In this document: positions 1-13,482 of the stretch, piece after piece
Position numbering within the stretch: position 1 is the first letter of the stretch
How the letters are laid out: the number at the start of each line of letters is the position of its first letter
IMG/VR virus record: IMGVR_UViG_2541047885_000013
Coordinates: 1-13,482 of that record
Direction: 5' to 3' (one strand)
Source of the DNA: a virus
Taxonomy: Duplodnaviria > Heunggongvirae > Uroviricota > Caudoviricetes
Length of the DNA stretch: 13,482 nt
The notes under the pieces: model-generated
What the model was told of the DNA's origin: nothing
What the model saw: the letters and a program-made list of their open reading frames with translations, nothing else
Database searches by the model: none
Position numbers and translations under genes: made by a program

Positions 1-1284
1 TTACTTCTTCGCCTCTGCAACCACTTTACTACCCACGCCGCGGTTATTGTATTCCCACATGCGGTTGTAGTTAGTGTCATTCAGATTGCGCTGTATTTCG
101 TCGTTATCATCTACGCTGCCGGTATTACCCGCAAACGGACGATTAGAGATCACCGCATCGGCCCACGGTTTAGCCGTGTTAAAACCTTCGTTGATGGCGC
201 TATCACGGATCACCACCTGACCGTTGGTATTGGCATCAACATCCAGCGAGCGGCCCAGTTGCGCCACACCATCACCGAAAGCATTGAAACGGCTGTTTAC
301 GGCGAGGAAACCGTAGTAAATGTTGGACAGCGTAGCCGGTGCAAACACATACGCTTCTTGCTGAGTACGTGAGTTCACCACGCGGAATTCGGTGTTATCG
401 AACACCACTGCGCCGCGACCAGAAACGATATCCACATCCCCTTCAATGTAGCTGTTGGTCACCAGCGTACGCGGCTGACGATTCGTTTCCAGACGGTTCT
501 GCACACCGCTGTTGGTGACAAAGAAGGTGTTCTGACGACCGAGAATGTTAACGTTGTTAATCTGTACCTGGTCACCATCAGTACGCAGTGCCACCGCCGG
601 ATGGTTACCTGCATCTACGCTATCGCCCAGCGTGTTTTCGATGGTCAGATTTTGCAGTTGCAGGCCATTGTTTTGTGACCAGAAGACCGCAGAGCAGAGA
701 ACACCGATACTGTCGCTGCGTTTGCTCTGGCAGCTATCGTACATATACCACGCTGGTTTACCTGGCATATATTTGCCGCGCGGGTTGACGTCGTGACGCC
801 AGTCGGCAGGGCTCATGCCACCATCAAGGGAAAGCCCAATCTTCACATCAATCGGTTTTTCACCTGTACCGTACAGAGTAATTCCACCCGGAGCGGCAGG
901 GACATATACCGTTCCCTGATACTCACCAGGCATCACGGCAATATACTGGCGCTTGTTGGTACGCTTGATAATTGCCGCATCTACCGCCGCCTGAATCGTG
1001 GTATGCGTTACACCTTGAGTGCCCGCCGGGCCGACAACAAAGTCAGGTTGCGCAGGCAGGGTAATCGGGGAAGGATTCCACGCTGCAGCACCTGGTGTCA
1101 GGGATGAAAAATAGTGTTGAGCATCGAAATTCTGCGCTTCTTTTGCCGACAGAATCGGGCGAGAAGAGGTACCAGGCGCGGTTTGATCAGAAGGACGTTG
1201 ATCGGGCGGGGTTGAGCTACAGGCGGTCAGCGTCACGCCAAAAGCCAATGCCAGCGCCAGACGGGAAACTGAAAATGTGTTCAC
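1..1284 (-). CDS. ybhC: YbhC, putative pectinesterase-family outer-membrane lipoprotein (host gene flanking attλ)
   Basis: Complete 427-aa ORF from the track; N-terminus has a lipoprotein signal with lipobox LTAC; sequence matches my recollection of E. coli YbhC, which lies next to attλ on the gal side. The window begins at its stop codon. Confidence 0.85.
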   Translation of the reverse strand: MNTFSVSRLALALAFGVTLTACSSTPPDQRPSDQTAPGTSSRPILSAKEAQNFDAQHYFSSLTPGAAAWNPSPITLPAQPDFVVGPAGTQGVTHTTIQAAVDAAIIKRTNKRQYIAVMPGEYQGTVYVPAAPGGITLYGTGEKPIDVKIGLSLDGGMSPADWRHDVNPRGKYMPGKPAWYMYDSCQSKRSDSIGVLCSAVFWSQNNGLQLQNLTIENTLGDSVDAGNHPAVALRTDGDQVQINNVNILGRQNTFFVTNSGVQNRLETNRQPRTLVTNSYIEGDVDIVSGRGAVVFDNTEFRVVNSRTQQEAYVFAPATLSNIYYGFLAVNSRFNAFGDGVAQLGRSLDVDANTNGQVVIRDSAINEGFNTAKPWADAVISNRPFAGNTGSVDDNDEIQRNLNDTNYNRMWEYNNRGVGSKVVAEAKK

Positions 1285-1330
1285 AGGTTGCTCCGGGCTA
1301 TGAAATAGAAAAATGAATCCGTTGAAGCCT

Positions 1331-1420
1331 GCTTTTTTATACTAAGTTGGCATTATAAAAAAGCATTTCTTATCAACTTGTTGCAACGAACAGGTCACTA
1401 TCAGTCAAAATAAAATCATT
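1331..1420. other. attL: attL of a lambda-type prophage: 15-bp core GCTTTTTTATACTAA (1331-1345) followed by the P' arm
   Basis: Core is read directly at 1331-1345. The following GTTGGCATTATAAAAAAGCATT..CTTATCAA..TTGTTGCAACGAACAGGTCACTATCAGTCAAAATAAAATCATTATTTG matches the remembered lambda attP P' arm (Int arm-type sites) with about 2 mismatches. Host sequence lies to the left and int immediately to the right. Confidence 0.85.
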
Positions 1421-2489
1421 ATTTGATTTCAATTTTGTCCCACTCCCTGCCTCTGTCATCACGATACTGTGATGCCATGGTGTCCGACTTATGCCCGAGA
1501 AGATGTTGAGCAAACTTATCGCTTATCTGCTTCTCATAGAGTCTTGCAGACAAACTGCGCAACTCGTGAAAGGTAGGCGGATCCCCTTCGAAGGAAAGAC
1601 CTGATGCTTTTCGTGCGCGCATAAAATACCTTGATACTGTGCCGGATGAAAGCGGTTCACGACGAGTAGATGCAATTATGGTTTCTCCGCCAAGAATCTC
1701 TTTGCATTTATCAAGTGTTTCCTTCATTGATATCCCGAGAGCATCAACATGCAATGTTGTAGGGATGGCAATTTTTACGCCTGTTTTGCTTTGCTCGACA
1801 TAAAGATATCCATCTACGATATCAGACCACTTCATTTCGCATAAATCCCCAACTCGCTGCCCGGTAACAACAGCCAGTTCCATTGCAAGTCTGAGCCAAC
1901 ATGGTGATGATTCTGCTGCTTGATAAATTTTCAGGTATTCGTCAGCCGTAAGTCTTGATCTCCTTACCTCTGATTTTGCTGCGCGAGTGGCAGCGACCGG
2001 GTTTGTTGTTATATGGCCTTCAGCCATTGCCTCTCGGAATGCATCGCTCAGTGTTGATCTGATTAACTTGGCTGACGCCGCCTTGCCCTCGTCTATGTAT
2101 CCATTGAGCATTGCCGCAATTTCTTTTGTGGTGATGTCTTCAAGTGGAGCATCAGGCAGACCCCTCCTTATTGCTTTAATTTTGCTCATGTAATTTATGA
2201 GTGTCTTCTGCTTGATTCCTCTGTTGACGAGGATTTTTTCGTAGCGATCAAGCCATGAATGTAACGTAACAGAATTATCACTGTTGATTCTCGCTGTCAG
2301 AGGCTTGTGTTTGTGTCCTGAAAATAACTCAATGTTGGCCTGTATAGCTTCAGTGATTGCTATCCTCCTGTCTCGGCCTAAACCAAACTCTTTACCCGTC
2401 CTTGGGTCCCTGTAGCAGTAATATCCATTGTTTCTTATATAAAGGTTAGGGGGTAAATCCCGGCGCTCATGACTTCGCCTTCTTCCCAT
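1419..2489 (-). CDS. int: Integrase (tyrosine recombinase), lambda Int type
   Basis: 356-aa translation MGRRRSHERRDLPPNLYIRNNGYYCYRDPRTGKEF...RDDRGREWDKIEIK matches lambda Int over its full length from memory; position next to attL and overlap with xis are as in lambda. Confidence 0.96.
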   Translation of the reverse strand: MGRRRSHERRDLPPNLYIRNNGYYCYRDPRTGKEFGLGRDRRIAITEAIQANIELFSGHKHKPLTARINSDNSVTLHSWLDRYEKILVNRGIKQKTLINYMSKIKAIRRGLPDAPLEDITTKEIAAMLNGYIDEGKAASAKLIRSTLSDAFREAMAEGHITTNPVAATRAAKSEVRRSRLTADEYLKIYQAAESSPCWLRLAMELAVVTGQRVGDLCEMKWSDIVDGYLYVEQSKTGVKIAIPTTLHVDALGISMKETLDKCKEILGGETIIASTRREPLSSGTVSRYFMRARKASGLSFEGDPPTFHELRSLSARLYEKQISDKFAQHLLGHKSDTMASQYRDDRGREWDKIEIK

Positions 2490-2685
2490 TTCTGATCCTC
2501 TTCAAAAGGCTACCTGTTACTGGTCGATTTAAGTCAACCTTTACCGCTGATTCGTGGAACAGATACTCTCTTCCATCCTTAACCGGAGGAGGGAATATCC
2601 TGCATTCGCGCACCCATCGACGAACTGTTTCAAGGCTTCTTGGGCGTCGCTGGCGTGCGTTCCACTCCTGAAGTGTCAAGTACAT
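2467..2685 (-). CDS. xis: Excisionase, lambda Xis type
   Basis: 72-aa translation MYLTLQEWNARQRRPRSLETVRRWVRECRIFPPPVKDGREYLFHESAVKVDL... matches lambda Xis; its 3' end overlaps the int start by 23 nt as in lambda. Confidence 0.95.
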   Translation of the reverse strand: MYLTLQEWNARQRRPRSLETVRRWVRECRIFPPPVKDGREYLFHESAVKVDLNRPVTGSLLKRIRNGKKAKS

Positions 2686-2790
2686 CGCAAAGTCTCCGCA
2701 ATTACACGCAAGAAAAGCCGCATTGATGCGGCAATGGTAGGTCTGGATATCTTGAGAAATGAACGGGCCTCATCGAGTGTGAGGCTGTGG

Positions 2791-3135
2791 TTAGTCCTTG
2801 CGTAACTCGCTAATTCTTCTGTAAGTCTCTGGTGCTTTGTTTCCGTGTATCTTCATTTCAGACTTCAACAGAGCAACGAGGGAATCCCATTCGGTGAGGA
2901 TGCCTTTGAATGCCGGAACGCGCTTTGCAACCTTGTCGAATGAATCTCTGATTTCTGGGATCTGCTCAACCAGTGCAACGCATCGTCGGAAATCGGCTGC
3001 GTCATGTGGAGCGCCGAAGTGATGACCATAGATATTCTTTTTCAGTCCACATGCGATTGAGGCAAGAGTTGCGCTACTGATGCCGACATCGCCAGTCGAT
3101 TGCCATTTCAAAACCTTCATAGCCAAATCTGACAT
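2791..3135 (-). CDS. Hypothetical protein, 114 aa (accessory gene next to xis)
   Basis: Track ORF 2791..3162; I place the start at the internal ATG (MSDLAMKVLKWQ...) because GGAG sits about 8 nt upstream and the longer N-terminal extension would run through a terminator hairpin. No family recognised. Confidence 0.55.
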   Translation of the reverse strand: MSDLAMKVLKWQSTGDVGISSATLASIACGLKKNIYGHHFGAPHDAADFRRCVALVEQIPEIRDSFDKVAKRVPAFKGILTEWDSLVALLKSEMKIHGNKAPETYRRISELRKD

Positions 3136-3146
3136 TTCTTGTCTCC

Positions 3147-3172
3147 AATAAAAAACCGCCATCAGGCGGTTT
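3147..3172 (-). terminator. Intrinsic terminator-like hairpin (AACCGCC-TGAT-GGCGGTT followed by TTTTTTATT on the minus strand)
   Basis: Read from the sequence: 7-bp GC-rich stem, 4-nt loop and a T-run on the minus strand. The stop codon of the 55-aa ORF lies in the loop, and the T-run runs into the RBS of the 114-aa gene. Confidence 0.5.
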
Positions 3173-3329
3173 GGTGTTCTTTCAGTTCTTCAATTCGAAT
3201 ATTGGTTACGTCTGCATGCGCTATCTGCGCCCATATCATCCAGTGGTTATAGCAGTCGTTGATGTCCTCTGCTTCGATAACCCTGTCGAATGACTCTCCA
3301 TTCCATTCACCTGTGACTCGGAAGTGCAT
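3162..3329 (-). CDS. Small hypothetical protein, 55 aa (MHFRVTGEWNGESFDRVIEAEDINDCYNHWMIWAQIAHADVTNIRIEELKEHQTA)
   Basis: Hand-translated ORF, below the track length cutoff; GGAG lies 8 nt upstream of the ATG (tatGGAGatgataaATG); bracketed by terminator-like hairpins upstream and downstream. In a different frame from the track's 61-aa ORF 3236..3421. Confidence 0.45.
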   Translation of the reverse strand: MHFRVTGEWNGESFDRVIEAEDINDCYNHWMIWAQIAHADVTNIRIEELKEHQTA

Positions 3330-3339
3330 TTATCATCTC

Positions 3340-3367
3340 CATAAAACAAAACTCGCCGTAGCGAGTT
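3340..3367 (-). terminator. Terminator-like hairpin (AACTCGC-tacg-GCGAGTT followed by TTTGTTTTAT on the minus strand)
   Basis: Inverted repeat read directly, about 65 nt downstream of the DUF551 gene stop, with a T-rich tail on the minus strand. Confidence 0.4.
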
Positions 3368-3429
3368 CAGATAAAAGAAATCCCCGCGAGTGCGAGGATT
3401 GTTATTCACCTTTGACGGCAAGTTGAAGG

Positions 3430-4350
3430 TTAGCCACGGTTAACCCCCTGCGGCGGTTCTGGCAGCGGCATCCAGTGGGTTACGTCATCCAAGATATTTC
3501 CTGATAAATATGTGAAAGCTCTATATTTTTTGTAATCAATTGGACTCATTACCCAGTTCCAATATGCTGCCACTATTTGACCTTGACTAAATGCCAGTAA
3601 CATTTTGGTGTCGTCCGGCATTCGCTCACTACAGCTTATCCAACCATCCGGAGTTACCGGAACTTGTGGAATGGCTGTCTGCTCTCGAACGTCATTAGGC
3701 GCTATAGGTTCTGCTGCCAACTGACTGGCATATTTGTTAATGGTAACGATAAGCTCTTGCTCAGCCTCATCCAGACAATCACCGATACCTCGCCTGTCAC
3801 CGTCAAAATCATCGAAATCGGCACGAATCCTGGCAACCTTCAGGATTGCGGACAACACCTCACTAGGAATTGCCGGATAGTTGGTTGACGTTTCCGCGAT
3901 TTCCCGAAAATTATTGGTTGACGAATTCTTGTTTTCCCGAAAGTTTCCGGACTGAAGCATGGCGGCGCGGCAGGCGTTCCATATTTCGGCAGCAATATCG
4001 CGCTCGCTATCGGTTAATTTGTACGTTGAAACATAGCCAGAGAGCATTTCTACGTTTTCCGGAGTTGCTTCTTCAGGCACTACCGGTGCTGGAGGGGCGG
4101 CGTAAATGCCCTCTATCACTAAATGTTTGCGCTCAAAATCATCTGGCTCTCGATGATATACGTAACTCCAATCACCAAGGTTATCATTGCGCCTGCAACG
4201 GAAACCTATCGGCTCTGCTTCCAGCGATGCCAGAGCAATTCGTGCCAGTTCTTCCGCTTCTTCTGCTGGCAGTACAACGTTGCTACCAGGTCCGTATGTT
4301 TCGCGCCACTGCCTGATTGTCAGCAGTCGCTCTTTGGTAATAGTGGTCAT
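3430..4350 (-). CDS. DUF551-like prophage protein, 306 aa
   Basis: Track ORF; the C-terminal segment ending ...VTHWMPLPEPP resembles the DUF551 domain common in enterobacterial prophage early regions; the N-terminal two thirds are unassigned. Confidence 0.65.
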   Translation of the reverse strand: MTTITKERLLTIRQWRETYGPGSNVVLPAEEAEELARIALASLEAEPIGFRCRRNDNLGDWSYVYHREPDDFERKHLVIEGIYAAPPAPVVPEEATPENVEMLSGYVSTYKLTDSERDIAAEIWNACRAAMLQSGNFRENKNSSTNNFREIAETSTNYPAIPSEVLSAILKVARIRADFDDFDGDRRGIGDCLDEAEQELIVTINKYASQLAAEPIAPNDVREQTAIPQVPVTPDGWISCSERMPDDTKMLLAFSQGQIVAAYWNWVMSPIDYKKYRAFTYLSGNILDDVTHWMPLPEPPQGVNRG

Positions 4351-4360
4351 GTGTTAGTCC

Positions 4361-4624
4361 TTATCCTGCTGTACTTTCAACTGATGAGGGGAATAAAATC
4401 TTTTCATCAAATCCGGCATTCATATCATGAACAGCAACACACCAATCCATTGACGAACGATTATCAAGAGCTTCCATGATTTCATCCATGCGGCGCAGGT
4501 CATACAGGTAAATGCTTTTATCGCCAATGGTGTAAAAACCAATTTTTTTCGGTGATGGGCAGCGATCAAGAACGTCCTGTAATTCGCTCAACCATGCTTG
4601 TTCTTTTTTTGTCAAAGTTGCCAT
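4361..4624 (-). CDS. Hypothetical protein, 87 aa
   Basis: Track ORF in the same orientation and tightly packed with its neighbours (2-nt gap to the next gene); no family recognised. Confidence 0.5.
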   Translation of the reverse strand: MATLTKKEQAWLSELQDVLDRCPSPKKIGFYTIGDKSIYLYDLRRMDEIMEALDNRSSMDWCVAVHDMNAGFDEKILFPSSVESTAG

Positions 4625-4625
4625 A

Positions 4626-5168
4626 TCACTCTCCTTTGATGCGAATGTCAGCGACGCGTAATGCGTGTTCTAGGTCAATCAGGTAAAGCCAACTGCCATT
4701 TTCTTTAGGTATCATGACTTGTCGCTCATCTGCATTTATCGGGTGTCCATATCGAAGGTCGTAGCGAGTCGGTAATTGAACTTCCCGCGCTTCCAGTTCA
4801 GCAATACGCTTGCACCCATCAGAGATAACTCCCTCGTAATACTCGCGCTGCTCGTTGAGTTTTGATTTTGCTGCTTCAAGCTCAACGCGCAGCTTCCCAA
4901 CCGTAAGCGCAATATCCTCGTTCTCCTGGTCGCGGCGTTTGATGTATTGCAGGTTTCTTTCCCGTTCATCCAACAATGCCAGCACGGTTTCTGGTCAGGT
5001 CAGAAATTTGAAGGCGTTGAGCGCATCAATATCCACACCGTAATCTTTAAGTTCCTGTTCACTTATCAGATCATCATCAACTGGCAACATTAACAGGCGT
5101 TCCATTGCCGGAATTGCACGTTCTGCCGCCTCACGCAGCGCCAGTGTGTCGATGTCGATGTTGCTCAT
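4626..5168 (-). pseudogene. ea22-like coiled-coil gene interrupted by an in-frame TGA (5' part 4995..5168, 3' part 4626..4985)
   Basis: Track ORFs 4995..5192 and 4626..4985 are in the same frame, separated by one TGA and three sense codons (...FKFLT*PET-V-LALLDERER...). The 5' part has a strong RBS (GAGGAGG) before MSNIDIDTL. The 3' part begins at a GTG with no recognisable RBS. The combined length of about 180 aa is close to lambda Ea22 (182 aa, from memory). Confidence 0.45.
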
Positions 5169-5398
5169 TGTGCCTCCTCGATTTCGTCCCATTCCACCCA
5201 GGCATTCTCTCCATCAGCATCGATTTCACCTTTGTGACCGCATTTGGAACAAACGGCCTCATCACCCGCCCACAAAGAATCTTTGGTTACCGACCATCCT
5301 GTTACCTTGGCTTTGCCGTGCTGGCACTTAGGGCAATCATCAAGCCATTCGACTTCGACCATTGAAGGACCAAATCCATGTTCAGTTCGGATGCTCAT
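5165..5398 (-). CDS. Small zinc-ribbon protein, about 77 aa (two CxxC pairs: CPKC and CSKC)
   Basis: Track ORF 5165..5431; I prefer the start at MSIRTEHG because its ATG overlaps the stop of the upstream gene as ATGA. Its own stop overlaps the start of the ea22-like gene in the same way. Confidence 0.55.
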   Translation of the reverse strand: MSIRTEHGFGPSMVEVEWLDDCPKCQHGKAKVTGWSVTKDSLWAGDEAVCSKCGHKGEIDADGENAWVEWDEIEEAQ

Positions 5399-5943
5399 GA
5401 CTGAACTCCTTTGCGAATCTGTTCCGCCCATTCTTCAAGGGATTTCTCCGCATATTCACCGGACAGGCCATCAATCGGATGCGGTTCATTAGCCAACTCT
5501 TCTTTCGCTGACAAAATCATGCGTGTAACGTCGAAAACTTCACGCAAAGACTTATTGATAAATCCGTGATTGAACGCAGCAGCAAGACGGCTTGCGGTGT
5601 AGTTAATCCCCTCGTTGCGTGCCTCCGCACGTATTTCAGCCAGGAAAGCGTCGGTGTCTGTGGTTTCGATATCGTTAATTTCAGGAAGAATCTCTTCCCA
5701 TGTAGCGATATCGCCATTCAAATGCCATCCGGCAATTCCACTGGAGTTATCCGCAACACTGCGAACAGCTTCAATAGTTTCATGCATTGCCGCATTCTCA
5801 GCCGCCAGAGCAGCATATTTATCTTCAAGTTCACCGAATTTACGCACCAGATATTCAGCGTTTGTTTCGTTAACCTTTAAATCATTTGGGATGCATTTAC
5901 CTTTCAGAAAACCATCCATCTCAATTAGTGACATTTGTTTCAT
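5395..5943 (-). CDS. Hypothetical protein, 182 aa
   Basis: Track ORF; GGAG lies about 9 nt upstream of the ATG; coupled to flanking genes by ATGA overlaps. No family confidently recognised. Confidence 0.6.
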
Positions 5944-6104
5944 TTTTTCCCACTCCGCAACATCGCATTCAGATATTTGTTTTGATTCACTGATGGAAAA
6001 GAATTTCTTTTAAGCAATTCTTCTCTCGATGGCATTGGCTTTACGCGTTGGCGAATAATCATTTCTGCCGGAAGAATGCCGGGGTTGTATGCAAGTCCTC
6101 TCAT
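5940..6104 (-). CDS. Small hypothetical protein, 54 aa ([54 protein letters not shown])
   Basis: Hand-translated, below the track cutoff; its start overlaps the stop of the 93-aa gene (ATGA) and its stop overlaps the start of the 182-aa gene (ATGA). It fills an otherwise non-coding 160-nt gap. Confidence 0.4.
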
Positions 6105-6382
6105 GATTTACTCTCCATGAACTGGTCAACAGCCATGCTAAGTGATACACCTAAAGTCTCGATATGCTGCTGAATATCCTGTAGCGTCTGCGCCTGAGAT
6201 AACAGGATTTCACGGTTGCATAACTCTTTGACCAGATGCTCAAACTTGCTGTAATAACCGATACGGCTTAGTGTTTCTTTCCCTGCATTCTCGCCTTCTT
6301 TGATAATTCCTCTTTCGCTAAGAATCAGATCGTGTTTGGTTCCGGTAATAACGTATTTGCCGAGGTCAATGTTTAGCTTCAT
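6101..6382 (-). CDS. Hypothetical protein, 93 aa
   Basis: Track ORF in operon orientation; no family recognised. Confidence 0.55.
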
Positions 6383-6398
6383 TGTTAATTACTCCATG

Positions 6399-6713
6399 TT
6401 AATTTATTCGTATGCCTGCTCTTCCTTCATCGAGTTTTTTTAGCTTGTATCGCATAGCTCTCACTGAATAAATTGAGCGGCAGGTTGCAATTGCTATTTC
6501 TTCTGCGGAGAACTTACCGAAAAGTGATACTTCGGCTCTTGTCCAGCGTCTTCCACGAAGTCGGCTAACAATGTCAGCGCCAATCCTTGTTGCTTTCGCC
6601 ATTACTGCTTTTTCAGTCCTTTCCAGTTTTTCAGCGATAACTTCAACTGGCATTGTCGCCGCTACTTCGCGCAAGAAATCGACTTCCCATTTCTCCCATG
6701 GAGTCTTTTTCAT
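6399..6713 (-). CDS. Hypothetical protein, 104 aa, with two tandem HTH-like motifs
   Basis: Track ORF. Two internally similar segments (W-x3-E-V..(E/V)EIA...R(T/S)...V.A...) match the general pattern of sigma-region-4/LuxR-type helix-turn-helix motifs; this is a pattern judgement, not a search hit. Confidence 0.55.
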   Translation of the reverse strand: MKKTPWEKWEVDFLREVAATMPVEVIAEKLERTEKAVMAKATRIGADIVSRLRGRRWTRAEVSLFGKFSAEEIAIATCRSIYSVRAMRYKLKKLDEGRAGIRIN

Positions 6714-6724
6714 AGGCGATACCG

Positions 6725-7207
6725 TTATTTGATAAGAAGTGAAGGTTTCCCAACCTTGAGTTGAGCGCCTGGGATATTTATTCCTGCTTTTAGTTGGTGC
6801 TTGATTGCCAGTTTGTCGGCTTTAATTGTCGTTTCGAACTCAACGTATTCAGGAGGAAGGGCGCTTGAGTCGATGATTTCTACAATTTCTGACGGTTTGC
6901 GGATTGTTACCTGGTGAATACCTGCTCGAATATTTTTCTTGCCAACCATTTCAAGCGATGACGCTATATATGATTTGATGCTGTCAATCTTATTTTGAAT
7001 TACTGCGGCTCGCTCATTCAGTGACTTTGCCTCTTCCTTGAGGCGTTCAGCATAACCAGATTCATTTTTAATGACGGAAAGAAGTTGCTCTATTTTATCG
7101 GTAAATTCTCCTTCCATGCCTTCTATTGTGTCAGCAATCATCTCTGGTTCTAAATCTGAATCCATCAATTTTGCGTATTCATTGGCAATTTCATATAGTT
7201 TGCTCAC
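6725..7207 (-). CDS. Coiled-coil protein resembling the siphovirus Gp157 family, often found beside phage recombinases
   Basis: Track ORF 6725..7213 begins at a TTG; I prefer the GTG start two codons in (GGAGG about 6 nt upstream). The family assignment is from recollection and the genomic context directly downstream of recT. Confidence 0.4.
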   Translation of the reverse strand: MSKLYEIANEYAKLMDSDLEPEMIADTIEGMEGEFTDKIEQLLSVIKNESGYAERLKEEAKSLNERAAVIQNKIDSIKSYIASSLEMVGKKNIRAGIHQVTIRKPSEIVEIIDSSALPPEYVEFETTIKADKLAIKHQLKAGINIPGAQLKVGKPSLLIK

Positions 7208-8102
7208 TGGCAACCTCCAGTTTCGCTTTGCATTCTGCGTAAATGGCTTGTACGTTCTGCTGCAATTTCATTCCAGATGTCAGGCGATATGCTTCTGCAA
7301 AATATCGCTTCAAATCATCCATGTTTTCAGCCTGAGCCATTTCATCACAAAGAAGTTGTGCTTTATCCGTTATTTCCTGCTGGCGTTTCCGTTCATCTTC
7401 GCGGATATCTTCCTCTGATTTGTGCGGCATAACTGGTTCAGTCCACACACCTTCTTCTTCGTTTAGTACGTGAATAGCACTATCAAGACGTGATGCCTTA
7501 GGCCAATACTTGCTTGCACGCTTTACGACCGTCTTTCGCGCCATCTCATTCCAGTGATTTACCCATGGTCCTTTATCGCTGAATGCCGCCTTGCTTGTTT
7601 TCCTTACAGCCTCAATTTCAGCCAGACTCATCTCTTCCGTTAGATAATCACCTGCTGGCGTCTTAACTGTGCAGTAAACGCCAACGATATCACCACGATC
7701 ACCGAAGGCGTTGTATTTATGGGTTGGTGCTTTATCAAGCCCGTTTGACTCATAGGTATCGTTAGCATGAACAAGTTTTGCCTGACCCCATGAGATAACA
7801 CCAGACTCCATTGCAATATGGAGCAATCCCATATAACTGATATCAAGGCACACCATGCCGTCGCGAGGAACCAGATAAGCCAGTTTGCTGGCCGGGTTTA
7901 AGGTGATGCCGATCGCCGCAACATTGATGATGGCGTTCTGTGCGCTGGTTGGATTTGCCAGTGCCGTTTTAGCCAGGTAATCATTTTTCTGGAAATACTG
8001 AATTGCAAACTGGCTTTCCTTAGCCCATGTCACCGTCTGTTCAGTCAATGCTCCGCAGAATAACTGCTCTTGCTGTTTAACGAATTCAACGATATTGCTC
8101 AT
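7191..8102 (-). CDS. recT: RecT-family single-strand annealing recombinase
   Basis: 303-aa translation contains ...GPWVNHWNEMARKTVVKRASKYWP..., closely paralleling Rac RecT ...GPWVTHWEEMAKKTAIRRLFKYLP..., plus the RecT-like segment NVAAIGITLNP. Confidence 0.8.
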   Translation of the reverse strand: MSNIVEFVKQQEQLFCGALTEQTVTWAKESQFAIQYFQKNDYLAKTALANPTSAQNAIINVAAIGITLNPASKLAYLVPRDGMVCLDISYMGLLHIAMESGVISWGQAKLVHANDTYESNGLDKAPTHKYNAFGDRGDIVGVYCTVKTPAGDYLTEEMSLAEIEAVRKTSKAAFSDKGPWVNHWNEMARKTVVKRASKYWPKASRLDSAIHVLNEEEGVWTEPVMPHKSEEDIREDERKRQQEITDKAQLLCDEMAQAENMDDLKRYFAEAYRLTSGMKLQQNVQAIYAECKAKLEVASEQTI

Positions 8103-8410
8103 GCAGCTTCTCCATAAATATGTCTGCGTTTGAATATTGCGAAGGCATATTCAGCCTTAACTCTTTCGGTTATTGCATCCCAGAACCATTCAGCGGCTTT
8201 TTCCTGATAGTTACAGTCATCATCTTCCAGCCAGTCGATAGCGTCCTTAGTGTGTTCATCTGGTTTATATGAGCGAAGCATTTCGCTTATTGGGTCGCAA
8301 CGTTTGCAGAGGCGATCAACTTCACTGTTGATTCGTTCGTAATCTTCATCAGTAAAACTTGCGATTATTTGCGATATTTCACGCTTATCATTCAGAGTCA
8401 GAATCATCAT
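8099..8410 (-). CDS. Hypothetical protein, 103 aa
   Basis: Track ORF; AGGAG lies 4 nt upstream of the ATG; its stop overlaps the recT start (ATGA). Confidence 0.55.
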   Translation of the reverse strand: MMILTLNDKREISQIIASFTDEDYERINSEVDRLCKRCDPISEMLRSYKPDEHTKDAIDWLEDDDCNYQEKAAEWFWDAITERVKAEYAFAIFKRRHIYGEAA

Positions 8411-8495
8411 CTTTCTCCTGTTCTTTGTGCTGATTGAGCATTTTGTTCATCTGACGAATGAATTCTTCGTCTGACCAGTTATCTGTAAAACTCAT
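8388..8495 (-). CDS. Small acidic hypothetical protein, 35 aa (MSFTDNWSDEEFIRQMNKMLNQHKEQEKDDDSDSE)
   Basis: Hand-translated; its start overlaps the stop of the cIII-like gene (ATGA); its 3' end overlaps the start of the 103-aa gene in another frame. Weak RBS. Confidence 0.3.
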   Translation of the reverse strand: MSFTDNWSDEEFIRQMNKMLNQHKEQEKDDDSDSE

Positions 8496-8662
8496 GGACG
8501 GCCTTGTTGTTTCAAAATATCCCAAAGCTTTTCGAGCAAACTTTTCATTCTTGGTTGTTTAAAGTCTGCTCCGGTTAAAATATTTTTTCGTGAATGCTGT
8601 ACCGATAAAATCGGGTTGAAAGGGCGAACCGATGCCGCCCCTGCAATAGCGAACTGTTGCAT
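8492..8662 (-). CDS. cIII: cIII-like protein, 56 aa (putative FtsH inhibitor)
   Basis: Internal start of track ORF 8492..8767, with AGGAG 5 nt upstream of the ATG. The translation MQQFAIAG...KSLLEKLWDILKQQGRP resembles lambda CIII (MQYAIAGW...ESLLERITRKLRDGWKRLIDILNQPGVP, from memory), and it lies in the expected position in the pL operon. Confidence 0.5.
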   Translation of the reverse strand: MQQFAIAGAASVRPFNPILSVQHSRKNILTGADFKQPRMKSLLEKLWDILKQQGRP

Positions 8663-8866
8663 AGGATGCTCCTTCTGTTTGATTGCATAACGAAAACGCC
8701 TCAAGTGAAGCGTTATTGGTATGCATATAAAAAAGCCCTCACATAGGAGGGCAAAGAAGATTTCCAATAATCAGAACAAGTCGGCTCCTGTTTAGTTACG
8801 AGCGACATTGCTCCGTGTATTCACTCGTTGGAATGAATACACAGAGCAGTGTTTATTCTGTTTTTT

Positions 8867-8896
8867 ATGGCAAAAATAAAAGCTGCCATCAGGCAG
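8867..8896 (-). terminator. Intrinsic terminator-like hairpin (GCTGCC-TGAT-GGCAGC followed by TTTTATTTTT on the minus strand), in a tL1-like position
   Basis: Read from the sequence; it lies in the pL operon downstream of N and the small acidic ORF and upstream of cIII, a position analogous to lambda tL1. Confidence 0.5.
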
Positions 8897-8969
8897 CCTT
8901 GTTGTTCTGTTTACCAAGTTCTCTGGAAATCATTGCCGTCGTTCGTATTGTCCACACCATTGATTTTTA

Positions 8970-9056
8970 TCAATAGTCGTAGTCATACGGATAGTCCTGG
9001 TATTGTTCCATCACATCCTGCGGATGCTCTTCGAACTCTTCAAATTCTTCTTCCAT
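8970..9056 (-). CDS. Very acidic 28-aa peptide (MEEEFEEFEEHPQDVMEQYQDYPYDYDY)
   Basis: Hand-translated; strong RBS (GAGGTGA) 4 nt upstream of the ATG; first ORF downstream of N. The track's plus-strand ORF 8849..9088 is antisense to it. Confidence 0.4.
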   Translation of the reverse strand: MEEEFEEFEEHPQDVMEQYQDYPYDYDY

Positions 9057-9064
9057 ATATCACC

Positions 9065-9391
9065 TCAAATAAGTGGTTTGCTGCCTAATTTCATTTTCTG
9101 GCGACCAACACAAGTCACACCCATTTCACTGCGTGGCTTGCTGTACCATGTGCGCTGATTCTTGCGCTCAATACGTTGCAGGTTGCTTTCAATCTGTTCG
9201 TGGTATTCAGCCAGCACTGTAAGGTCTATCGGATTCAGTGCGCTTTCTACTCGTGATTTCGGTTTGCGATTCAGCGAGAGAATTGGGCGGTTAACTGGTT
9301 TTGCGCTTACCCCAACCAACAGGGGATTTGCTGCTTTCCATTGAGCCTGTTTCTCTGCGCGACGTTCGCGGCGGCGTGTTTGTGCATCCAT
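9065..9391 (-). CDS. N: Antitermination protein N (lambda type)
   Basis: 108-aa translation MDAQTRRRERRAEKQAQWKAANPLLVGVSAKPVNRPILSLNRKPKSRVESALNPIDLTVLAEYH... matches lambda N (arginine-rich boxB-binding motif at the N-terminus); the extreme C-terminus differs. Confidence 0.93.
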   Translation of the reverse strand: MDAQTRRRERRAEKQAQWKAANPLLVGVSAKPVNRPILSLNRKPKSRVESALNPIDLTVLAEYHEQIESNLQRIERKNQRTWYSKPRSEMGVTCVGRQKMKLGSKPLI

Positions 9392-9589
9392 CTGGATTCT
9401 CCTGTCAGTTAGCTTTGGTGATTGGATGGCCGGCGCTGAACCCCGGCTTACTGGTTAGAGCGCCCGCACTACCAGTGACGCTGTCTTGAGGCGCAGATTG
9501 GTTACTGCTTGCCATGAGCGCTGTTTATACATTGGTCGAGCATCAGCCTGCTCATTCATCCAATCCCAAAGCCTTCTGCTTTGAAAGCT

Positions 9590-9622
9590 GCCCTTCTTCA
9601 GGGCTTAATTTTTAAGAGCATC
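9590..9622 (-). promoter_or_regulatory. nutL: nutL (boxA CGCTCTTAA-like, boxB GCCCTGAAGAAGGGC on the minus strand)
   Basis: The reverse complement of 9590-9622 reads GATGCTCTTAAAAATTAAGCCCTGAAGAAGGGC, matching lambda nutL boxA and boxB, in the leader between pL and N. Confidence 0.85.
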
Positions 9623-9652
9623 ACCTTCATGGTGGTTAGTGCGTCCTGCTGA

Positions 9653-9688
9653 TGGCTAAATAGTACGATTTGTACTTTATCGAGTCAA
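9653..9688 (-). promoter_or_regulatory. pL promoter (-35 TTGACT, 17-bp spacer, -10 TACTAT, predicted +1 near 9653) with an overlapping operator AAAGTACAAATCGTACTATT
   Basis: Minus-strand sequence TTGACT-N17-TACTAT-TTAGCC-ATCAGCAGGACGCAC has the same architecture as lambda pL and its transcript start (ATCAGCAGG), but the operator sequence is different from lambda's. Confidence 0.7.
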
Positions 9689-9750
9689 TACAAAATGTTC
9701 TAAATATGATTAGTTTTTTATAACGCTTTGTATTTAATGGGTTTATGTTT

Positions 9751-9783
9751 TGGAAAAAGAAAACCCGACGCTAAGGTCGGGTT
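9751..9783 (-). terminator. Intrinsic terminator immediately downstream of cI (AACCCGAC-loop-GTCGGGTT followed by TTCTTTTTCC on the minus strand)
   Basis: 8-bp GC-rich stem and T-run read directly, about 30 nt after the cI stop. Confidence 0.6.
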
Positions 9784-9813
9784 ATTGTTGTGTGTTTTAG
9801 AGTTGTGAGGCTG

Positions 9814-10473
9814 TTAACTAAATGTCTCTTCAGGCCACTGGCTGGCGATAACTTTCCCTACTACGGAACAGCTATCATTGCATGGAATCATTGGATATTG
9901 CGGGTTTAGTGGCTGTAGGAACACCTGACCGCTATCCCTGATCAGTTTCTTGAAGGTAAACTCGTCACCACCAAGTCTGGCTATGCAGAAATCACCTGGC
10001 TCAACAGCCTGCTCAGGGTCAACGAGAATTAACATCCCGTCAGGAAAGCTTGGCTTGGATCCTGTTGGCGCGGTCATGGAATTACCTTCAACTTCAAGCC
10101 AGAACGCACAATCACTGGCTTTTTTGGTTGTGCTGACCCATCTCTCCGCATCACCTTTGGTAAAGGTTCTAAGCTCAGGCGAGAACATCCCGGCCTGAAC
10201 ATGAGAAAAAACAGGGTACTCATATTGTTTTTTAACGGGGGCAGATGAGTATTCGCCAACAGGTGAAAATGTACCGTCGTGGTTGAATGAGACGTTATCA
10301 ATACCAAGGTATTTAAACACCACACCAATCTCGTCAAGAGATGGATGACGAGATCCGCGCAACCAGTGACCAATTCCACCCTGCGTCATACCAAGCTCTT
10401 CAGCTAACTTCTCTTGAGTTATGCCGAGCTCTTTCATTCTGGATCTAGCCAGTTCATACCATTTCATTTTCAT
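9814..10473 (-). CDS. cI: cI-type prophage repressor: lambda-like C-terminal S24 autopeptidase/dimerisation domain joined to a non-lambda N-terminal HTH domain
   Basis: Track ORF 9814..10515. From ...[39 protein letters not shown]... to the end it matches the lambda CI C-terminal domain almost residue for residue (from memory). The N-terminal about 90 aa ([40 protein letters not shown]...) is an XRE-type HTH unlike lambda's. Start chosen at MKMKW (10473); 10467 or 10515 are possible. Confidence 0.85.
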
Positions 10474-10529
10474 ACCCTTATTATTACGCTCTGTACTAAA
10501 ACCATCCATGCACAAGATGTATTTTTTGT

Positions 10530-10558
10530 TTGCATTCTAAAAGTACATATCGTATTAT
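10530..10558 (+). promoter_or_regulatory. pR promoter (-35 TTGCAT, 17-bp spacer, -10 TATTAT) with an overlapping operator AAAGTACATATCGTATTATT
   Basis: Read directly in the cI-cro intergenic region. The 20-bp operator-like sequence over the -10 is a near copy (2 mismatches) of the one overlapping the pL -10; a third related site (TAGTACAGAGCGTAATAAT, minus strand, about 10479-10498) sits just upstream of the cI start. Confidence 0.55.
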
Positions 10559-10584
10559 TGTTTCATGGTTACTATGGAGGGCAT

Positions 10585-10800
10585 ATGAGCAACCTACGAA
10601 AATATCGAGAGTCACTGAATATCTCTCAAACAACACTTGCTAAGGCAGTTGGATGCACACAGGGAGCTATCGGACATTGGGAATCTGGTCGTCGCTTCCC
10701 AGACCTTAAAACATGCCGTGCTCTTGTTGAGTGCCTAAACAAGTTAGGCGCAAAAGTCAGTCTTGATGACGTGTTCCCGCCGGAACACAAAGCCGCTTAA
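10585..10800 (+). CDS. cro: Cro-like repressor, 71 aa, XRE-type HTH
   Basis: Internal ATG of track ORF 10414..10800, with GGAGGG 4 nt upstream. Its HTH (ISQTTLAKAVGCTQGAIGHWESG) is similar to the cI N-terminal HTH. It is divergent from cI and followed by nutR. Confidence 0.8.
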   Translation: MSNLRKYRESLNISQTTLAKAVGCTQGAIGHWESGRRFPDLKTCRALVECLNKLGAKVSLDDVFPPEHKAA

Positions 10801-10809
10801 GACATTCTA

Positions 10810-10840
10810 GCTCTTACACATCACAGCCCTGAAAAAGGGC
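10810..10840 (+). promoter_or_regulatory. nutR: nutR (boxA GCTCTTACACA, boxB GCCCTGAAAAAGGGC)
   Basis: Sequence AGCTCTTACACATCACAGCCCTGAAAAAGGGC matches lambda nutR boxA and boxB, between cro and cII. Confidence 0.85.
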
Positions 10841-10916
10841 ATTACCAGAAACAAATCTCTATGGTTTTGCGTTTCTTTGCGAAGCCAACTCTATCTAATC
10901 ATTAAGGAAATTATCT

Positions 10917-11198
10917 ATGGGTACTATTGCAACTAAAAGCAAGAAAGCGGCTCGCATCGAGTCGGCCTTGCTGAACAAACTGGCACTGATGGGGCAGAAG
11001 ACATTCGCTCGAGCAATGGGGGTTCCTGAATATCAGGTAAGCCGATGGAAGAATGGTTTCTTCTCGCAGGTAAGCATGATGCTTGCTGTTCTGGAATACG
11101 GAATCGAAGACGATGAAATGGCTGAATTGACTAAGCGGCTTGCCGATTACCTGACAAAAGAAAAAGCCCCGAAGAACGGCGAATTCTTCGAGGCATGA
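10917..11198 (+). CDS. cII: cII-like transcriptional activator, 93 aa
   Basis: Translation ...[33 protein letters not shown]...[18 protein letters not shown]... parallels lambda CII ([33 protein letters not shown]...LLAVLEWGVVDDDMARL); position after cro and nutR. Confidence 0.75.
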
Positions 11199-11232
11199 TG
11201 TAGAAAGACTGGATCAATCCACAGGAGTAATT

Positions 11233-11379
11233 ATGACAAAACAACTCAGTCCTTACCAGGACAAAATTCACAAACACATACTACGTGATCGCTTCCTGTC
11301 CAGCTTCAAGCAGCCTGGTCGATTCCGGGCTGAGTTGGAAAAAGTGAAGCTGATGCAGAAGGAGAAAGGTCATGAGTAA
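11233..11379 (+). CDS. Small hypothetical protein, 48 aa, between cII and O
   Basis: Hand-translated ([48 protein letters not shown]); AGGAG lies 5 nt upstream of the ATG; its 3' end overlaps the O start by 8 nt. Confidence 0.35.
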
Positions 11380-12232
11380 TCTTGCAACCGTAACACATTT
11401 AAGGCCTTCACAACGGCCTGTGGAGCGTCGTGTGGCAGAAGTTGAAGATGGTTATACCCGTCTTGCAAATGCCCTGTATGAAGAGCTTATCGGCGCAGAT
11501 TTAACGAAAAATCAGAGCAAGGTTGCCCACGCCATATGCCGTAAAACATACGGCTACGGTAAAAAGATGGATCGCATCTCTGATAGTCAGTTAGCTCAAA
11601 TTACCAGGCTGCCAAGACAGAAGGTAAACAAGGCCAAGAATGAGCTTATCGCGATGAAGGTTATCCTTCGCGAAGGCCAGCAAATCGGGCCTAACAAGAA
11701 CATCGAGGAATGGCAAATCGAAGGGTGTCACTACTCTGGTGATAATGTCACTGCATTGGTGACAAAAAGTGTCACCAAAACGGTGACAGCGCTGTCACCA
11801 AAACAGGGACACACAAAAGAAACTATTACAAAAGAAAAAAGAAATAATAAAAACACTATGTCCGAAAGTGTTCGGACGGAGTGTGAAAAATCACCTGACC
11901 GTCACGAAGAAACCGACAAGGCATTCGAGGAAATATTCTGGTGTGCAGGCATGCGGAAAGCCGGGAAGAAAAACGCAGCTTCGGCATTCAGAACACAGTT
12001 CAGGGAATGGCGTAAAACTACCAGGGGTACGGCAAGCGAGTTTGCCACGATGCTGGCAGAAGACATCGCATGCAGGAATGGTAAGCAGTTCGGATTCGAC
12101 AGGTTGTTACCATCGAGCTACCTGAACGGTCAACGCTGGAACGACGAGAAGCCAGAAACTATTCAACCACAATCCAAACCATCATCCGCAATCACCGTAT
12201 CGAAAACTGGCTACGTGTTTTTCGACAGGTGA
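11372..12232 (+). CDS. O: Replication initiator, lambda O-like N-terminal iteron-binding domain
   Basis: The N-terminal region ([56 protein letters not shown]...GPNKNIEEW) parallels lambda O (DGYARLSNMLLEAYSGADLTKRQFKVLLAILRKTYGWNKPMDRITDSQLSEITKLP...GPNKNISEW); iterons lie inside the gene. The C-terminal half is not recognisably lambda-like. Confidence 0.8.
11726..11860. repeat. Putative replication origin inside the O gene: GTCAC/GTGAC iterons followed by an AT-rich tract
   Basis: Read directly: TGTCAC (11726), TGTCAC (11745), GGTGACA (11758), TGTCACC (11770), GGTGACA (11782), TGTCACC (11793), then an A/T-rich stretch (about 11815-11860). This organisation is analogous to the lambda origin. 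Confidence 0.6.
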
Positions 12233-12235
12233 ACC

Positions 12236-12343
12236 ATGAAATCAAAAATCAAATCGCTACTGGTCGCTGGTTATAACCACGGTTGGTTAAGTATTTCGTT
12301 TGTCGATTTCTGGTTTAAAAATCTCAATCTGAGGGAATCATGA
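12236..12343 (+). CDS. Small hydrophobic peptide, 35 aa (MKSKIKSLLVAGYNHGWLSISFVDFWFKNLNLRES)
   Basis: Hand-translated; AGGTGA lies just upstream of the ATG; its stop overlaps the start of the primase-like gene (ATGA). Confidence 0.35.
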   Translation: MKSKIKSLLVAGYNHGWLSISFVDFWFKNLNLRES

Positions 12344-13266
12344 CGCCAAGTGAACTCAGCGACCTGCTTTGGGCGCAGGTTGACAGGGTGGCTCCGCACC
12401 TGTTGCCAAACGGCAAGAAAGAGGGGCATGAGTGGGTTGCCGGTAACGTCAACGGTGACAAGGGAAACAGCCTTAAGGTCAACCTTAGCGGCAAGAAAAA
12501 ATGGGCTGATTTCGCTGAGGGAGACGGCGGTGACATGCTTGATTTGTGGATGGCGTGTCGTGGAATTAACCTGCATCAGGCTATGCAGGAAGCGAAAGCC
12601 TTTCTCGGAATCAAGGATGACGATCACCATTTCGATGCCAAACGTGAGAAGAAATTCTCCAGACCTGATCGCAAGAAAATCGCCCGCTATGTTACCAGAA
12701 CAGAATCCCATCTTGAGTACCTGCAATCGCGTGGCATATCGCCAGAAGTCGTAAAGCGCTACGAGGTTGTAAGCGGCAAGGTGTGGAATGGAGAGCGGGA
12801 ACTGGATGCTCTGGTGATTCCGTACAAACGCGATGGTGAGTTGTTGCAGGTCAAGCGAATCAGCACTGAGCGCCCGGACGGGAAGAAAGTCATTATGGCA
12901 GAAGGTGATTGCGAACCTTGTCTGTTCGGATGGCAGGCTCTGGACGCTGGCGTGAGGGCGGTTGTACTTTGCGAAGGCGAAATTGATTGTATGAGCTATG
13001 CGCAATACGGCATCTCGGCGTTATCCGTGCCGTTTGGTGGAGGGAAAGGCGCTAAGCAACAGTGGATTGAGTTTGAGTACCACAACCTCGACAGGTTTGA
13101 GGAAATATTCATCTCGATGGACGTTGATGATGTTGGTCGTGAAGCCGCAAGGGAAATCGCAAGCCGACTCGGTGAACATCGTTGCCGTCTTGTTACTCTG
13201 CCGTACAAAGACATTAACGAATGCCTGATGAATGGTGTTACCGAGGATGAAATCTGGCAGTACTGA
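12340..13266 (+). CDS. Toprim-domain primase-like replication protein, probably truncated at its 3' end by an IS insertion
   Basis: 308-aa track ORF with Toprim-like motifs (VVLCEGEIDCMSYAQYG and ISMDVDDVGREA). Its stop codon TGA (13264-13266) is the first three bases of the IS terminal repeat. Confidence 0.65.
   Translation: MTPSELSDLLWAQVDRVAPHLLPNGKKEGHEWVAGNVNGDKGNSLKVNLSGKKKWADFAEGDGGDMLDLWMACRGINLHQAMQEAKAFLGIKDDDHHFDAKREKKFSRPDRKKIARYVTRTESHLEYLQSRGISPEVVKRYEVVSGKVWNGERELDALVIPYKRDGELLQVKRISTERPDGKKVIMAEGDCEPCLFGWQALDAGVRAVVLCEGEIDCMSYAQYGISALSVPFGGGKGAKQQWIEFEYHNLDRFEEIFISMDVDDVGREAAREIASRLGEHRCRLVTLPYKDINECLMNGVTEDEIWQY

Positions 13267-13482: not shown

Follow-up and report, generated by a model that had tools for sequence, protein, structure and literature searches.

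The framework for lambdoid mosaicism and co-transfer adopted here is that of PMC9836094. Among the described systems, the Lederbergvirus phage 720R6 (vB_EcoP-720R6, ON470605) and the same-site prophage of E. coli M21816 are the best overall match to the DNA analysed here (the window, 13,482 nucleotides), covering 51–62% of it at ~97.8% identity. They share with it lambda-type int-xis, the cassette with the 114-aa ORF, orf55, the immunity block (99.7%), the O-like gene, the primase-helicase and integration beside ybhC, but have another ea region, recombination genes of the Erf/Abc2 rather than the RecT/MuGam-like type, a sieB-like gene, a cII of another type (66–72% nucleotide identity) and a primase-helicase gene without an insertion sequence at this position.

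Three other phages resemble the locus in part. HK140 (NC_019710) is collinear with window positions 5824–8954 (97.2%), sharing the DUF2737, DUF5405, Abc1/D5-like, MuGam-like, RecT, 102/103-aa, cIII-like and ral genes; its ral is intact, sieB is present, and its integrase, N, immunity and replication genes (lambda-type O/P) all differ. mEp043 (NC_019706) is 98.8% identical over 10792–13263 (nutR, cII, DUF2740, the O-like initiator with its iterons and the toprim primase-helicase) and resembles the window further in its lambda-type N and in having the cassette with the 114-aa ORF, whereas its integrase is SfX-like, with insertion at thrW, and its immunity and recombination module (Erf/Abc2) differ. 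Lambda itself (NC_001416) has the same overall gene order and shares the att core and P' arm, Int, Xis, orf55, orf28, residues 1–86 of N, both boxB elements, the pL leader, the cI C-terminal domain and the pI cII box; however, its exo, bet, gam, kil, ea8.5, ea10, sieB, rexAB, own cro, P and ren are all missing here, its operators and iterons are unlike those of the prophage, and identity reaches only 49% in cII and in the O N-terminus.

We are highly confident that the locus is a lambdoid mosaic prophage at attλ, with compatible partners and most likely defective in replication. The analysed span is the integration, early-left, immunity and replication part (left half) of this prophage, inserted by the lambda-type Int (Table 1).

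Table 1. Features of the window, with positions counted from its first base
Feature	Position	Strand	Evidence or remarks
ybhC, host gene, gal-side flank of attλ	1–1284	-	100% identical to E. coli ybhC; Pectinesterase domain
attL: core GCTTTTTTATACTAA (1331–1345) and lambda P' arm	1331–1418	.	3 mismatches in 88 bases to lambda attP
Lambda blastn block	1331–2716		98.1%
Lambda-type integrase, 356 aa	1419–2489	-	98.3% aa identity to lambda Int; Arm-DNA-bind_1 and Phage_integrase domains
Lambda-type xis (2467–2685) to block end (2716)	2467–2716	-	98.6% aa identity to lambda Xis; HSP end
pI cII box TTGCGTGTAATTGC, TTGC-N6-TTGC	2698–2711		
Moron-like cassette not in lambda, 429 bp	2717–3145	-	
Hairpin GCCGCATTGATGCGGC, then T run	2717–2732		
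114-aa ORF	2791–3135		HK022 p30-like
orf55 (lambdap35) block; ORF 3162–3329	3146–3405	-	lambda blastn block, 95.0% nucleotide, 90.9% protein identity
ea region, small non-lambda genes	3430–6382	-	families by Pfam and PHROG
DUF551 protein	3430–4350	-	
87-aa ORF	4361–4624	-	
Ea22-like gene	4626–5192	-	in-frame TGA, 4995–4997
Lambda blastn block	4791–4985		91.3%
77/88-aa ORF	5165–5431	-	
EaE/YfdS-like ORF, 182 aa	5395–5943	-	
DUF2737	5940–6104	-	
DUF5405	6101–6382	-	
HK140-type recombination module without exonuclease	6399–8410	-	Pfam RecT, Sipho_Gp157; PHROG Mu Gam-like
Abc1/D5-like ORF, 104 aa	6399–6713	-	
Gp157/MuGam-like gene	6725–7213	-	
RecT	7191–8102	-	
103-aa ORF	8099–8410	-	
cIII-like gene, 56 aa	8492–8662	-	phrog_550 (CIII), E 4e-22; same gene in HK140, 720R6
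Lambda blastn block	8639–8724		78%
ral pseudogene and orf28, lambda-like, no sieB	8724–9081	-	
Lambda blastn block	8724–8954		93.6%
Lambda blastn block	8931–9081		94.0%
orf28, intact	8973–9056		100% identical to lambda's
N antiterminator, 108 aa	9065–9391	-	Pfam N36, E 1.5e-26
Lambda blastn block	9090–9420		94.0%
Lambda blastn block	9565–9654		96.7%
nutL: boxB GCCCTGAAGAAGGGC, boxA TGCTCTTA	9590–9620	-	boxB as in lambda; boxA 1 change
Candidate non-lambda pL, TTGACT-17-TACTAT	9688–9660, in 9655–9813	-	scan
Candidate oL operators, AGTACN5GTACT	9662–9676, 9687–9701		
Terminator hairpin after cI	9762–9783		scan
cI repressor	9814–10467	-	Pfam HTH_3, Peptidase_S24; start uncertain, 217 aa from 10467 or 231 aa from 10509
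Lambda blastn block	9820–10224		93.8%
Candidate oR operators	10483–10497, 10542–10556		
Candidate oR/pR, TTTGCA-18-TATTAT	10529–10558, in 10483–10800	+	
Non-lambda cro, 71 aa	10585–10800	+	HTH_3
nutR: boxA AGCTCTTA, boxB GCCCTGAAAAAGGGC	10809–10840	+	boxB as in lambda
Lambda blastn block, weak	10810–11129		66%
cII, 93 aa, mEp043/P22 C1-like	10917–11198	+	Pfam Phage_CII; 49% identical to lambda cII
pRE cII box TTGCTTTTAGTTGC	10929–10942	-	
oop-like terminator	11166–11194	-	
Lambda blastn block	11208–11240		91%
DUF2740 ORF	11233–11379	+	
O-like initiator	11372–12232	+	Pfam Phage_rep_O, TIGR01610; 98.8% to mEp043
T7 gp4-like primase-helicase, N-terminal 308 aa	12340–13263	+	Pfam Toprim_2
IS629 left end, outside 1331–13263	13264–13482	+	HTH_Tnp_1 OrfA; 99.1% to annotated IS629

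Attachment site and lambda-like blocks

The element abuts ybhC at the lambda att core followed by the lambda P' arm; the site is therefore attL of a prophage at attλ of E. coli (GCA_000460275.1, scaffold KE701649.1). The ybhC-int arrangement recurs in E. coli M21816 and 22KM0354. The preliminary description had placed such a prophage at 1331–13263, and both ends proved exact, the first being the first base of the att core and the second immediately preceding the terminal repeat of IS629.

The same description held that lambda-type att, int, xis, N and nut alternate with non-lambda immunity, recombination and replication modules. A local blastn comparison of the window with lambda 27000–42000 yielded ~9 separate blocks of at least 85% identity, together 3,125 of the 11,933 bases of 1331–13263 (26%), namely the attL core and P' arm with int and xis, orf55, an Ea22 fragment, the ral remnants with orf28, N codons 1–86, nutL with the pL leader, the cI C-terminal domain and nutR. 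Elsewhere in this span, blastn similarity to lambda is undetectable or weak (66–78%), and lambda exo, bet, gam, kil, cIII, ea10, sieB, rexA, rexB, cro, P and ren have no match in the window (by tblastn for kil, rexA and rexB). Because identity to lambda is neither uniformly high nor uniformly low, the mosaic claim is not refuted; all of its elements were tested and hold, including the close lambda match of Int, Xis, N, the nut sites and the cI C-terminal domain, each checked separately, and nothing was found that contradicts it. Lambda-like patches absent from the preliminary description are orf55, the Ea22 fragment, the ral remnants with orf28, and the cIII leader.

The 98% lambda identity of att, int and xis, along with the lambda-type N, nut sites and cI C-terminal domain, would also fit an element that is essentially lambda (Lambdavirus) with a few substituted modules, like laboratory hybrids such as λimm434. 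This appears hardly credible given the small lambda-like share, the Lederbergvirus phages 720R6 and 683R2 as best overall matches, and the 8.7 kb beyond the insertion sequence, which are closest to the P22-like Huey, Sf6, Sf101 and HF4s, lambda not being among the best matches listed. With 26% lambda-like sequence and a downstream nin/Q/lysis region resembling that of Sf6, Sf101 and Huey, the prophage cannot be described as a Lambdavirus in which some modules were exchanged.

Sources and novelty of the combination

For the non-lambda remainder, described lambdoid or P22-like phages other than lambda provide counterparts at 95–100% identity. The immunity genes match 720R6, 683R2, Louie and Dewey, and the RecT/MuGam-like module matches HK140; cII, the O-like gene and the primase-helicase correspond to mEp043, and the ea genes to ZX5 and E. 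coli prophages. The ea region is itself a patchwork of segments 95–100% identical to ZX5, E. coli CMZE063 and E200086, 720R6 and HK140. The recombination genes (RecT, Gp157/MuGam-like) are non-lambda, as had been proposed for this module, which is of the 'SAP-4 with MuGam, no nuclease' type (PMC12315714).

Altogether, each of the ~15 blocks has a 95–100% identical counterpart in a sequenced phage or prophage. The identity profile was built on lambda and ten other loci as references; 11 fetched loci cover, at 90% identity or more, all of 1–13263 except 5661–5785. Neither the 50,697 phage records nor the 5,426 complete E. coli genomes searched include one with at least 80% of the window in one place; the combination of blocks, as far as these sequences tell, is therefore new, with component parts already known. 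This is ordinary, textbook lambdoid mosaicism, a real prophage built from interchangeable known gene blocks, which were probably swapped by recombination with other lambdoid and P22-like phages.

Such a combination could also arise if a short-read assembler had joined pieces of co-resident lambdoid prophages through shared conserved stretches of 100–300 bp. Indeed, the window comes from a draft scaffold assembled from short reads and ends at an N gap, E. coli genomes contain several related prophages (median 4 matching places), and several junctions fall in short stretches common to many phages. Nevertheless, such misjoining is highly improbable: the window is gap-free to 13482, and over 5036–13288 it agrees at 100% with an independent Logan assembly (L013), a stretch that spans ~ten junctions and the insertion sequence joint. 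The remaining joints are crossed collinearly in other genomes: M21816 (2–3408), an IMG/VR locus (L033, 295–3477), CMZE063 and E200086 (~3609–5140), HK140 (5824–8954), 683R2 (9054–9420), 720R6 (9565–10800) and mEp043 (10792–13263).

It had also been suggested that the junctions are likely sites of accessory cargo. This is borne out weakly, by the moron-like cassette with its own hairpin, the only junction insert of gene size when compared with lambda; the lambda cargo sites rexAB and sieB are empty, no accessory ORF fits a PADLOC defence model, and no defence cargo is recognisable at the junctions.

Expected compatibility of interacting partners

Such a patchwork should be functional, as partners that interact were inherited together or kept compatible. 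In pairwise alignment, N is 90.7% identical to lambda N; residues 1–86, including the arginine-rich motif, are identical except for K64E, whereas the last 22 residues are diverged. The nutR boxA-boxB stretch has 31 of 34 matches to lambda, and the lambda-type arginine-rich motif is accompanied by the boxB of lambda in nutL and nutR alike.

The cI C-terminal domain is a lambda-type S24 domain (135 of 137 residues identical) that keeps the Ala-Gly site of RecA-dependent self-cleavage, whereas the N-terminal HTH_3 domain is unrelated to that of lambda; the junction at 10224, near lambda residue 102, lies in the linker. The immunity block (9640–10808) is 99.4–99.7% identical to 720R6, Dewey, 683R2 and Louie and reaches 93% identity with the Stx phages Nil2, Stx2-II and 2851. 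The cI DNA-binding domain, cro and operators make up this one block. The non-lambda immunity claimed earlier is thus seen in the cI N-terminal domain, cro and the operators, all unlike those of lambda. The promoter and operator assignments, like the cI start codon, are consensus-based guesses: the operator motif AGTACN5GTACT has 8 matches against 2.7 expected, 4 of the 8 lying within oL and oR, and in the promoter scan promoter-like sites are no commoner than in shuffled sequence.

The cII segment is 96–99.5% identical to mEp043, and this non-lambda cII still has TTGC-N6-TTGC boxes to bind, one in pRE and one in the pI derived from lambda. The O-like initiator, 49% identical to lambda O in the N-terminal part only, has iterons of its own, four 19–20-bp repeats TGTCACN..GGTGACA inside the gene (11726–11811) followed by an A-rich stretch, and is linked to its own primase-helicase. 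Non-lambda replication is accordingly apparent in these different iterons and in the T7 gp4-like gene.

Inactivating lesions and the replication module

The prophage is decaying, with three lesions in the analysed span. A three-way alignment with lambda and HK140 places a 103-bp internal deletion in ral between 8954 and 8955, lambda Ral matching in two pieces only; the Ea22-like gene has a nonsense codon, TGA in place of GGA in relatives; and IS629 splits the primase-helicase gene at 13263/13264. Its terminal repeat follows directly (TGAACCGCCCC, beginning TGAACCGCCCCGGG). The gene encodes 626 aa at full length in relatives, and its stop codon here comes from IS629. The window ends at an assembly gap, which takes up the middle of IS629. 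Locus L012 has the right inverted repeat, the 4-bp target duplication GTAC and then the remainder of the gene, called as 350 aa with DnaB_C/AAA_25 matches.

The insertion of IS629 into the primase-helicase gene, marked by a GTAC target duplication, most likely makes the prophage defective in replication, which we infer from the split gene only. The helicase half downstream of IS629 could still be expressed, which counts against defectiveness. If the insertion lies in the linker and the two halves are expressed separately, replication could be supported and the prophage might be viable and inducible. T7 makes a helicase-only form of gp4, and the matches to PDB sequences, which are to T7 gp4, end near its residue 248, placing the insertion right after the Toprim domain. 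Furthermore, an ORF for the helicase half is present beyond IS629, and int, xis, N, cI, cro, cII and O are all intact. A contig from a second sample, 2% divergent, ends at the same junction, and the IS-split allele therefore persists. We consider viability unlikely, however: the helicase half has no demonstrated start codon or promoter, proteins of the T7 gp4 family need the linker to form hexamers, the ral and Ea22-like lesions in the same 12 kb fit a decaying prophage, and IS629 insertions are common in prophages. The preliminary description was silent on the IS629 break of the replication module and on the inactivated ral and Ea22-like genes. The IS629 copy (IS3 family) is 99.1% identical to annotated copies in Stx phages and has an HTH_Tnp_1 OrfA and a 4-bp GTAC duplication.

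Similarity to lambda and affinities of the prophage

The preliminary description had presented the span 1331-13263 as a mosaic prophage at attλ, in which lambda-type att, int, xis, N and nut are combined with non-lambda immunity, recombination and replication modules. The whole-window alignment with lambda that it called for has been run (sensitive blastn against lambda 27000-42000, with ≥85% identity taken as lambda-like), and the mosaic is confirmed, the identity alternating between high and low along the span, so that the uniform identity expected under the opposite view was not obtained. At this threshold, 3,125 of 11,933 bases are lambda-like and the remainder is without detectable similarity in blastn; both end coordinates proved exact and the interpretation as a mosaic prophage correct. 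The segments, joints and sites are collected in the table.

The same pattern is seen in the proteins. Int and Xis are 98.3 and 98.6% identical to those of lambda, respectively, and N has a single difference from lambda in residues 1-86, with the last 22 residues diverged. CI is unrelated to that of lambda as far as the linker and then identical in 135 of 137 residues, including the Ala-Gly cleavage site. The identity falls to 49% for CII, the gene of which aligns weakly at the nucleotide level (66%), and likewise to 49% for the N-terminus of O, and there is no protein-level match in the window to lambda exo, bet, gam, kil, cIII, ea8.5, ea10, sieB, rexA, rexB, cro, P or ren. The boxB elements of nutL and nutR are both identical to lambda boxB, and each boxA, adjacent to its boxB, differs from that of lambda (CGCTCTTA) at the first base only.

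At the left end, ybhC, 100% identical to E. coli genomes, is followed by the 15-bp lambda att core GCTTTTTTATACTAA, which starts at 1331, then by a lambda P' arm recognized by comparison with lambda, and by the lambda-type int, i.e., by a BOP' junction; the flank, core and arm together identify attL of a prophage at attλ. From the ybhC side, the minus strand encodes int, xis, a 114-aa ORF, orf55, a DUF551 protein and an 87-aa ORF, followed by an Ea22-like gene, two EaE-like ORFs, DUF2737, DUF5405 and an Abc1/D5-like ORF, then a Gp157/MuGam-like gene, RecT, a 103-aa ORF and a cIII-like gene, and finally the ral remnants with orf28, N and cI. The plus strand carries cro, cII, DUF2740 and an O-like initiator, then codons 1-308 of a toprim primase-helicase and IS629. 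By the ORF map and family assignments, this is the lambdoid order (int-xis-(ea genes)-recombination-cIII-N-cI-cro-cII-replication-nin-Q-lysis), with the nin genes, Q antiterminator, holin, lysozyme and Rz seen downstream of the window in the source scaffold. This scaffold is KE701649.1 of assembly GCA_000460275.1, recognized through an exact match to the truncated primase protein; the available sequence stops in the late genes, 10 kb beyond the window, and a matching attR (POB') would be expected next to ybhB/bio, at the far end of the prophage. Also typical of lambdoid phages are the N36 domain of N together with nut sites downstream of pL and pR, and the immunity region, in which cI and cro diverge around oR, a second predicted operator set is located at pL, and a LexA-like self-cleaving domain is present (HTH_3 and Peptidase_S24 in CI and HTH_3 in Cro, by domain search).

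A lambda derivative with a few swapped segments was rejected, given both the lambda-like fraction, which is short of the similarity over most of the genome that marks Lambdavirus, and the 8.7 kb beyond the IS (helicase half, nin, Q and lysis genes), whose closest matches are Huey, Sf6, Sf101 and HF4s. The best whole-window matches are classified as Lederbergvirus. Because of the affinity of the DNA past the IS, the prophage looks, from these comparisons, like a P22-like relative that uses the integration system of lambda rather than a Lambdavirus.

Segments, joints and sites of the prophage, with identity to lambda and to other fetched relatives
Position	Feature	Identity to lambda	Other relatives (identity)
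1-1284	ybhC, minus strand		E. coli genomes
1331-2716	attL core and P' arm, int, xis	98.1%	
1419-3408	left segment		720R6, E. coli M21816 (97.5%)
2698-2711	TTGC-N6-TTGC box, lambda-derived pI		
2717-3145	cassette with the 114-aa ORF		
2736-3406	segment		mEp043 (97.3%)
3146-3405	orf55	95%	
3447-5660	segment, in pieces		ZX5 (96-100%)
about 3609-3661	joint in the DUF551 gene, between N-terminal part and DUF551 domain		
about 3609-5140	segment		E. coli CMZE063, E200086, N25 (97-99%)
4626-5192	Ea22-like frame, minus strand		
4791-4985	Ea22 fragment	91%	
4995-4997	in-frame TGA in the Ea22-like frame		
5824-8954	single collinear block		HK140 (97.2%)
8446-8495	joint in shared or boundary stretch		
8639-8724	cIII leader	78%	
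8724-9081	ea10-ral spacer, ral pieces, orf28	about 94%	
8954/8955	deletion in ral		
9054-9081	joint in shared or boundary stretch		
9054-9420	segment		683R2 (98.4%)
9090-9420	N	94%	
9413-9420	joint in shared or boundary stretch		
9413-9573	N leader		Gally, E. coli 22KM0354 (98.1%)
9565-9573	joint in shared or boundary stretch		
9565-9654	nutL and pL leader	96.7%	
9590-9604	nutL boxB		
9613-9620	nutL boxA, TGCTCTTA		
9640-10808	immunity block		720R6, Dewey, 683R2, Louie (99.4-99.7%)
9820-10224	cI C-terminal domain	93.8%	
10224	joint in the cI linker, about lambda residue 102		
10792-10808	joint in shared or boundary stretch		
10792-13263	segment		mEp043 (98.8%)
10809-10816	nutR boxA, AGCTCTTA		
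10826-10840	nutR boxB		
10929-10942	TTGC-N6-TTGC box, pRE		
11166-11194	terminator hairpin, minus strand		
11208-11240	short patch 3' of cII	91%	
11726-11811	four iterons in the O-like gene		
13264-13482	IS629, left part		

Joints and sources of the segments

About 15 joints are present within 12 kb, many of them at the borders of genes or in short sequences common to several lineages. Besides those in the cI linker and in the DUF551 gene, intragenic joints are found near N codon 86 and within the 182-aa ORF, and several of the intragenic joints fall at domain boundaries. The hybrid cI is not unique to this prophage: the entire immunity block, lambda-type C-terminal domain included, is common to four phages at >99% identity, which indicates that the cI joint is older, and the Stx phages Nil2, Stx2-II and 2851 carry the block at 93% identity. 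The possibility that the joints reflect an assembly chimera was rejected. The window is 100% identical to the source scaffold over 2340-13482 and, over 5036-13288, IS joint included, to a Logan contig that was assembled independently; other genomes run collinearly across the remaining joints.

In the N leader, the lambda-type nutL and the start of the lambda-type N are kept apart by 145 bp of non-lambda DNA with 98% identity to Gally and E. coli 22KM0354. Consequently, the arginine-rich motif of N and the boxB elements of nutL and nutR are three physically separate lambda-type patches, retained amid non-lambda DNA.

Every base of 1-13263, except for 5661-5785, is covered at ≥90% identity by the 11 loci fetched for the coverage test. 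None of 50,697 phage records and none of 5,426 complete E. coli genomes contains ≥80% of the window in one place. As judged from these sequence matches, none of the non-lambda parts is new; the parts are common and the combination is unique in the collections searched. For annotation, the prophage has the same immunity as 720R6, 683R2, Louie and Dewey; its recombination module, RecT with a MuGam-like protein and no nuclease, is of the HK140 type, which has been catalogued (PMC12315714).

The cassette between xis and orf55

The joints had also been proposed as the most likely sites of accessory cargo, and this holds for one of them, where the clean, hairpin-bounded 429-bp cassette is the one insertion of gene size that the junctions show relative to lambda, but not for defence genes. 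Defence-island cargo was rejected given that no accessory ORF fits a PADLOC defence model and that the lambda cargo positions rexAB and sieB are empty here; in PADLOC, NCBIfam and Pfam, the accessory ORFs match no defence or informative family except DUFs.

Lambda reads CAAGAAAAAACCGCCATCAGGCGG at the cassette site, and the cassette is located in the A run before that hairpin, bringing the 114-aa ORF (HK022 p30-like) and another hairpin followed by a T run. A moron is an autonomous extra gene between conserved neighbours with its own terminator and its own promoter; the cassette shows the insertion and a hairpin with T run of its own, and the promoter scan detected no sigma-70-like promoter for it. 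The cassette ORF is present in 325 IMG/VR contigs at 97-100% amino acid identity, and adjoins lambda-type xis in 33 of 63 loci and orf55 in 27 of 80; it therefore assorts as a unit of its own.

The 114-aa protein has an all-helical predicted fold (pLDDT 93) without a counterpart among the solved structures in the PDB, and PDB sequence searches with the 114-, 103- and 104-aa ORFs returned nothing significant. The structural relatives of the predicted model are only uncharacterised proteins of unrelated phages, e.g., the actinobacterial Clavibacter phage CN1A. With this fold, and with a cassette that is flanked by hairpins and assorts independently, the protein could, though with low probability, be an uncharacterised lysogeny-associated or counter-defence factor rather than one more early-left filler gene. 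Many database proteins are chimeras in which 30-60% of the 114-aa ORF is fused to pieces of Erf, Kil, Ea22 or pyrophosphohydrolase, so that recombination often breaks inside the ORF.

Expected compatibility of the modules and probable state of the prophage

Lambdoid phages form by recombination of co-infecting phages with resident prophages at short conserved stretches, and are shaped by rare illegitimate joins and by selection for working combinations; these principles of modular evolution have been established for decades. The present prophage would have formed by these same processes. The window is a clean worked example, with sub-gene joints in the cI linker, near N codon 86 and in the DUF551 gene; the architecture is normal for lambdoid prophages and of little significance beyond bookkeeping. 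The principles have recently been quantified in a paper that treats the lambdoid recombination mechanism and the co-transfer of interdependent genes (PMC9836094).

The window itself displays the logic by which the modules would remain compatible. The lambda-type RNA-binding motif of N occurs together with lambda boxB at both nut sites despite the intervening non-lambda DNA, and the DNA-binding domain of CI, Cro and the common motif AGTACN5GTACT at pL and pR are located in a single block. A motif scan found two copies of this motif at oL and two at oR, where they are predicted operators. For the non-lambda CII, TTGC-N6-TTGC boxes are retained at pRE and at pI. The O-like initiator, the gene of which contains iterons of its own type and an A-rich stretch, is linked to its own T7 gp4-like primase-helicase in place of lambda P. 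The promoter scan of the window shows no enrichment (13 found vs 18 expected in shuffles); pL and pR, which are backed by their location and by operator motifs, are the only promoters taken from it.

The strong terminator hairpin antisense to the 3' end of cII is beside the 33-bp lambda-like patch, and its position fits an oop-like antisense RNA. An Rfam scan of the whole window (E ≤0.1) detected no RNA family, and no Chi sites are present in the window, vs 0.3 expected, a number too low to be informative.

One lesion is the insertion of IS629 after base 13263 in the primase-helicase gene, just after the Toprim domain and close to where the primase and helicase domains of T7 gp4-like proteins meet. 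GTAC flanks the element on both sides as a 4-bp target duplication; its ends read TGAACCGCCCCGGG on the left and, in the source scaffold, CCCGGGGCGGTTCA on the right. The element is 99.1% identical to annotated copies, contains an HTH_Tnp_1 domain, and shows the hallmarks of IS629 and the IS3 family, namely terminal inverted repeats that start with TG, duplication of 3-4 bp of the target and a helix-turn-helix in OrfA. It continues from the window into positions 10927-12235 of the source scaffold (L012), with the IS interior represented by an N-filled assembly gap at the window end, and the right IS629 end is followed there by the rest of the helicase half. The stop codon of the 308-aa fragment is supplied by IS629; in relatives, the gene is uninterrupted and encodes 626 aa. 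An exact-match scan of GTDB representative genomes gave no match to the primase/IS629 junction.

Two further lesions are present. Compared with lambda and HK140, ral has cleanly lost 103 bp from its interior and is a pseudogene, the deletion being bordered by a short ATTG(C/T)CC repeat; the adjacent orf28 is 100% identical to that of lambda, and sieB is wholly missing. In the Ea22-like frame, the TGA codon corresponds to GGA (Gly) in the two closest relatives fetched. The genes int, xis, N, cI, cro, cII and O remain intact. Because of the IS629 insertion, the prophage is probably replication-defective, and its most likely state, read from the genes, is immune, possibly excisable and replication-defective.

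A Logan contig from an unrelated run (SRR35601302) is 98% identical over 11848-13263, encodes the same 308-aa fragment and terminates exactly at base 13263, the same IS junction, which suggests that the same IS, or a different repeat, occupies this site in a diverged lineage. The 219 IS629 bases of the window are also 100% identical to a stretch under 'int' in the phage 21 record AF017626.1, which thus seems to contain an unannotated IS629 copy.

Follow-up and report, generated by a model that had tools for sequence, protein, structure and literature searches.

An ea22-like gene interrupted by a premature TGA codon in a lambda-like prophage of Escherichia coli UMEA 3139-1

A gene of the Ead/Ea22-like family is broken at codon 58 by an in-frame TGA in the window analysed here, a stretch of 13,482 nucleotides that corresponds to positions 1 to 13,482 of IMG/VR virus record IMGVR_UViG_2541047885_000013. 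The interruption is very probably a true nonsense mutation in a non-essential, ea22-like accessory gene of a lambda-like prophage, and marks an early stage of gene decay. In close homologues, which are 160-242 aa long and undivided, the codon is GGA, and the split thus comes down to one nonsense substitution, G to T. This is a real but ordinary feature, and annotation pipelines already label lesions of this kind as internal-stop pseudogenes.

The interrupted gene and its surroundings

The window is 100% identical to GCA_000460275.1, the draft assembly of E. coli UMEA 3139-1. It begins inside the host gene ybhC (1-1284, pectinesterase family), after which come a lambda-type integrase gene (1419-2489) and an excisionase gene (2467-2685), and this succession places the prophage in the classical lambda attachment region. 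The operon runs in the order N, RecT, several small genes, the ea22-like gene, an 87-aa gene, DUF551, xis, int and ybhC, with the ea22-like gene located in the early-left operon after the recombination genes and upstream of xis/int. The prophage, integrated beside ybhC, is lambda-like, and its pL operon is of the exo-xis type. None of the complete E. coli genomes in the collection carries more than 62% of the window at a single location. The features discussed below are the following:

4626..5168, minus strand: whole ea22-like gene (Ead/Ea22 family), 180 codons, broken at codon 58
4995..5168, minus strand: upstream ORF of 57 aa, N-terminal helical region and premature stop, called EQW96992.1 in the source assembly
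4626..4985, minus strand: downstream ORF of 119 aa, coiled coil and C-terminal domain, called EQW96991.1 in the source assembly
5173..5179, minus strand: Shine-Dalgarno sequence GAGGAGG, four bases ahead of the ATG at 5168, read directly from the sequence
4995..4997, minus strand: premature TGA at codon 58, GGA (Gly) in homologues, followed by C (UGA-C context)
4993..5002, minus strand: TGACCTGACC, a perfect 5-base tandem repeat, the G-to-T product of ancestral TGACCGGACC
5165..5398, minus strand: upstream neighbour, a 77-aa Cys-rich (CxxC...CxxC) zinc-ribbon gene
4361..4624, minus strand: downstream neighbour, an 87-aa gene that begins one base past the ea22-like stop codon, in the same operon

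Read on the minus strand, the 5' end of the gene is GAGGAGG CACA ATG AGC AAC, and the sequence around the lesion is TTC AAA TTT CTG ACC TGA CCA GAA ACC GTG CTG GCA TTG TTG GAT GAA. The 57 sense codons of the upstream ORF (5168..4998) are followed by the TGA (4997..4995) and by three codons, CCA GAA ACC, that lead to a GTG (4985..4983). This GTG opens an ORF of 119 codons in the frame of the upstream ORF, which extends to a stop at 4628..4626 and is otherwise undamaged down to its C-terminal end (...IRIKGE). The gene thus amounts to 57 + 1 + 3 + 119 = 180 codons, compared with 182 aa for lambda Ea22. No Shine-Dalgarno-like sequence was found ahead of the GTG at 4985 (CCAGAAACC GTG). These readings bear out most of a preliminary description made from the sequence alone, which had reported two ORFs in one frame separated by TGA and three codons, a strong ribosome-binding site for the upstream part (the GAGGAGG at 5179..5173), none for the downstream GTG, and a joined length of about 180 aa that fits lambda Ea22.

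The upper boundary of the gene, in contrast, had to be revised. In a mechanical ORF list the two ORFs appear in one frame as 4995..5192 (65 aa) and 4626..4985 (119 aa, GTG start), and the preliminary description had accordingly taken the first ATG, at 5192, as the start. The true start is at 5168, with a product of 57 aa, because the ribosome-binding site, the ATGA overlap, the homologues and the gene call all agree there: the ATG at 5168..5166 overlaps the stop codon of the 77-aa zinc-ribbon gene (ATGA) and is the start both in homologues and in the gene call of the source assembly. The arrangement of the sequence points to translational coupling between the 77-aa Cys-rich gene and the ea22-like gene. 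Between 4300 and 5700, the minus strand showed no site resembling a promoter or a terminator, and an internal promoter or terminator that would make two genes of the locus was rejected on these grounds.

The family assignment was assessed on the fused translation, in which the stop was replaced by a residue. The fused protein matched Pfam PF13935 (Ead_Ea22) with 107.5 bits (E 1e-30, cut-off 27), its residues 6-126 spanning profile positions 3-139 of 139. Taken singly, the N-terminal half matched positions 3-57 with 25 bits, slightly under the cut-off of 27, and the C-terminal half matched positions 69-139 with 66.1 bits. Because the two halves match adjoining parts of a single PF13935 profile, they represent one domain split in two. 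The fused protein was 58% identical to lambda Ea22 over 139 aa (BLASTP, E 4e-45), in an alignment that crosses the stop. The downstream ORF ends in KGE and so presents the C-terminal K/R-G-E tripeptide of the Ead/Ea22 family; KGE is common to the compared Ea22 proteins of lambda and three Stx phages (PMC7093339). The gene had been described as ea22-like from the outset, and the Pfam match, the identity to lambda Ea22, the KGE end and the early-left operon location all agree with this designation. By every sequence feature testable here, the gene is a member of the Ead/Ea22-like family.

Lambda Ea22 itself (NP_040612.1, 182 aa), a pro-lysogenic protein encoded in the exo-xis region, is a member of this Pfam family and presents the same three-part layout, K/R-G-E end and position in the pL operon upstream of xis/int. 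The two proteins are near-identical over the initial stretch of the coiled coil (LLDERERNQQYIKRRDQENEDIALTVGKLRVELE...). They differ in that the N-terminal module of the window protein is longer, with gaps of 20 residues and 3 residues falling in lambda, and in that the C-terminal domains are unrelated, the alignment ending near residue 143. Unlike lambda Ea22, the window gene is stopped at codon 58.

Ea22 has been described as consisting of an N-terminal region, a long coiled coil and a C-terminal domain (PMC10834534). An AlphaFold2 model of an intact homologue with 93% identity, P0005 (monomer, mean pLDDT 76.6), predicts short helices at residues 6-24, 35-40 and 45-54, a long helix at 57-129 and, beyond it, a beta-rich C-terminal part of low confidence, which fits the family layout of a short N-terminal region, a long coiled coil and a variable C-terminal domain. 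The Gly that corresponds to the stop codon lies in the two-residue break at 55-56 of the model. This places the stop right at the predicted hinge, where the N-terminal helices give way to the long coiled-coil helix.

The site in relatives and the carriers of the TGA codon

Among complete E. coli genomes, the alleles nearest to that of the window (UPEC129, N25 and Z1323CEC0019) read CTG ACC/GCC GGA CCA GAA ACC GTG at the site where the window reads CTG ACC TGA CCA, a single G-to-T in the Gly codon GGA; relative to these close intact homologues, changing one base restores a sense codon. The intact allele of UPEC129, N25 and related genomes (178 aa in UPEC129; P0005 and similar proteins) is 93-96% identical to the window protein over the full length and shares its C-terminal domain and the downstream 87-aa and DUF551 genes. 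Apart from GGA (Gly) in place of the window TGA, the two alleles differ in their first few codons.

The same pattern was observed in wider samples. The 120 best-matching relatives in the protein database range from 155 to 242 aa, and most of them cover 97-100% of the joined query. Each of 21 aligned homologues is a single protein running through the site, with Gly in the column when the N-terminal module is the same and Asn, Ser or Phe when it is another; Cys was not found in this column in any of the 21. We also counted codons in the first 120 IMG/VR contigs that contain the flanking motif, which yielded 117 GGA, two GGG, one GAA and no TGA. One locus (L022) carries exactly the 165 bases upstream of the stop in the window, yet has GGA. 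Homologues that uniformly encode two separate proteins would have spoken against a broken gene; what we found instead are single proteins spanning the site, with GGA where the N-terminal module is the same. Among the alternatives initially listed for the TGA, this one-base difference supports a nonsense mutation.

Some relatives carry annotations of their own that merit mention. The intact 178-aa counterpart in UPEC129 (L001 1477-2013, NZ_CP071522.1) is labelled by PGAP as a partial pseudogene, "missing C-terminus", at 1534-1848, as is the counterpart in N25 (L002). The UPEC129 ORF is unbroken from GTG to the KGE stop, and in both genomes PGAP was probably misled by the mosaic C-terminal domain. 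Many entries of the family are "partial" (P0122-P0135 and P0152-P0162) and stop within a few residues of ...FKFL(T/A)GPETVLALLDE. It seems that assemblies are prone to break at the start of the conserved core, presumably because this core is repeated in co-resident prophages, in up to eight places per genome. In nine IMG/VR contigs (L016, L028, L037, L042, L047, L098, L100, L101 and L104), the ea22-like ORF continues for 135 codons beyond the hinge and ends in ...PEPPQEVN, which resembles the C-terminus of the DUF551 protein of the window (...PLPEPPQGVNRG, 3430-4350). Judging from this resemblance, these ORFs may be Ea22-DUF551 fusions.

The TGA was found in several other datasets. The Logan run SRR29934140 contains the same prophage region with the TGA, at 99.8% identity over 4.5 kb. 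In ERR1301699 and ERR1790714, the TGA lies on a 799-bp block (window 4869-5667, 98.7-99.2% identical) carried by a different phage, where it is located between replication and terminase genes and where the downstream ORF is 161 aa long with a different C-terminal domain. This block, which in the different phage type corresponds to L005 1994-2792 and L007 1994-2761 and has DnaT/lambda-P-like replication genes and terminase genes as flanks, comprises the end of a 182-aa gene, the 77-aa zinc-ribbon gene, the ea22 N-terminal fragment with the TGA and about 39 further codons. It is a clear case of module exchange in which the breakpoints lie inside genes. The 182-aa ORF (window 5395-5943, minus strand) is the second gene upstream of the ea22-like gene; the source assembly records no Pfam hit for it, and its C-terminal part is inside the mobile block.

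An exact 30-mer search of 5,426 complete E. coli genomes identified the TGA in a single one, strain E62, the gene stretch itself being present in 411 of them. PGAP labels the E62 locus (CEJ55_RS26350) "ead/Ea22-like family protein, internal stop". This pseudogene has the same TGA at the same codon of the same family, within an identical 88-base tract around the stop, but differs from the window in its N-terminal haplotype, its C-terminal domain (which ends in GVKGK) and its host phage, which, unlike that of the window, possesses an ERF recombinase, an anti-RecBCD gene and a different integrase. In IMG/VR the TGA occurs in a single contig, which matches the E62 allele over all 288 bases compared around the stop. 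The downstream ORF showed no further damage in the window, L005, L006 or E62-type alleles.

A third form was found in E. albertii prophages integrated beside torS, where a 55-aa product ends in ...FKFLA and the site reads CTG GCC TGA CCA GAA ACC GTG CTG GCA CTG. In these prophages, the remainder of the gene from 24 bases past the TGA has been deleted or replaced by a segment with genes on the opposite strand. In GCA_028807055.1 (L133 5165-7100; also L132 and L134-L137), the first 55 ea22-like codons are kept and the replacement includes a DNA methylase. Decay has thus gone further in this lineage. The exact 57-aa product of the window allele is on record in 5-6 contigs. The TGA was absent from GTDB species representatives, which we scanned for any T-initial codon at the site, and a scan of JGI metagenomes for TGA, TAA, TAG and TGG at the site yielded none. 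The TGA allele is rare.

Origin of the stop codon

The presence of one stop codon in three flanking haplotypes raises the question of how often it arose. It is possible, though we consider it somewhat unlikely, that the same G-to-T change arose more than once at a hotspot of templated mutation, a reading that is compatible with an ordinary nonsense allele. The ancestral sequence TGACC GGACC forms a tandem repeat that is imperfect. If a nascent bottom strand that ends in GGTC were to slip onto the next GGTC, it could copy an A there and then realign, giving exactly TGACC TGACC, and the observed mutation does yield this perfect 5-base tandem repeat. In each of the three flanking haplotypes with TGA, the nearest neighbour is a GGA allele and not another TGA allele. 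The E. albertii type differs from the others at the third base before the codon, such that only two identical bases precede the stop; this difference favours either an independent origin or gene conversion over a very short tract. Within 59 codons of this gene, moreover, a stop can be reached in a single step by 71 different routes.

Several points weigh against recurrence. Our search was aimed at codon 58 alone, and with this ascertainment bias no excess of stops can be claimed there; the 120 viral loci yielded no background rate of premature stops, as their C-terminal parts are too mosaic for truncations to be told from natural variants. The window and E62 alleles share the identical 88-base tract (-68 to +19), which points to one origin followed by recombination, and from the sequences a single origin with recombination can account for both types. 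Recombination is plausible because the site adjoins the universally conserved core at its start, a point at which many alignments begin. The family as a whole is strongly mosaic. With so many E. coli prophages sequenced, any single nonsense change may also turn up more than once. The nearest-neighbour comparison is thus ambiguous, since two of the three haplotypes share the 88-base tract and the third differs three bases before the stop. Overall, the identical stop on several haplotypes may reflect a hotspot templated by direct repeats, or simply recombination in a highly mosaic family.

Expected effects and alternative readings

In an ordinary nonsense allele, the G-to-T change that turns Gly codon 58 from GGA into TGA would have direct effects on translation. 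Ribosomes would start at the strong ribosome-binding site, stop at codon 58 and release a 57-residue N-terminal helical fragment. The coiled coil and C-terminal domain encoded by the 119-aa ORF would be translated at a low level, if at all, either through near-cognate readthrough of the weak UGA-C or through reinitiation at the GTG nine bases downstream, which is preceded by no Shine-Dalgarno sequence. UGA-C is said to be the weakest termination signal in E. coli, in work attributed to Poole, Brown and Tate in 1995. From the sequence, UGA-C and the nearby GTG would at most leave room for readthrough or reinitiation at a low level. The most likely net effect would be the loss or strong reduction of the full-length protein, whose counterparts in lambda and Stx phages favour lysogeny.

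These consequences for expression and phenotype are inferred. Full-length Ea22 is reported to favour lysogeny, whereas the C-terminal domain of the lambda protein is not enough by itself to bring about this effect (PMC10834534), and a loss or weakening of activity is therefore expected here. Deletions of ea22 have been reported to speed up induction and to raise the number of progeny. The experimental evidence for pro-lysogenic activity and for tetramer formation comes only from lambda and Stx phage proteins.

Certain observations weigh against simple decay. The downstream ORF carries no extra damage in the window, L005, L006 and E62-type alleles. With the stop at the predicted hinge, both pieces could fold independently. 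The TGA occurs on at least three flanking haplotypes in three phage contexts and could be tolerated or even favoured. However, none of these points against simple decay, including the nearby GTG and the UGA-C context, shows function.

The same observations could be read as a functional split, either with regulated low-level readthrough of UGA-C, by which the amount of full-length Ea22-like protein would be set, or with two proteins, the N-terminal domain and the coiled coil plus C-terminal domain, made by termination and then reinitiation at the GTG. The location of the stop at the predicted domain hinge, the intact downstream ORF in four alleles, the UGA-C context with its nearby in-frame GTG and the occurrence of the allele in several phage backgrounds would all suit such an arrangement. 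We nevertheless judge it improbable, as a sense codon occupies the site in 120/120 sampled viral alleles and in all aligned homologues and the allele itself is very rare. The RNA around the stop (111 nt) folds at -21.8 kcal/mol versus a mean of -21.9 for shuffled sequences (z = 0.02), so that its structure is no better than shuffled, and the GTG has no Shine-Dalgarno sequence. E. albertii has lost the part of the gene beyond the stop, as expected if this part is dispensable once the stop is present. Finally, the lambda C-terminal domain alone fails to give the pro-lysogenic effect of the full-length protein (PMC10834534). Nothing that we found positively supports a functional split or readthrough.

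Two related mechanisms were discarded. In the 111-nt fold compared with shuffled sequences, we found neither a stimulatory RNA structure nor a SECIS hairpin at the stop; selenocysteine insertion or programmed readthrough was rejected as the default, the stop being unconserved, the homologous residue being Gly and not Cys, and the fold being equal to shuffled. Frameshifting was dismissed because the homologous continuation lies in the same frame, and AAA TTT CTG is no zero-frame slippery heptamer.

A more elaborate reading combines the repeat with the split. The codon of the hinge residue Gly58 would act as a recurrent and possibly reversible GGA/TGA switch through TGACC/GGACC misalignment, with the leaky UGA-C and the GTG giving a little full-length protein and separate pieces. 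If true, this would represent heritable tuning of a lysis-lysogeny modulator by the prophage, but we regard it as very improbable.

Sequencing or assembly error with an intact gene behind it, which had been among the initial alternatives, is the least credible reading: the source assembly GCA_000460275.1 is a draft and the difference is one base, but the same TGA is found in the independent datasets SRR29934140, ERR1301699 and ERR1790714, in the complete genome of E62, in an IMG/VR contig and in several E. albertii assemblies, and the TGA is therefore real and not an artefact.

The ordinary nonsense allele thus offers the best account of the locus. EQW96992.1 and EQW96991.1, each recorded as a "hypothetical protein", are the halves of one ea22-like gene and would be better annotated as one internal-stop pseudogene, as PGAP does for E62. 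The finding matters little beyond annotation. If the truncation abolishes the pro-lysogenic activity that has been reported for Ea22, the prophage might be more readily induced.

Follow-up and report, generated by a model that had tools for sequence, protein, structure and literature searches.

A DUF2737 Gene Within a Chain of ATGA-Overlapped Small Genes in the Early Region of a Lambdoid Prophage

Overlapping Genes in Lambdoid Phages and Described Relatives

In lambdoid phages of the P22, Sf6 and HK620 type, the 'ea' region between the recombination genes and xis/int is densely filled with small mosaic genes, most of them uncharacterized and many joined by 4-nt overlaps. The stretch analyzed here, referred to as the window (13,482 nt, positions 1 to 13,482 of IMG/VR record IMGVR_UViG_2541047885_000013), exhibits the same density and the same kind of overlap, but its combination of cassettes is particular to this prophage. 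In phage HK446, genes gp29-gp28-gp27 follow the same order as here (DUF5405, DUF2737, EaE-like), with 4-nt overlaps at both junctions, as in the window. The last of these, gp27, has recently been reported as Oad2, an inhibitor of the OLD defense nuclease of P2; this protein alone sufficed for inhibition and bound OLD in vitro (bioRxiv 10.64898/2026.07.10.737580). Hence, the DUF2737 protein gp28 is not needed for this activity. A homologue from HK75, 54% identical to Oad2, did not inhibit OLD (bioRxiv 10.64898/2026.07.10.737580).

Gene pairs of this type have also been studied for their translation. In E. coli and Haloferax, strict coupling was found for 13 of the 14 overlapping pairs examined (Huber et al. 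2019, PMC6728339). Those pairs share with the present ones the 4-nt stop/start overlap, the common direction and a Shine-Dalgarno (SD) motif located within the upstream gene, at its 3' end. That study measured the dependence of the downstream gene on upstream translation, whereas the pairs described here are known from their sequence.

Genomic Setting

The source contig belongs to E. coli GCA_000460275.1 and carries, in order, ybhC, int, xis, accessory genes, RecT, N, cI, a cro-like HTH gene, cII and O. The prophage is lambdoid and located at the lambda attachment site of the E. coli chromosome. The region is part of its early-left (pL, N-antiterminated) operon, and no promoter-like or terminator-like site was found on the minus strand between 4300 and 7100. 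Five consecutive small accessory genes (DUF5405, DUF2737, EaE/Oad2-family, zinc-ribbon and Ea22-like) follow each other, with an AUGA stop/start overlap at each join. The features are the following:

6101 to 6382, minus strand: 93-aa gene, DUF5405 family (PF17399, phrog_154), first gene of the chain
6101 to 6104, minus strand: ATGA junction 1, stop of the 93-aa gene and start of the 54-aa gene, GGAG 8 nt upstream
5940 to 6104, minus strand: 54-aa gene, DUF2737 family, small basic protein (PF10930, phrog_1117, dN/dS)
5940 to 5943, minus strand: ATGA junction 2, stop of the 54-aa (DUF2737) gene and start of the 182-aa gene, GGAG 9 nt upstream
5395 to 5943, minus strand: 182-aa gene, EaE/Oad2 family, a cassette mosaic (phrog_614, BLASTP)
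5395 to 5398, minus strand: ATGA junction 3, stop of the 182-aa gene and start of the 77-aa zinc-ribbon gene, AAGGAG 7 nt upstream
5165 to 5398, minus strand: 77-aa CxxC...CxxC zinc-ribbon gene (phrog_4446)
5165 to 5168, minus strand: ATGA junction 4, stop of the 77-aa gene and start of the 57-aa ea22-like fragment, GAGGAGG 4 nt upstream
4995 to 5168, minus strand: 57-aa N-terminal fragment, Ead/Ea22-like (PF13935, 25 bits), ending at an in-frame TGA at 4995-4997
4626 to 4994, minus strand: in-frame remainder of the Ead/Ea22-like gene (119 aa from a GTG at 4985; PF13935, 66 bits)

A first-pass annotation of this DNA had described a minus-strand chain linking the 93-aa, 54-aa, 182-aa, zinc-ribbon and ea22-like genes through ATGA, and all four overlaps are present exactly as it described. 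The best explanation of the locus as a whole is a genuine DUF2737 gene in an AUGA-overlapped early operon in which termination-reinitiation is likely; the probability of this reading is estimated at about 0.85.

The gene opening the chain has its own ribosome-binding site, after a 16-nt gap. Its 93-aa product matches PF17399 above the gathering score (25.5 bits, cut-off 21.6) as well as phrog_154 (E 5e-31), and the exact sequence is present on 595 contigs. It belongs to the family of HK446 gp29, the record of which mentions similarity to Sf6 gene 24.

The 54-aa Gene Is a Member of DUF2737

Residues 1-53 of the 54-aa protein align with positions 1-53 of the 53 positions of Pfam profile PF10930 (E 3.4e-32). 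This match is full-length and well above the gathering score (110.5 bits, cut-off 25), and the protein also matches phrog_1117 (PHROG 1117) with an E-value of 1e-37. Homologues were retrieved by tblastn from 292 phage records, among them P22 ORF56, and the gene is present in more than 590 IMG/VR stretches. The exact 54-aa sequence is found on at least 1000 public contigs, where it is named DUF2737. The gene is carried by phages and prophages of Enterobacteriaceae, with copies in phages of Escherichia, Salmonella, Shigella, Enterobacter and Cronobacter; in the present case, the carrier is a lambdoid prophage.

The family is a narrow one. A profile search of 1.84 billion proteins yielded only 106 clusters at 50% identity, nearly all of them consisting of proteins of 50-60 aa or of fragments. 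In the alignment of this 50-60 aa family, the protein of the window is a stand-alone member with the conserved core [23 protein letters not shown], which distant representatives retain. A few profile matches are apparent fusions with neighboring genes. A repetitive 711-aa protein was regarded as a spurious relative, matched over only ~20 residues per repeat.

The described copies are close to the present one. P22 ORF56 is 77% identical to the 54-aa protein, and the copies of HK75 and HK544 are 94% identical. P22 ORF56, HK446 gp28 and HK75 gp29 are, as here, 54-56 aa long and occupy the same place, at the end of the recombination/anti-RecBCD module and ahead of an EaE-type gene. The upstream neighbor is a DUF5405 gene with an ATGA overlap here and in HK446, and abc2 with a 10-nt spacer in P22 and HK75. 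Between the 54-aa gene and the P22, HK446 and HK75 copies, nothing of substance differs. The records of HK446 gp28 and HK75 gp29 call both proteins similar to HK97 gp38; a literature search on HK97 gp37/gp38 returned only unrelated structural work, and the family name DUF2737 came up a single time, in one paper.

A short ORF such as this, which the first-pass annotation describes as absent from one annotation track, might have arisen by chance in a non-coding spacer; alternatively, the conserved DNA might act in cis or as an RNA rather than encode a protein. Either alternative is extremely improbable in view of the full-length Pfam and PHROG matches and of the way in which the sequence varies. 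Among 64 distinct DNA versions of a 49-codon core, encoding 19 proteins, the variable columns are distributed 18/4/38 over codon positions 1/2/3, and the median dN/dS is 0.075 in the DUF2737 frame, while the shifted frames give 1.25 and 2.45. Judged by this third-position bias and by the low dN/dS, restricted to one frame, the gene is under strong purifying selection. Moreover, the frame stays open in protein-level homologues down to ~60% identity and in all 112 distinct related contexts, wherever the locus covers it. No Rfam family matches, and the local RNA is unstructured; together with the coding type of the substitutions, this speaks against the conserved block as an RNA element. As far as sequence analysis goes, both a chance frame and an RNA element are refuted.

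The proposal that the ORF is a real gene filling an otherwise non-coding gap (157 nt between the stop of the 93-aa gene and the start of the 182-aa gene) is thus borne out by family membership, conservation and purifying selection. The first-pass annotation had further described it as missing from the gene track. Although it was absent there, both PGAP and a generic gene caller call the gene, which is among the gene calls of the source contig, and its omission is, hence, a mere annotation gap. All these sequence features mark the 54-aa ORF as a true protein-coding gene, one already catalogued as DUF2737.

The structural and defense-related searches gave no lead to the role of the protein. An AlphaFold2 model built on a 28-sequence alignment consists of three short helices, with a confidence too low to support a fold search (pLDDT 64.6, pTM 0.22). 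PDB sequence searches with the DUF2737 profile and with the 182-aa and 93-aa proteins gave nothing meaningful; for the genes of the chain, PADLOC gave no match and NCBIfam nothing above its cut-offs. Our best guess is a host-directed accessory peptide of a recombination/anti-defense hotspot. That DUF2737 is an unrecognized host-directed or anti-defense peptide, acting alone or as a small conserved partner of the hypervariable EaE/Oad2 proteins, is a speculative and rather unlikely proposal. If it were true, the recurrent SD-plus-NTGA cassettes would be the joints where lambdoid phages reshuffle anti-defense cassettes within their recombination-locus hotspot.

Stop/Start Overlaps and Proposed Translational Coupling

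The ATGA tetranucleotide is frequent in the window (94 times on the minus strand and 57 times on the plus strand), so the motif by itself means little. The weight of the junctions lies in the fact that each ATGA joins two ORFs having homologues. At each of the four junctions, the two genes are co-directional, overlap by ATGA and have the SD motif of the second inside the 3' end of the first. At junction 4, the annotation of E. coli G749 has the identical 4-nt overlap. The last two genes have longer alternative ATG starts, at 5431 for the zinc-ribbon gene and at 5192 for the ea22-like gene. It is the ATGA-coupled starts, at 5398 and 5168, that good SD motifs precede; RefSeq uses them for the nearest relative, and the gene calls of the source contig use them too.

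Such overlaps are routine in lambdoid early operons. When junctions between co-directional genes were counted by hand in the gene tables for the early-left operons of this window, P22, HK446, HK75, UPF_BP1 and an Enterobacter phage, 4-nt overlaps accounted for ~24 out of 79 (~30%), with five in a row in the Enterobacter phage. Four in a row is, therefore, what such regions typically show and not exceptional. Distant DUF2737 members likewise lie within chains of 4-nt overlaps, as seen in the virulent phage SE2 and a metagenome contig.

The two ends of the 54-aa gene, both of which had been proposed to be coupled, do not behave alike among relatives. At the downstream end, the conservation expected for the ATGA junction was found: 109 out of 112 distinct related contexts have an overlap, as ATGA (83), GTGA (11) or a 13-nt overlap (15). 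The upstream ATGA, although present in the window, is not general. It occurs in 10 out of 10 contexts, in addition to the window, where a DUF5405 gene precedes DUF2737, and the gp29/gp28 junction of HK446 is overlapped likewise. In 99 of the 112 contexts, a 10-nt spacer is found instead, and the upstream gene is abc2 wherever it was identified. The upstream overlap is, hence, neither required nor a property of the DUF2737 gene. Further down the chain, the EaE-like genes of the relatives overlap the downstream ORF by NTGA at their ends in 79 out of 82 cases.

We infer that the overlaps produce real translational coupling. In the proposed mechanism, the SD motif of each downstream gene would be read from within the 3' end of the preceding one, and a ribosome ending one gene would sit on the start of the next and re-initiate there. 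Protein amounts from one polycistronic mRNA would thereby be linked. Independent initiation at each downstream start is possible, as every one of them has its own SD motif, which is not masked by RNA structure. Folding of the four junction RNAs was no better than that of shuffled sequences (z = +1.2, +1.1, -0.2 and +0.3), with no sign of occlusion of the ribosome-binding site.

The overlaps could then be a by-product of genome compaction and module exchange, with independent SD motifs and an SD-plus-NTGA cassette that recombination moves along with the downstream gene. Besides the strong SD motifs and the unstructured junctions, this explanation accords with the 10-nt spacer at the upstream junction of most relatives and with the C-terminal tail of DUF2737, which changes together with the downstream gene: it reads ...RSGKK* ahead of EaE-type genes beginning with MKQM, ...RKGGNQ* with GTGA ahead of other genes, and ...RKDKCNR* in the P22 type. 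The tails ...LRKGGNQ* and ...IRKGVQS* recur on EaE genes as well. In practice, the C-terminal residues of such genes are set by the next gene's ribosome-binding site. However, retention of the stop/start overlap at 109/112 and 79/82 junctions despite extreme mosaicism suggests selection for the overlap itself, and overlapping pairs tested in E. coli are almost always coupled (PMC6728339). A compaction origin with independent initiation is, on this evidence, possible but doubtful, and termination-reinitiation is preferred; the two views are not mutually exclusive.

The Neighboring EaE/Oad2-Family Gene

The observation of an ATGA chain with a 54-aa gene is correct but ordinary and already known. 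As it was stated, it matters little, fixing a small annotation gap for a gene that standard pipelines already name. The greater current interest lies in the neighboring 182-aa gene, which belongs to the extraordinarily mosaic family of the OLD inhibitor Oad2.

The 182-aa protein matches phrog_614 (E 2e-79). By BLASTP, it is 45% identical to HK446 gp27 (Oad2) over 143 aa (E 8e-32) and 38% identical to P22 EaE over 152 aa (E 3e-24), and it also matches HK75 gp28 (E 1e-28). The first 42 residues of Oad2 are near-identical to those of the 182-aa protein; the overall alignment, in contrast, contains large gaps, and the C-terminal half of the 182-aa protein is closer to P22 EaE. As the HK75 homologue is inactive at 54% identity to Oad2, anti-OLD activity cannot be assumed for a variant that is 45% identical. 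The exact 182-aa protein was seen on only two contigs, and 66 distinct EaE-family versions adjoin near-identical DUF2737 genes. This mosaicism is consistent with an arms-race hotspot, of which DUF2737 is the constant neighbor.

One further possibility is that DUF2737 is a conserved small partner which binds the conserved N-terminal 40 residues of the hypervariable EaE/Oad2 anti-defense protein, the ATGA overlap setting their stoichiometry. DUF2737 and the first ~40 codons downstream are indeed passed on together as a conserved block in hundreds of E. coli genomes, and many alignments break at 5786-5824 of the window. An EaE-type N-terminus follows DUF2737 in all but ~11 of the 112 contexts, and the EaE hinge motif is found in 82/106 scored downstream genes. 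Overlapping pairs are reported often to encode subunits of complexes (PMC10666635). Co-inheritance of adjacent DNA may, however, be plain linkage. DUF2737 also precedes unrelated genes, the virulent phage SE2 has no EaE-annotated gene near DUF2737, and Oad2 inhibited and bound OLD by itself (bioRxiv 10.64898/2026.07.10.737580). A two-subunit complex is, hence, quite improbable.

The Zinc-Ribbon Gene and the Interrupted Ea22-Like Gene

The 77-aa protein corresponds to profile positions 127-202 of the 204 positions of phrog_4446 (E 1e-22), and its matches to zinc-ribbon models in Pfam and NCBIfam are weak and below threshold. The 77-aa form is the recorded one (WP_021557660.1).

The last gene of the chain had been described as ea22-like. 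Its family and its ATGA junction are as proposed, but only a 57-aa fragment follows the junction, the gene being cut by a nonsense codon. In the window, the Ead/Ea22-like gene (PF13935) has no intact reading frame and is split by the TGA at 4995-4997. The 57-aa fragment scores 25 bits, just below the cut-off of 27, and the remainder is in a reading frame continuous with it. No SD motif precedes the GTG at 4985, so translation of the remainder is unlikely, other than through rare read-through. Programmed read-through or recoding at this TGA was rejected in favor of a simple G-to-T nonsense mutation, because close relatives have GGA (Gly) at this position and another strain carries a different internal stop in the gene.

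The gene chain and its prophage setting

Exact matches to both the 182-aa and the 77-aa protein of the chain lie on contig KE701649.1 of the E. coli assembly GCA_000460275.1. Gene calls on this contig reveal a lambdoid prophage adjoining ybhC, at the lambda attachment site, with int, xis, small accessory genes, Gp157, RecT, N, a cI-type repressor, a cro-like HTH, cII and O. At the left end of the window, ybhC is followed by an integrase and an excisionase gene, which places the prophage at the lambda attB site. From the gene order on KE701649.1, the minus strand at ~2500-9400 corresponds to the early-left (pL) operon, and the chain of overlapping genes sits within it.

Features at the left end of the window and along the chain
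1..1284, left end of the window: ybhC (pectinesterase-family gene)
1419..2489, after ybhC: lambda-type integrase
2467..2685, after the integrase: excisionase
6101..6382, minus: 93-aa ORF (DUF5405)
6104-6101, minus: ATGA overlap 93-aa/54-aa, GGAG 8 nt before the start
5940..6104, minus: 54-aa ORF (DUF2737)
5943-5940, minus: ATGA overlap 54-aa/182-aa, GGAG 9 nt before the start
5395..5943, minus: 182-aa ORF (EaE/Oad2 family)
5398-5395, minus: ATGA overlap 182-aa/77-aa, AAGGAG 7 nt before the start
5165..5398, minus: 77-aa ORF (zinc ribbon)
5168-5165, minus: ATGA overlap 77-aa/57-aa, GAGGAGG 4 nt before the start
4995..5168, minus: 57-aa ORF (ea22-like)

All four minus-strand ATGA overlaps described in the first-pass annotation are present, each TGA closing one ORF and each ATG opening the next; the 54-aa ORF, which had been proposed to fill a gap, occupies the 157 nt separating the 93-aa and 182-aa genes. 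At 4/4 junctions, the Shine-Dalgarno (SD)-like motif of the downstream start lies within the preceding gene. Alternative longer starts exist for the 77-aa gene (ATG at 5431) and the 57-aa gene (ATG at 5192), both without a comparable SD. The overlapping starts of these two genes are those in RefSeq for E. coli G749, the closest complete genome (96.7% identical), and in the KE701649.1 gene calls. A consensus scan of the minus strand at 4300-7100, in itself weak evidence, found no promoter-like or terminator-like sites, which fits a single polycistronic transcript across this region.

The DUF2737 gene

The 54-aa ORF matches Pfam DUF2737 (PF10930) end to end (110.5 bits, cut-off 25) and PHROG 1117 (E 1e-37). 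Relatives were found by tblastn in 292 phage records, from Escherichia, Salmonella, Shigella, Enterobacter and Cronobacter phages. They include ORF56 of P22, flanked by abc2 and eaE, ES18 gp44, ST104 orf10 and the HK446 and HK75 copies, which are labeled in their records as similar to HK97 gp38. The identical sequence is present on at least 1000 contigs of a public protein collection under the name "DUF2737 family protein", PGAP annotates the gene in G749 (WP_001214452.1), and a generic gene caller predicts it on KE701649.1. Hence, the earlier remark that this ORF is missing from the track holds for one annotation and not for the state of knowledge; the proposal that it is a real gene is borne out, DUF2737 being an established family annotated by standard pipelines.

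The frame conservation in relatives, named as a check in the first-pass annotation, was assessed on 112 distinct contexts (IMG/VR loci fetched with E. coli and P22 queries, plus a few phage records). The frame is open in every context fully covered by its locus. Over a gap-free core of 49 codons, 64 distinct DNA sequences encode 19 proteins, with 18, 4 and 38 variable columns at codon positions 1, 2 and 3, respectively. The median dN/dS is 0.075 (Nei-Gojobori, pairs with dS > 0.1), against 1.25 and 2.45 for the two shifted frames of the same alignment. Judging from this substitution pattern, the 54-aa ORF evolves as a coding sequence.

DUF2737 is a small basic protein with a conserved core; it contains 11 Arg+Lys against 3 Glu. 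Searching 1.84 billion representative proteins with its profile retrieved 106 clusters only, nearly all of 50-60 aa or fragments, and none contained a domain partner hinting at a function. One weak match, to about 20 residues per repeat (VKPLTAEEVLAKLNEF) of P0217, a 711-aa protein with nine near-identical ~79-aa repeats, was discarded as probably due to chance or low complexity. No matches were obtained in PDB, PADLOC, NCBIfam or Rfam, and AlphaFold2 predicts three short helices at low confidence (pLDDT 64.6). In temperate phages, the gene usually lies at the end of the recombination/anti-RecBCD module, before an EaE-type gene; from this position, a working guess is that DUF2737 might act on the host, as an accessory peptide of this hotspot.

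Conservation of the junctions

The downstream junction of DUF2737 is conserved: its stop overlaps the next start in 109/112 contexts, as ATGA (83), GTGA (11) or a 13-nt overlap (15, all P22-type loci). Upstream, the expected conservation holds only in part, and the junction varies with the neighboring gene. Where DUF5405 precedes DUF2737, the same ATGA is found in 10 related contexts in addition to the window, and one Enterobacter phage has an upstream ATGA with another upstream gene. Elsewhere, a spacer of 10 nt (99 contexts) or 16 nt (two contexts) is present. The gene preceding the 10-nt spacer is the anti-RecBCD gene abc2 in 80/80 loci of the first set, as well as in P22, UPF_BP1 and HK75. 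The upstream overlap is not tied to the DUF2737 gene itself.

Distant members were found in the virulent Jersey-like Salmonella phage SE2 (L165, 2759-3421), where the gene sits between those for lysis and terminase, and on a metagenome contig (L166, 16-517). In both cases the surroundings are small genes chained by 4-nt overlaps, none of the neighbors being annotated as EaE or as a recombination gene. Together with the conserved downstream junctions, these chains indicate that overlaps are a persistent feature of the regions in which DUF2737 sits. EaE-like genes also end in an NTGA overlap with the next ORF in 79 of 82 cases.

With 94 copies on the window's minus strand, the ATGA motif carries no weight by itself. 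In hand counts of co-directional junctions from gene tables, 4-nt overlaps account for 6/17 in this operon (KE701649.1 gene calls), 4/13 in P22, 3/11 in HK446, 3/10 in HK75, ~2/12 in UPF_BP1 and 6/16, including a run of five, in Enterobacter phage vB_Ecl_MII_001. The pooled share of the six operons is roughly 30%; among prokaryotes overall, overlapping co-directional pairs amount to ~15% (PMC6728339). A run of four overlaps is not unusual and is expected occasionally in such regions, stop/start overlap chains being already known as routine in lambdoid accessory regions.

Probable translational coupling, and junction cassettes

The anatomy of the four overlaps suggests termination-reinitiation coupling, which is most likely what operates at the chain junctions; of 14 overlapping pairs examined in E. 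coli and Haloferax, 13 were reported to be strictly coupled (PMC6728339). Each downstream start in the chain has a good SD of its own, and the folding of the 80-nt RNAs around the junctions is no stronger than that of shuffled sequences (z = +1.2, +1.1, -0.2 and +0.3 for the four), so nothing bars independent initiation.

The C-terminal residues of DUF2737 switch with the downstream gene. The tail before the stop is RSGKK where an MKQM-type EaE gene is next, RKGGNQ with GTGA where other genes are next and RKDKCNR in the P22 type. This switching points to recombination joints a few codons before the stop. The tails LRKGGNQ and IRKGVQS also occur on EaE gene ends and, with IRIKGE, are common to DUF2737, EaE and Ea22 (5940-5965, 5395-5420 and 4626-4650; loci L114-L146). 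Within these tails lie the following gene's SD (AAAGGAG) and its NTGA start, a stretch that behaves as a junction cassette moving with the downstream module.

The EaE/Oad2-family gene

By its match to phrog_614 (E 2e-79), the 182-aa protein is a member of the EaE family, copies of which are labeled in the HK446 and HK75 records as similar to HK97 gp37. HK446 gp27 (Oad2), a relative of P22 EaE, is reported to bind the P2 OLD defence nuclease and to inhibit it; a HK75 homologue 54% identical to Oad2 reportedly does not, which the authors interpret as an arms-race signature (bioRxiv 10.64898/2026.07.10.737580, preprint July 2026). HK446 has the same order as the window, DUF5405 (gp29), DUF2737 (gp28) and gp27, both junctions there being 4-nt overlaps. 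The first 42 residues of the 182-aa protein are nearly identical to those of Oad2 (45% overall, 143 aa, E 8e-32), and its C-terminal half resembles P22 EaE (38%, 152 aa). On these alignments, it is best described as a mosaic and a homologue of Oad2.

The family is extremely mosaic: downstream of DUF2737 genes that are 96-100% identical, 80 loci (L003-L082) carry 66 different proteins. These are assembled from alternative cassettes, and the joints between cassettes are a conserved N-terminus of 40 aa, the motif ALAAENAxLK, a hinge (TPATDAFLAEVRA) and a tail (QLRKGGNQ). In G749 (L001, 3300-3844), the annotation shows the EaE-like gene as a truncated pseudogene fragment, and the next ~400 nt have no annotated gene; decay in prophages affects this accessory gene, too.

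The zinc-ribbon and ea22-like genes

The 77-aa zinc-ribbon protein (CxxC...CxxC) aligns to positions 127-202 alone of the 204 of phrog_4446 and, hence, represents a stand-alone copy of the C-terminal domain of other phages' proteins.

The ea22-like gene, proposed as the end of the chain, does have its ATGA junction, but it is interrupted and only its 57-aa piece is joined to the chain. An in-frame TGA (4995-4997, minus strand) splits the Ead/Ea22-like gene (4626..5168) into ORFs of 57 and 119 aa. Three relatives have GGA (Gly) at this codon, indicating a G-to-T nonsense mutation, and the G749 copy contains a different internal stop. The split appears to be a case of gene decay in a prophage. 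Any translational coupling between the disrupted gene and the one that follows (4361..4624), which begins 1 nt past the stop of the 119-aa ORF, may be lost.

Follow-up and report, generated by a model that had tools for sequence, protein, structure and literature searches.

The three small genes that follow recT in the 13,482-nucleotide stretch of phage DNA analysed here (the window) are cassettes that are shuffled separately and have been catalogued before; they stand at the far end of a recombination module and do not amount to a new system. This DNA is a lambdoid prophage of the HK140/mEpX1 type, located at the lambda attachment site. In gene order the three encode a Gp157 protein, a basic protein of 104 residues and a DUF5405 protein of 93 residues, the second of which is, as judged from profile comparisons, a divergent homologue of Abc1 of phage P22 and of gp9 of phage Mu. 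The preliminary description of this DNA had held that none of the three could be assigned; all of them fall in catalogued families, namely PF05565/PHROG 253, PHROG 323 and PF17399/PHROG 154, respectively. We put at slightly better than even the chance that they are three independent cassettes in which Gp157 provides end protection, the Abc1-like protein helps recombination and DUF5405 is an accessory.

All three open reading frames are real genes of the early-left operon; they lie consecutively on the minus strand, directly downstream of the RecT gene (7191–8102), as frames of 6725–7213, 6399–6713 and 6101–6382 (Table 1). HK140 has the same gene order and 97–98% DNA identity over positions 5900–8450, and the same stretch recurs at about 98% identity in vB_EcoP-611R6 and in Louie; among complete E. 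coli genomes, 265 of 5426 carry the whole of it. The intergenic gaps across the three genes are 11 and 16 nt, and there is an ATGA overlap with the gene that follows. The genes of the recombination module form one transcription unit, as indicated by this tight packing together with the lack of any consensus terminator on the coding strand from 8410 to 5395. Over the same interval the coding strand holds a single promoter-like match, a 9/12 site at 7134–7105, and such sites are no more frequent over the scanned region than in shuffled sequences. Antisense plus-strand frames at 6300–6443, 6571–6732 and 7071–7418 found no support as genes, and the window contains no Chi sites, a count that is uninformative at such a length. 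The region is probably that part of the recombination module which lies farthest from the promoter, within the N-dependent early-left operon of a lambdoid prophage like HK140.

Table 1. Features of the recombination module and its flanks, listed from the promoter side
Feature	Position	Strand	Evidence and remarks
103-aa acidic protein	8099..8410	-	phrog_3486 E=1.7e-59; no Pfam match; promoter-side conserved neighbour of recT
RecT-family single-strand annealing protein, 303 aa	7191..8102	-	PF03837 E=2.7e-32; phrog_148 E=1.7e-92
Sipho_Gp157 protein, 160 aa, GTG start	6725..7207	-	PF05565 E=2.4e-37; phrog_253 E=5e-54
Abc1-like basic protein, 104 aa, pI 10.1, two Myb/SANT-like HTH repeats	6399..6713	-	phrog_323 E=3.5e-20
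First HTH repeat in the 104-aa protein (residues 4-47)	6573..6704	-	half-vs-half alignment; aligned with residues 10-55 of Mu gp9
Second HTH repeat in the 104-aa protein (residues 55-98)	6420..6551	-	half-vs-half and Abc1-family alignments
DUF5405 protein, 93 aa, P2 Orf83 / Sf6 gp24 family	6101..6382	-	PF17399 25.5 bits vs cut-off 21.6; phrog_154 E=5e-31
DUF2737 protein, 54 aa, = P22 orf56	5940..6104	-	PF10930 E=3.4e-32; phrog_1117 common to P22 orf56

The position of the three genes had been likened to that of gam and kil in lambda. In lambda, gam precedes bet as seen from the promoter, so that this is the wrong position for the comparison, and the proper positional analogue is the erf–abc1–abc2–orf56 region of P22. 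On the promoter side of recT–Gp157, prophages of Serratia, Enterobacter and Cronobacter have a gene of 100–102 codons in the same place as the 103-aa gene of the window, and Klebsiella aerogenes has GamL (PF28165) there; the 103-aa protein showed no BLASTP similarity to the K. aerogenes GamL and no PF28165 match which would mark it as a divergent GamL. Neither an exonuclease gene nor an SSB gene adjoins recT, and HK140 has been classed as SAP-4, with neither nuclease nor SSB (PMC12315714). At the other end, synteny shows DUF2737 marking the same module boundary in the window, P22, Sf6 and ES18. Searches with the PADLOC defence models gave no match and those with NCBIfam nothing meaningful, and PDB sequence searches with all three proteins returned no match.

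The identification of the first gene product as Gp157, already proposed from the letters, was borne out by a PF05565 score of 128.9 bits (gathering cut-off 28.6) over profile positions 1–162 of 162. Its gene overlaps the end of recT and almost certainly starts at the GTG at 7207, not at the TTG at 7213, because GGAGG lies 6 nt upstream of the former and because HK140 gp40 and nearly all listed full-length homologues are 160 residues long. The AlphaFold2 model (pLDDT 81.8) has a long helix at residues 21–87 followed by a beta-rich C-terminal domain. No experimental or functional work on any Gp157 protein was found in the literature, and the ‘phage resistance’ label carried by the Sipho_Gp157 family presumably stems from a nearby non-coding origin element and not from the protein.

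The neighbours of Gp157 are more informative. It comes directly after RecT in 7/7 further enterobacterial loci, and directly adjoins Sak4 in four of six diverse phages (of Klebsiella, Listeria, Staphylococcus and Streptococcus); in the fifth, Pantoea phage PdC23, one HNH gene separates it from Erf, and in the sixth, Vibrio phage D53, an exonuclease gene adjoins it and no annotated recombinase stands beside it. Its partners are thus three unrelated recombinase types, RecT, Erf and Sak4, and the family ranges over Firmicutes and Proteobacteria, a distribution which fits a mechanism aimed at DNA ends and not at one host enzyme. In a published comparison, Mu gam-like, sipho_gp157, DUF2483 and DUF1351 genes alternate in one slot upstream of erf or sak4, from which an analogous function was inferred (PMC8093625), and the HK140 module has been classed as a RecT-type SAP-4 recombinase with a MuGam-type anti-RecBCD function and no nuclease (PMC12315714). 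The HK140 record likewise labels gp40, its Gp157, as Mu Gam-like end protection. Mu Gam is a Ku-like protein which binds double-stranded DNA ends.

Homology between Gp157 and Mu Gam is weakly supported by our profile comparisons. When the Gp157 alignment was broadened by six diverse Gp157 proteins, hhalign against the Mu Gam family gave P=0.002 and a probability of 14%, with a collinear alignment of residues 7–160 to 23–166; the narrow alignment gave a probability of 0.6–1.1%. There was no match to PF07352 (Phage_Mu_Gam) in Gp157 at E<=0.1, Mu Gam is assigned to phrog_491 and Gp157 to phrog_253, and the Foldseek matches of Gp157 in BFVD were other Gp157 proteins, with no named Gam among them. 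Gp157 also occurs together with GamL, both in the Klebsiella aerogenes prophage and in HK639 (PMC12315714), which argues against simple redundancy of Gp157 with an inhibitor of RecBCD.

On this evidence we suggest that Gp157 may be this module's substitute for Gam or Abc2: a putative dimer, made of a coiled coil and a beta domain, that would act at double-stranded DNA ends and, probably without binding a particular host enzyme, would keep RecBCD and other exonucleases away from the ends of phage DNA, leaving these for RecT to use. It could be instead that Gp157 is a direct accessory of annealing proteins, for example a mediator loading or organising the recombinase on single-stranded DNA or at replication forks, and has no end-protection or anti-RecBCD function. 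The gene lies beside a recombinase gene in most contexts (adjacent in five, one HNH gene away in PdC23, not in D53), a separate inhibitor of RecBCD co-occurs with it as described above, and our sequence and profile comparisons do not demonstrate a relationship to Mu Gam or Ku. Yet RecT, Erf and Sak4 belong to structurally unrelated superfamilies, so that one specific protein–protein interaction with all three is unlikely, and genuine Mu gam-like genes take the place of Gp157 in that slot in other phages (PMC8093625); we regard the accessory role as rather unlikely.

For the 104-aa protein, the internal duplication of a helix-turn-helix (HTH) motif that had been noticed earlier held up well. 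Comparison of the N- and C-terminal family profiles by hhalign recovered a unit of about 47 residues (probability 91.6%, P=8e-7), and relatives of the protein have 3 to 10 copies of the same HTH unit. In these multi-repeat relatives the unit coincides with the Pfam domains Myb_DNA-binding (2e-41), Sigma70_r4_2 and GcrA. The 104-aa protein itself has no direct Pfam match above threshold (HTH_12 reaches 20.2 bits against a cut-off of 21.4), and its link to Myb/SANT is indirect, because it runs through multi-repeat relatives retrieved with the protein's own profile.

The same methods point to Abc1. PHROG 323 is common to the 104-aa protein (3.5e-20), P22 Abc1 (1.3e-23) and Mu gp9 (5.2e-29); hhalign of the 104-aa family against the P22 Abc1 family gave a probability of 94.9% and E=4e-8 over residues 9–94 versus 6–94, with the repeats in register, and the HMMs of the two families each match members of the other. 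Both proteins have the two-HTH architecture in about 95–105 residues, and both are basic, with a pI of 10.1 for the 104-aa protein and 10.3 for Abc1. Pairwise BLASTP between the two gave nothing, and the profile of the HTH repeat has 3291 matches, so that part of the Abc1 signal is generic helix-turn-helix similarity. No mechanism of P22 Abc1 has become known since 1987. A gene annotated by position as ‘abc1’ in HK620 proved to be an SSB (PMC5928155).

Genomic context ties the 104-aa family to recombination modules. The gene is linked to Gp157 in all 74 close contigs. In prophages of Klebsiella and Enterobacter the slot right after recT–Gp157 is taken by genuine P22-type Abc1 (HMM E 1e-30 to 1e-32), and in Serratia by the 104-aa type (HMM 1e-22). 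Other relatives end a gam-?-YqaJ module and a DUF3799–exonuclease module. In Mu, gp9 lies directly upstream of gam, and of 80 Mu-like loci retrieved, 51 have an open reading frame which matches the HMM of the 104-aa family and stops shortly ahead of gam. When the loci are sorted by Gam identity, this frame is present in nearly all of those at 90% or above, in two of the seven full-length loci at 73–80%, and in no locus at 64% or below. P22 recombination is helped by Abc1 but does not depend on it (PMC12315714). The 104-aa protein would most likely bind nucleic acid and assist the phage's recombination and anti-nuclease function, as Abc1 does genetically in P22.

The preliminary description had suggested that the 104-aa protein is a small DNA-binding regulator, which is possible, but no better supported than an Abc1-like accessory role in recombination. 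In its strongest form, the regulator would be a transcription factor of host, prophage or satellite promoters without a direct role in recombination, as the PHROG label ‘transcriptional regulator, D5-like’ implies. The two HTH repeats resemble Myb and sigma-70 region 4, and the protein is basic. Expression of P22 Abc1 moreover leads to cell death through a P4 satellite prophage, which the authors take to reflect a disturbance of the transcriptional control of P4; the protein also renders wild E. coli sensitive to several phages (bioRxiv 10.1101/2023.04.06.535777; PMC12373910). Against such a role stand the persistence with which Abc1-type proteins end recombination modules of five compositions and adjoin Mu gam, and the P22 genetics that tie abc1 to recombination (PMC12315714). 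We consider a purely regulatory function an unlikely explanation and prefer a role in assisting recombination.

The occurrence of Abc1-type HTH proteins at the end of many types of recombination module, including beside Mu gam, is a link that may be newly noted here. A more far-reaching proposal, to which we give a low probability, is that Abc1-like proteins with two Myb-type HTH repeats (P22 Abc1, Mu gp9 and the 104-aa protein) are a widespread, unrecognised part of recombination modules, working with whichever end-protection or anti-RecBCD protein is found locally (Abc2, Mu Gam, Gp157 or lambda Gam), and separately that DUF5405 is a new inhibitor of a defence which senses inhibition of RecBCD. 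On this proposal the Abc1-like proteins might, for example, bring the local protein to the ends of phage DNA or to intermediates of recombination, or might couple evasion of RecBCD to transcription of resident prophages and satellites.

The third gene behaves differently from the other two. Although the three had been grouped as one module, and are indeed consecutive real genes after recT, the set is not fixed: DUF5405 is present in only 34 of the 74 close contigs, is absent from the other 40, and is absent from Gally. The protein of the window has 98% identity to HK446 gp29 and 95% to Sf6 gp24; in the comparison with the P2 Orf83 / Sf6 gp24 group, identities run from 34 to 95%. Its gene follows abc2 in Sf6, ES18, SPN9CC and HK446 and occurs also in P2-like, N4-like and T4-like phages, all of them phages of Enterobacterales in the search made. 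DUF5405 is thus an optional accessory cassette, travelling with other recombination modules and phage types. The 93-aa protein was also considered as a replacement for Abc2, and this was rejected: there was no BLASTP alignment and no phrog_656 match, and abc2 co-occurs with it in four phages. No papers on DUF5405 were found.

PHROG 154 is labelled ‘replication initiation protein’, and a replication initiation or accessory function would draw on that label itself, on P2-like phages, where DUF5405 overlaps the start of replication gene A, and on a T4-like Morganella phage, where its neighbours are the gp46/47 homologues on one side and the clamp genes on the other. Nothing was found to back the label, as the protein showed neither similarity to characterised replication initiators nor a PDB match, and a profile search with DUF5405 likewise gave nothing; we hold this function to be very improbable.

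Rather better, though still doubtful, are the prospects of DUF5405 as an anti-defence or host-takeover factor in the hotspot that holds Abc2 and the anti-OLD protein Oad2, where it would counter a system guarding RecBCD or DNA ends. In HK446, Sf6, ES18 and the window its gene has abc2 or an Abc1-like gene on one side and DUF2737 on the other, with an EaE/Oad2-like gene after that, a locus termed a hotspot of anti-defence genes in the OLD preprint. Its patchy distribution across unrelated phage types, all infecting Enterobacterales in the search made, agrees with this. Against it, DUF5405 has no PADLOC match, is not strongly acidic (net charge about −2), and was not reported from the HK446 library screen for OLD inhibitors in that preprint, which yielded gp27 only. 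The general idea, already voiced in the preliminary description, that neighbours of phage recombinases tackle host nucleases or defences is a reasonable one. We favour placing DUF5405 outside the recombination machinery, as a freely exchanged early accessory gene which probably acts on a host factor.

The discovery value of the locus is small, as it is a near-copy of sequenced phages and every gene belongs to a named family. It does correct annotation, in the start of Gp157 (GTG 7207) and in the ‘replication initiation protein’ label of DUF5405, which has no support; the PHROG label of the 104-aa family, in turn, hides its kinship with Abc1. Abc1, Mu gp9 and the 104-aa protein provide interchangeable test cases for the mechanism of Abc1. 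The combination of RecT, Gp157 and an Abc1-like protein is a nuclease-free module which could show how annealing proceeds without a dedicated exonuclease, and might serve in recombineering.

Among known systems the closest is the HK140 module (gp42–gp41 RecT–gp40–gp39–gp38–gp37), from which the window, a prophage copy sited where lambda integrates, shows essentially no difference. The module occurs also in mEpX1, Kapi1 and Gally, which are without a stretch of about 280 bp of the window; both DUF5405 and DUF2737 are missing from the Gally annotation. In Louie an inserted HNH endonuclease separates recT from Gp157. The founding Sipho_Gp157 member, orf157 of Sfi21 from dairy streptococcal phages, is in one Pfam family with the Gp157 of the window, equals it in length and likewise sits immediately upstream of the gene for a recombinase; the identity is about 29%, the host is Gram-positive and the partner is Sak4 instead of RecT. 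P2 Orf83 and Sf6 gp24 match the DUF5405 of the window in Pfam family, PHROG family and size; P2-like phages have the gene immediately ahead of gene A, within their replication operon, whereas in the window, Sf6, ES18 and HK446 it comes after the recombination module.

The gp9–Gam pair of Mu, which is kept across close Mu relatives, resembles the window in that an HTH-repeat protein of PHROG 323 adjoins a protein of about 170 residues whose N-terminal part is a coiled coil and whose C-terminal domain is rich in beta structure. The two genes stand in opposite order, as Mu has gp9 before gam and the window has Gp157 before the 104-aa gene, and Gam belongs to PF07352/PHROG 491 whereas Gp157 belongs to PF05565/PHROG 253. 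The erf–abc1–abc2–orf56 region of P22 occupies the same place in the early-left operon, its Abc1 shares the two-repeat architecture and basic charge, and its orf56 corresponds to DUF2737. It differs in having Erf instead of RecT; the window, for its part, has no Abc2 and places Gp157 between the recombinase and the Abc1-like gene.

The window carries a lambdoid prophage, in which the minus strand from N to ~2.8 kb is an unbroken run of closely packed early-left genes, with the order 103aa–recT–Gp157–Abc1-like–DUF5405–DUF2737–EaE-like around recT. The stretch 5900–8450 is 97–98% identical to HK140, vB_EcoP-611R6 and Louie, and is complete in 265 of 5426 complete E. coli genomes. Terminator-like hairpins are restricted to 8900–8695, between N and the recombination genes; the coding strand from 8410 to 5395 lacks a consensus terminator and has a single promoter-like match, of 9/12, at 7134–7105. 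The N-to-recombination-gene interval also holds a cIII-like ORF, annotated as cIII in HK140, and no kil homologue is evident there, one being present in Louie, Sf6 and P22.

Features of the prophage, with their positions in the window
Feature	Position	Strand	Remark
Host gene, presumably ybhC	1–1284		427 aa, lipoprotein-like; recognised by eye
ORF resembling, as we take it, lambda integrase	1419–2489		recognised by eye
ORF in presumed excisionase position	2467–2685		72 aa; recognised by eye
EaE-like	5395–5943	minus	182 aa; phrog_614
DUF2737	5940–6104	minus	
DUF5405	6101–6382	minus	93 aa
Abc1-like	6399–6713	minus	104 aa
Gp157	6725–7207	minus	160 aa
recT	7191–8102	minus	
103-aa protein	8099–8410	minus	acidic; phrog_3486
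cIII-like	8492–8662	minus	56 aa
N-like antiterminator	9065–9391		
cI-type repressor	9814–10515		
Replication genes	past 11 kb	plus	

The three ORFs that the preliminary description placed downstream of recT are all present and its observation stands, but its views that they form one unit and that none can be assigned do not, as families were found for all of them (PF05565/PHROG 253, PHROG 323 and PF17399/PHROG 154). The first ORF exists, but its start was misplaced: TTG 7213 directly abuts a GGAGG, whereas GTG 7207 lies six bases from it and gives 160 aa, the length of HK140 gp40 and of nearly all full-length Gp157 homologues listed, and is almost certainly the true start. The Gp157-like call is borne out by PF05565 (E=2.4e-37, full length), and the protein also matches PHROG 253, labelled “Mu Gam-like end protection”.

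A tblastn search placed the Gp157 family in 599 phage records, chiefly those of Streptococcus, Vibrio, Staphylococcus, Listeria and enterobacteria, and its neighbourhood was sampled in six diverse phages and four look-ups (seven enterobacterial prophage loci). Gp157 directly adjoins an annealing-protein gene in four of the six, with Sak4 as partner in Klebsiella VLCpiS13b, Listeria LP-101, Staphylococcus phiNM2 and Streptococcus Sfi21; Pantoea PdC23 has an HNH gene between Gp157 and Erf, and Vibrio D53 has an exonuclease gene next to Gp157, with no annotated recombinase beside it. RecT is followed directly by Gp157 (64–74% identity) in the seven enterobacterial loci. Free-standing HNH endonuclease genes lie exactly at the recombinase/Gp157 junction in Louie (locus L003, 3305–3772) and PdC23 (locus L245, 2040–2504), two unrelated phages, which may make this junction a repeated target of homing. 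A survey of Firmicutes phages found Mu gam-like, sipho_gp157, DUF2483 and DUF1351 genes alternating upstream of erf/sak4, from which its authors inferred analogous function (PMC8093625), and a 2025 survey of lambdoid modules lists HK140 as having a SAP-4 recombinase and a “MuGam” anti-RecBCD, with no nuclease and no SSB (PMC12315714).

Whether Gp157 is related to Mu Gam was approached at several levels. The Pfam scan gave no PF07352 match to Gp157, and Mu Gam is assigned to PHROG 491 rather than 253. A narrow Gp157 alignment scored an hhalign probability of ~1% against the Mu Gam family, rising to 14% (P=0.002) with six diverse Gp157 proteins added, when the two were collinear over their full length and GKK, R-P-S and K-x-A-I motifs coincided. 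The AlphaFold2 model (mean pLDDT 81.8, but 57–77 in the C-terminal part) has a 67-residue helix leading into a beta-rich domain, and Foldseek against BFVD returned other Gp157 proteins only. Homology to Mu Gam is thus unproven; that Gp157 works like Mu Gam is the best-supported functional guess, given positional interchangeability, independence of recombinase type and a host range spanning RecBCD and AddAB organisms. As a caution, a Klebsiella aerogenes prophage and HK639 (PMC12315714) each carry GamL as well as Gp157, so the two proteins are not simply redundant. The K. aerogenes prophage (loci L253/L254, 2337–3983) has GamL, RecT, Gp157, a genuine P22-type Abc1 and then DUF5405 in one module, and GamL beside Gp157 suggests different jobs for the two.

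For the 104-aa protein, the reported internal duplication was confirmed by comparing half-versus-half family profiles (hhalign probability 91.6%, P=8e-7). The protein matches PHROG 323 (E=3.5e-20), as do P22 Abc1 (1.3e-23) and Mu gp9 (5.2e-29), and a 99%-identical protein in the Gally record is already named “Anti-RecBCD protein 1, similar to P22 Abc1”. Pairwise BLASTP detects no similarity to Abc1; the family aligned against Abc1 relatives gives an hhalign probability of 94.9% (E=4e-8) over the whole length, with both repeats in register. All three proteins are basic (pI 10.1, strongly so, for the 104-aa protein, 10.3 for Abc1 and 9.3 for Mu gp9). An exhaustive family profile search matched 3291 proteins at E≤0.001, many with 4–10 copies of the unit, and since the unit in multi-copy relatives overlaps Pfam Myb_DNA-binding, Sigma70_r4_2 and GcrA matches, the repeat is predicted to be a Myb/SANT-like three-helix HTH of ~47 residues. 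Some matches, such as P0277 and P0364, are proteins of 400–900 aa with 7–10 tandem copies, P0277 also having a ResIII/Helicase_C helicase domain; the libraries searched gave no functional name for this large family.

Genomic context is the strongest evidence on the 104-aa protein. Its gene follows Gp157 in all 74 close viral contigs with enough flank, and the slot after recT–Gp157 holds the 104-aa type in Serratia prophages (HMM 1e-22) and genuine P22-type Abc1 in those of Klebsiella and Enterobacter (1e-30 to 1e-32). A three-repeat relative ends a Salmonella gam–?–YqaJ exonuclease module and a two-repeat relative an Enterobacter DUF3799–exonuclease module. In Mu itself (locus L079), gp9 (99 aa, two HTH repeats, phrog_323; 1483–1782) lies immediately upstream of gam (1802–2326), and 51 of 80 fetched Mu-like loci have an ORF that is positive with the 104-aa family HMM and stops just short of gam. 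Nearly all fetched loci with Gam identity of at least 90% have this pair, as do two of seven full-length loci in the 73–80% band, and none was detected in fetched loci at ≤64%. Abc1-type proteins thus accompany recombination and anti-nuclease genes of at least five compositions. Position alone is insufficient, as the positional “abc1” of HK620 proved to be an SSB (PMC5928155); for the 104-aa protein there is profile-level homology too. In P22 genetics, Abc1 aids recombination without being essential for it (PMC12315714). In a screen of phage accessory genes, P22 Abc1 caused cells to die through a P4 satellite prophage and made wild E. coli strains more sensitive to phages, for which the screen's authors suggest transcriptional interference (bioRxiv 10.1101/2023.04.06.535777; PMC12373910).

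The 93-aa protein exceeds the Pfam cut-off of PF17399 and matches PHROG 154 (5e-31), with 98% identity to HK446 gp29 and 95% to Sf6 gp24. Contrary to the one-unit view, its gene varies independently of the other two, being absent from Gally and from 40 of the 74 close contigs that retain recT–Gp157–104aa. Substitution for Abc2 was rejected, as DUF5405 follows abc2 in Sf6, ES18, SPN9CC and HK446 and has no BLASTP similarity to Abc2; mimicry of the Rad50/SbcC N-terminal lobe was also tested and rejected. Distant relatives immediately precede replication gene A in P2-like phages; one belongs to the early region of the N4-like Klebsiella phage Pylas, and another comes after gp47/gp46 homologues in a T4-like Morganella phage. 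No support was found for the PHROG 154 label “replication initiation protein” on DUF5405. In Wphi (locus L259, 1978–2280 and 2501–2776), this PHROG-derived label stands on both orf81 and orf83 of P2-like phages, which look unrelated by eye, and its spread seems to go back to their location close to genes B and A. Our best guess for DUF5405 is an early accessory gene that can be exchanged and has a host factor as its target, considering hosts limited to Enterobacterales in the search, patchy distribution and a locus lately described as an anti-defence hotspot (OLD preprint).

Of the flanking genes, the EaE-like protein is 45% identical to HK446 gp27 over 143 residues, the first ~40 being nearly identical, and may, by this similarity, be an anti-defence protein of the Oad2 family, gp27 being Oad2, which inhibits the P2 OLD abortive tRNase directly (July 2026 preprint). 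For a 54%-identical HK75 homologue, inhibition of OLD was reported to be absent, which makes specificity uncertain. The 103-aa protein, directly upstream of recT, has no Pfam match; the same slot holds a 100–102 aa gene in Serratia, Enterobacter and Cronobacter recT–Gp157 prophages and GamL (PF28165) in K. aerogenes, to which it has no BLASTP similarity. Its role could be that of a RecT partner or of a RecBCD inhibitor that has escaped recognition.

Novelty is low, since the region is a near-copy of HK140, the Gp157–recombinase linkage is published and at least one phage record carries the Abc1 label. That Abc1, Mu gp9 and the 104-aa family are one group associating with recombination modules generally, and that genuine Abc1 and the 104-aa type can take each other's place after recT–Gp157, we have not seen stated elsewhere; together these offer a tangible way into a long-standing puzzle, Abc1. 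The comparison with lambda gam and kil drawn in the preliminary description is misplaced, as those genes lie promoter-side of bet; the proper counterpart of the window genes is P22 erf–abc1–abc2–orf56.

Follow-up and report, generated by a model that had tools for sequence, protein, structure and literature searches.

The 13,482-nt stretch of DNA analysed here, referred to as the window, is the left arm of a lambdoid prophage. Its main features are collected in Table 1. A long early-left operon on the minus strand follows xis and has cIII, N and the cI-type repressor gene at its end; beyond the repressor, the plus strand encodes Cro, cII, an O-like initiator and a toprim primase. Read from N, the order of the cassette genes is N, cIII, the gene of a 103-aa protein, RecT and Gp157. 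The cIII-like gene is 171 nt long, equals gp43 of phage HK140 and delimits the recombination module on the promoter side. Transcription of the module starts at pL and proceeds leftward, passing N and cIII before it reaches the gene of the 103-aa acidic protein, then RecT, Gp157 and the gene of an Abc1-like helix-turn-helix (HTH) protein. An Ea22-like gene near the cassette is broken by an in-frame stop codon at 4995-4997. No Chi site is seen in the window where 0.3 would be expected, an expectation too low to be informative.

Table 1. Features of the window, with the profile matches behind each recombination-module assignment.
Feature	Position	Strand	Profile match or remark
ybhC	1-1284	minus	
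int, lambda-type	1419-2489	minus	
xis	2467-2685	minus	
104-aa tandem-HTH protein	6399-6713	minus	phrog_323, E=3.5e-20
Gp157-family protein	6725-7207	minus	160 aa from the probable start GTG 7207; PF05565 (Sipho_Gp157), E=2.4e-37
RecT-family single-strand annealing protein	7191-8102	minus	303 aa; PF03837, TIGR00616, phrog_148
103-aa acidic all-helical protein	8099-8410	minus	phrog_3486 (family of unknown function), E=1.7e-59
cIII-like gene	8492-8662	minus	phrog_550 ('CIII anti-termination'), E=4.2e-22, residues 36-91 of ORF 8492-8767
N	9065-9391	minus	
cI-type repressor	9814-10515	minus	

A sequence-only reading of the window had placed a RecT-family recombinase at 7191-8410 and remarked on the lack of a partner exonuclease. 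These coordinates span two overlapping open reading frames (ORFs), that of the 103-aa protein and that of RecT itself, and the recombinase is real. It exceeds the curated thresholds of both RecT/Red-beta family profiles, PF03837 (E=2.7e-32; 112.4 bits against a Pfam cutoff of 24) and TIGR00616 (82.4 bits against 52.65), and matches phrog_148 at E=1.7e-92; the match to LiRecT (7UB2) is weak and that to NF007351 partial. By these profiles, the window protein is a genuine annealase of the RecT family. The 103-aa ORF and RecT share the tetranucleotide ATGA, in which the stop codon of the former overlaps the start codon of the latter, with GGAG 8 nt upstream, an arrangement consistent with translational coupling of the two genes. 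On its other side, the RecT gene shares a 17-nt overlap with the Gp157 gene. The start of the latter is almost certainly GTG 7207, because this codon is preceded by GGAGG and gives the 160-aa length found in well over a hundred homologues.

The module continues downstream of Gp157 with the tandem-HTH protein of 104 aa. Its family, phrog_323, also holds P22 Abc1 (E=1.3e-23) and Mu gp9 (E=5.2e-29), whose gene adjoins Mu gam, so that by profile it belongs with the P22 Abc1-like HTH proteins; pairwise BLAST finds no direct match between the 104-aa protein and P22 Abc1. In phage Gally the same protein is annotated as 'similar to P22 Abc1', and it is a probable accessory member of the module. In SEN22 the 103-aa and 104-aa genes enclose another core of two genes, which encode a DUF3799 exonuclease and a 189-aa protein. 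This swap of the core shows cassette exchange between conserved flanks.

The search for an exonuclease covered the window and the near-identical HK140 genome. None of the 20 plausible left-operon proteins of the window has a nuclease match in Pfam or PHROG. Two custom exonuclease HMMs, one built from five YqaJ/lambda-Exo proteins and the other from five DUF3799/RecE-like proteins, detect nothing in the six translated frames of the window (all E>1, scores of 1.5 bits or less), and both are equally negative in the six frames of the complete HK140 genome and of the Gally locus. The annotation of the complete HK140 genome likewise lists no Exo, RecE or YqaJ; the only nucleases in it are two HNH proteins, RusA and NinB/Orf. 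A 5'-3' exonuclease gene of the lambda Exo/YqaJ or RecE/DUF3799 kind is, as far as these profiles and annotations reach, absent from both. The locus does not form a two-component exonuclease and annealase module of the lambda Red or RecET type, there being no such gene beside the annealase on six-frame search of the window, and the sequence-only reading was right that no exo/bet pair is present.

It was also right about the neighbours of RecT, neither of which looks like a nuclease. The 103-aa and 160-aa proteins match no exonuclease family, YqaJ and PD-(D/E)XK included, in Pfam, PHROG or the custom HMMs, and no nuclease is found among the top fold matches of their models, which are generic helical proteins. 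The model of the 103-aa protein is all-helical. That of Gp157 (pLDDT 80.7) combines a short helix with one of 68 residues, a beta hairpin and a small region at the C-terminus, hence a long helix with a small beta element. A nuclease fold in a neighbouring ORF, which that reading had named as its own refutation, was not detected.

One explanation for an annealase that stands apart from a nuclease is that the cognate exonuclease lies elsewhere in the prophage, beyond the 13.5 kb of the window. No more than the left arm and the first part of the replication region can be seen in the window, and stray HNH or DnaQ nuclease genes do occur outside the Rec module in some lambdoid phages (PMC12315714). 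However, the whole genome of HK140, which carries a 97%-identical cassette, contains no such exonuclease by annotation or HMM, the genes of the Rec module are contiguous in lambdoid phages (PMC12315714), and an exonuclease, when present, adjoins the single-strand annealing protein (SSAP) gene in all 17 contexts sampled here. A distant partner, as offered by the sequence-only reading, is therefore very unlikely.

The cassette is widely distributed. The 2.7 kb between 6300 and 9000 of the window align with HK140 over their full length at 97.4% DNA identity, and the region also occurs in the phages mEpX1, Gally, Kapi1, Louie and Dewey. The three-gene cassette is present in 264 of 5,426 complete E. 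coli genomes. The order 103-aa gene, RecT, Gp157 is kept in the plaque-forming phages HK140, mEpX1, Gally, Kapi1 and PA-1, a Pantoea phage, and in relatives from other genera in which the RecT core is 77-83% identical to that of the window. These observations bear on the idea that the module is a decayed remnant from which the exonuclease was deleted and in which RecT is being lost. Prophages often decay, and the interrupted Ea22-like gene lies nearby; against this, all ORFs of the cassette are intact, with the lengths found in plaque-forming phages, the tight gene overlaps are preserved, and the architecture is conserved across genera. Loss of a partner is likewise very unlikely. The cassette is a stable, conserved and common design, not a remnant.

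The protein encoded just ahead of RecT belongs to a small and narrowly defined family. The 103-aa protein has no match in Pfam, NCBIfam or PADLOC (a resource of defence and anti-defence systems), and no fold or sequence match in the PDB; its AF2 model consists of five helices (pLDDT 74.5). It is acidic, with a pI of 4.65 and a net charge of -9, as are all 33 aligned members of the family (pI 4.4-5.5). An exhaustive HMMER search of 1.84 billion proteins returns only 53 cluster representatives, nearly all of 97-110 aa. The family has a conserved C-terminal motif, E-[A/V]-A, which probably reflects the Shine-Dalgarno sequence and ATGA signal of the next gene.

The genomic position of the family is strict. 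Seventeen contexts were compared. Eleven come from divergent representatives of the family, with 24-50% identity, and four from sequenced phages; the other two are SEN22 and the window. In 17 of 17 the gene lies at that border of a recombination module which is nearest the promoter, in most cases immediately behind cIII or kil. It usually overlaps or abuts the next gene; in L010/L011 (L numbers denote sampled loci) one small gene lies between. What follows varies. The 103-aa gene precedes RecT and Gp157 in the window, L010/L011, L013, L019 and PA-1; RecT and YqaJ/Exo in L006, L009, ENT47670 and Midgardsormr38; ERF and YqaJ in L008; DUF3799 and RecT in L012, L018, L021 and phiEt88; and DUF3799 and the 189-aa protein in SEN22. 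In two further contexts the contig ends after the first downstream gene, which is RecT in L007 and DUF3799 in L017. The family is neither the missing nuclease nor a substitute for one, because it also sits upstream of modules that carry an exonuclease. The earlier suggestion that the 103-aa protein might be an unrecognised accessory factor is plausible in view of the synteny, and falls only in so far as the protein was to stand in for the nuclease.

Several known identities were considered for the 103-aa protein and rejected. It is not a nuclease, given the all-helical model and the lack of any nuclease profile or fold match. An 8.9-bit local match to the C-terminal helix of lambda Gam, around the motif DDDVEFQE, is not upheld by hhalign (probability 3.7%, over 19 columns only), and no Gam chain appears in the PDB profile and fold searches with this protein. 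Similarity to phi80 GamL is absent (hhalign probability 0.09%), and the precomputed records of 11 family members contain no GamL Pfam match, whereas the GamL of L023 has one. By sequence and fold it belongs neither to lambda Gam (PF06064) nor to phi80 GamL. Scores against P22 Arf, Abc1 and Abc2 and against RacC of the Rac prophage are at noise level (6.8 bits for Arf).

The slot that the 103-aa gene occupies is held by gamL in phi80 and by gam in lambda, and in L023 a GamL gene takes its place before RecT and Gp157. The 103-aa protein is probably a further component of the module, either a modulator of host nucleases or a cofactor of the annealase; as a family, a role as host-nuclease antagonist or annealase cofactor is plausible. 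A broader reading, which we hold only tentatively, is that phrog_3486 has gone unrecognised as a part of recombination modules in enterobacterial phages and could be a new, non-homologous antagonist of RecBCD or other host nucleases, or a general annealase cofactor. Listed with this reading are the shared slot of lambda gam, phi80 gamL and P22 arf, the overlap with the first recombination gene, and the association with any annealase (RecT or ERF) and any partner (YqaJ, DUF3799 or Gp157). If the 103-aa protein were such an antagonist, some modules scored as lacking an anti-RecBCD gene would have one. With its strict position, this uncharacterised family is a modest lead and an inexpensive candidate for a new modulator of host nucleases or a helper of the annealase.

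The second neighbour, Gp157, occupies a position that is elsewhere filled by an exonuclease. Gp157 lies beside RecT in the window, L010, L013, L019, PA-1 and L023; YqaJ/Exo does so in L006, L009, ENT47670, Midgardsormr38 and phi80; and DUF3799 in L012, L018, L021 and phiEt88. In the sampled contexts Gp157 and an exonuclease are never found together next to the same RecT. The two are mutually exclusive alternatives for the slot. A comparable slot is described in Firmicutes phages, in which a common position beside SSAP genes is taken by gp157, Mu gam-like, DUF2483 or DUF1351 genes (PMC8093625).

The leading interpretation of Gp157 is Gam-like end protection. PHROG labels the family 'Mu Gam-like end protection', and the Gp157-type protein of HK140 is classed as 'MuGam', an anti-RecBCD function, in the published catalogue of lambdoid Rec modules (PMC12315714). 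The name rests on this annotation and this classification, and our own homology tests are weakly supportive. PF07352, the profile of the Mu Gam / Ku-like DNA-end-binding proteins, gives recurrent sub-threshold matches, in 8 of 30 members of the Gp157 family (best E=0.0011), and an hhalign alignment of Gp157 with Mu Gam (E=0.047, probability 1%) pairs their C-terminal parts in the same order. A sequence-profile search of the PDB with Gp157 returns nothing, and none of the tests run links Gp157 to Mu Gam with significance, by sequence or by fold. We put the chance that Gp157 protects or manages DNA ends against RecBCD at roughly even.

The main rival to end protection is that Gp157 is a different, RecT-specific partner that replaces the phage exonuclease, for example by serving as adaptor for a host nuclease or helicase (RecJ/RecQ, or modified RecBCD), which it would recruit, or by loading RecT on SSB-coated DNA. 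The mutual exclusion of Gp157 and exonuclease beside RecT fits this proposal, as does the shortfall of Gp157 in sequence and fold comparison with Mu Gam. Some weight also attaches to L023, in which the anti-RecBCD gene gamL coexists with Gp157, a combination that would be redundant if Gp157 were only anti-RecBCD. However, the PHROG label and the class in PMC12315714 both group Gp157 with Mu Gam, the sub-threshold PF07352 matches recur, the weak hhalign alignment keeps the C-terminal parts in order, and in Firmicutes Gp157 genes and true Mu gam-like genes replace each other next to SSAP genes (PMC8093625). On balance, a recruiting or loading partner is unlikely, but it is the alternative to be taken most seriously.

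The RecT protein itself provides a further point, which counts for this rival as well as for the main explanation of the module. It consists of a core of approximately residues 1-220 and a C-terminal tail, residues 221-303. BLASTP aligns the window RecT with phi80 Rec at 59% identity over residues 4-219. In a single multiple alignment from which core and tail identities to the window RecT were taken, phi80 Rec reaches 61% in the core and 15% in the tail, and the RecT of L007 69% and 10%; the tails of these two proteins are alike. Three other Gp157-linked RecTs reach 77-83% in the core and 48-78% in the tail. On this alignment, the tail co-varies with the downstream partner, Gp157 or Exo. The final 80-odd residues are probably a contact surface for Gp157, because the tail is exchanged together with the downstream gene, and the pattern fits a remark in PMC12315714 that partner-interaction domains are shuffled. 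A mosaic or recombination breakpoint inside recT, at the domain boundary, could produce the same association without physical contact. The tail as a Gp157 docking site is a concrete hypothesis, which would be useful for recombineering systems built from this RecT clade.

Taken together, the locus is best explained as a complete, nuclease-less Rec module of a lambdoid prophage, of the HK140 type, which we infer to work like P22 erf-abc and not like lambda Red; the probability of this reading is about 0.8. The phage would supply an annealase and a protein that manages DNA ends, as P22 does with erf-abc. Gp157 would form a Mu-Gam-like dimer that binds double-strand ends and shields them from RecBCD, and the single-stranded DNA annealed by RecT would come from host nucleases or helicases, or from replication forks and rolling-circle tails. 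Several points weigh against this explanation: the weak outcome of the Mu Gam homology tests (hhalign probability 1%; sub-threshold Pfam matches in 8 of 30), the source of single-stranded DNA, for which there is no explanation should Gp157 seal ends as fully as Mu Gam does, the breakpoint in recT as another account of the tail, and the extent of the prophage beyond the window.

The sequence-only reading is partly supported, its observation being correct and its surprise unwarranted. Its premise, that RecT-type proteins normally sit beside an exonuclease, is overstated. Zheng, Casjens, Davidson, Amundsen and Smith (Genome Res 2025; PMC12315714) surveyed 325 lambdoid phages for their Rec modules, and 84 of the 246 Enterobacteriales phages with a recognisable Rec module are without a nuclease gene. 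The class 'anti-RecBCD + SAP, no nuclease, no SSB', whose prototype is P22, has 46 members, and HK140 is named with a SAP-4 RecT, no nuclease, no SSB and MuGam (PMC12315714). The window module falls among these nuclease-less modules, in the P22 functional class and the HK140 sequence type.

Among related systems, RecET of the Rac prophage has a RecT-family annealase, as does the window, but the RecE exonuclease VIII gene lies directly upstream of recT, a position for which the window has no equivalent, and Rac RacC is unrelated to the 103-aa family. The gamL-rec-exo module of phi80 and the Red module of lambda (gam-bet-exo) share with the window both the operon position and the order of a small anti-nuclease slot, an annealase and a partner. 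In contrast to the window, both have a YqaJ/lambda-Exo nuclease where Gp157 is found; phi80 Rec resembles the window RecT in its core while its tail is unrelated, and the 103-aa protein is detectably neither GamL nor Gam.

The arf-erf-abc1-abc2 region of P22 is nuclease-less like the window, and begins in the same manner with a small acidic ORF that overlaps the annealase start (arf in P22, the 103-aa gene here), followed by the annealase and then by RecBCD-handling proteins. The components differ. The P22 annealase is Erf and that of the window RecT; P22 has Abc2, whereas PF11043 is absent from the window and Gp157 stands in that place; and P22 Arf has no significant similarity to the 103-aa family.

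The closest system is the Rec module of HK140. [quoted passage not shown] There is essentially no difference between the two cassettes; HK140 has a different integrase and replication module, whereas the window carries a lambda-type int and xis next to ybhC. The locus is not anomalous, because a near-identical HK140 cassette is published and the arrangement is common. Lambdoid modules whose annealase has no exonuclease of its own are a normal and published design, and the arrangement in the window needs no special explanation, being that of the already known and widespread HK140-type module.

The window and Salmonella phage SEN22 are a clean case of cassette swapping between conserved flanks. 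The genes flanking the recombination cassette are the same in both, with the SEN22 103-aa and 104-aa proteins sharing 96% and 90% identity, respectively, with those of the window, whereas the two-gene core differs and in SEN22 consists of a DUF3799 exonuclease and a 189-aa protein without a Pfam match. In the RecT of the window, the C-terminal tail (residues 221-303) is conserved only among RecT proteins with Gp157 encoded downstream. The tails of phi80 Rec, an annealase of the RecT family, and of a RecT adjoining a member of the 103-aa family on another contig (L007) are unrelated to it; the cores of these two proteins nevertheless share 61-69% identity with that of the window RecT.

Both flanks display features of their own. 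The alignment of the 103-aa family (A4) reveals a conserved E-[A/V]-A at the C-terminal end, the protein conservation of which may be partly due to translational-coupling signals because its codons in the window (GAA GCT GCA TGA) contain the overlapping RecT ATG, with GGAG just upstream. At the other flank, the 104-aa HTH protein shares phrog_323 with P22 Abc1 and Mu gp9. Since the phrog_323 genes adjoin Gp157 in the window, where the HTH gene lies downstream, and gam in Mu, where gp9 lies directly upstream, an Abc1-like HTH gene beside a Gam-like gene may be a conserved pairing.

In a distant relative (L008), the early-left operon harbors a gene for Gad1 (anti-Gabija) two genes upstream of a module of 103-aa-family, ERF, and YqaJ genes. 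Its occurrence there is of interest as end-binding recombination proteins are reported to sensitise phages to Gabija (PMC12407980).

Features of the window and of related sequences.
Feature	Sequence	Position	Strand	Remark
ybhC	window	within 1-2685		427 aa, pectinesterase-like; adjoins prophage
Integrase, lambda-type	window	within 1-2685		Arm-DNA-binding domain
Xis	window	within 1-2685		
Ead/Ea22-like gene	window	4626-5192	minus	seemingly split in two
First ORF	window	4995-5192	minus	N-terminal part of PF13935 matched
Stop codon	window	4995-4997		between the ORFs
Second ORF	window	4626-4985	minus	C-terminal part of PF13935 matched
104-aa HTH gene	window	6399-6713		
RecT tail	window	7191-7440		
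E-[A/V]-A codons	window	8099-8110		
Recombination cassette with flanking genes	window	6399-8410		
Recombination cassette with flanking genes	SEN22 (L002)	3300-5312		
Replication module	window	11372-13482		initiator with TIGR01610 N-terminal domain
abc1	P22 (L005)	6971-7255		
gp9	Mu (L014)	1483-2326 region		
Gad1 gene	L008	2706-3680		

The two Ead/Ea22-like ORFs lie in one frame; either they are distinct genes or a single gene has acquired a nonsense mutation. At the prophage end, the ybhC neighbor, together with the lambda-type integrase and Xis, points to the lambda attachment site, or a position close to it, as the site of insertion. Coverage of the window is at most 62% in every complete E. 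coli genome of the collection searched, and its mosaic combination is therefore absent from that collection. In the replication module, the partner of the lambda-O-like initiator is a toprim/primase-like protein instead of a lambda P helicase loader. Read from the stop-codon-bounded segment, the primase ORF extends to ∼13266, near the window end.

Follow-up and report, generated by a model that had tools for sequence, protein, structure and literature searches.

A reduced lambda-type orf28-ral-PreS segment in the N-cIII interval of a lambdoid prophage, with a putative RNA hairpin directly upstream of the sRNA PreS

The window analyzed in this work is the whole of a 13,482-nucleotide stretch of viral DNA (Caudoviricetes; IMG/VR record IMGVR_UViG_2541047885_000013, positions 1 to 13,482), and the interval of interest lies between the genes N and cIII. 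The N antiterminator gene (9391-9065, minus strand; phrog_271) provides the context, and it is 99% identical to lambda N across the first 286 aligned bases, with a diverged 3' end. A nutL boxB (GCCCTGAAGAAGGGC; 9604-9590, minus strand) is present upstream of N, downstream of a pL-like promoter, which indicates that the interval is transcribed leftward and is antiterminated by N; the features of the interval lie on the minus strand, the sense strand of the early-left operon. On the far side lies cIII (8662-8492, minus strand; phrog_550), preceded by the ribosome-binding site AAGGAG at 8674-8669, and beyond cIII, reading leftward, a RecT-type recombinase and then a Gam-like protein are encoded. 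Megablast searches with the 402 bases from N to cIII returned 94-95% identity to lambda and to many other lambdoid phages. The lambda counterpart of the interval is 33,923-34,381, at about 94% identity with one 103-bp gap in ral; in a direct comparison, window positions 9081-8931 correspond to lambda 34,381-34,233, and window positions 8954-8727 correspond to lambda 34,152-33,923. Alignment to lambda orf28, ral, and PreS was checked as a test of the identification, and all three align.

In the lambda records, orf28 (34,271-34,357) is followed by ral (34,087-34,287) and then by the spacer between ral and ea10, with sieB located between N and orf28 and ea10 located between the spacer and cIII. 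When the N-cIII interval was compared with lambda and with the annotation of the lambda records, sieB and ea10 were both missing, in agreement with a first-pass annotation of the window, made from the sequence alone, that had described the region between N and cIII of a lambdoid phage lacking these two genes. That annotation also stated that the interval holds only a micro-ORF, an inverted repeat, and a terminator, and here it fell short: a remnant of ral, an 85-nt homolog of the sRNA PreS with its own terminator, and a third hairpin are present as well. The leftward order is N, orf28, a dead ral, the ral terminator hairpin, an 18-bp stem-loop, PreS, a further hairpin, and cIII. The same arrangement from N to cIII is found in the isolated phage E212, where it aligns in a single piece, and in phage 21 N likewise adjoins orf28 without an intervening sieB. 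In lambda, the approximately 17 nt before the Shine-Dalgarno sequence of orf28 (34,381-34,365) resemble the 3' end of the window N gene (9081-9065), the stretches compared being GCAATCCAC-TATTTAAGGTG in lambda and GCAAACCACTTATTTGAGGTG in the window. From this comparison, the junction of N with orf28 seen in the window and in phage 21 may predate the lambda arrangement, in which the sieB segment would be an insertion.

The first feature encountered after N is orf28 (9056-8970, minus strand), which encodes a 28-amino-acid peptide rich in acidic and aromatic residues (MEEEFEEFEEHPQDVMEQYQDYPYDYDY). Its Shine-Dalgarno sequence, GAGGTGAT (9066-9059, minus strand), overlaps the TGA stop codon of N (9067-9065), and, owing to the missing sieB segment, orf28 starts 8 nt beyond the N stop. 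Pairwise alignment revealed that the predicted product is identical over all 28 amino acids to the lambda orf28 protein (lambdap47, NP_040623), and a profile search matched it to phrog_16060, a family of unknown function, with E = 7e-19 over positions 1-28 of 28. The acidic 28-residue micro-ORF with a strong ribosome-binding site proposed in the first-pass annotation is thus real; what had not been recognized is that the peptide is lambda orf28, which already carries the annotation NP_040623. Pfam and NCBIfam contain no family for the peptide, a tblastn search with it found nothing, probably as a result of low-complexity masking, and a literature search on orf28 function returned nothing usable. 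Compared with lambda orf28, the window copy has the same strong Shine-Dalgarno sequence and the same 17-nt overlap with the start of ral, but it begins 8 nt past the N stop, as in phage 21, and its ral partner has been inactivated.

Conservation of the peptide among relatives, which had been put forward as a check in the first-pass annotation, was borne out: the frame is conserved, and 43 of 53 PreS-linked copies of orf28 are identical at the protein level. Across codons 2-23 in these 53 relatives, 10 synonymous and 4 non-synonymous site changes were counted, with 12 of the 14 at third positions, although only about 9 of the 66 sites are synonymous. Because the changes are concentrated at synonymous sites, the substitution pattern is probably the result of purifying selection, and it supports a translated product under constraint. 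A role of the peptide as a DNA mimic is pure speculation. Lambda orf28 has been scored as non-essential by CRISPRi. Among the relatives orf28 co-occurs with ral nearly always, and it is intact here despite the dead ral. Codons 1-9 (MEEEFEEFE, 9029-9056) did not vary at a single nucleotide across the 53 copies, against 10 synonymous variants in codons 12-23; the rough probability of such invariance by chance is about 0.02, which hints at an additional constraint at the nucleotide level at the start of the ORF. Altogether, orf28 has been annotated in lambda since 1982-83, bears a clear signature of coding selection, and survives in a prophage where its ral partner is dead.

The ral gene is present as a pseudogene (8986-8889, minus strand), with an ATG at 8986 and the original TGA stop at 8891-8889. 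The remnant retains 45 nt from the start of the gene and 62 nt from its end, homologous to lambda ral at the same position, and the intervening 103 bp are deleted at a junction (8951/8950) flanked by the microhomology GGACAAT/GGGCAAT. An intact ral frame of about 66 amino acids was looked for and is not present; the frame that remains after the deletion encodes 18 amino acids, MTTTIDKNQWCGQYERRQ*, and ends at 8930. The C-terminal piece of the remnant matches the Ral family phrog_1055, so the earlier reading that ral is missing from the interval was wrong. Relative to lambda ral, the restriction alleviation gene (phrog_1055), both ends are shared, but the window copy is not a functional member of the family. 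The same deletion junction was found in 25 of 5,426 complete E. coli genomes as well as in phage E212, and RefSeq/PGAP labels the same allele "antirestriction Ral family protein, frameshifted".

A consensus scan for intrinsic terminators on the minus strand predicted three, at 8900-8879, 8752-8735, and 8714-8695, with predicted energies of -14.5, -11.1, and -9.9 kcal/mol, respectively. All three fit the form of an intrinsic (Rho-independent) terminator, with a GC-rich stem-loop followed directly by a U-tract. The hairpin at the 3' end of ral (8900-8871, minus strand) has a 9-bp stem with the ral stop codon in the loop, followed by UUUUAUUUUU. Its lambda homolog is at the ral 3' end (approximately 34,075-34,096), and compared with the window allele (-14.5 kcal/mol), the lambda allele is weak (-4.3 kcal/mol). 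Among the relatives, at least three different stems occur at this position with the same U-rich tail, a combination that fits a real terminator. This hairpin had been described previously as a terminator resembling tL1. The hairpin with its U-tract stands, but its homology is to the 3' end of ral and not to the segment between N and orf28; we take tL1 of lambda to lie between N and ral/orf28, in a segment that is absent from the window. The lambda records contain no terminator features, and a literature search for the coordinates of lambda tL1 and tL2 returned nothing usable. On its alignment, the hairpin at 8900-8871 is ral's own 3' hairpin, and, going leftward from N, it is the first intrinsic terminator predicted in this prophage. 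The ral 3' end (8925-8871, minus strand) also carries a CA-rich tract, AACAGAACAACAA, directly before the strong U-tailed terminator, a layout typical of Hfq-binding sRNAs derived from 3' ends; an sRNA derived from the ral 3' end would have escaped the RIL-seq study of lambda, because the lambda allele of the hairpin is weak. The AgvB and AsxR anti-sRNAs were considered for this CA-rich tract and rejected, since their genes lie at the PR' moron site and no Rfam match to them occurs here. The third terminator-like hairpin (8714-8689, minus strand; AACGCUUCACUUGAGGCGUU followed by UUCGUU) lies just upstream of the cIII ribosome-binding site, and its lambda homolog is at approximately 33,494-33,513.

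Between the ral hairpin and the third hairpin lies a homolog of the sRNA PreS/LPR1 (8813-8729, minus strand), approximately 85 nt in length and starting GAGCAAUGUCGCUCGUAACU. In lambda, PreS/LPR1 is an Hfq-dependent sRNA encoded between ral and ea10 and ending at a terminator named tL2a (Silverman et al., bioRxiv 10.1101/2024.10.31.621285). It is approximately 88 nt long and is processed to a more abundant form of approximately 68 nt; it is produced only in the lytic cycle, being absent in lysogens and seen within 10 minutes of induction; and it pairs with host mRNAs, activating dnaN, repressing alaS, and supporting phage DNA replication (10.1101/2024.10.31.621285). The oligonucleotide table of the preprint fixes the PreS sequence, which starts GAGCAATGTCGC / GAGCAATGTCGCTCGTAACT / GAGCAAUGUCGC and ends ...GAGGGCGATTTTTT / ...CCTCCAGTGTGAGGGCGATTTTTT (10.1101/2024.10.31.621285), and the start of the window homolog matches the cloning and T7 primers (oligos P810, P1103, P1104, and P969). 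Over the approximately 85 nt, the only differences between the window and lambda copies are two substituted loop positions of the terminator and an indel of 2 nt in its tail. The seed (nt 35-56, UUGUUCUGAUUAUUGGAAAUCU; 8779-8758, minus strand) spans the sites at which the preprint introduced the M1, M2, and delta-seed mutations, is intact in the window, and is identical to that of lambda. The PreS terminator (8752-8729, minus strand; lambda approximately 33,930) consists of GCCCUC-CUAUGU-GAGGGC followed by U6. Thus, the 5' sequence, the seed, the place in the pL operon after ral, and the GC-rich terminator with its U-tail are all shared with lambda PreS; in contrast, the window copy precedes the cIII leader rather than ea10 and has a dead ral upstream. 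Because the seed is identical, we infer that PreS of the window shares the function of lambda PreS.

A search against Rfam at the gathering score gave no match, and Rfam has no family for PreS; with the threshold relaxed to E of up to 10 over window positions 8400-9500, nothing credible was found, the matches to Phe_leader, RyhB, and STnc100 being at chance level (E >= 0.85). Nor is PreS annotated in RefSeq among the matches listed. Lacking both an annotation and a family, PreS will continue to be overlooked by readers of sequence, as it was in the first-pass annotation, where the palindrome directly beside it was noted; PreS and its terminator make up most of the sequence that was called structured there.

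Directly 5' of PreS is a long hairpin (8848-8809, minus strand) with an 18-bp stem that includes two G-U pairs and is closed by a CAAC tetraloop. The predicted fold has an energy of -28.4 kcal/mol (z = -8.5), and none of 200 shuffled sequences folded as well. At the DNA level this is the longest inverted repeat of the whole window, with 22-nt arms (8805-8852) that are 86% complementary, and the 9-bp inverted repeat noted in the first-pass annotation (8815-8842) is its core. The first five nucleotides of PreS (+1 to +5) lie inside the 3' arm of the hairpin; the primer used in the preprint for the full deletion ends ...GTGAATACACG, which places PreS +1 (G8813) in that arm, and the +1 position derives from this primer design together with the northern band of approximately 88 nt. 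Compared with lambda, the window hairpin has gained one pair, by an A to U change at an A-A mismatch, which yields 18 contiguous pairs in place of 14 plus 3 with a mismatch.

Relatives with the PreS seed were examined, comprising about 120 viral contigs together with some genome contigs, and stem pairs were counted by script. In almost all of them the hairpin immediately precedes PreS, independent of the upstream gene, which may be ral with its terminator, another terminator, or an unrelated gene. The mosaic sequences break immediately 5' of a conserved GAATAA motif that precedes the hairpin and, at the other end, immediately 3' of the U-tract of PreS. In the main type of hairpin nearly every pair is invariant, a few singletons break a pair, and no classical two-sided covariation was found. 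One U-G pair of the stem varies to C-G or U-A, and the A-A mismatch of lambda has been closed three times, twice on the 5' arm (including the window) and once on the 3' arm. Seven relatives carry an unrelated stem at the same position, CCUAUAGCAGAUU-U(A/G)CG-AGUCUGCUAUG, with a UNCG loop and 11 to 13 contiguous pairs; in the script counts this alternative hairpin is offset by one column. Of the structural evidence, this second allele is the strongest.

The hairpin and PreS also recur together in bacterial genomes. A 126-nt block that comprises both (8850-8725) was found at a coverage of at least 80% in 2,154 of 5,426 complete E. coli genomes (about 2,150-2,230), i.e., in approximately 40%, with up to six copies per genome, and the same pair was the recurring shared piece among partial matches in a spread sample (query positions approximately 208-341). 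By this distribution the hairpin and PreS form one cassette. Exact matches to the PreS seed were also observed in assemblies of Pseudomonas, Shewanella, Bacillaceae, Streptomyces-like organisms, and various metagenome-assembled genomes, often on low-coverage contigs of about 48.4-48.5 kb, and such matches in unrelated taxa are most likely lambda DNA contamination; most of the sequence retrieved by the scan of genome contigs was lambda-like and came from assemblies of unrelated taxa, without any gain in diversity. 

Taken together, these data make it very probable that the interval is a lambda-type segment of the pL operon, running from orf28 through ral and PreS to the cIII leader, that has been reduced, and that the palindrome is the RNA hairpin of the PreS cassette. 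To judge from the alignments, the reduction is the loss of sieB and ea10 together with the frameshifting 103-bp deletion in ral. The interval is a deletion variant of a known, classic lambda segment, and the sRNA PreS, itself already described, is its principal functional element. 

The position of the hairpin resembles that of processing elements in other systems, where sRNAs are freed by endonucleolytic processing at a flanking helix, by RNase III in the case of lambda sib and T7 R1.1 and by RNase E in the case of CpxQ and SroC. As in these processed sRNAs, a stable helix or processing site lies immediately 5' of an Hfq-type sRNA body whose 3' end is an intrinsic terminator inside an operon; this likeness is a resemblance in possible mode of action and not membership of a class. 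We infer that the hairpin most likely marks the 5' processing boundary of PreS. The polycistronic pL transcript would be cut at this boundary, either through RNase III cleavage inside the stem or through another endonuclease acting at the 3' base of the hairpin, so giving the 5' end of PreS, and the hairpin, once separated from PreS, would remain on the upstream mRNA and shield its 3' end as a cap. Polymerase modified by N should pass the PreS terminator, and this counts against a simple formation of the 3' end there; likewise, RNase III processing hairpins have about two turns of mostly uninterrupted double-stranded RNA, and the 18-bp stem of the window, like the 14 plus 3 pairs of lambda, is short for such a substrate, which counts against a processing role. 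The preprint is silent on the biogenesis of PreS and on the hairpin (10.1101/2024.10.31.621285).

Several other explanations of the palindrome were weighed. The first-pass annotation had left its nature between a protein-binding site and an RNA structure, and of these the RNA structure is the better supported. That the palindrome is a DNA site for a dimeric phage or host protein, whether operator-like or a recombination site, would agree with a near-perfect inverted repeat with 22-nt arms and with a sequence that is highly conserved within the main type. However, the seven relatives with a replacement stem have swapped in an unrelated sequence at the same position, the two G-U pairs, which are possible only on the leftward transcript, are A-C mismatches on the opposite strand, and the palindrome is located within an operon, in transcribed DNA that has no promoter close by, where it travels with PreS and not with any gene for a DNA-binding protein; a DNA site is thus very improbable. 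The conservation of the palindrome that had been proposed as a check holds, in that it is kept 5' of PreS in nearly all relatives, apart from those seven. It is also conceivable, though clearly unlikely, that the hairpin has no part in PreS production and acts instead as a 3' stabilizer of the upstream mRNA, as a barrier to decay, or as an insulator against pairing, the 5' end of PreS being set independently, e.g., by RNase E. Where the ral terminator is missing, the hairpin follows directly on the conserved GAATAA, which may hold the stop codon of the upstream ORF, and the 68-nt form of PreS arises by further cleavage some 20 nt downstream, where the RNA is AU-rich and single-stranded, as at typical RNase E sites. 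Against such a role, the hairpin is linked to PreS and to no particular upstream gene, the block shared among E. coli genomes runs from the hairpin to the PreS terminator, and the annotated PreS +1 falls within the 3' arm of the hairpin.

A further alternative is that PreS, with or without the hairpin, is a primary transcript from a promoter of its own between the ral terminator and the hairpin, which would then be the 5' structure of a precursor. The strong terminator just upstream (8900-8871) suggests a separate transcription unit, and the A/T-rich spacer that follows it contains a TTGCCA motif; nevertheless, the consensus scan of the minus strand from 8900 to 8810 found no sigma-70-type promoter upstream of PreS, the absence of PreS in lysogens and its appearance within 10 minutes of induction are as expected of transcription from pL, and the largest northern band is approximately 88 nt, compared with the approximately 125 nt expected if the hairpin were included. 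An independent promoter is consequently improbable. We consider it very improbable that the whole interval is a decaying remnant of deletion in which no element is functional in the prophage. The frameshift in ral and the loss of sieB and ea10 point in that direction, but orf28 is intact and shows the pattern of purifying selection, the seed and terminator of PreS are intact, the isolated and viable phage E212 has the same arrangement, and phage 21 is likewise without sieB directly after N.

A stronger proposal can be formulated in two parts, namely that the hairpin is obligatory for PreS maturation and exists as two interchangeable alleles, and that orf28 is a translated acidic/aromatic microprotein that acts independently of Ral, being intact, with its strong Shine-Dalgarno sequence next to the N stop codon, in phages where ral is destroyed. 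The alleles would be the lambda-type stem of 14-18 bp with a CAAC loop and the unrelated stem of 11-13 bp with a UNCG loop. Taken jointly, the two parts are put forward tentatively, and we regard the pair as rather more likely to fail than to hold. Whether the hairpin takes part in PreS maturation and what orf28 does are modest questions, neither of which would change a paradigm; the cassette and its replacement allele nonetheless offer a way to test how the pL operon gives rise to an excised phage sRNA.

Further candidates in and around the cassette were tried and rejected. Masking of the PreS seed by an upstream sequence was considered, as the conserved CAGAAUAA, which precedes the hairpin, can pair with nt 35-42 of PreS in the window and in lambda; the idea was dropped because the pairing is lost in other upstream contexts and the accessibility of the seed is hardly altered. 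A 41-amino-acid ORF on the minus strand (8917-8795), which spans the ral terminator, the hairpin, and the 5' end of PreS, matches phrog_31828 with E = 5e-23; it was rejected as a gene, since the frame is open for only 16 codons in most relatives, and phrog_31828 was probably built from spurious ORF calls over a conserved non-coding block. The plus-strand ORFs at 8815-8976 and 8849-9088 have no family match. Among known sRNAs, svsR, whose gene lies at the 3' end of cI, is not related to this locus, and for Pas sRNA/STnc100 the paper describes no link to this locus.

Elsewhere in the window, a 35-amino-acid acidic ORF (MSFTDNWSDEEF...DDDSDSE; 8495-8388, minus strand) was observed with an ATGA overlap with the cIII stop; it belongs to phrog_17766, of unknown function, and sits where lambda has kil. 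A cluster of inverted repeats (11746-11799; TGTCACC/GGTGACA units) lies inside an O-like replication initiator gene, and these are presumably the origin iterons. At 1328-1420, the lambda att core GCTTTTTTATACTAA is followed by a sequence that resembles the lambda P' arm and by a lambda-type integrase gene (1419-2489), while the other side of the core (1-1284) carries a pectinesterase-family gene, which we take to be host ybhC, probably. The left end of the window thus looks like an attL junction, with the prophage at the lambda attachment site of E. coli.

Follow-up and report, generated by a model that had tools for sequence, protein, structure and literature searches.

That lambdoid phages show mosaic boundaries between the domains of their repressors is textbook knowledge, and the lambda imm434 and imm21 hybrids carry immunity cassettes swapped between conserved flanks. 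In 434 and P22, Cro and repressor read the same sites. The closest described relatives of the immunity region studied here are found in Stx phages, where its operators and immunity specificity are already deposited and annotated, and the type is common in E. coli. Records AP005153 and AP005154 hold the Stx1-converting phage and the Stx2 II phage of strain Morioka V526, and AP005153 annotates a CI 'similar to phage lambda CI', a putative cro, pR and pRM, in addition to three features labelled 'putative operator' at OR and three at OL. These six are positional homologues of the six putative operators of the window, the whole stretch of 13,482 nucleotides analyzed here, and have the same half-sites.

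The cI-cro segment of the window is 93% identical (megablast) to that of the Stx1-converting phage, the Stx2 II phage, Nil2 (AJ413274), 2851, the PA-series Stx2a phages, and 2B8, and 97-99% identical to that of phi458, Louie, Dewey, vB_EcoP-720R6, and vB_EcoP-683R2; the module also occurs in phage 1717, ev017, ev207, and E212. The Stx1-converting phage encodes a CI with 97% amino acid identity (96% over residues 1-83), an identical helix-turn-helix and a tail that is likewise of lambda type, and its Cro (AP005153) differs from that of the window at a single amino acid. The modules of the Stx1-converting and Stx2 II phages show the pL, pR, and pRM layout of the window at about 7% nucleotide divergence. 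In the Stx phages N is of HK97 type, and cargo genes occupy 1.2-1.6 kb from cI to OL, whereas the window has a lambda-type N and nutL, and a cI-OL gap of 136 bp that contains a terminator. The central bases of the operators and the length of a T-run differ as well.

More distant repressors, those of the Salmonella P22-like phages epsilon34, g341c, and SPN9CC, are collinear with the CI of the window, with 50-54% identity over head and linker and about 79% over the tail. The authors of the epsilon34 study described a lambda/HK97-like protease domain joined to a head about 50% identical to those of L, VT2-Sa, and Nil2, and proposed the operator consensus WTACRAWWTGTAT (PMC2629481). A CI clade classification of Stx phages covers the CI proteins and is silent on operators and the domain junction (PMC8951638). 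The repressor of BAA2326, an O104:H4 Stx2a phage, is likewise related to lambda CI, as reported by the Koudelka lab, yet the operators footprinted for it (ATAACTGTGCGTAATG and others) bear no relation to the present ones and define a different immunity type (PMC5977221). For the repressor treated here, no DNA-binding, footprinting or immunity studies were found in the searchable literature, and a PDB search returned no structure of this CI head type on DNA.

Setting and lambda-type flanks

The window covers the left-hand part of a lambdoid prophage that is integrated in E. coli at the attachment site of lambda. Its immunity region very probably constitutes a complete lambdoid module of the already sequenced and widespread type introduced above, working by the mechanism proposed below. 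The elements that frame this region are:

1-1284, pectinesterase-like host gene
1331-1345, lambda attachment core GCTTTTTTATACTAA
9590-9620, minus strand, lambda-type nutL, with boxB at 9590-9604 and boxA at about 9613-9620
9762-9783, minus strand, lambda t_imm-like terminator hairpin 3' of cI
10809-10840, plus strand, lambda-type nutR, with a boxA-like element at 10809-10816 and boxB GCCCTGAAAAAGGGC at 10826-10840
10929-10942, minus strand, pRE CII-binding repeat TTGC-N6-TTGC, TTGCTTTTAGTTGC, within the 5' end of cII, where lambda also has it

The initial annotation had set the immunity region on lambda-type N/nut and int/xis machinery, and this description stands. The int and xis genes, 98% and 99% identical to their lambda counterparts, are followed by early-left genes, including those for RecT, a Mu Gam-like protein and cIII, and then by N, whose product is 91% identical to lambda N. 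Both nut sites are homologous to those of lambda, the nutL flank (9565-9654) with 96.7% and the nutR flank (10810-10880) with 79% identity. Past the immunity region the order is cII, encoding a protein with 49% identity to lambda CII, an O-type initiator, and a Toprim primase/helicase.

The hairpin lies within a segment (9756-9791) that has 88.9% identity to the lambda sequence downstream of rexB. Lambda carries rexAB, whereas rexA and rexB are absent from the immunity region of the window, so that OL and OR are separated by only about 0.9 kb compared with 2.4 kb in lambda. A CII-dependent pRE is indicated by the repeat at 10929-10942, which occupies the same place as that of lambda. Overall, lambda and the window are alike in their tripartite OL and OR, divergent pRM and pR, nutL, nutR, N, pRE CII site, and t_imm hairpin. 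An Rfam scan of the whole window matched no RNA family.

The two halves of CI and the age of their junction

The repressor gene falls into two parts on the minus strand:

9814-10473, minus strand, cI, 219 aa, HTH_3 head and Peptidase_S24 tail, ATG at 10473
9814-10224, minus strand, lambda-type segment of cI (codons 84-219), from the end of the linker through the cleavage site to the oligomerization/self-cleavage domain
10225-10473, minus strand, immunity-specific segment of cI (codons 1-83), with the helix-turn-helix domain and the greater part of the linker

The start at 10473 was placed from promoter geometry, while public records annotate a 231-aa form of CI beginning at an ATG at 10509, a position inside the putative operator OR2. 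Over its full length the protein is 71% identical to lambda CI (BLASTP), with nearly all of the identity following the motif YEYPVF. Codon-level alignment resolves this average into two very different values, as codons 84-219 match lambda cI codons 102-237 with 93.2% nucleotide and 97.8% amino acid identity, while the part ahead of the 10224/10225 boundary (window codon 84, lambda codon 102) reaches only 44.9% and 19.5%, respectively. In blastn, the lambda homology within cI is confined to 9820-10224. The alignment thus bears out a C-terminal domain that matches lambda CI almost exactly, as first described, and it puts the breakpoint at codon 84, with a head that is not lambda-like. The identity step sits in the inter-domain linker, 10 residues ahead of the Ala94-Gly95 self-cleavage site.

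With the Pfam domains HTH_3 at residues 11-58 (E=8e-11) and Peptidase_S24 (PF00717) at residues 87-209 (E=9e-29), the cleavage site and the catalytic Ser/Lys dyad all present, CI is by its domain content a lambdoid CI/LexA-like prophage repressor. Ala94-Gly95, Ser132, and Lys175 align with A112-G113, S150, and K193 of lambda (gene numbering). Since the tail is 98% identical to that of lambda and retains the Ala-Gly, Ser and Lys residues, it should supply lambda-type cleavage and oligomerization, namely RecA-stimulated self-cleavage (SOS induction), dimerization and cooperative dimer-dimer contacts as in lambda. The C-terminal domains of P22 and phage 21 are 45-47% identical to that of the window, and the heads of 434 and P22 show weak sequence similarity to its head (E = 0.006-0.4).

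Relative to lambda, CI is by alignment a mosaic that combines a lambda-type tail with a different DNA-binding head. The limits of the non-lambda sequence are sharp. On the left, lambda homology stops at 9654, about where pL transcription would begin; it resumes at 10224 within cI and, on the right, at about 10810 at nutR. The boundary inside cI would be a classical lambdoid mosaic boundary, with the specificity cassettes (head, operators, and cro) swapped between shared flanks formed by the cI tail, the pL start with nutL, and nutR.

A sharp rise from 45% to 93% nucleotide identity with lambda at codon 84, in a region surrounded by lambda-type N, nut, int, and xis, might be read as the trace of a recent, specific recombination that grafted a lambda tail onto a foreign repressor and thereby gave rise to a new immunity type. 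This reading is very improbable. A lambda-type tail (97-99% identical to that of lambda) is found in 77 of 77 full-length CIs among 80 sampled IMG/VR loci, so that the 'chimera' is the standard form of this immunity type, and the GenBank phages share the junction too. Furthermore, the tail of the window is no closer to lambda (93.2% in DNA) than is the tail of the Stx1-phage (92.9%), and these two differ from each other by 8.5%. With mutual identities of 91.5-93.2%, none of the three tails can be a recent donor of another. The epsilon34 homologue, with its identities of 50% in the head and 79% in the tail, points to a pairing of such a head with a lambda-type tail that is old and predates these phages.

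Taken together, these comparisons indicate a junction that is old and shared rather than specific to the prophage of the window. The initial annotation was right to locate a boundary inside cI, at the linker; the discrete event by which it explained this phage finds no support, given that all 77 relatives share the junction. Lambda could equally be called the 'chimera', as the data do not tell which partner is ancestral. Two head partners were seen on tails at least 95% identical to the lambda type, the lambda head and the head of the window. PhiR5_2, ev207, and E212 were considered as carriers of a third head type on such a tail (95% or more), but their heads proved to be those of lambda or of the window.

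Putative operators, promoters and the predicted switch

The immunity region proper holds the following putative sites, promoters and the cro gene:

9660-9688, minus strand, pL, TTGACT-17-TACTAT
9661-9677, minus strand, putative OL1, AAGTACAAATCGTACTA (minus strand), perfect dyad AGTAC-N5-GTACT over the pL -10
9686-9702, minus strand, putative OL2, overlapping the pL -35
9719-9735, minus strand, putative OL3
10480-10508, minus strand, predicted pRM, TGGATG-17-AATAAT
10482-10498, plus strand, putative OR3, TATTACGCTCTGTACTA, overlapping the predicted pRM -10, 9 bp upstream of the cI ATG
10508-10524, plus strand, putative OR2 (weak), ATGCACAAGATGTATTT, adjoining the predicted pRM -35 and homologous to an annotated AP005153 site
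10529-10558, plus strand, pR, TTTGCA-18-TATTAT (or TTGCAT-17-TATTAT)
10541-10557, plus strand, putative OR1, AAGTACATATCGTATTA, overlapping the pR -10
10585-10800, plus strand, cro, 71 aa, HTH_3

An identical 20-bp sequence over the -10 of both pL and pR, in one orientation, was the starting observation. The 20-mer AAAGTACAWATCGTAYTATT has exactly two matches in the 13.5 kb, on the minus strand at 9659-9678 and on the plus strand at 10540-10559, where 0.01 would be expected by chance and none of 200 shuffles had two, and both copies sit in the same register of the sigma-70-like promoters. A third related copy, reported just upstream of the cI start, corresponds to OR3. The repeat had been described as a direct 20-bp motif; the putative operator unit is instead a 17-bp imperfect palindrome, A(G/A)TAC(A/G)-N3-(C/T)GTA(C/T)T, with the half-site A(G/A)TAC(A/G). 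In this form it occurs six times in the window, as OL1-3 and OR1-3, which confirms the three sites seen at first and adds three that had been missed (OL2, OL3, and OR2). The assignment of all six as operators rests on sequence logic and database annotation.

A weight matrix derived solely from the six annotated AP005153 sites ranks the six putative operators as the six best positions of the 13.5-kb window, with OL1 first (19.9) and OR1 second (18.2), although this test is not independent, because the two regions are homologous. The sixth-best score, 11.0, exceeds the highest sixth-best score among 200 shuffles (9.7). This is the score of OR2, which alone is not significant, being no better than the best chance match. 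Among relatives, the half-sites of OR2 are conserved and its central bases vary. More broadly, variable columns among 30 distinct OR sequences amount to 4 of 36 in half-sites and 30 of 69 in the other intergenic positions (Fisher p = 8e-4), a comparison whose power is limited by the closeness of the relatives (>90% identical) and whose columns are not independent. At OL, relatives keep the three sites while the spacers between them have strongly diverged. Operators of lambda (TATCACCGC-type 17-mers) had no match in the window with up to 3 mismatches allowed.

The two 20-mers could alternatively be just the core shared by two similar promoters of one origin, pL and pR, with the true repressor sites lying elsewhere or being differently shaped. 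Both copies do cover spacer and -10 in the same register, and the assignment of the sites is itself sequence-based. This explanation is nevertheless highly improbable, as the sites are dyad-symmetric (perfectly so at OL1), which is expected for a dimeric helix-turn-helix protein, and four more copies occur outside any pL or pR -10. Half-sites are, moreover, kept while central and flanking bases drift, and the same design recurs in the epsilon34 relatives, where the proposed operator shares the TAC(R)-N3-(Y)GTA arrangement of the dyads of the window.

Regarding the six dyads as repressor sites, the Cro protein fits the same picture. It gave no BLASTP alignment with lambda Cro and is, by its 35% identity to the CI head (E=5e-13), a paralogue of that head. 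Both proteins have the recognition helix TQGxIGHW, as would suit a pair that recognizes common operators in the manner of 434 and P22. In those two phages, as in the window and unlike in lambda, Cro is small, all-helical, and paralogous to the repressor head. The sole strong PDB match is a solved Cro homologue (28tn_A, 'lambda repressor-like protein'), about 45% identical. The head, Cro, and operators are all non-lambda, as originally stated, and a prophage with this set is predicted to lack lambda immunity specificity (imm-lambda). The recognition helix of the epsilon34 group, TKGAVSHW, differs from the TQGGIGHW of the window CI, so the specificity of that group is probably different as well.

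The geometry of the OR region is only partly that of lambda. The pRM was placed by reading the sequence and by its match to the AP005153 annotation, and was missed by a consensus promoter scan of the window; it would yield a leaderless or near-leaderless cI mRNA. The center of OR2 lies 43 bp from the cI ATG, compared with 42 bp in lambda, whereas OR1 and OR2 are spaced by 33 bp (24 bp in lambda), a distance that in relatives varies between 32 and 35 bp with the length of a T-run (5-8 T). A search for a different OR2 at the spacing of lambda and epsilon34, some 24-25 bp from OR1, gave no fitting pair of half-sites, and correctly oriented halves occur only at 10508-10524. In epsilon34 and the window alike, 59 bp separate the outer OR sites, with the middle site dividing this distance, by eye, into 24 and 35 bp in epsilon34 and 33 and 26 bp in the window.

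The mechanism proposed for the switch draws on the sequence together with the biology of lambda, 434, and P22. Briefly, CI dimers would bind the 17-bp dyads through the HTH_3 head, and occupation of OL1 and OL2 (at the -10 and -35 of pL) and of OR1 (at the -10 of pR) would turn off N and cro. From OR2, beside the weak pRM -35, CI could activate its own synthesis, and at OR3, over the pRM -10, it would exert negative autoregulation; the position of these two sites supports such a lambda-like scheme. Cro, equipped with the recognition helix of the CI head, would occupy the same sites and flip the switch. In lambda CI, the activating patch lies in the head domain, the part replaced here. With an OR1-OR2 spacing that is long and variable, lambda-style cooperativity and pRM activation cannot be assumed, and the replaced head and the OL-OR separation of the window add to the uncertainty in the details of the scheme.

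Distribution of the module and its implications

The operators had initially been taken as novel and the immunity specificity as new. The same arrangement, however, is annotated in AP005153 and AP005154 and is widespread in E. coli. The region 9392-10920 is covered to at least 80% in 127 of 5,426 complete E. coli genomes, with up to 99.7% identity. A CI head at least 95% identical to that of the window (96-100% over residues 1-83) occurs in at least 63 phage records, and the Cro protein in at least 209 IMG/VR contigs, with 99-100% identity in the 80 best loci. That the module has decayed in a cryptic prophage and its switch no longer works, a suspicion invited by a 13.5-kb view that leaves the late genes outside, is scarcely credible, as cI, cro, cII, N, int, and xis are all intact, an identical CI is encoded in 43 of the 80 IMG/VR loci, and plaque-forming phages carry the same module. 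One of these, phi458, has an identical CI head, forms plaques, and is spontaneously induced (PMC9701743).

As a discovery the region carries little weight, its immunity type being sequenced, annotated, and abundant. Many Stx1 and Stx2a phages of clinical relevance have this immunity type, however, and the map of six putative operators together with the pRM and pR geometry could guide the biochemistry of the repressor. The shared lambda-type tail also raises the question of cross-talk between repressors in polylysogens. Because many co-resident lambdoid prophages encode the same tail, which here is 98% identical to that of lambda, repressors that differ in immunity type might conceivably form mixed dimers or tetramers and so couple induction thresholds, although this is rather unlikely. 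If they did, mixed dimers with mismatched heads would bind poorly to either operator set, one prophage would weaken the repression of another, and their thresholds for induction would be linked. A lesser possibility is that variation of the T-run (5-8 T) between OR2 and the pR -35 alters the phasing of OR1 and OR2 and so tunes spontaneous induction, an effect that would act among otherwise homoimmune prophages.

Prophage position and departures from the lambda framework

The window starts in host DNA, and the prophage lies at the lambda attachment site, where the att core follows a pectinesterase-like host gene. Beyond this core stand int and xis, which are 98% and 99% identical to their lambda counterparts, respectively.

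1-1284, minus strand: pectinesterase-like host gene
1331-1345: lambda att core, GCTTTTTTATACTAA

Aside from these genes, two functional modules differ from those of lambda. The recombination module encodes RecT and a Mu Gam-like protein in contrast to lambda exo/bet/gam, while in the replication module an O-type initiator is accompanied by a Toprim primase/helicase instead of lambda P. On a smaller scale, nutL (96.7% nucleotide identity) and N (91% amino acid identity) are both lambda-like, whereas the leader between them is not, and this N leader is a further small mosaic patch. It is also divergent in close phage relatives carrying the same cI-cro module, for which megablast matches to the query (window 9392-10920) start at query positions 164-176, approximately 9555-9567 of the window. 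CII itself shares just 49% identity with its lambda counterpart, yet both repeats of the CII-binding type retain the placement seen in lambda.

6725-8102: recombination module (RecT and Mu Gam-like protein)
11372-13266: replication module (O-type initiator and Toprim primase/helicase)
9421-9564: N leader, from nutL to the N start codon, non-lambda-like
2698-2711: TTGC-N6-TTGC, CII-binding type, upstream of xis at the pI position
10929-10942: TTGC-N6-TTGC, CII-binding type, within the 5′ end of cII at the pRE position

The interval between cI and OL

Neither rexA nor rexB is present in the interval 9736-9813 between cI and the predicted left operators, OL, where a terminator-like hairpin is the sole separating element.

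9762-9783: bidirectional hairpin resembling lambda t_imm

This interval behaves as a cargo insertion point, because it is as compact as in the window in 56 of the 80 sampled IMG/VR relatives with the same immunity type, while 17 hold other genes at this position, amounting to 0.85-1.6 kb in all.

The cI start, OR2 and Cro

In public annotations CI is a protein of 231 aa starting from the ATG at 10509, a codon that falls within the predicted right operator OR2. A start at 10473 or 10467 fits better with the inferred promoter layout, in which OR3 overlaps the -10 of pRM, and an AAGGG ribosome-binding site is better spaced for the latter than for 10473. The cI gene models in the deposited records are probably too long.

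10521-10526: run of six T, beginning within the right half of OR2

Among the relatives this run contains 5, 7, or 8 T, so that the distance between OR1 and OR2 changes by as much as 3 bp; the differences may reflect either real variation or homopolymer sequencing error.

For Cro (10585-10797), a full-length homologue of solved structure was found in 28tn_A, an 82-aa "lambda repressor-like protein" (about 45% identity, E = 2e-16), and a model of the window protein could be built on it.

What the first reader, a model, noticed from the sequence alone, without database searches (positions are those of the whole stretch)
12236..12343. Hydrophobic 35-aa micro-ORF translationally coupled to the primase-like gene
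The ORF between O and the Toprim gene has an SD-like AGGTGA, an aromatic and hydrophobic core (LLVAGYNHGWLSISFVDFWF) and a stop that overlaps the next start (ATGA). It could be a small membrane peptide or simply a coupling leader ORF. It is not in the track because of its length.
Basis: seen in the sequence. Interest (0 to 1): 0.35.

Follow-up and report, generated by a model that had tools for sequence, protein, structure and literature searches.

The report
Conserved 35-residue phage replication-module protein
The tiny reading frame between the phage origin-binding gene and the primase/helicase gene is a real, selected gene for a 35-residue soluble peptide of unknown function; other phage annotations already list it as hypothetical, and it is not a membrane peptide or a mere spacer.

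Summary
ORF 12236..12343 (+) encodes MKSKIKSLLVAGYNHGWLSISFVDFWFKNLNLRES. AGGTGA at 12227-12232 contains the stop of the O-like gene. The ORF's TGA overlaps the primase/helicase ATG (ATGA, 12340-12343).

It is a real gene:
- 179 of 180 related loci have an ORF of exactly 35 codons, giving 36 different peptides.
- Only this frame is open in all 48 unique sequences.
- pN 0.26 against pS 0.68; the other frames look neutral.

It matches PHROG 21848 (unknown function) and is ES18 gp60 and epsilon34 gp51. NCBI's PGAP annotation pipeline omits it from RefSeq E. coli genomes.

It is not a membrane peptide: no 19-residue stretch is hydrophobic enough, and relatives carry Arg and Glu in the "core". AlphaFold2 with an alignment gives a helix-loop-helix hairpin.

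It travels as one mosaic module with the last 20-30 codons of the initiator gene and with the primase/helicase. Its codons 32-34 carry the primase Shine-Dalgarno sequence. Primase relatives in Vibrio and Pseudomonas phages lack it.

I infer a small accessory or regulatory protein for helicase loading; this is not shown. In this window an IS3-family element truncates the primase/helicase gene. The gene family is already known; interest is modest.

The parts
11372..12232 (+). O-type replication initiator gene (286 aa). The N-terminal part is a Phage_rep_O domain. The C-terminal part is family-specific.
   Evidence: Pfam PF04492, E 1e-37. TIGR01610. PHROG 277 and 33384. Annotated as replication protein O in homologous phages.
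11726..11811 (.). Four 19-20 bp iterons (TGTCAC-N7-GGTGACA) inside the O gene, followed by an A-rich stretch. This is a lambda-type origin, about 430-510 nt upstream of the micro-ORF.
   Evidence: the repeat finder. ES18 and epsilon34 annotate the equivalent stretch as the origin or O-binding site.
12160..12232 (+). The last ~20-25 codons of the initiator gene (..[15 protein letters not shown]). This 'tail' is inherited together with the micro-ORF and the primase/helicase even when the rest of the initiator is unrelated. The start coordinate is approximate.
   Evidence: Sliding-window identity: window against L076 is unrelated until about -80 nt and 100% identical from -50 nt. Group B loci become homologous at about -90 nt. 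Tail types are listed.
12227..12232 (+). Shine-Dalgarno-like AGGTGA for the micro-ORF. It contains the TGA stop of the O gene (12230-12232).
   Evidence: Sequence. AGGTGA or AGGTGATC is kept in group A relatives.
12236..12343 (+). Micro-ORF: 35 codons plus TGA, MKSKIKSLLVAGYNHGWLSISFVDFWFKNLNLRES. Member of the ES18 gp60 / epsilon34 gp51 / PHROG 21848 family.
12331..12335 (+). GAGGG Shine-Dalgarno sequence for the primase/helicase gene, embedded in micro-ORF codons 32-34 (CTG AGG GAA), 5 nt before the ATG.
   Evidence: Codon 33 is AGG or CGG in 49 of 49 unique sequences. Arg elsewhere in the ORF is mostly CGT or CGC (53 of 82). This always gives GAGG, GGAG or GGGG.
12340..13266 (+). 5' half (308 of about 626 codons) of a T7 gp4-like Toprim primase/helicase gene. 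The start overlaps the micro-ORF stop. The gene is truncated here, and its stop codon comes from the inserted element.
   Evidence: PHROG 239, E 1e-84. Pfam Toprim_2. Full-length homologues have 620-630 aa. Homology to intact genes ends at 13263.
13264..13482 (+). Left end of an IS3-family insertion sequence (TGAACCGCCCCGGG...; orfA ATG at 13318) that interrupts the primase/helicase gene.
   Evidence: This stretch matches 23,549 places in 3,648 E. coli genomes, annotated as IS3 family transposase. Sequence.

Best explanation
Shown:
- The ORF is a genuine protein-coding gene of a lambdoid prophage replication module.
- The gene order is cI, cro, cII, a DUF2740 small gene, an O-type initiator with an internal origin, the 35-codon gene, then a T7 gp4-like primase/helicase.
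- The ORF is conserved at exactly 35 codons, and its amino-acid sequence is under purifying selection.
- It is inherited as one mosaic block with the initiator's C-terminal tail and the primase/helicase.
- It is packed so that its start sits 3 nt after (or overlaps) the initiator stop, and its stop overlaps or abuts the primase/helicase start.
- The primase Shine-Dalgarno sequence is written into its codons 32-34.

Predicted: the product is a basic (net charge 0 to +7, mostly +2 to +5), soluble helix-loop-helix hairpin. Helix 1 covers residues 2-14, the loop lies around the conserved GYNxG, and helix 2 covers residues 20-29. It is too small to fold stably alone, so it probably acts bound to a partner.

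Inferred, not shown: on prophage induction the early rightward (pR) transcript is translated as a relay from O to the peptide to the primase/helicase. This would make the three products in linked amounts. The peptide would then act as a small accessory or regulatory subunit at the helicase-loading step, binding the primase/helicase and/or the initiator tail at the origin. It cannot be part of the core chemistry, because primase/helicase relatives in Vibrio and Pseudomonas phages work without it.

My confidence that it is a real expressed gene is about 0.95. My confidence in the stated role is about 0.35-0.4.
For: Anatomy.

Family membership: PHROG 21848, E 4e-26. Annotated as gp60 in ES18, gp51 in epsilon34, and as a hypothetical protein in vB_SosS_Oslo, vB_EcoP-720R6, SaltyDalty, EKP1, CharmingMan and LMessi. 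The exact peptide is seen on at least 1000 contigs.

Coding signal:
- Column entropy by codon position is 0.76, 0.50 and 1.17. pN is 0.26 against pS 0.68. The other frames give dN/dS of about 0.9 and 2.4.
- 179 of 180 loci have exactly 35 codons, with 36 unique peptides.
- Only this frame is open in 48 of 48 unique sequences.

Synteny and coupling:
- 174 of 178 downstream ORFs are primase/helicase homologues at 62-100% identity, and all junctions lie within -8 to +3 nt.
- All 44 phage records with a full-length primase at 60% identity or more also carry the peptide.

Module boundary: homology between otherwise unrelated initiators begins 50-90 nt before the micro-ORF ATG. Two tail types co-vary with the two peptide groups.

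Gene-sized mosaic unit: between the window and epsilon34, the flanks are 95-100% identical while the ORF is 70-75% identical, with pN/pS 0.34.

Embedded Shine-Dalgarno sequence.

Structure: AlphaFold2 with 36 sequences gives pLDDT 86.6, helix 2-14 and helix 20-29. A natural Pro at position 20 in one allele fits the start of a second helix.
Against: - There is no experimental evidence of translation or of any interaction.
- No homologue has a known function.
- Primase/helicase relatives at 45-59% identity in Vibrio and Pseudomonas phages lack the ORF and couple the initiator directly to the primase. The peptide is therefore dispensable for the basic mechanism.
- The epsilon34-type allele (71% identical) sits between an O tail and a primase N-terminus that are 99-100% identical to the window's. 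There is thus no tight co-adaptation with either neighbour. This fits a host-directed role at least as well.
- Four loci tolerate a 164-aa HNH gene inserted between the ORF and the primase.
- The loci were retrieved through the peptide motif, so the 179/180 census favours intact copies.
- Invariance of R33 may reflect the embedded Shine-Dalgarno sequence and not protein function.
Confidence: 0.4

Rival explanations
1. Host-directed small effector. The peptide does not serve the phage replisome. Instead it binds a host protein specific to Enterobacterales. One candidate is the DnaB/DnaC helicase-loading system, to shut off or divert host replication. Another is a defence component. It simply rides in the early replication operon.
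For: - The ORF occurs only in phages and prophages of Enterobacterales: Escherichia, Shigella, Salmonella, Enterobacter, Pantoea, Erwinia, Mixta, Rosenbergiella, Shimwellia, Pseudocitrobacter. The same initiator-primase pair in Vibrio and Pseudomonas phages lacks it.
- A divergent allele has been swapped into otherwise 95-100% identical flanks. This pattern is common for host-interaction genes.
- The peptide evolves faster than its neighbours: 46-51% identity where the primase is 62-70% identical.
- Precedents: phage 77 ORF104 binds the host helicase loader DnaI (PMC4887207). The prophage small protein YqaH counteracts DnaA (bioRxiv 10.1101/2020.11.18.388090).
- From my own knowledge, not tested here: DnaC is largely confined to Enterobacterales, whereas Vibrio and Pseudomonas use DciA.
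Against: - pN/pS stays well below 1 even between the swapped alleles (0.34), so there is no sign of diversifying selection.
- No match to PADLOC or any characterised inhibitor.
- Strict physical and translational linkage to the primase/helicase in every lineage is not required by this model.
Confidence: 0.25
2. Pure translational-coupling leader or spacer. Only the act of translating the ORF matters, because it delivers ribosomes to the primase/helicase start and sets its expression relative to O. The peptide itself has no function.
For: - Stop/start overlap or near-abutment at both ends in all lineages.
- The primase Shine-Dalgarno sequence lies within codons 32-34.
- The four HNH-containing loci keep a chain of overlapping starts.
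Against: - A spacer would not conserve nine invariant and six further near-invariant residues across peptides 46-100% identical, nor show pN well below pS.
- Relatives achieve coupling with a direct initiator-primase overlap and no spacer.
- The length is fixed at exactly 35 codons.
- No significant RNA structure needs unmasking: z = -1.65.
Confidence: 0.1
3. Regulatory nascent peptide. The conserved sequence acts inside the ribosome exit tunnel to stall the ribosome at or near the stop codon that overlaps the primase start. This would tune primase/helicase translation, as the TnaC and SecM peptides do elsewhere.
For: - Fixed length and fixed distance of the conserved aromatic residues (F22, V23, F27, L32, R33) from the stop codon.
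- The stop overlaps the downstream start, so a paused ribosome would occlude it.
Against: - The most conserved block (L9, A11 to G16) lies 19-26 residues from the C-terminus. The last two residues vary freely. This is the opposite of known arrest peptides (own knowledge).
- The junction geometry varies, including a 3-nt gap in 30 loci and an inserted HNH gene in four.
- AlphaFold2 predicts a confident folded hairpin.
Confidence: 0.07
4. Small membrane peptide: a single transmembrane helix, in the manner of type I toxins, holin-like proteins or other small inner-membrane proteins.
Against: - The highest 19-residue Kyte-Doolittle mean is 0.92 for this allele and at most 1.18 in any of 38 variants.
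- Summed Hessa insertion energies are +6.6 to +13 kcal/mol.
- Invariant N14 and conserved H/R15 lie in the middle of the stretch, and relatives have R19, E20 and E21 there.
- The AlphaFold2 model breaks the stretch with a loop at residues 15-19.
Confidence: 0.03

Closest known systems
ES18 gp60 / epsilon34 gp51 / g341c gp46 / vB_SosS_Oslo AMBK_57A (PHROG 21848, 'unknown function'; UniRef A0A2X7BXE4_ECOLX)
   Same: Same family, and in many records the identical peptide. The position between the O-type initiator and the primase/helicase is the same, and the length is 35 aa.
   Different: Nothing differs in the gene itself. In this window the downstream primase/helicase gene is cut by an IS3-family element, so the module is probably defective. 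None of these records assigns a function.
Direct initiator-primase/helicase coupling in Vibrio phage 1.133.O and Pseudomonas phages phita81A and Ostro
   Same: Homologous primase/helicase (45-59% identity) directly downstream of an initiator-like gene, with overlapping stop and start.
   Different: There is no intervening 35-codon gene and no homologue anywhere in those loci. The micro-ORF is therefore a lineage-specific addition in phages of Enterobacterales.
Small phage proteins that act on replication proteins: phage 77 ORF104 (binds DnaI; PMC4887207), skin-prophage YqaH (acts on DnaA; bioRxiv 10.1101/2020.11.18.388090), and P4 Cnr (regulates the alpha primase/helicase; own knowledge)
   Same: Very small phage-encoded proteins, encoded in or next to the replication genes, that work by binding a replication protein.
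   Different: No sequence or fold similarity was detected. Those proteins have 52 to about 106 residues. The partner of the 35-aa peptide is unknown.
Leader or arrest peptides that control a downstream gene (TnaC, SecM; own knowledge)
   Same: A short ORF immediately upstream of and overlapping the regulated gene, with a conserved peptide sequence and fixed length.
   Different: Conservation is strongest in the N-terminal half and weakest at the C-terminal residues. The junction geometry is variable. No stalling motif was recognised.

Membership tests
PHROG 21848 (ES18 gp60-like 35-aa phage protein, unknown function) | Significant full-length match to the family profile | tested here: met
   hmmscan E 4.4e-26, 91 bits, residues 1-34 on profile positions 1-34 of 35. 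The peptide is 97% identical to ES18 gp60 and 71% identical to epsilon34 gp51.
PHROG 21848 (ES18 gp60-like 35-aa phage protein, unknown function) | Conserved genomic position between an O-type or related initiator and a Toprim primase/helicase | tested here: met
   174 of 178 downstream ORFs are primase/helicase homologues.
Genuine protein-coding small ORF | Frame and length conserved, with an excess of synonymous over non-synonymous change, in this frame only | tested here: met
Genuine protein-coding small ORF | Direct evidence of translation (ribosome profiling, mass spectrometry, tagging) | not testable with these tools
   No paper in the library contains the peptide sequence.
Translationally coupled operon relay | Stop of the upstream cistron within a few nt of, or overlapping, the start of the downstream cistron, with the downstream Shine-Dalgarno sequence inside the upstream coding sequence | tested here: met
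   In the window the O stop is followed by 3 nt and then the ATG, and the micro-ORF ends in an ATGA overlap with GAGG 5 nt upstream of the primase ATG. This is conserved in 178 of 179 loci. The codon-33 bias is shown.
Translationally coupled operon relay | Downstream translation depends on upstream translation | not testable with these tools
   This needs reporter fusions with start-codon and premature-stop mutants.
Small single-pass membrane peptides (type I toxins, small inner-membrane proteins) | An uninterrupted hydrophobic segment of about 18-20 residues able to span the membrane | tested here: not met
   The 19-residue Kyte-Doolittle maximum is 0.39-1.18. Summed Hessa insertion energy is +6.6 to +13 kcal/mol. 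Polar and charged residues are conserved inside the segment.
Ribosome arrest / regulatory leader peptides | A conserved C-terminal stalling motif next to the P-site codon, plus demonstrated stalling | tested here: inconclusive
   C-terminal residues 34-35 are variable and the best-conserved block is residues 9-16. This argues against membership, but stalling itself cannot be tested here.
Known defence or anti-defence, Pfam or NCBIfam families | A profile match | tested here: not met
   No hit in Pfam, NCBIfam, PADLOC or PDB sequences. Foldseek found nothing below E = 2.

The most novel reading that the evidence does not exclude
The 35-residue hairpin would be a previously unrecognised component of replication initiation in phages of Enterobacterales. 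It would be the smallest known helicase-loading adaptor or specificity factor. One possibility is that it docks a T7 gp4-type primase/helicase onto the C-terminal tail of a lambda-O-type initiator. The other is that it blocks the host DnaB/DnaC pathway, so that the phage's own helicase is the one loaded at the phage origin. Its exchangeable alleles would then tune compatibility with the host.
Probability: 0.3. Interest if true: 0.6.

Novelty: already known. Interest (0 to 1): 0.33.

Why it matters
This O-plus-primase/helicase replication module is widespread. It occurs in at least 286 of 5,426 complete E. coli genomes. It is found in P22-like and ES18-like Salmonella phages. It also forms the 'Eru5' replication type of Shiga-toxin phages, for which PMC8951638 states that nothing is known about the replication proteins.

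A conserved third protein in the module is invisible in RefSeq annotation. It would have to be included in any reconstitution or genetic dissection of how these phages load their helicase. If it turned out to target the host replication machinery, it would also be a candidate lead for a small antibacterial peptide.

More generally, this is a clean example of a micro-gene that standard pipelines drop and that comparative analysis shows to be under selection.

Tried and rejected
- The word-indexed protein search refuses queries under 40 aa, both for the peptide and for its alignment.
- The exhaustive representative search found only three true clusters. Two apparent hits (P0003, P0004) are repeat proteins with a chance 'GWQDISKVDFWLT' match.
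- Longer 'members' of the peptide's 90% clusters (pentapeptide-repeat fragments, Enterobacter initiator fragments) do not contain the peptide. They are clustering artefacts.
- AlphaFold2 on the single sequence gave one long helix. I discount this in favour of the alignment-based hairpin. A natural Pro20 allele also argues against a continuous helix.
No complex prediction with O or the primase was possible.
- Foldseek searches of BFVD and PDB returned nothing below E = 2.
- RNA folding of 12200-12400 is not better than shuffles (z = -1.65). No convincing promoter or terminator lies in or around the ORF.
- Some phage records label the initiator 'DnaT / primosomal protein I'. Neither Pfam nor PDB sequence searches of a C-domain profile reproduced this, so I do not rely on it.
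- In the window the O gene and the micro-ORF share a frame, so TGA readthrough would fuse them. One metagenomic lineage (P0005; L105, L106) lacks the stop. Group B relatives use a frame-shifting ATGA overlap, so programmed readthrough is not a conserved feature.
- A WW-domain-like reading of 'YNHG' was considered. It has no profile support.

Full report
**Observation**

The window is the early region of a lambdoid prophage. It holds:
- an integrase (1419-2489, minus strand);
- RecT-like and Gam-like genes, and an N-like antiterminator;
- a cI-type repressor (9814-10515, minus strand);
- cro, cII, and a 48-aa DUF2740 gene;
- an O-type initiator (11372-12232);
- a Toprim primase/helicase (12340 onward).

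The reported ORF is exactly as described. It runs from ATG at 12236 to TGA at 12341-12343 and has 35 codons: MKSKIKSLLVAGYNHGWLSISFVDFWFKNLNLRES. AGGTGA at 12227-12232 contains the O stop codon and lies 3 nt before the ATG. ATGA at 12340-12343 joins the ORF's stop to the primase start, with GAGG 5 nt upstream. An ORF of 35 codons is not remarkable by itself: one search lists 40 ORFs of at least 30 aa in 4 kb. The case therefore rests on comparison with related sequences.

**It is a real gene, and an already catalogued one**

- The peptide matches PHROG 21848, a 35-position profile of unknown function, at E 4e-26.
- It has no match in Pfam, NCBIfam, PADLOC or PDB sequences.
- The same ORF is annotated as gp60 in ES18 ('function unknown') and gp51 in epsilon34. 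It is annotated as hypothetical in g341c, vB_SosS_Oslo, vB_EcoP-720R6, SaltyDalty, EKP1, CharmingMan and LMessi.
- The exact peptide is on record from at least 1000 contigs under names such as 'Uncharacterised protein'.
- RefSeq/PGAP annotation of E. coli genomes leaves the gap empty. This explains why it was 'not in the track'.

I fetched 180 related loci from IMG/VR, GTDB genomes and GenBank phages.
- 179 contain an ORF of exactly 35 codons, giving 36 different peptides and 48-49 different nucleotide sequences.
- The peptides are 46-100% identical to the window's.
- M1, K6, L9, G12, Y13, N14, G16, F27 and R33 are invariant. K2, A11, L18, F22, V23 and L32 are nearly so. Rare G12A and other variants exist in larger collections.
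- Variation falls mainly on third codon positions: column entropy is 0.76, 0.50 and 1.17 for positions 1, 2 and 3.
- Mean pN is 0.26 against pS 0.68, with median dN/dS about 0.2. The two alternative frames give about 0.9 and 2.4.
- Only this frame is open in all 48 unique sequences. The other frames are open in 0-22 of them.
- Caveat: the loci were found through the peptide motif, which favours intact copies. A less biased check agrees. All 44 phage records with a full-length primase at 60% identity or more also carry the peptide.

**It is not a membrane peptide**

- Across 38 variants, the best 19-residue Kyte-Doolittle mean is 0.39-1.18, against a threshold of about 1.6.
- Summed Hessa insertion energies are +6.6 to +13 kcal/mol.
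- Relatives carry up to four charged residues inside positions 8-27, for example LREEFVTMCF.
- The peptides are mostly basic (net charge 0 to +7, most +2 to +5).
- AlphaFold2 on the single sequence drew one long helix.
- With a 36-sequence alignment it gave a hairpin: helix 2-14, loop 15-19, helix 20-29, flexible tail. pLDDT is 86.6 and pTM 0.52.
- A natural allele with Pro at position 20 fits the start of a second helix.
- Foldseek found nothing significant, as expected for so small a fold.

**Coupling architecture**

- In 178 of 179 loci the next gene starts within -8 to +3 nt of the micro-ORF stop. The junctions vary: ATGA, TGATG, TAATG, TGA-gtt-ATG.
- The initiator stop lies within -4 to +8 nt of the micro-ORF start.
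- Codon 33 is AGG or CGG in 49 of 49 unique sequences, whereas Arg elsewhere in the ORF is mostly CGT or CGC. The conserved 'LR' thus spells GAGG, GGAG or GGGG, the primase Shine-Dalgarno sequence. Part of the C-terminal conservation is therefore at the nucleotide level.
- No significant RNA structure (z = -1.65) and no internal promoter or terminator was found.

**Module structure**

- Initiators that are otherwise unrelated become homologous only in their last 50-90 nt. The homology then runs on through the micro-ORF and the primase/helicase. At least three or four different C-terminal body types are involved.
- There are two tail types. ..[15 protein letters not shown] accompanies peptides of the type IKSLL(V/I)AGYNHG. 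..AEVFINQAAIDRMKRGxxRP accompanies the type LKR(L/V)LVAGYN(H/R)G.
- The recombining unit is therefore initiator tail + micro-ORF + primase/helicase. This places the peptide on the helicase side of the module. It also suggests that the tail is the docking element for what follows (inference, by analogy with the C-terminal domain of lambda O and the P protein; own knowledge).
- The ORF is also a gene-sized mosaic unit of its own. Between the window and epsilon34, the O tail and primase N-terminus are 99-100% identical in protein and 95-100% in DNA. The ORF drops to 70-75% nucleotide and 71% amino-acid identity, with pN/pS 0.34. This is an old allele brought in by recombination, not a burst of adaptive change.

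**Phyletic limits**

The primase/helicase is distantly T7 gp4-like (about 30% identity over the Toprim region). Full-length relatives at 45-59% identity in Vibrio and Pseudomonas phages have no such ORF. There the initiator stop overlaps the primase start directly, and a family profile finds nothing in any frame. The exhaustive search of 1.84 billion representatives found only three true clusters. The gene is thus a lineage-specific addition in phages of Enterobacterales. It cannot be required for the basic initiator-helicase mechanism or for coupling.

**Interpretation**

Shown: a selected, conserved 35-residue product, tight polycistronic packing, an embedded Shine-Dalgarno sequence, and co-inheritance with the helicase side of the module.

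Inferred: the peptide is a partner-bound accessory or regulator of helicase loading at the phage origin. The origin has four iterons at 11726-11811.

| Reading | Confidence |
|---|---|
| Real expressed gene | about 0.95 |
| Accessory or regulator of helicase loading | 0.35-0.4 |
| Host-directed effector | about 0.25 |
| Pure coupling spacer | about 0.1 |
| Regulatory nascent peptide | about 0.07 |
| Membrane peptide | about 0.03 |

The host-directed reading is favoured by the restriction to Enterobacterales and by the freely exchangeable alleles. Its precedents are phage 77 ORF104 (PMC4887207) and YqaH (bioRxiv 10.1101/2020.11.18.388090).

**Local state**

In this window an IS3-family element starts at 13264. 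It cuts the primase/helicase after codon 308 of about 626 and supplies its stop codon. This prophage copy has therefore lost its helicase domain. The micro-ORF is intact and identical to the commonest allele.

**Novelty and interest**

The ORF family is already in public annotation and in PHROGs, so the feature is known, though functionally blank. The module equals the 'Eru5' replication type of Shiga-toxin phages, whose replication proteins are uncharacterised (PMC8951638). The finding is a solid, ordinary-looking conserved micro-gene with a modest chance of hiding a new small replication factor. I score interest at about 0.33.

Noticed in passing
window 13264-13482: An IS3-family insertion sequence interrupts the primase/helicase gene after codon 308 of about 626. 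It starts TGAACCGCCCCGGG, and its orfA ([16 protein letters not shown]...) starts at 13318. Its terminal TGA provides the stop codon of the truncated ORF. This prophage has probably lost autonomous replication. From memory the element resembles IS629/IS1203; I did not verify this.
   Followed up: partly
L014 3105-3599 (also L047, L058, L088): In four IMG/VR contigs, a 164-aa HNH-type homing-endonuclease-like ORF is inserted exactly at the ATGA junction between the micro-ORF and the primase/helicase. It takes over the ATG. The primase gene restarts with a new N-terminus (MEAPLSPSEL...) that overlaps the end of the HNH gene.
   Followed up: partly
window 12253-12330 compared with L002 (epsilon34) 1837-1944: There is a sharply bounded patch of 70-75% nucleotide identity, exactly the size of the micro-ORF, inside flanks that are 95-100% identical. 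The 35-codon gene is exchanged as its own mosaic unit.
   Followed up: yes
window about 12150-12232; L005-L007 about 2410-2504: A mosaic breakpoint lies inside the initiator gene, 50-90 nt before its stop. Initiators with unrelated bodies share one of two conserved C-terminal tails, and the tail type tracks the downstream peptide and primase type.
   Followed up: yes
window 11372-12343; L105 1658-2053; L106 176-571: In the window the O gene and the micro-ORF are in the same frame, separated only by TGA-ACC. In one metagenomic lineage (P0005) the stop is absent, and the O C-terminal domain is fused in frame to the peptide. Those contigs also show frameshifts elsewhere, so assembly error or gene decay cannot be excluded.
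   Followed up: partly
window 11726-11811: Four iterons (TGTCAC-N7-GGTGACA) spaced 20-24 bp apart lie inside the O gene, followed by an A-rich repeat (ACAAAAGAAA twice, 11813-11837). This is a lambda-type origin. The minus-strand 'terminator-like' hits at 11770-11800 are these palindromic iterons.
   Followed up: partly
window 11233-11379: A second small gene of 48 aa (DUF2740 / HK97 gp53-like) overlaps the O start. It matches PHROG 1913, whose label 'tail protein' looks like a mis-annotation given its position in the early replication operon.
   Followed up: no
L007 (OM284015.1, 'Elizabethkingia phage EKP1'): A phage recorded as infecting Elizabethkingia (Bacteroidota) carries an enterobacterial-type lambdoid module of cI, cro, initiator, micro-ORF, primase/helicase and Q. 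The host assignment may deserve a second look.
   Followed up: no
clusters of P0006 and P0043: The 90%-identity clusters that hold the 35-aa peptides also list unrelated longer proteins (pentapeptide-repeat fragments, initiator fragments) that do not contain the peptide. This looks like a clustering artefact for very short sequences.
   Followed up: partly
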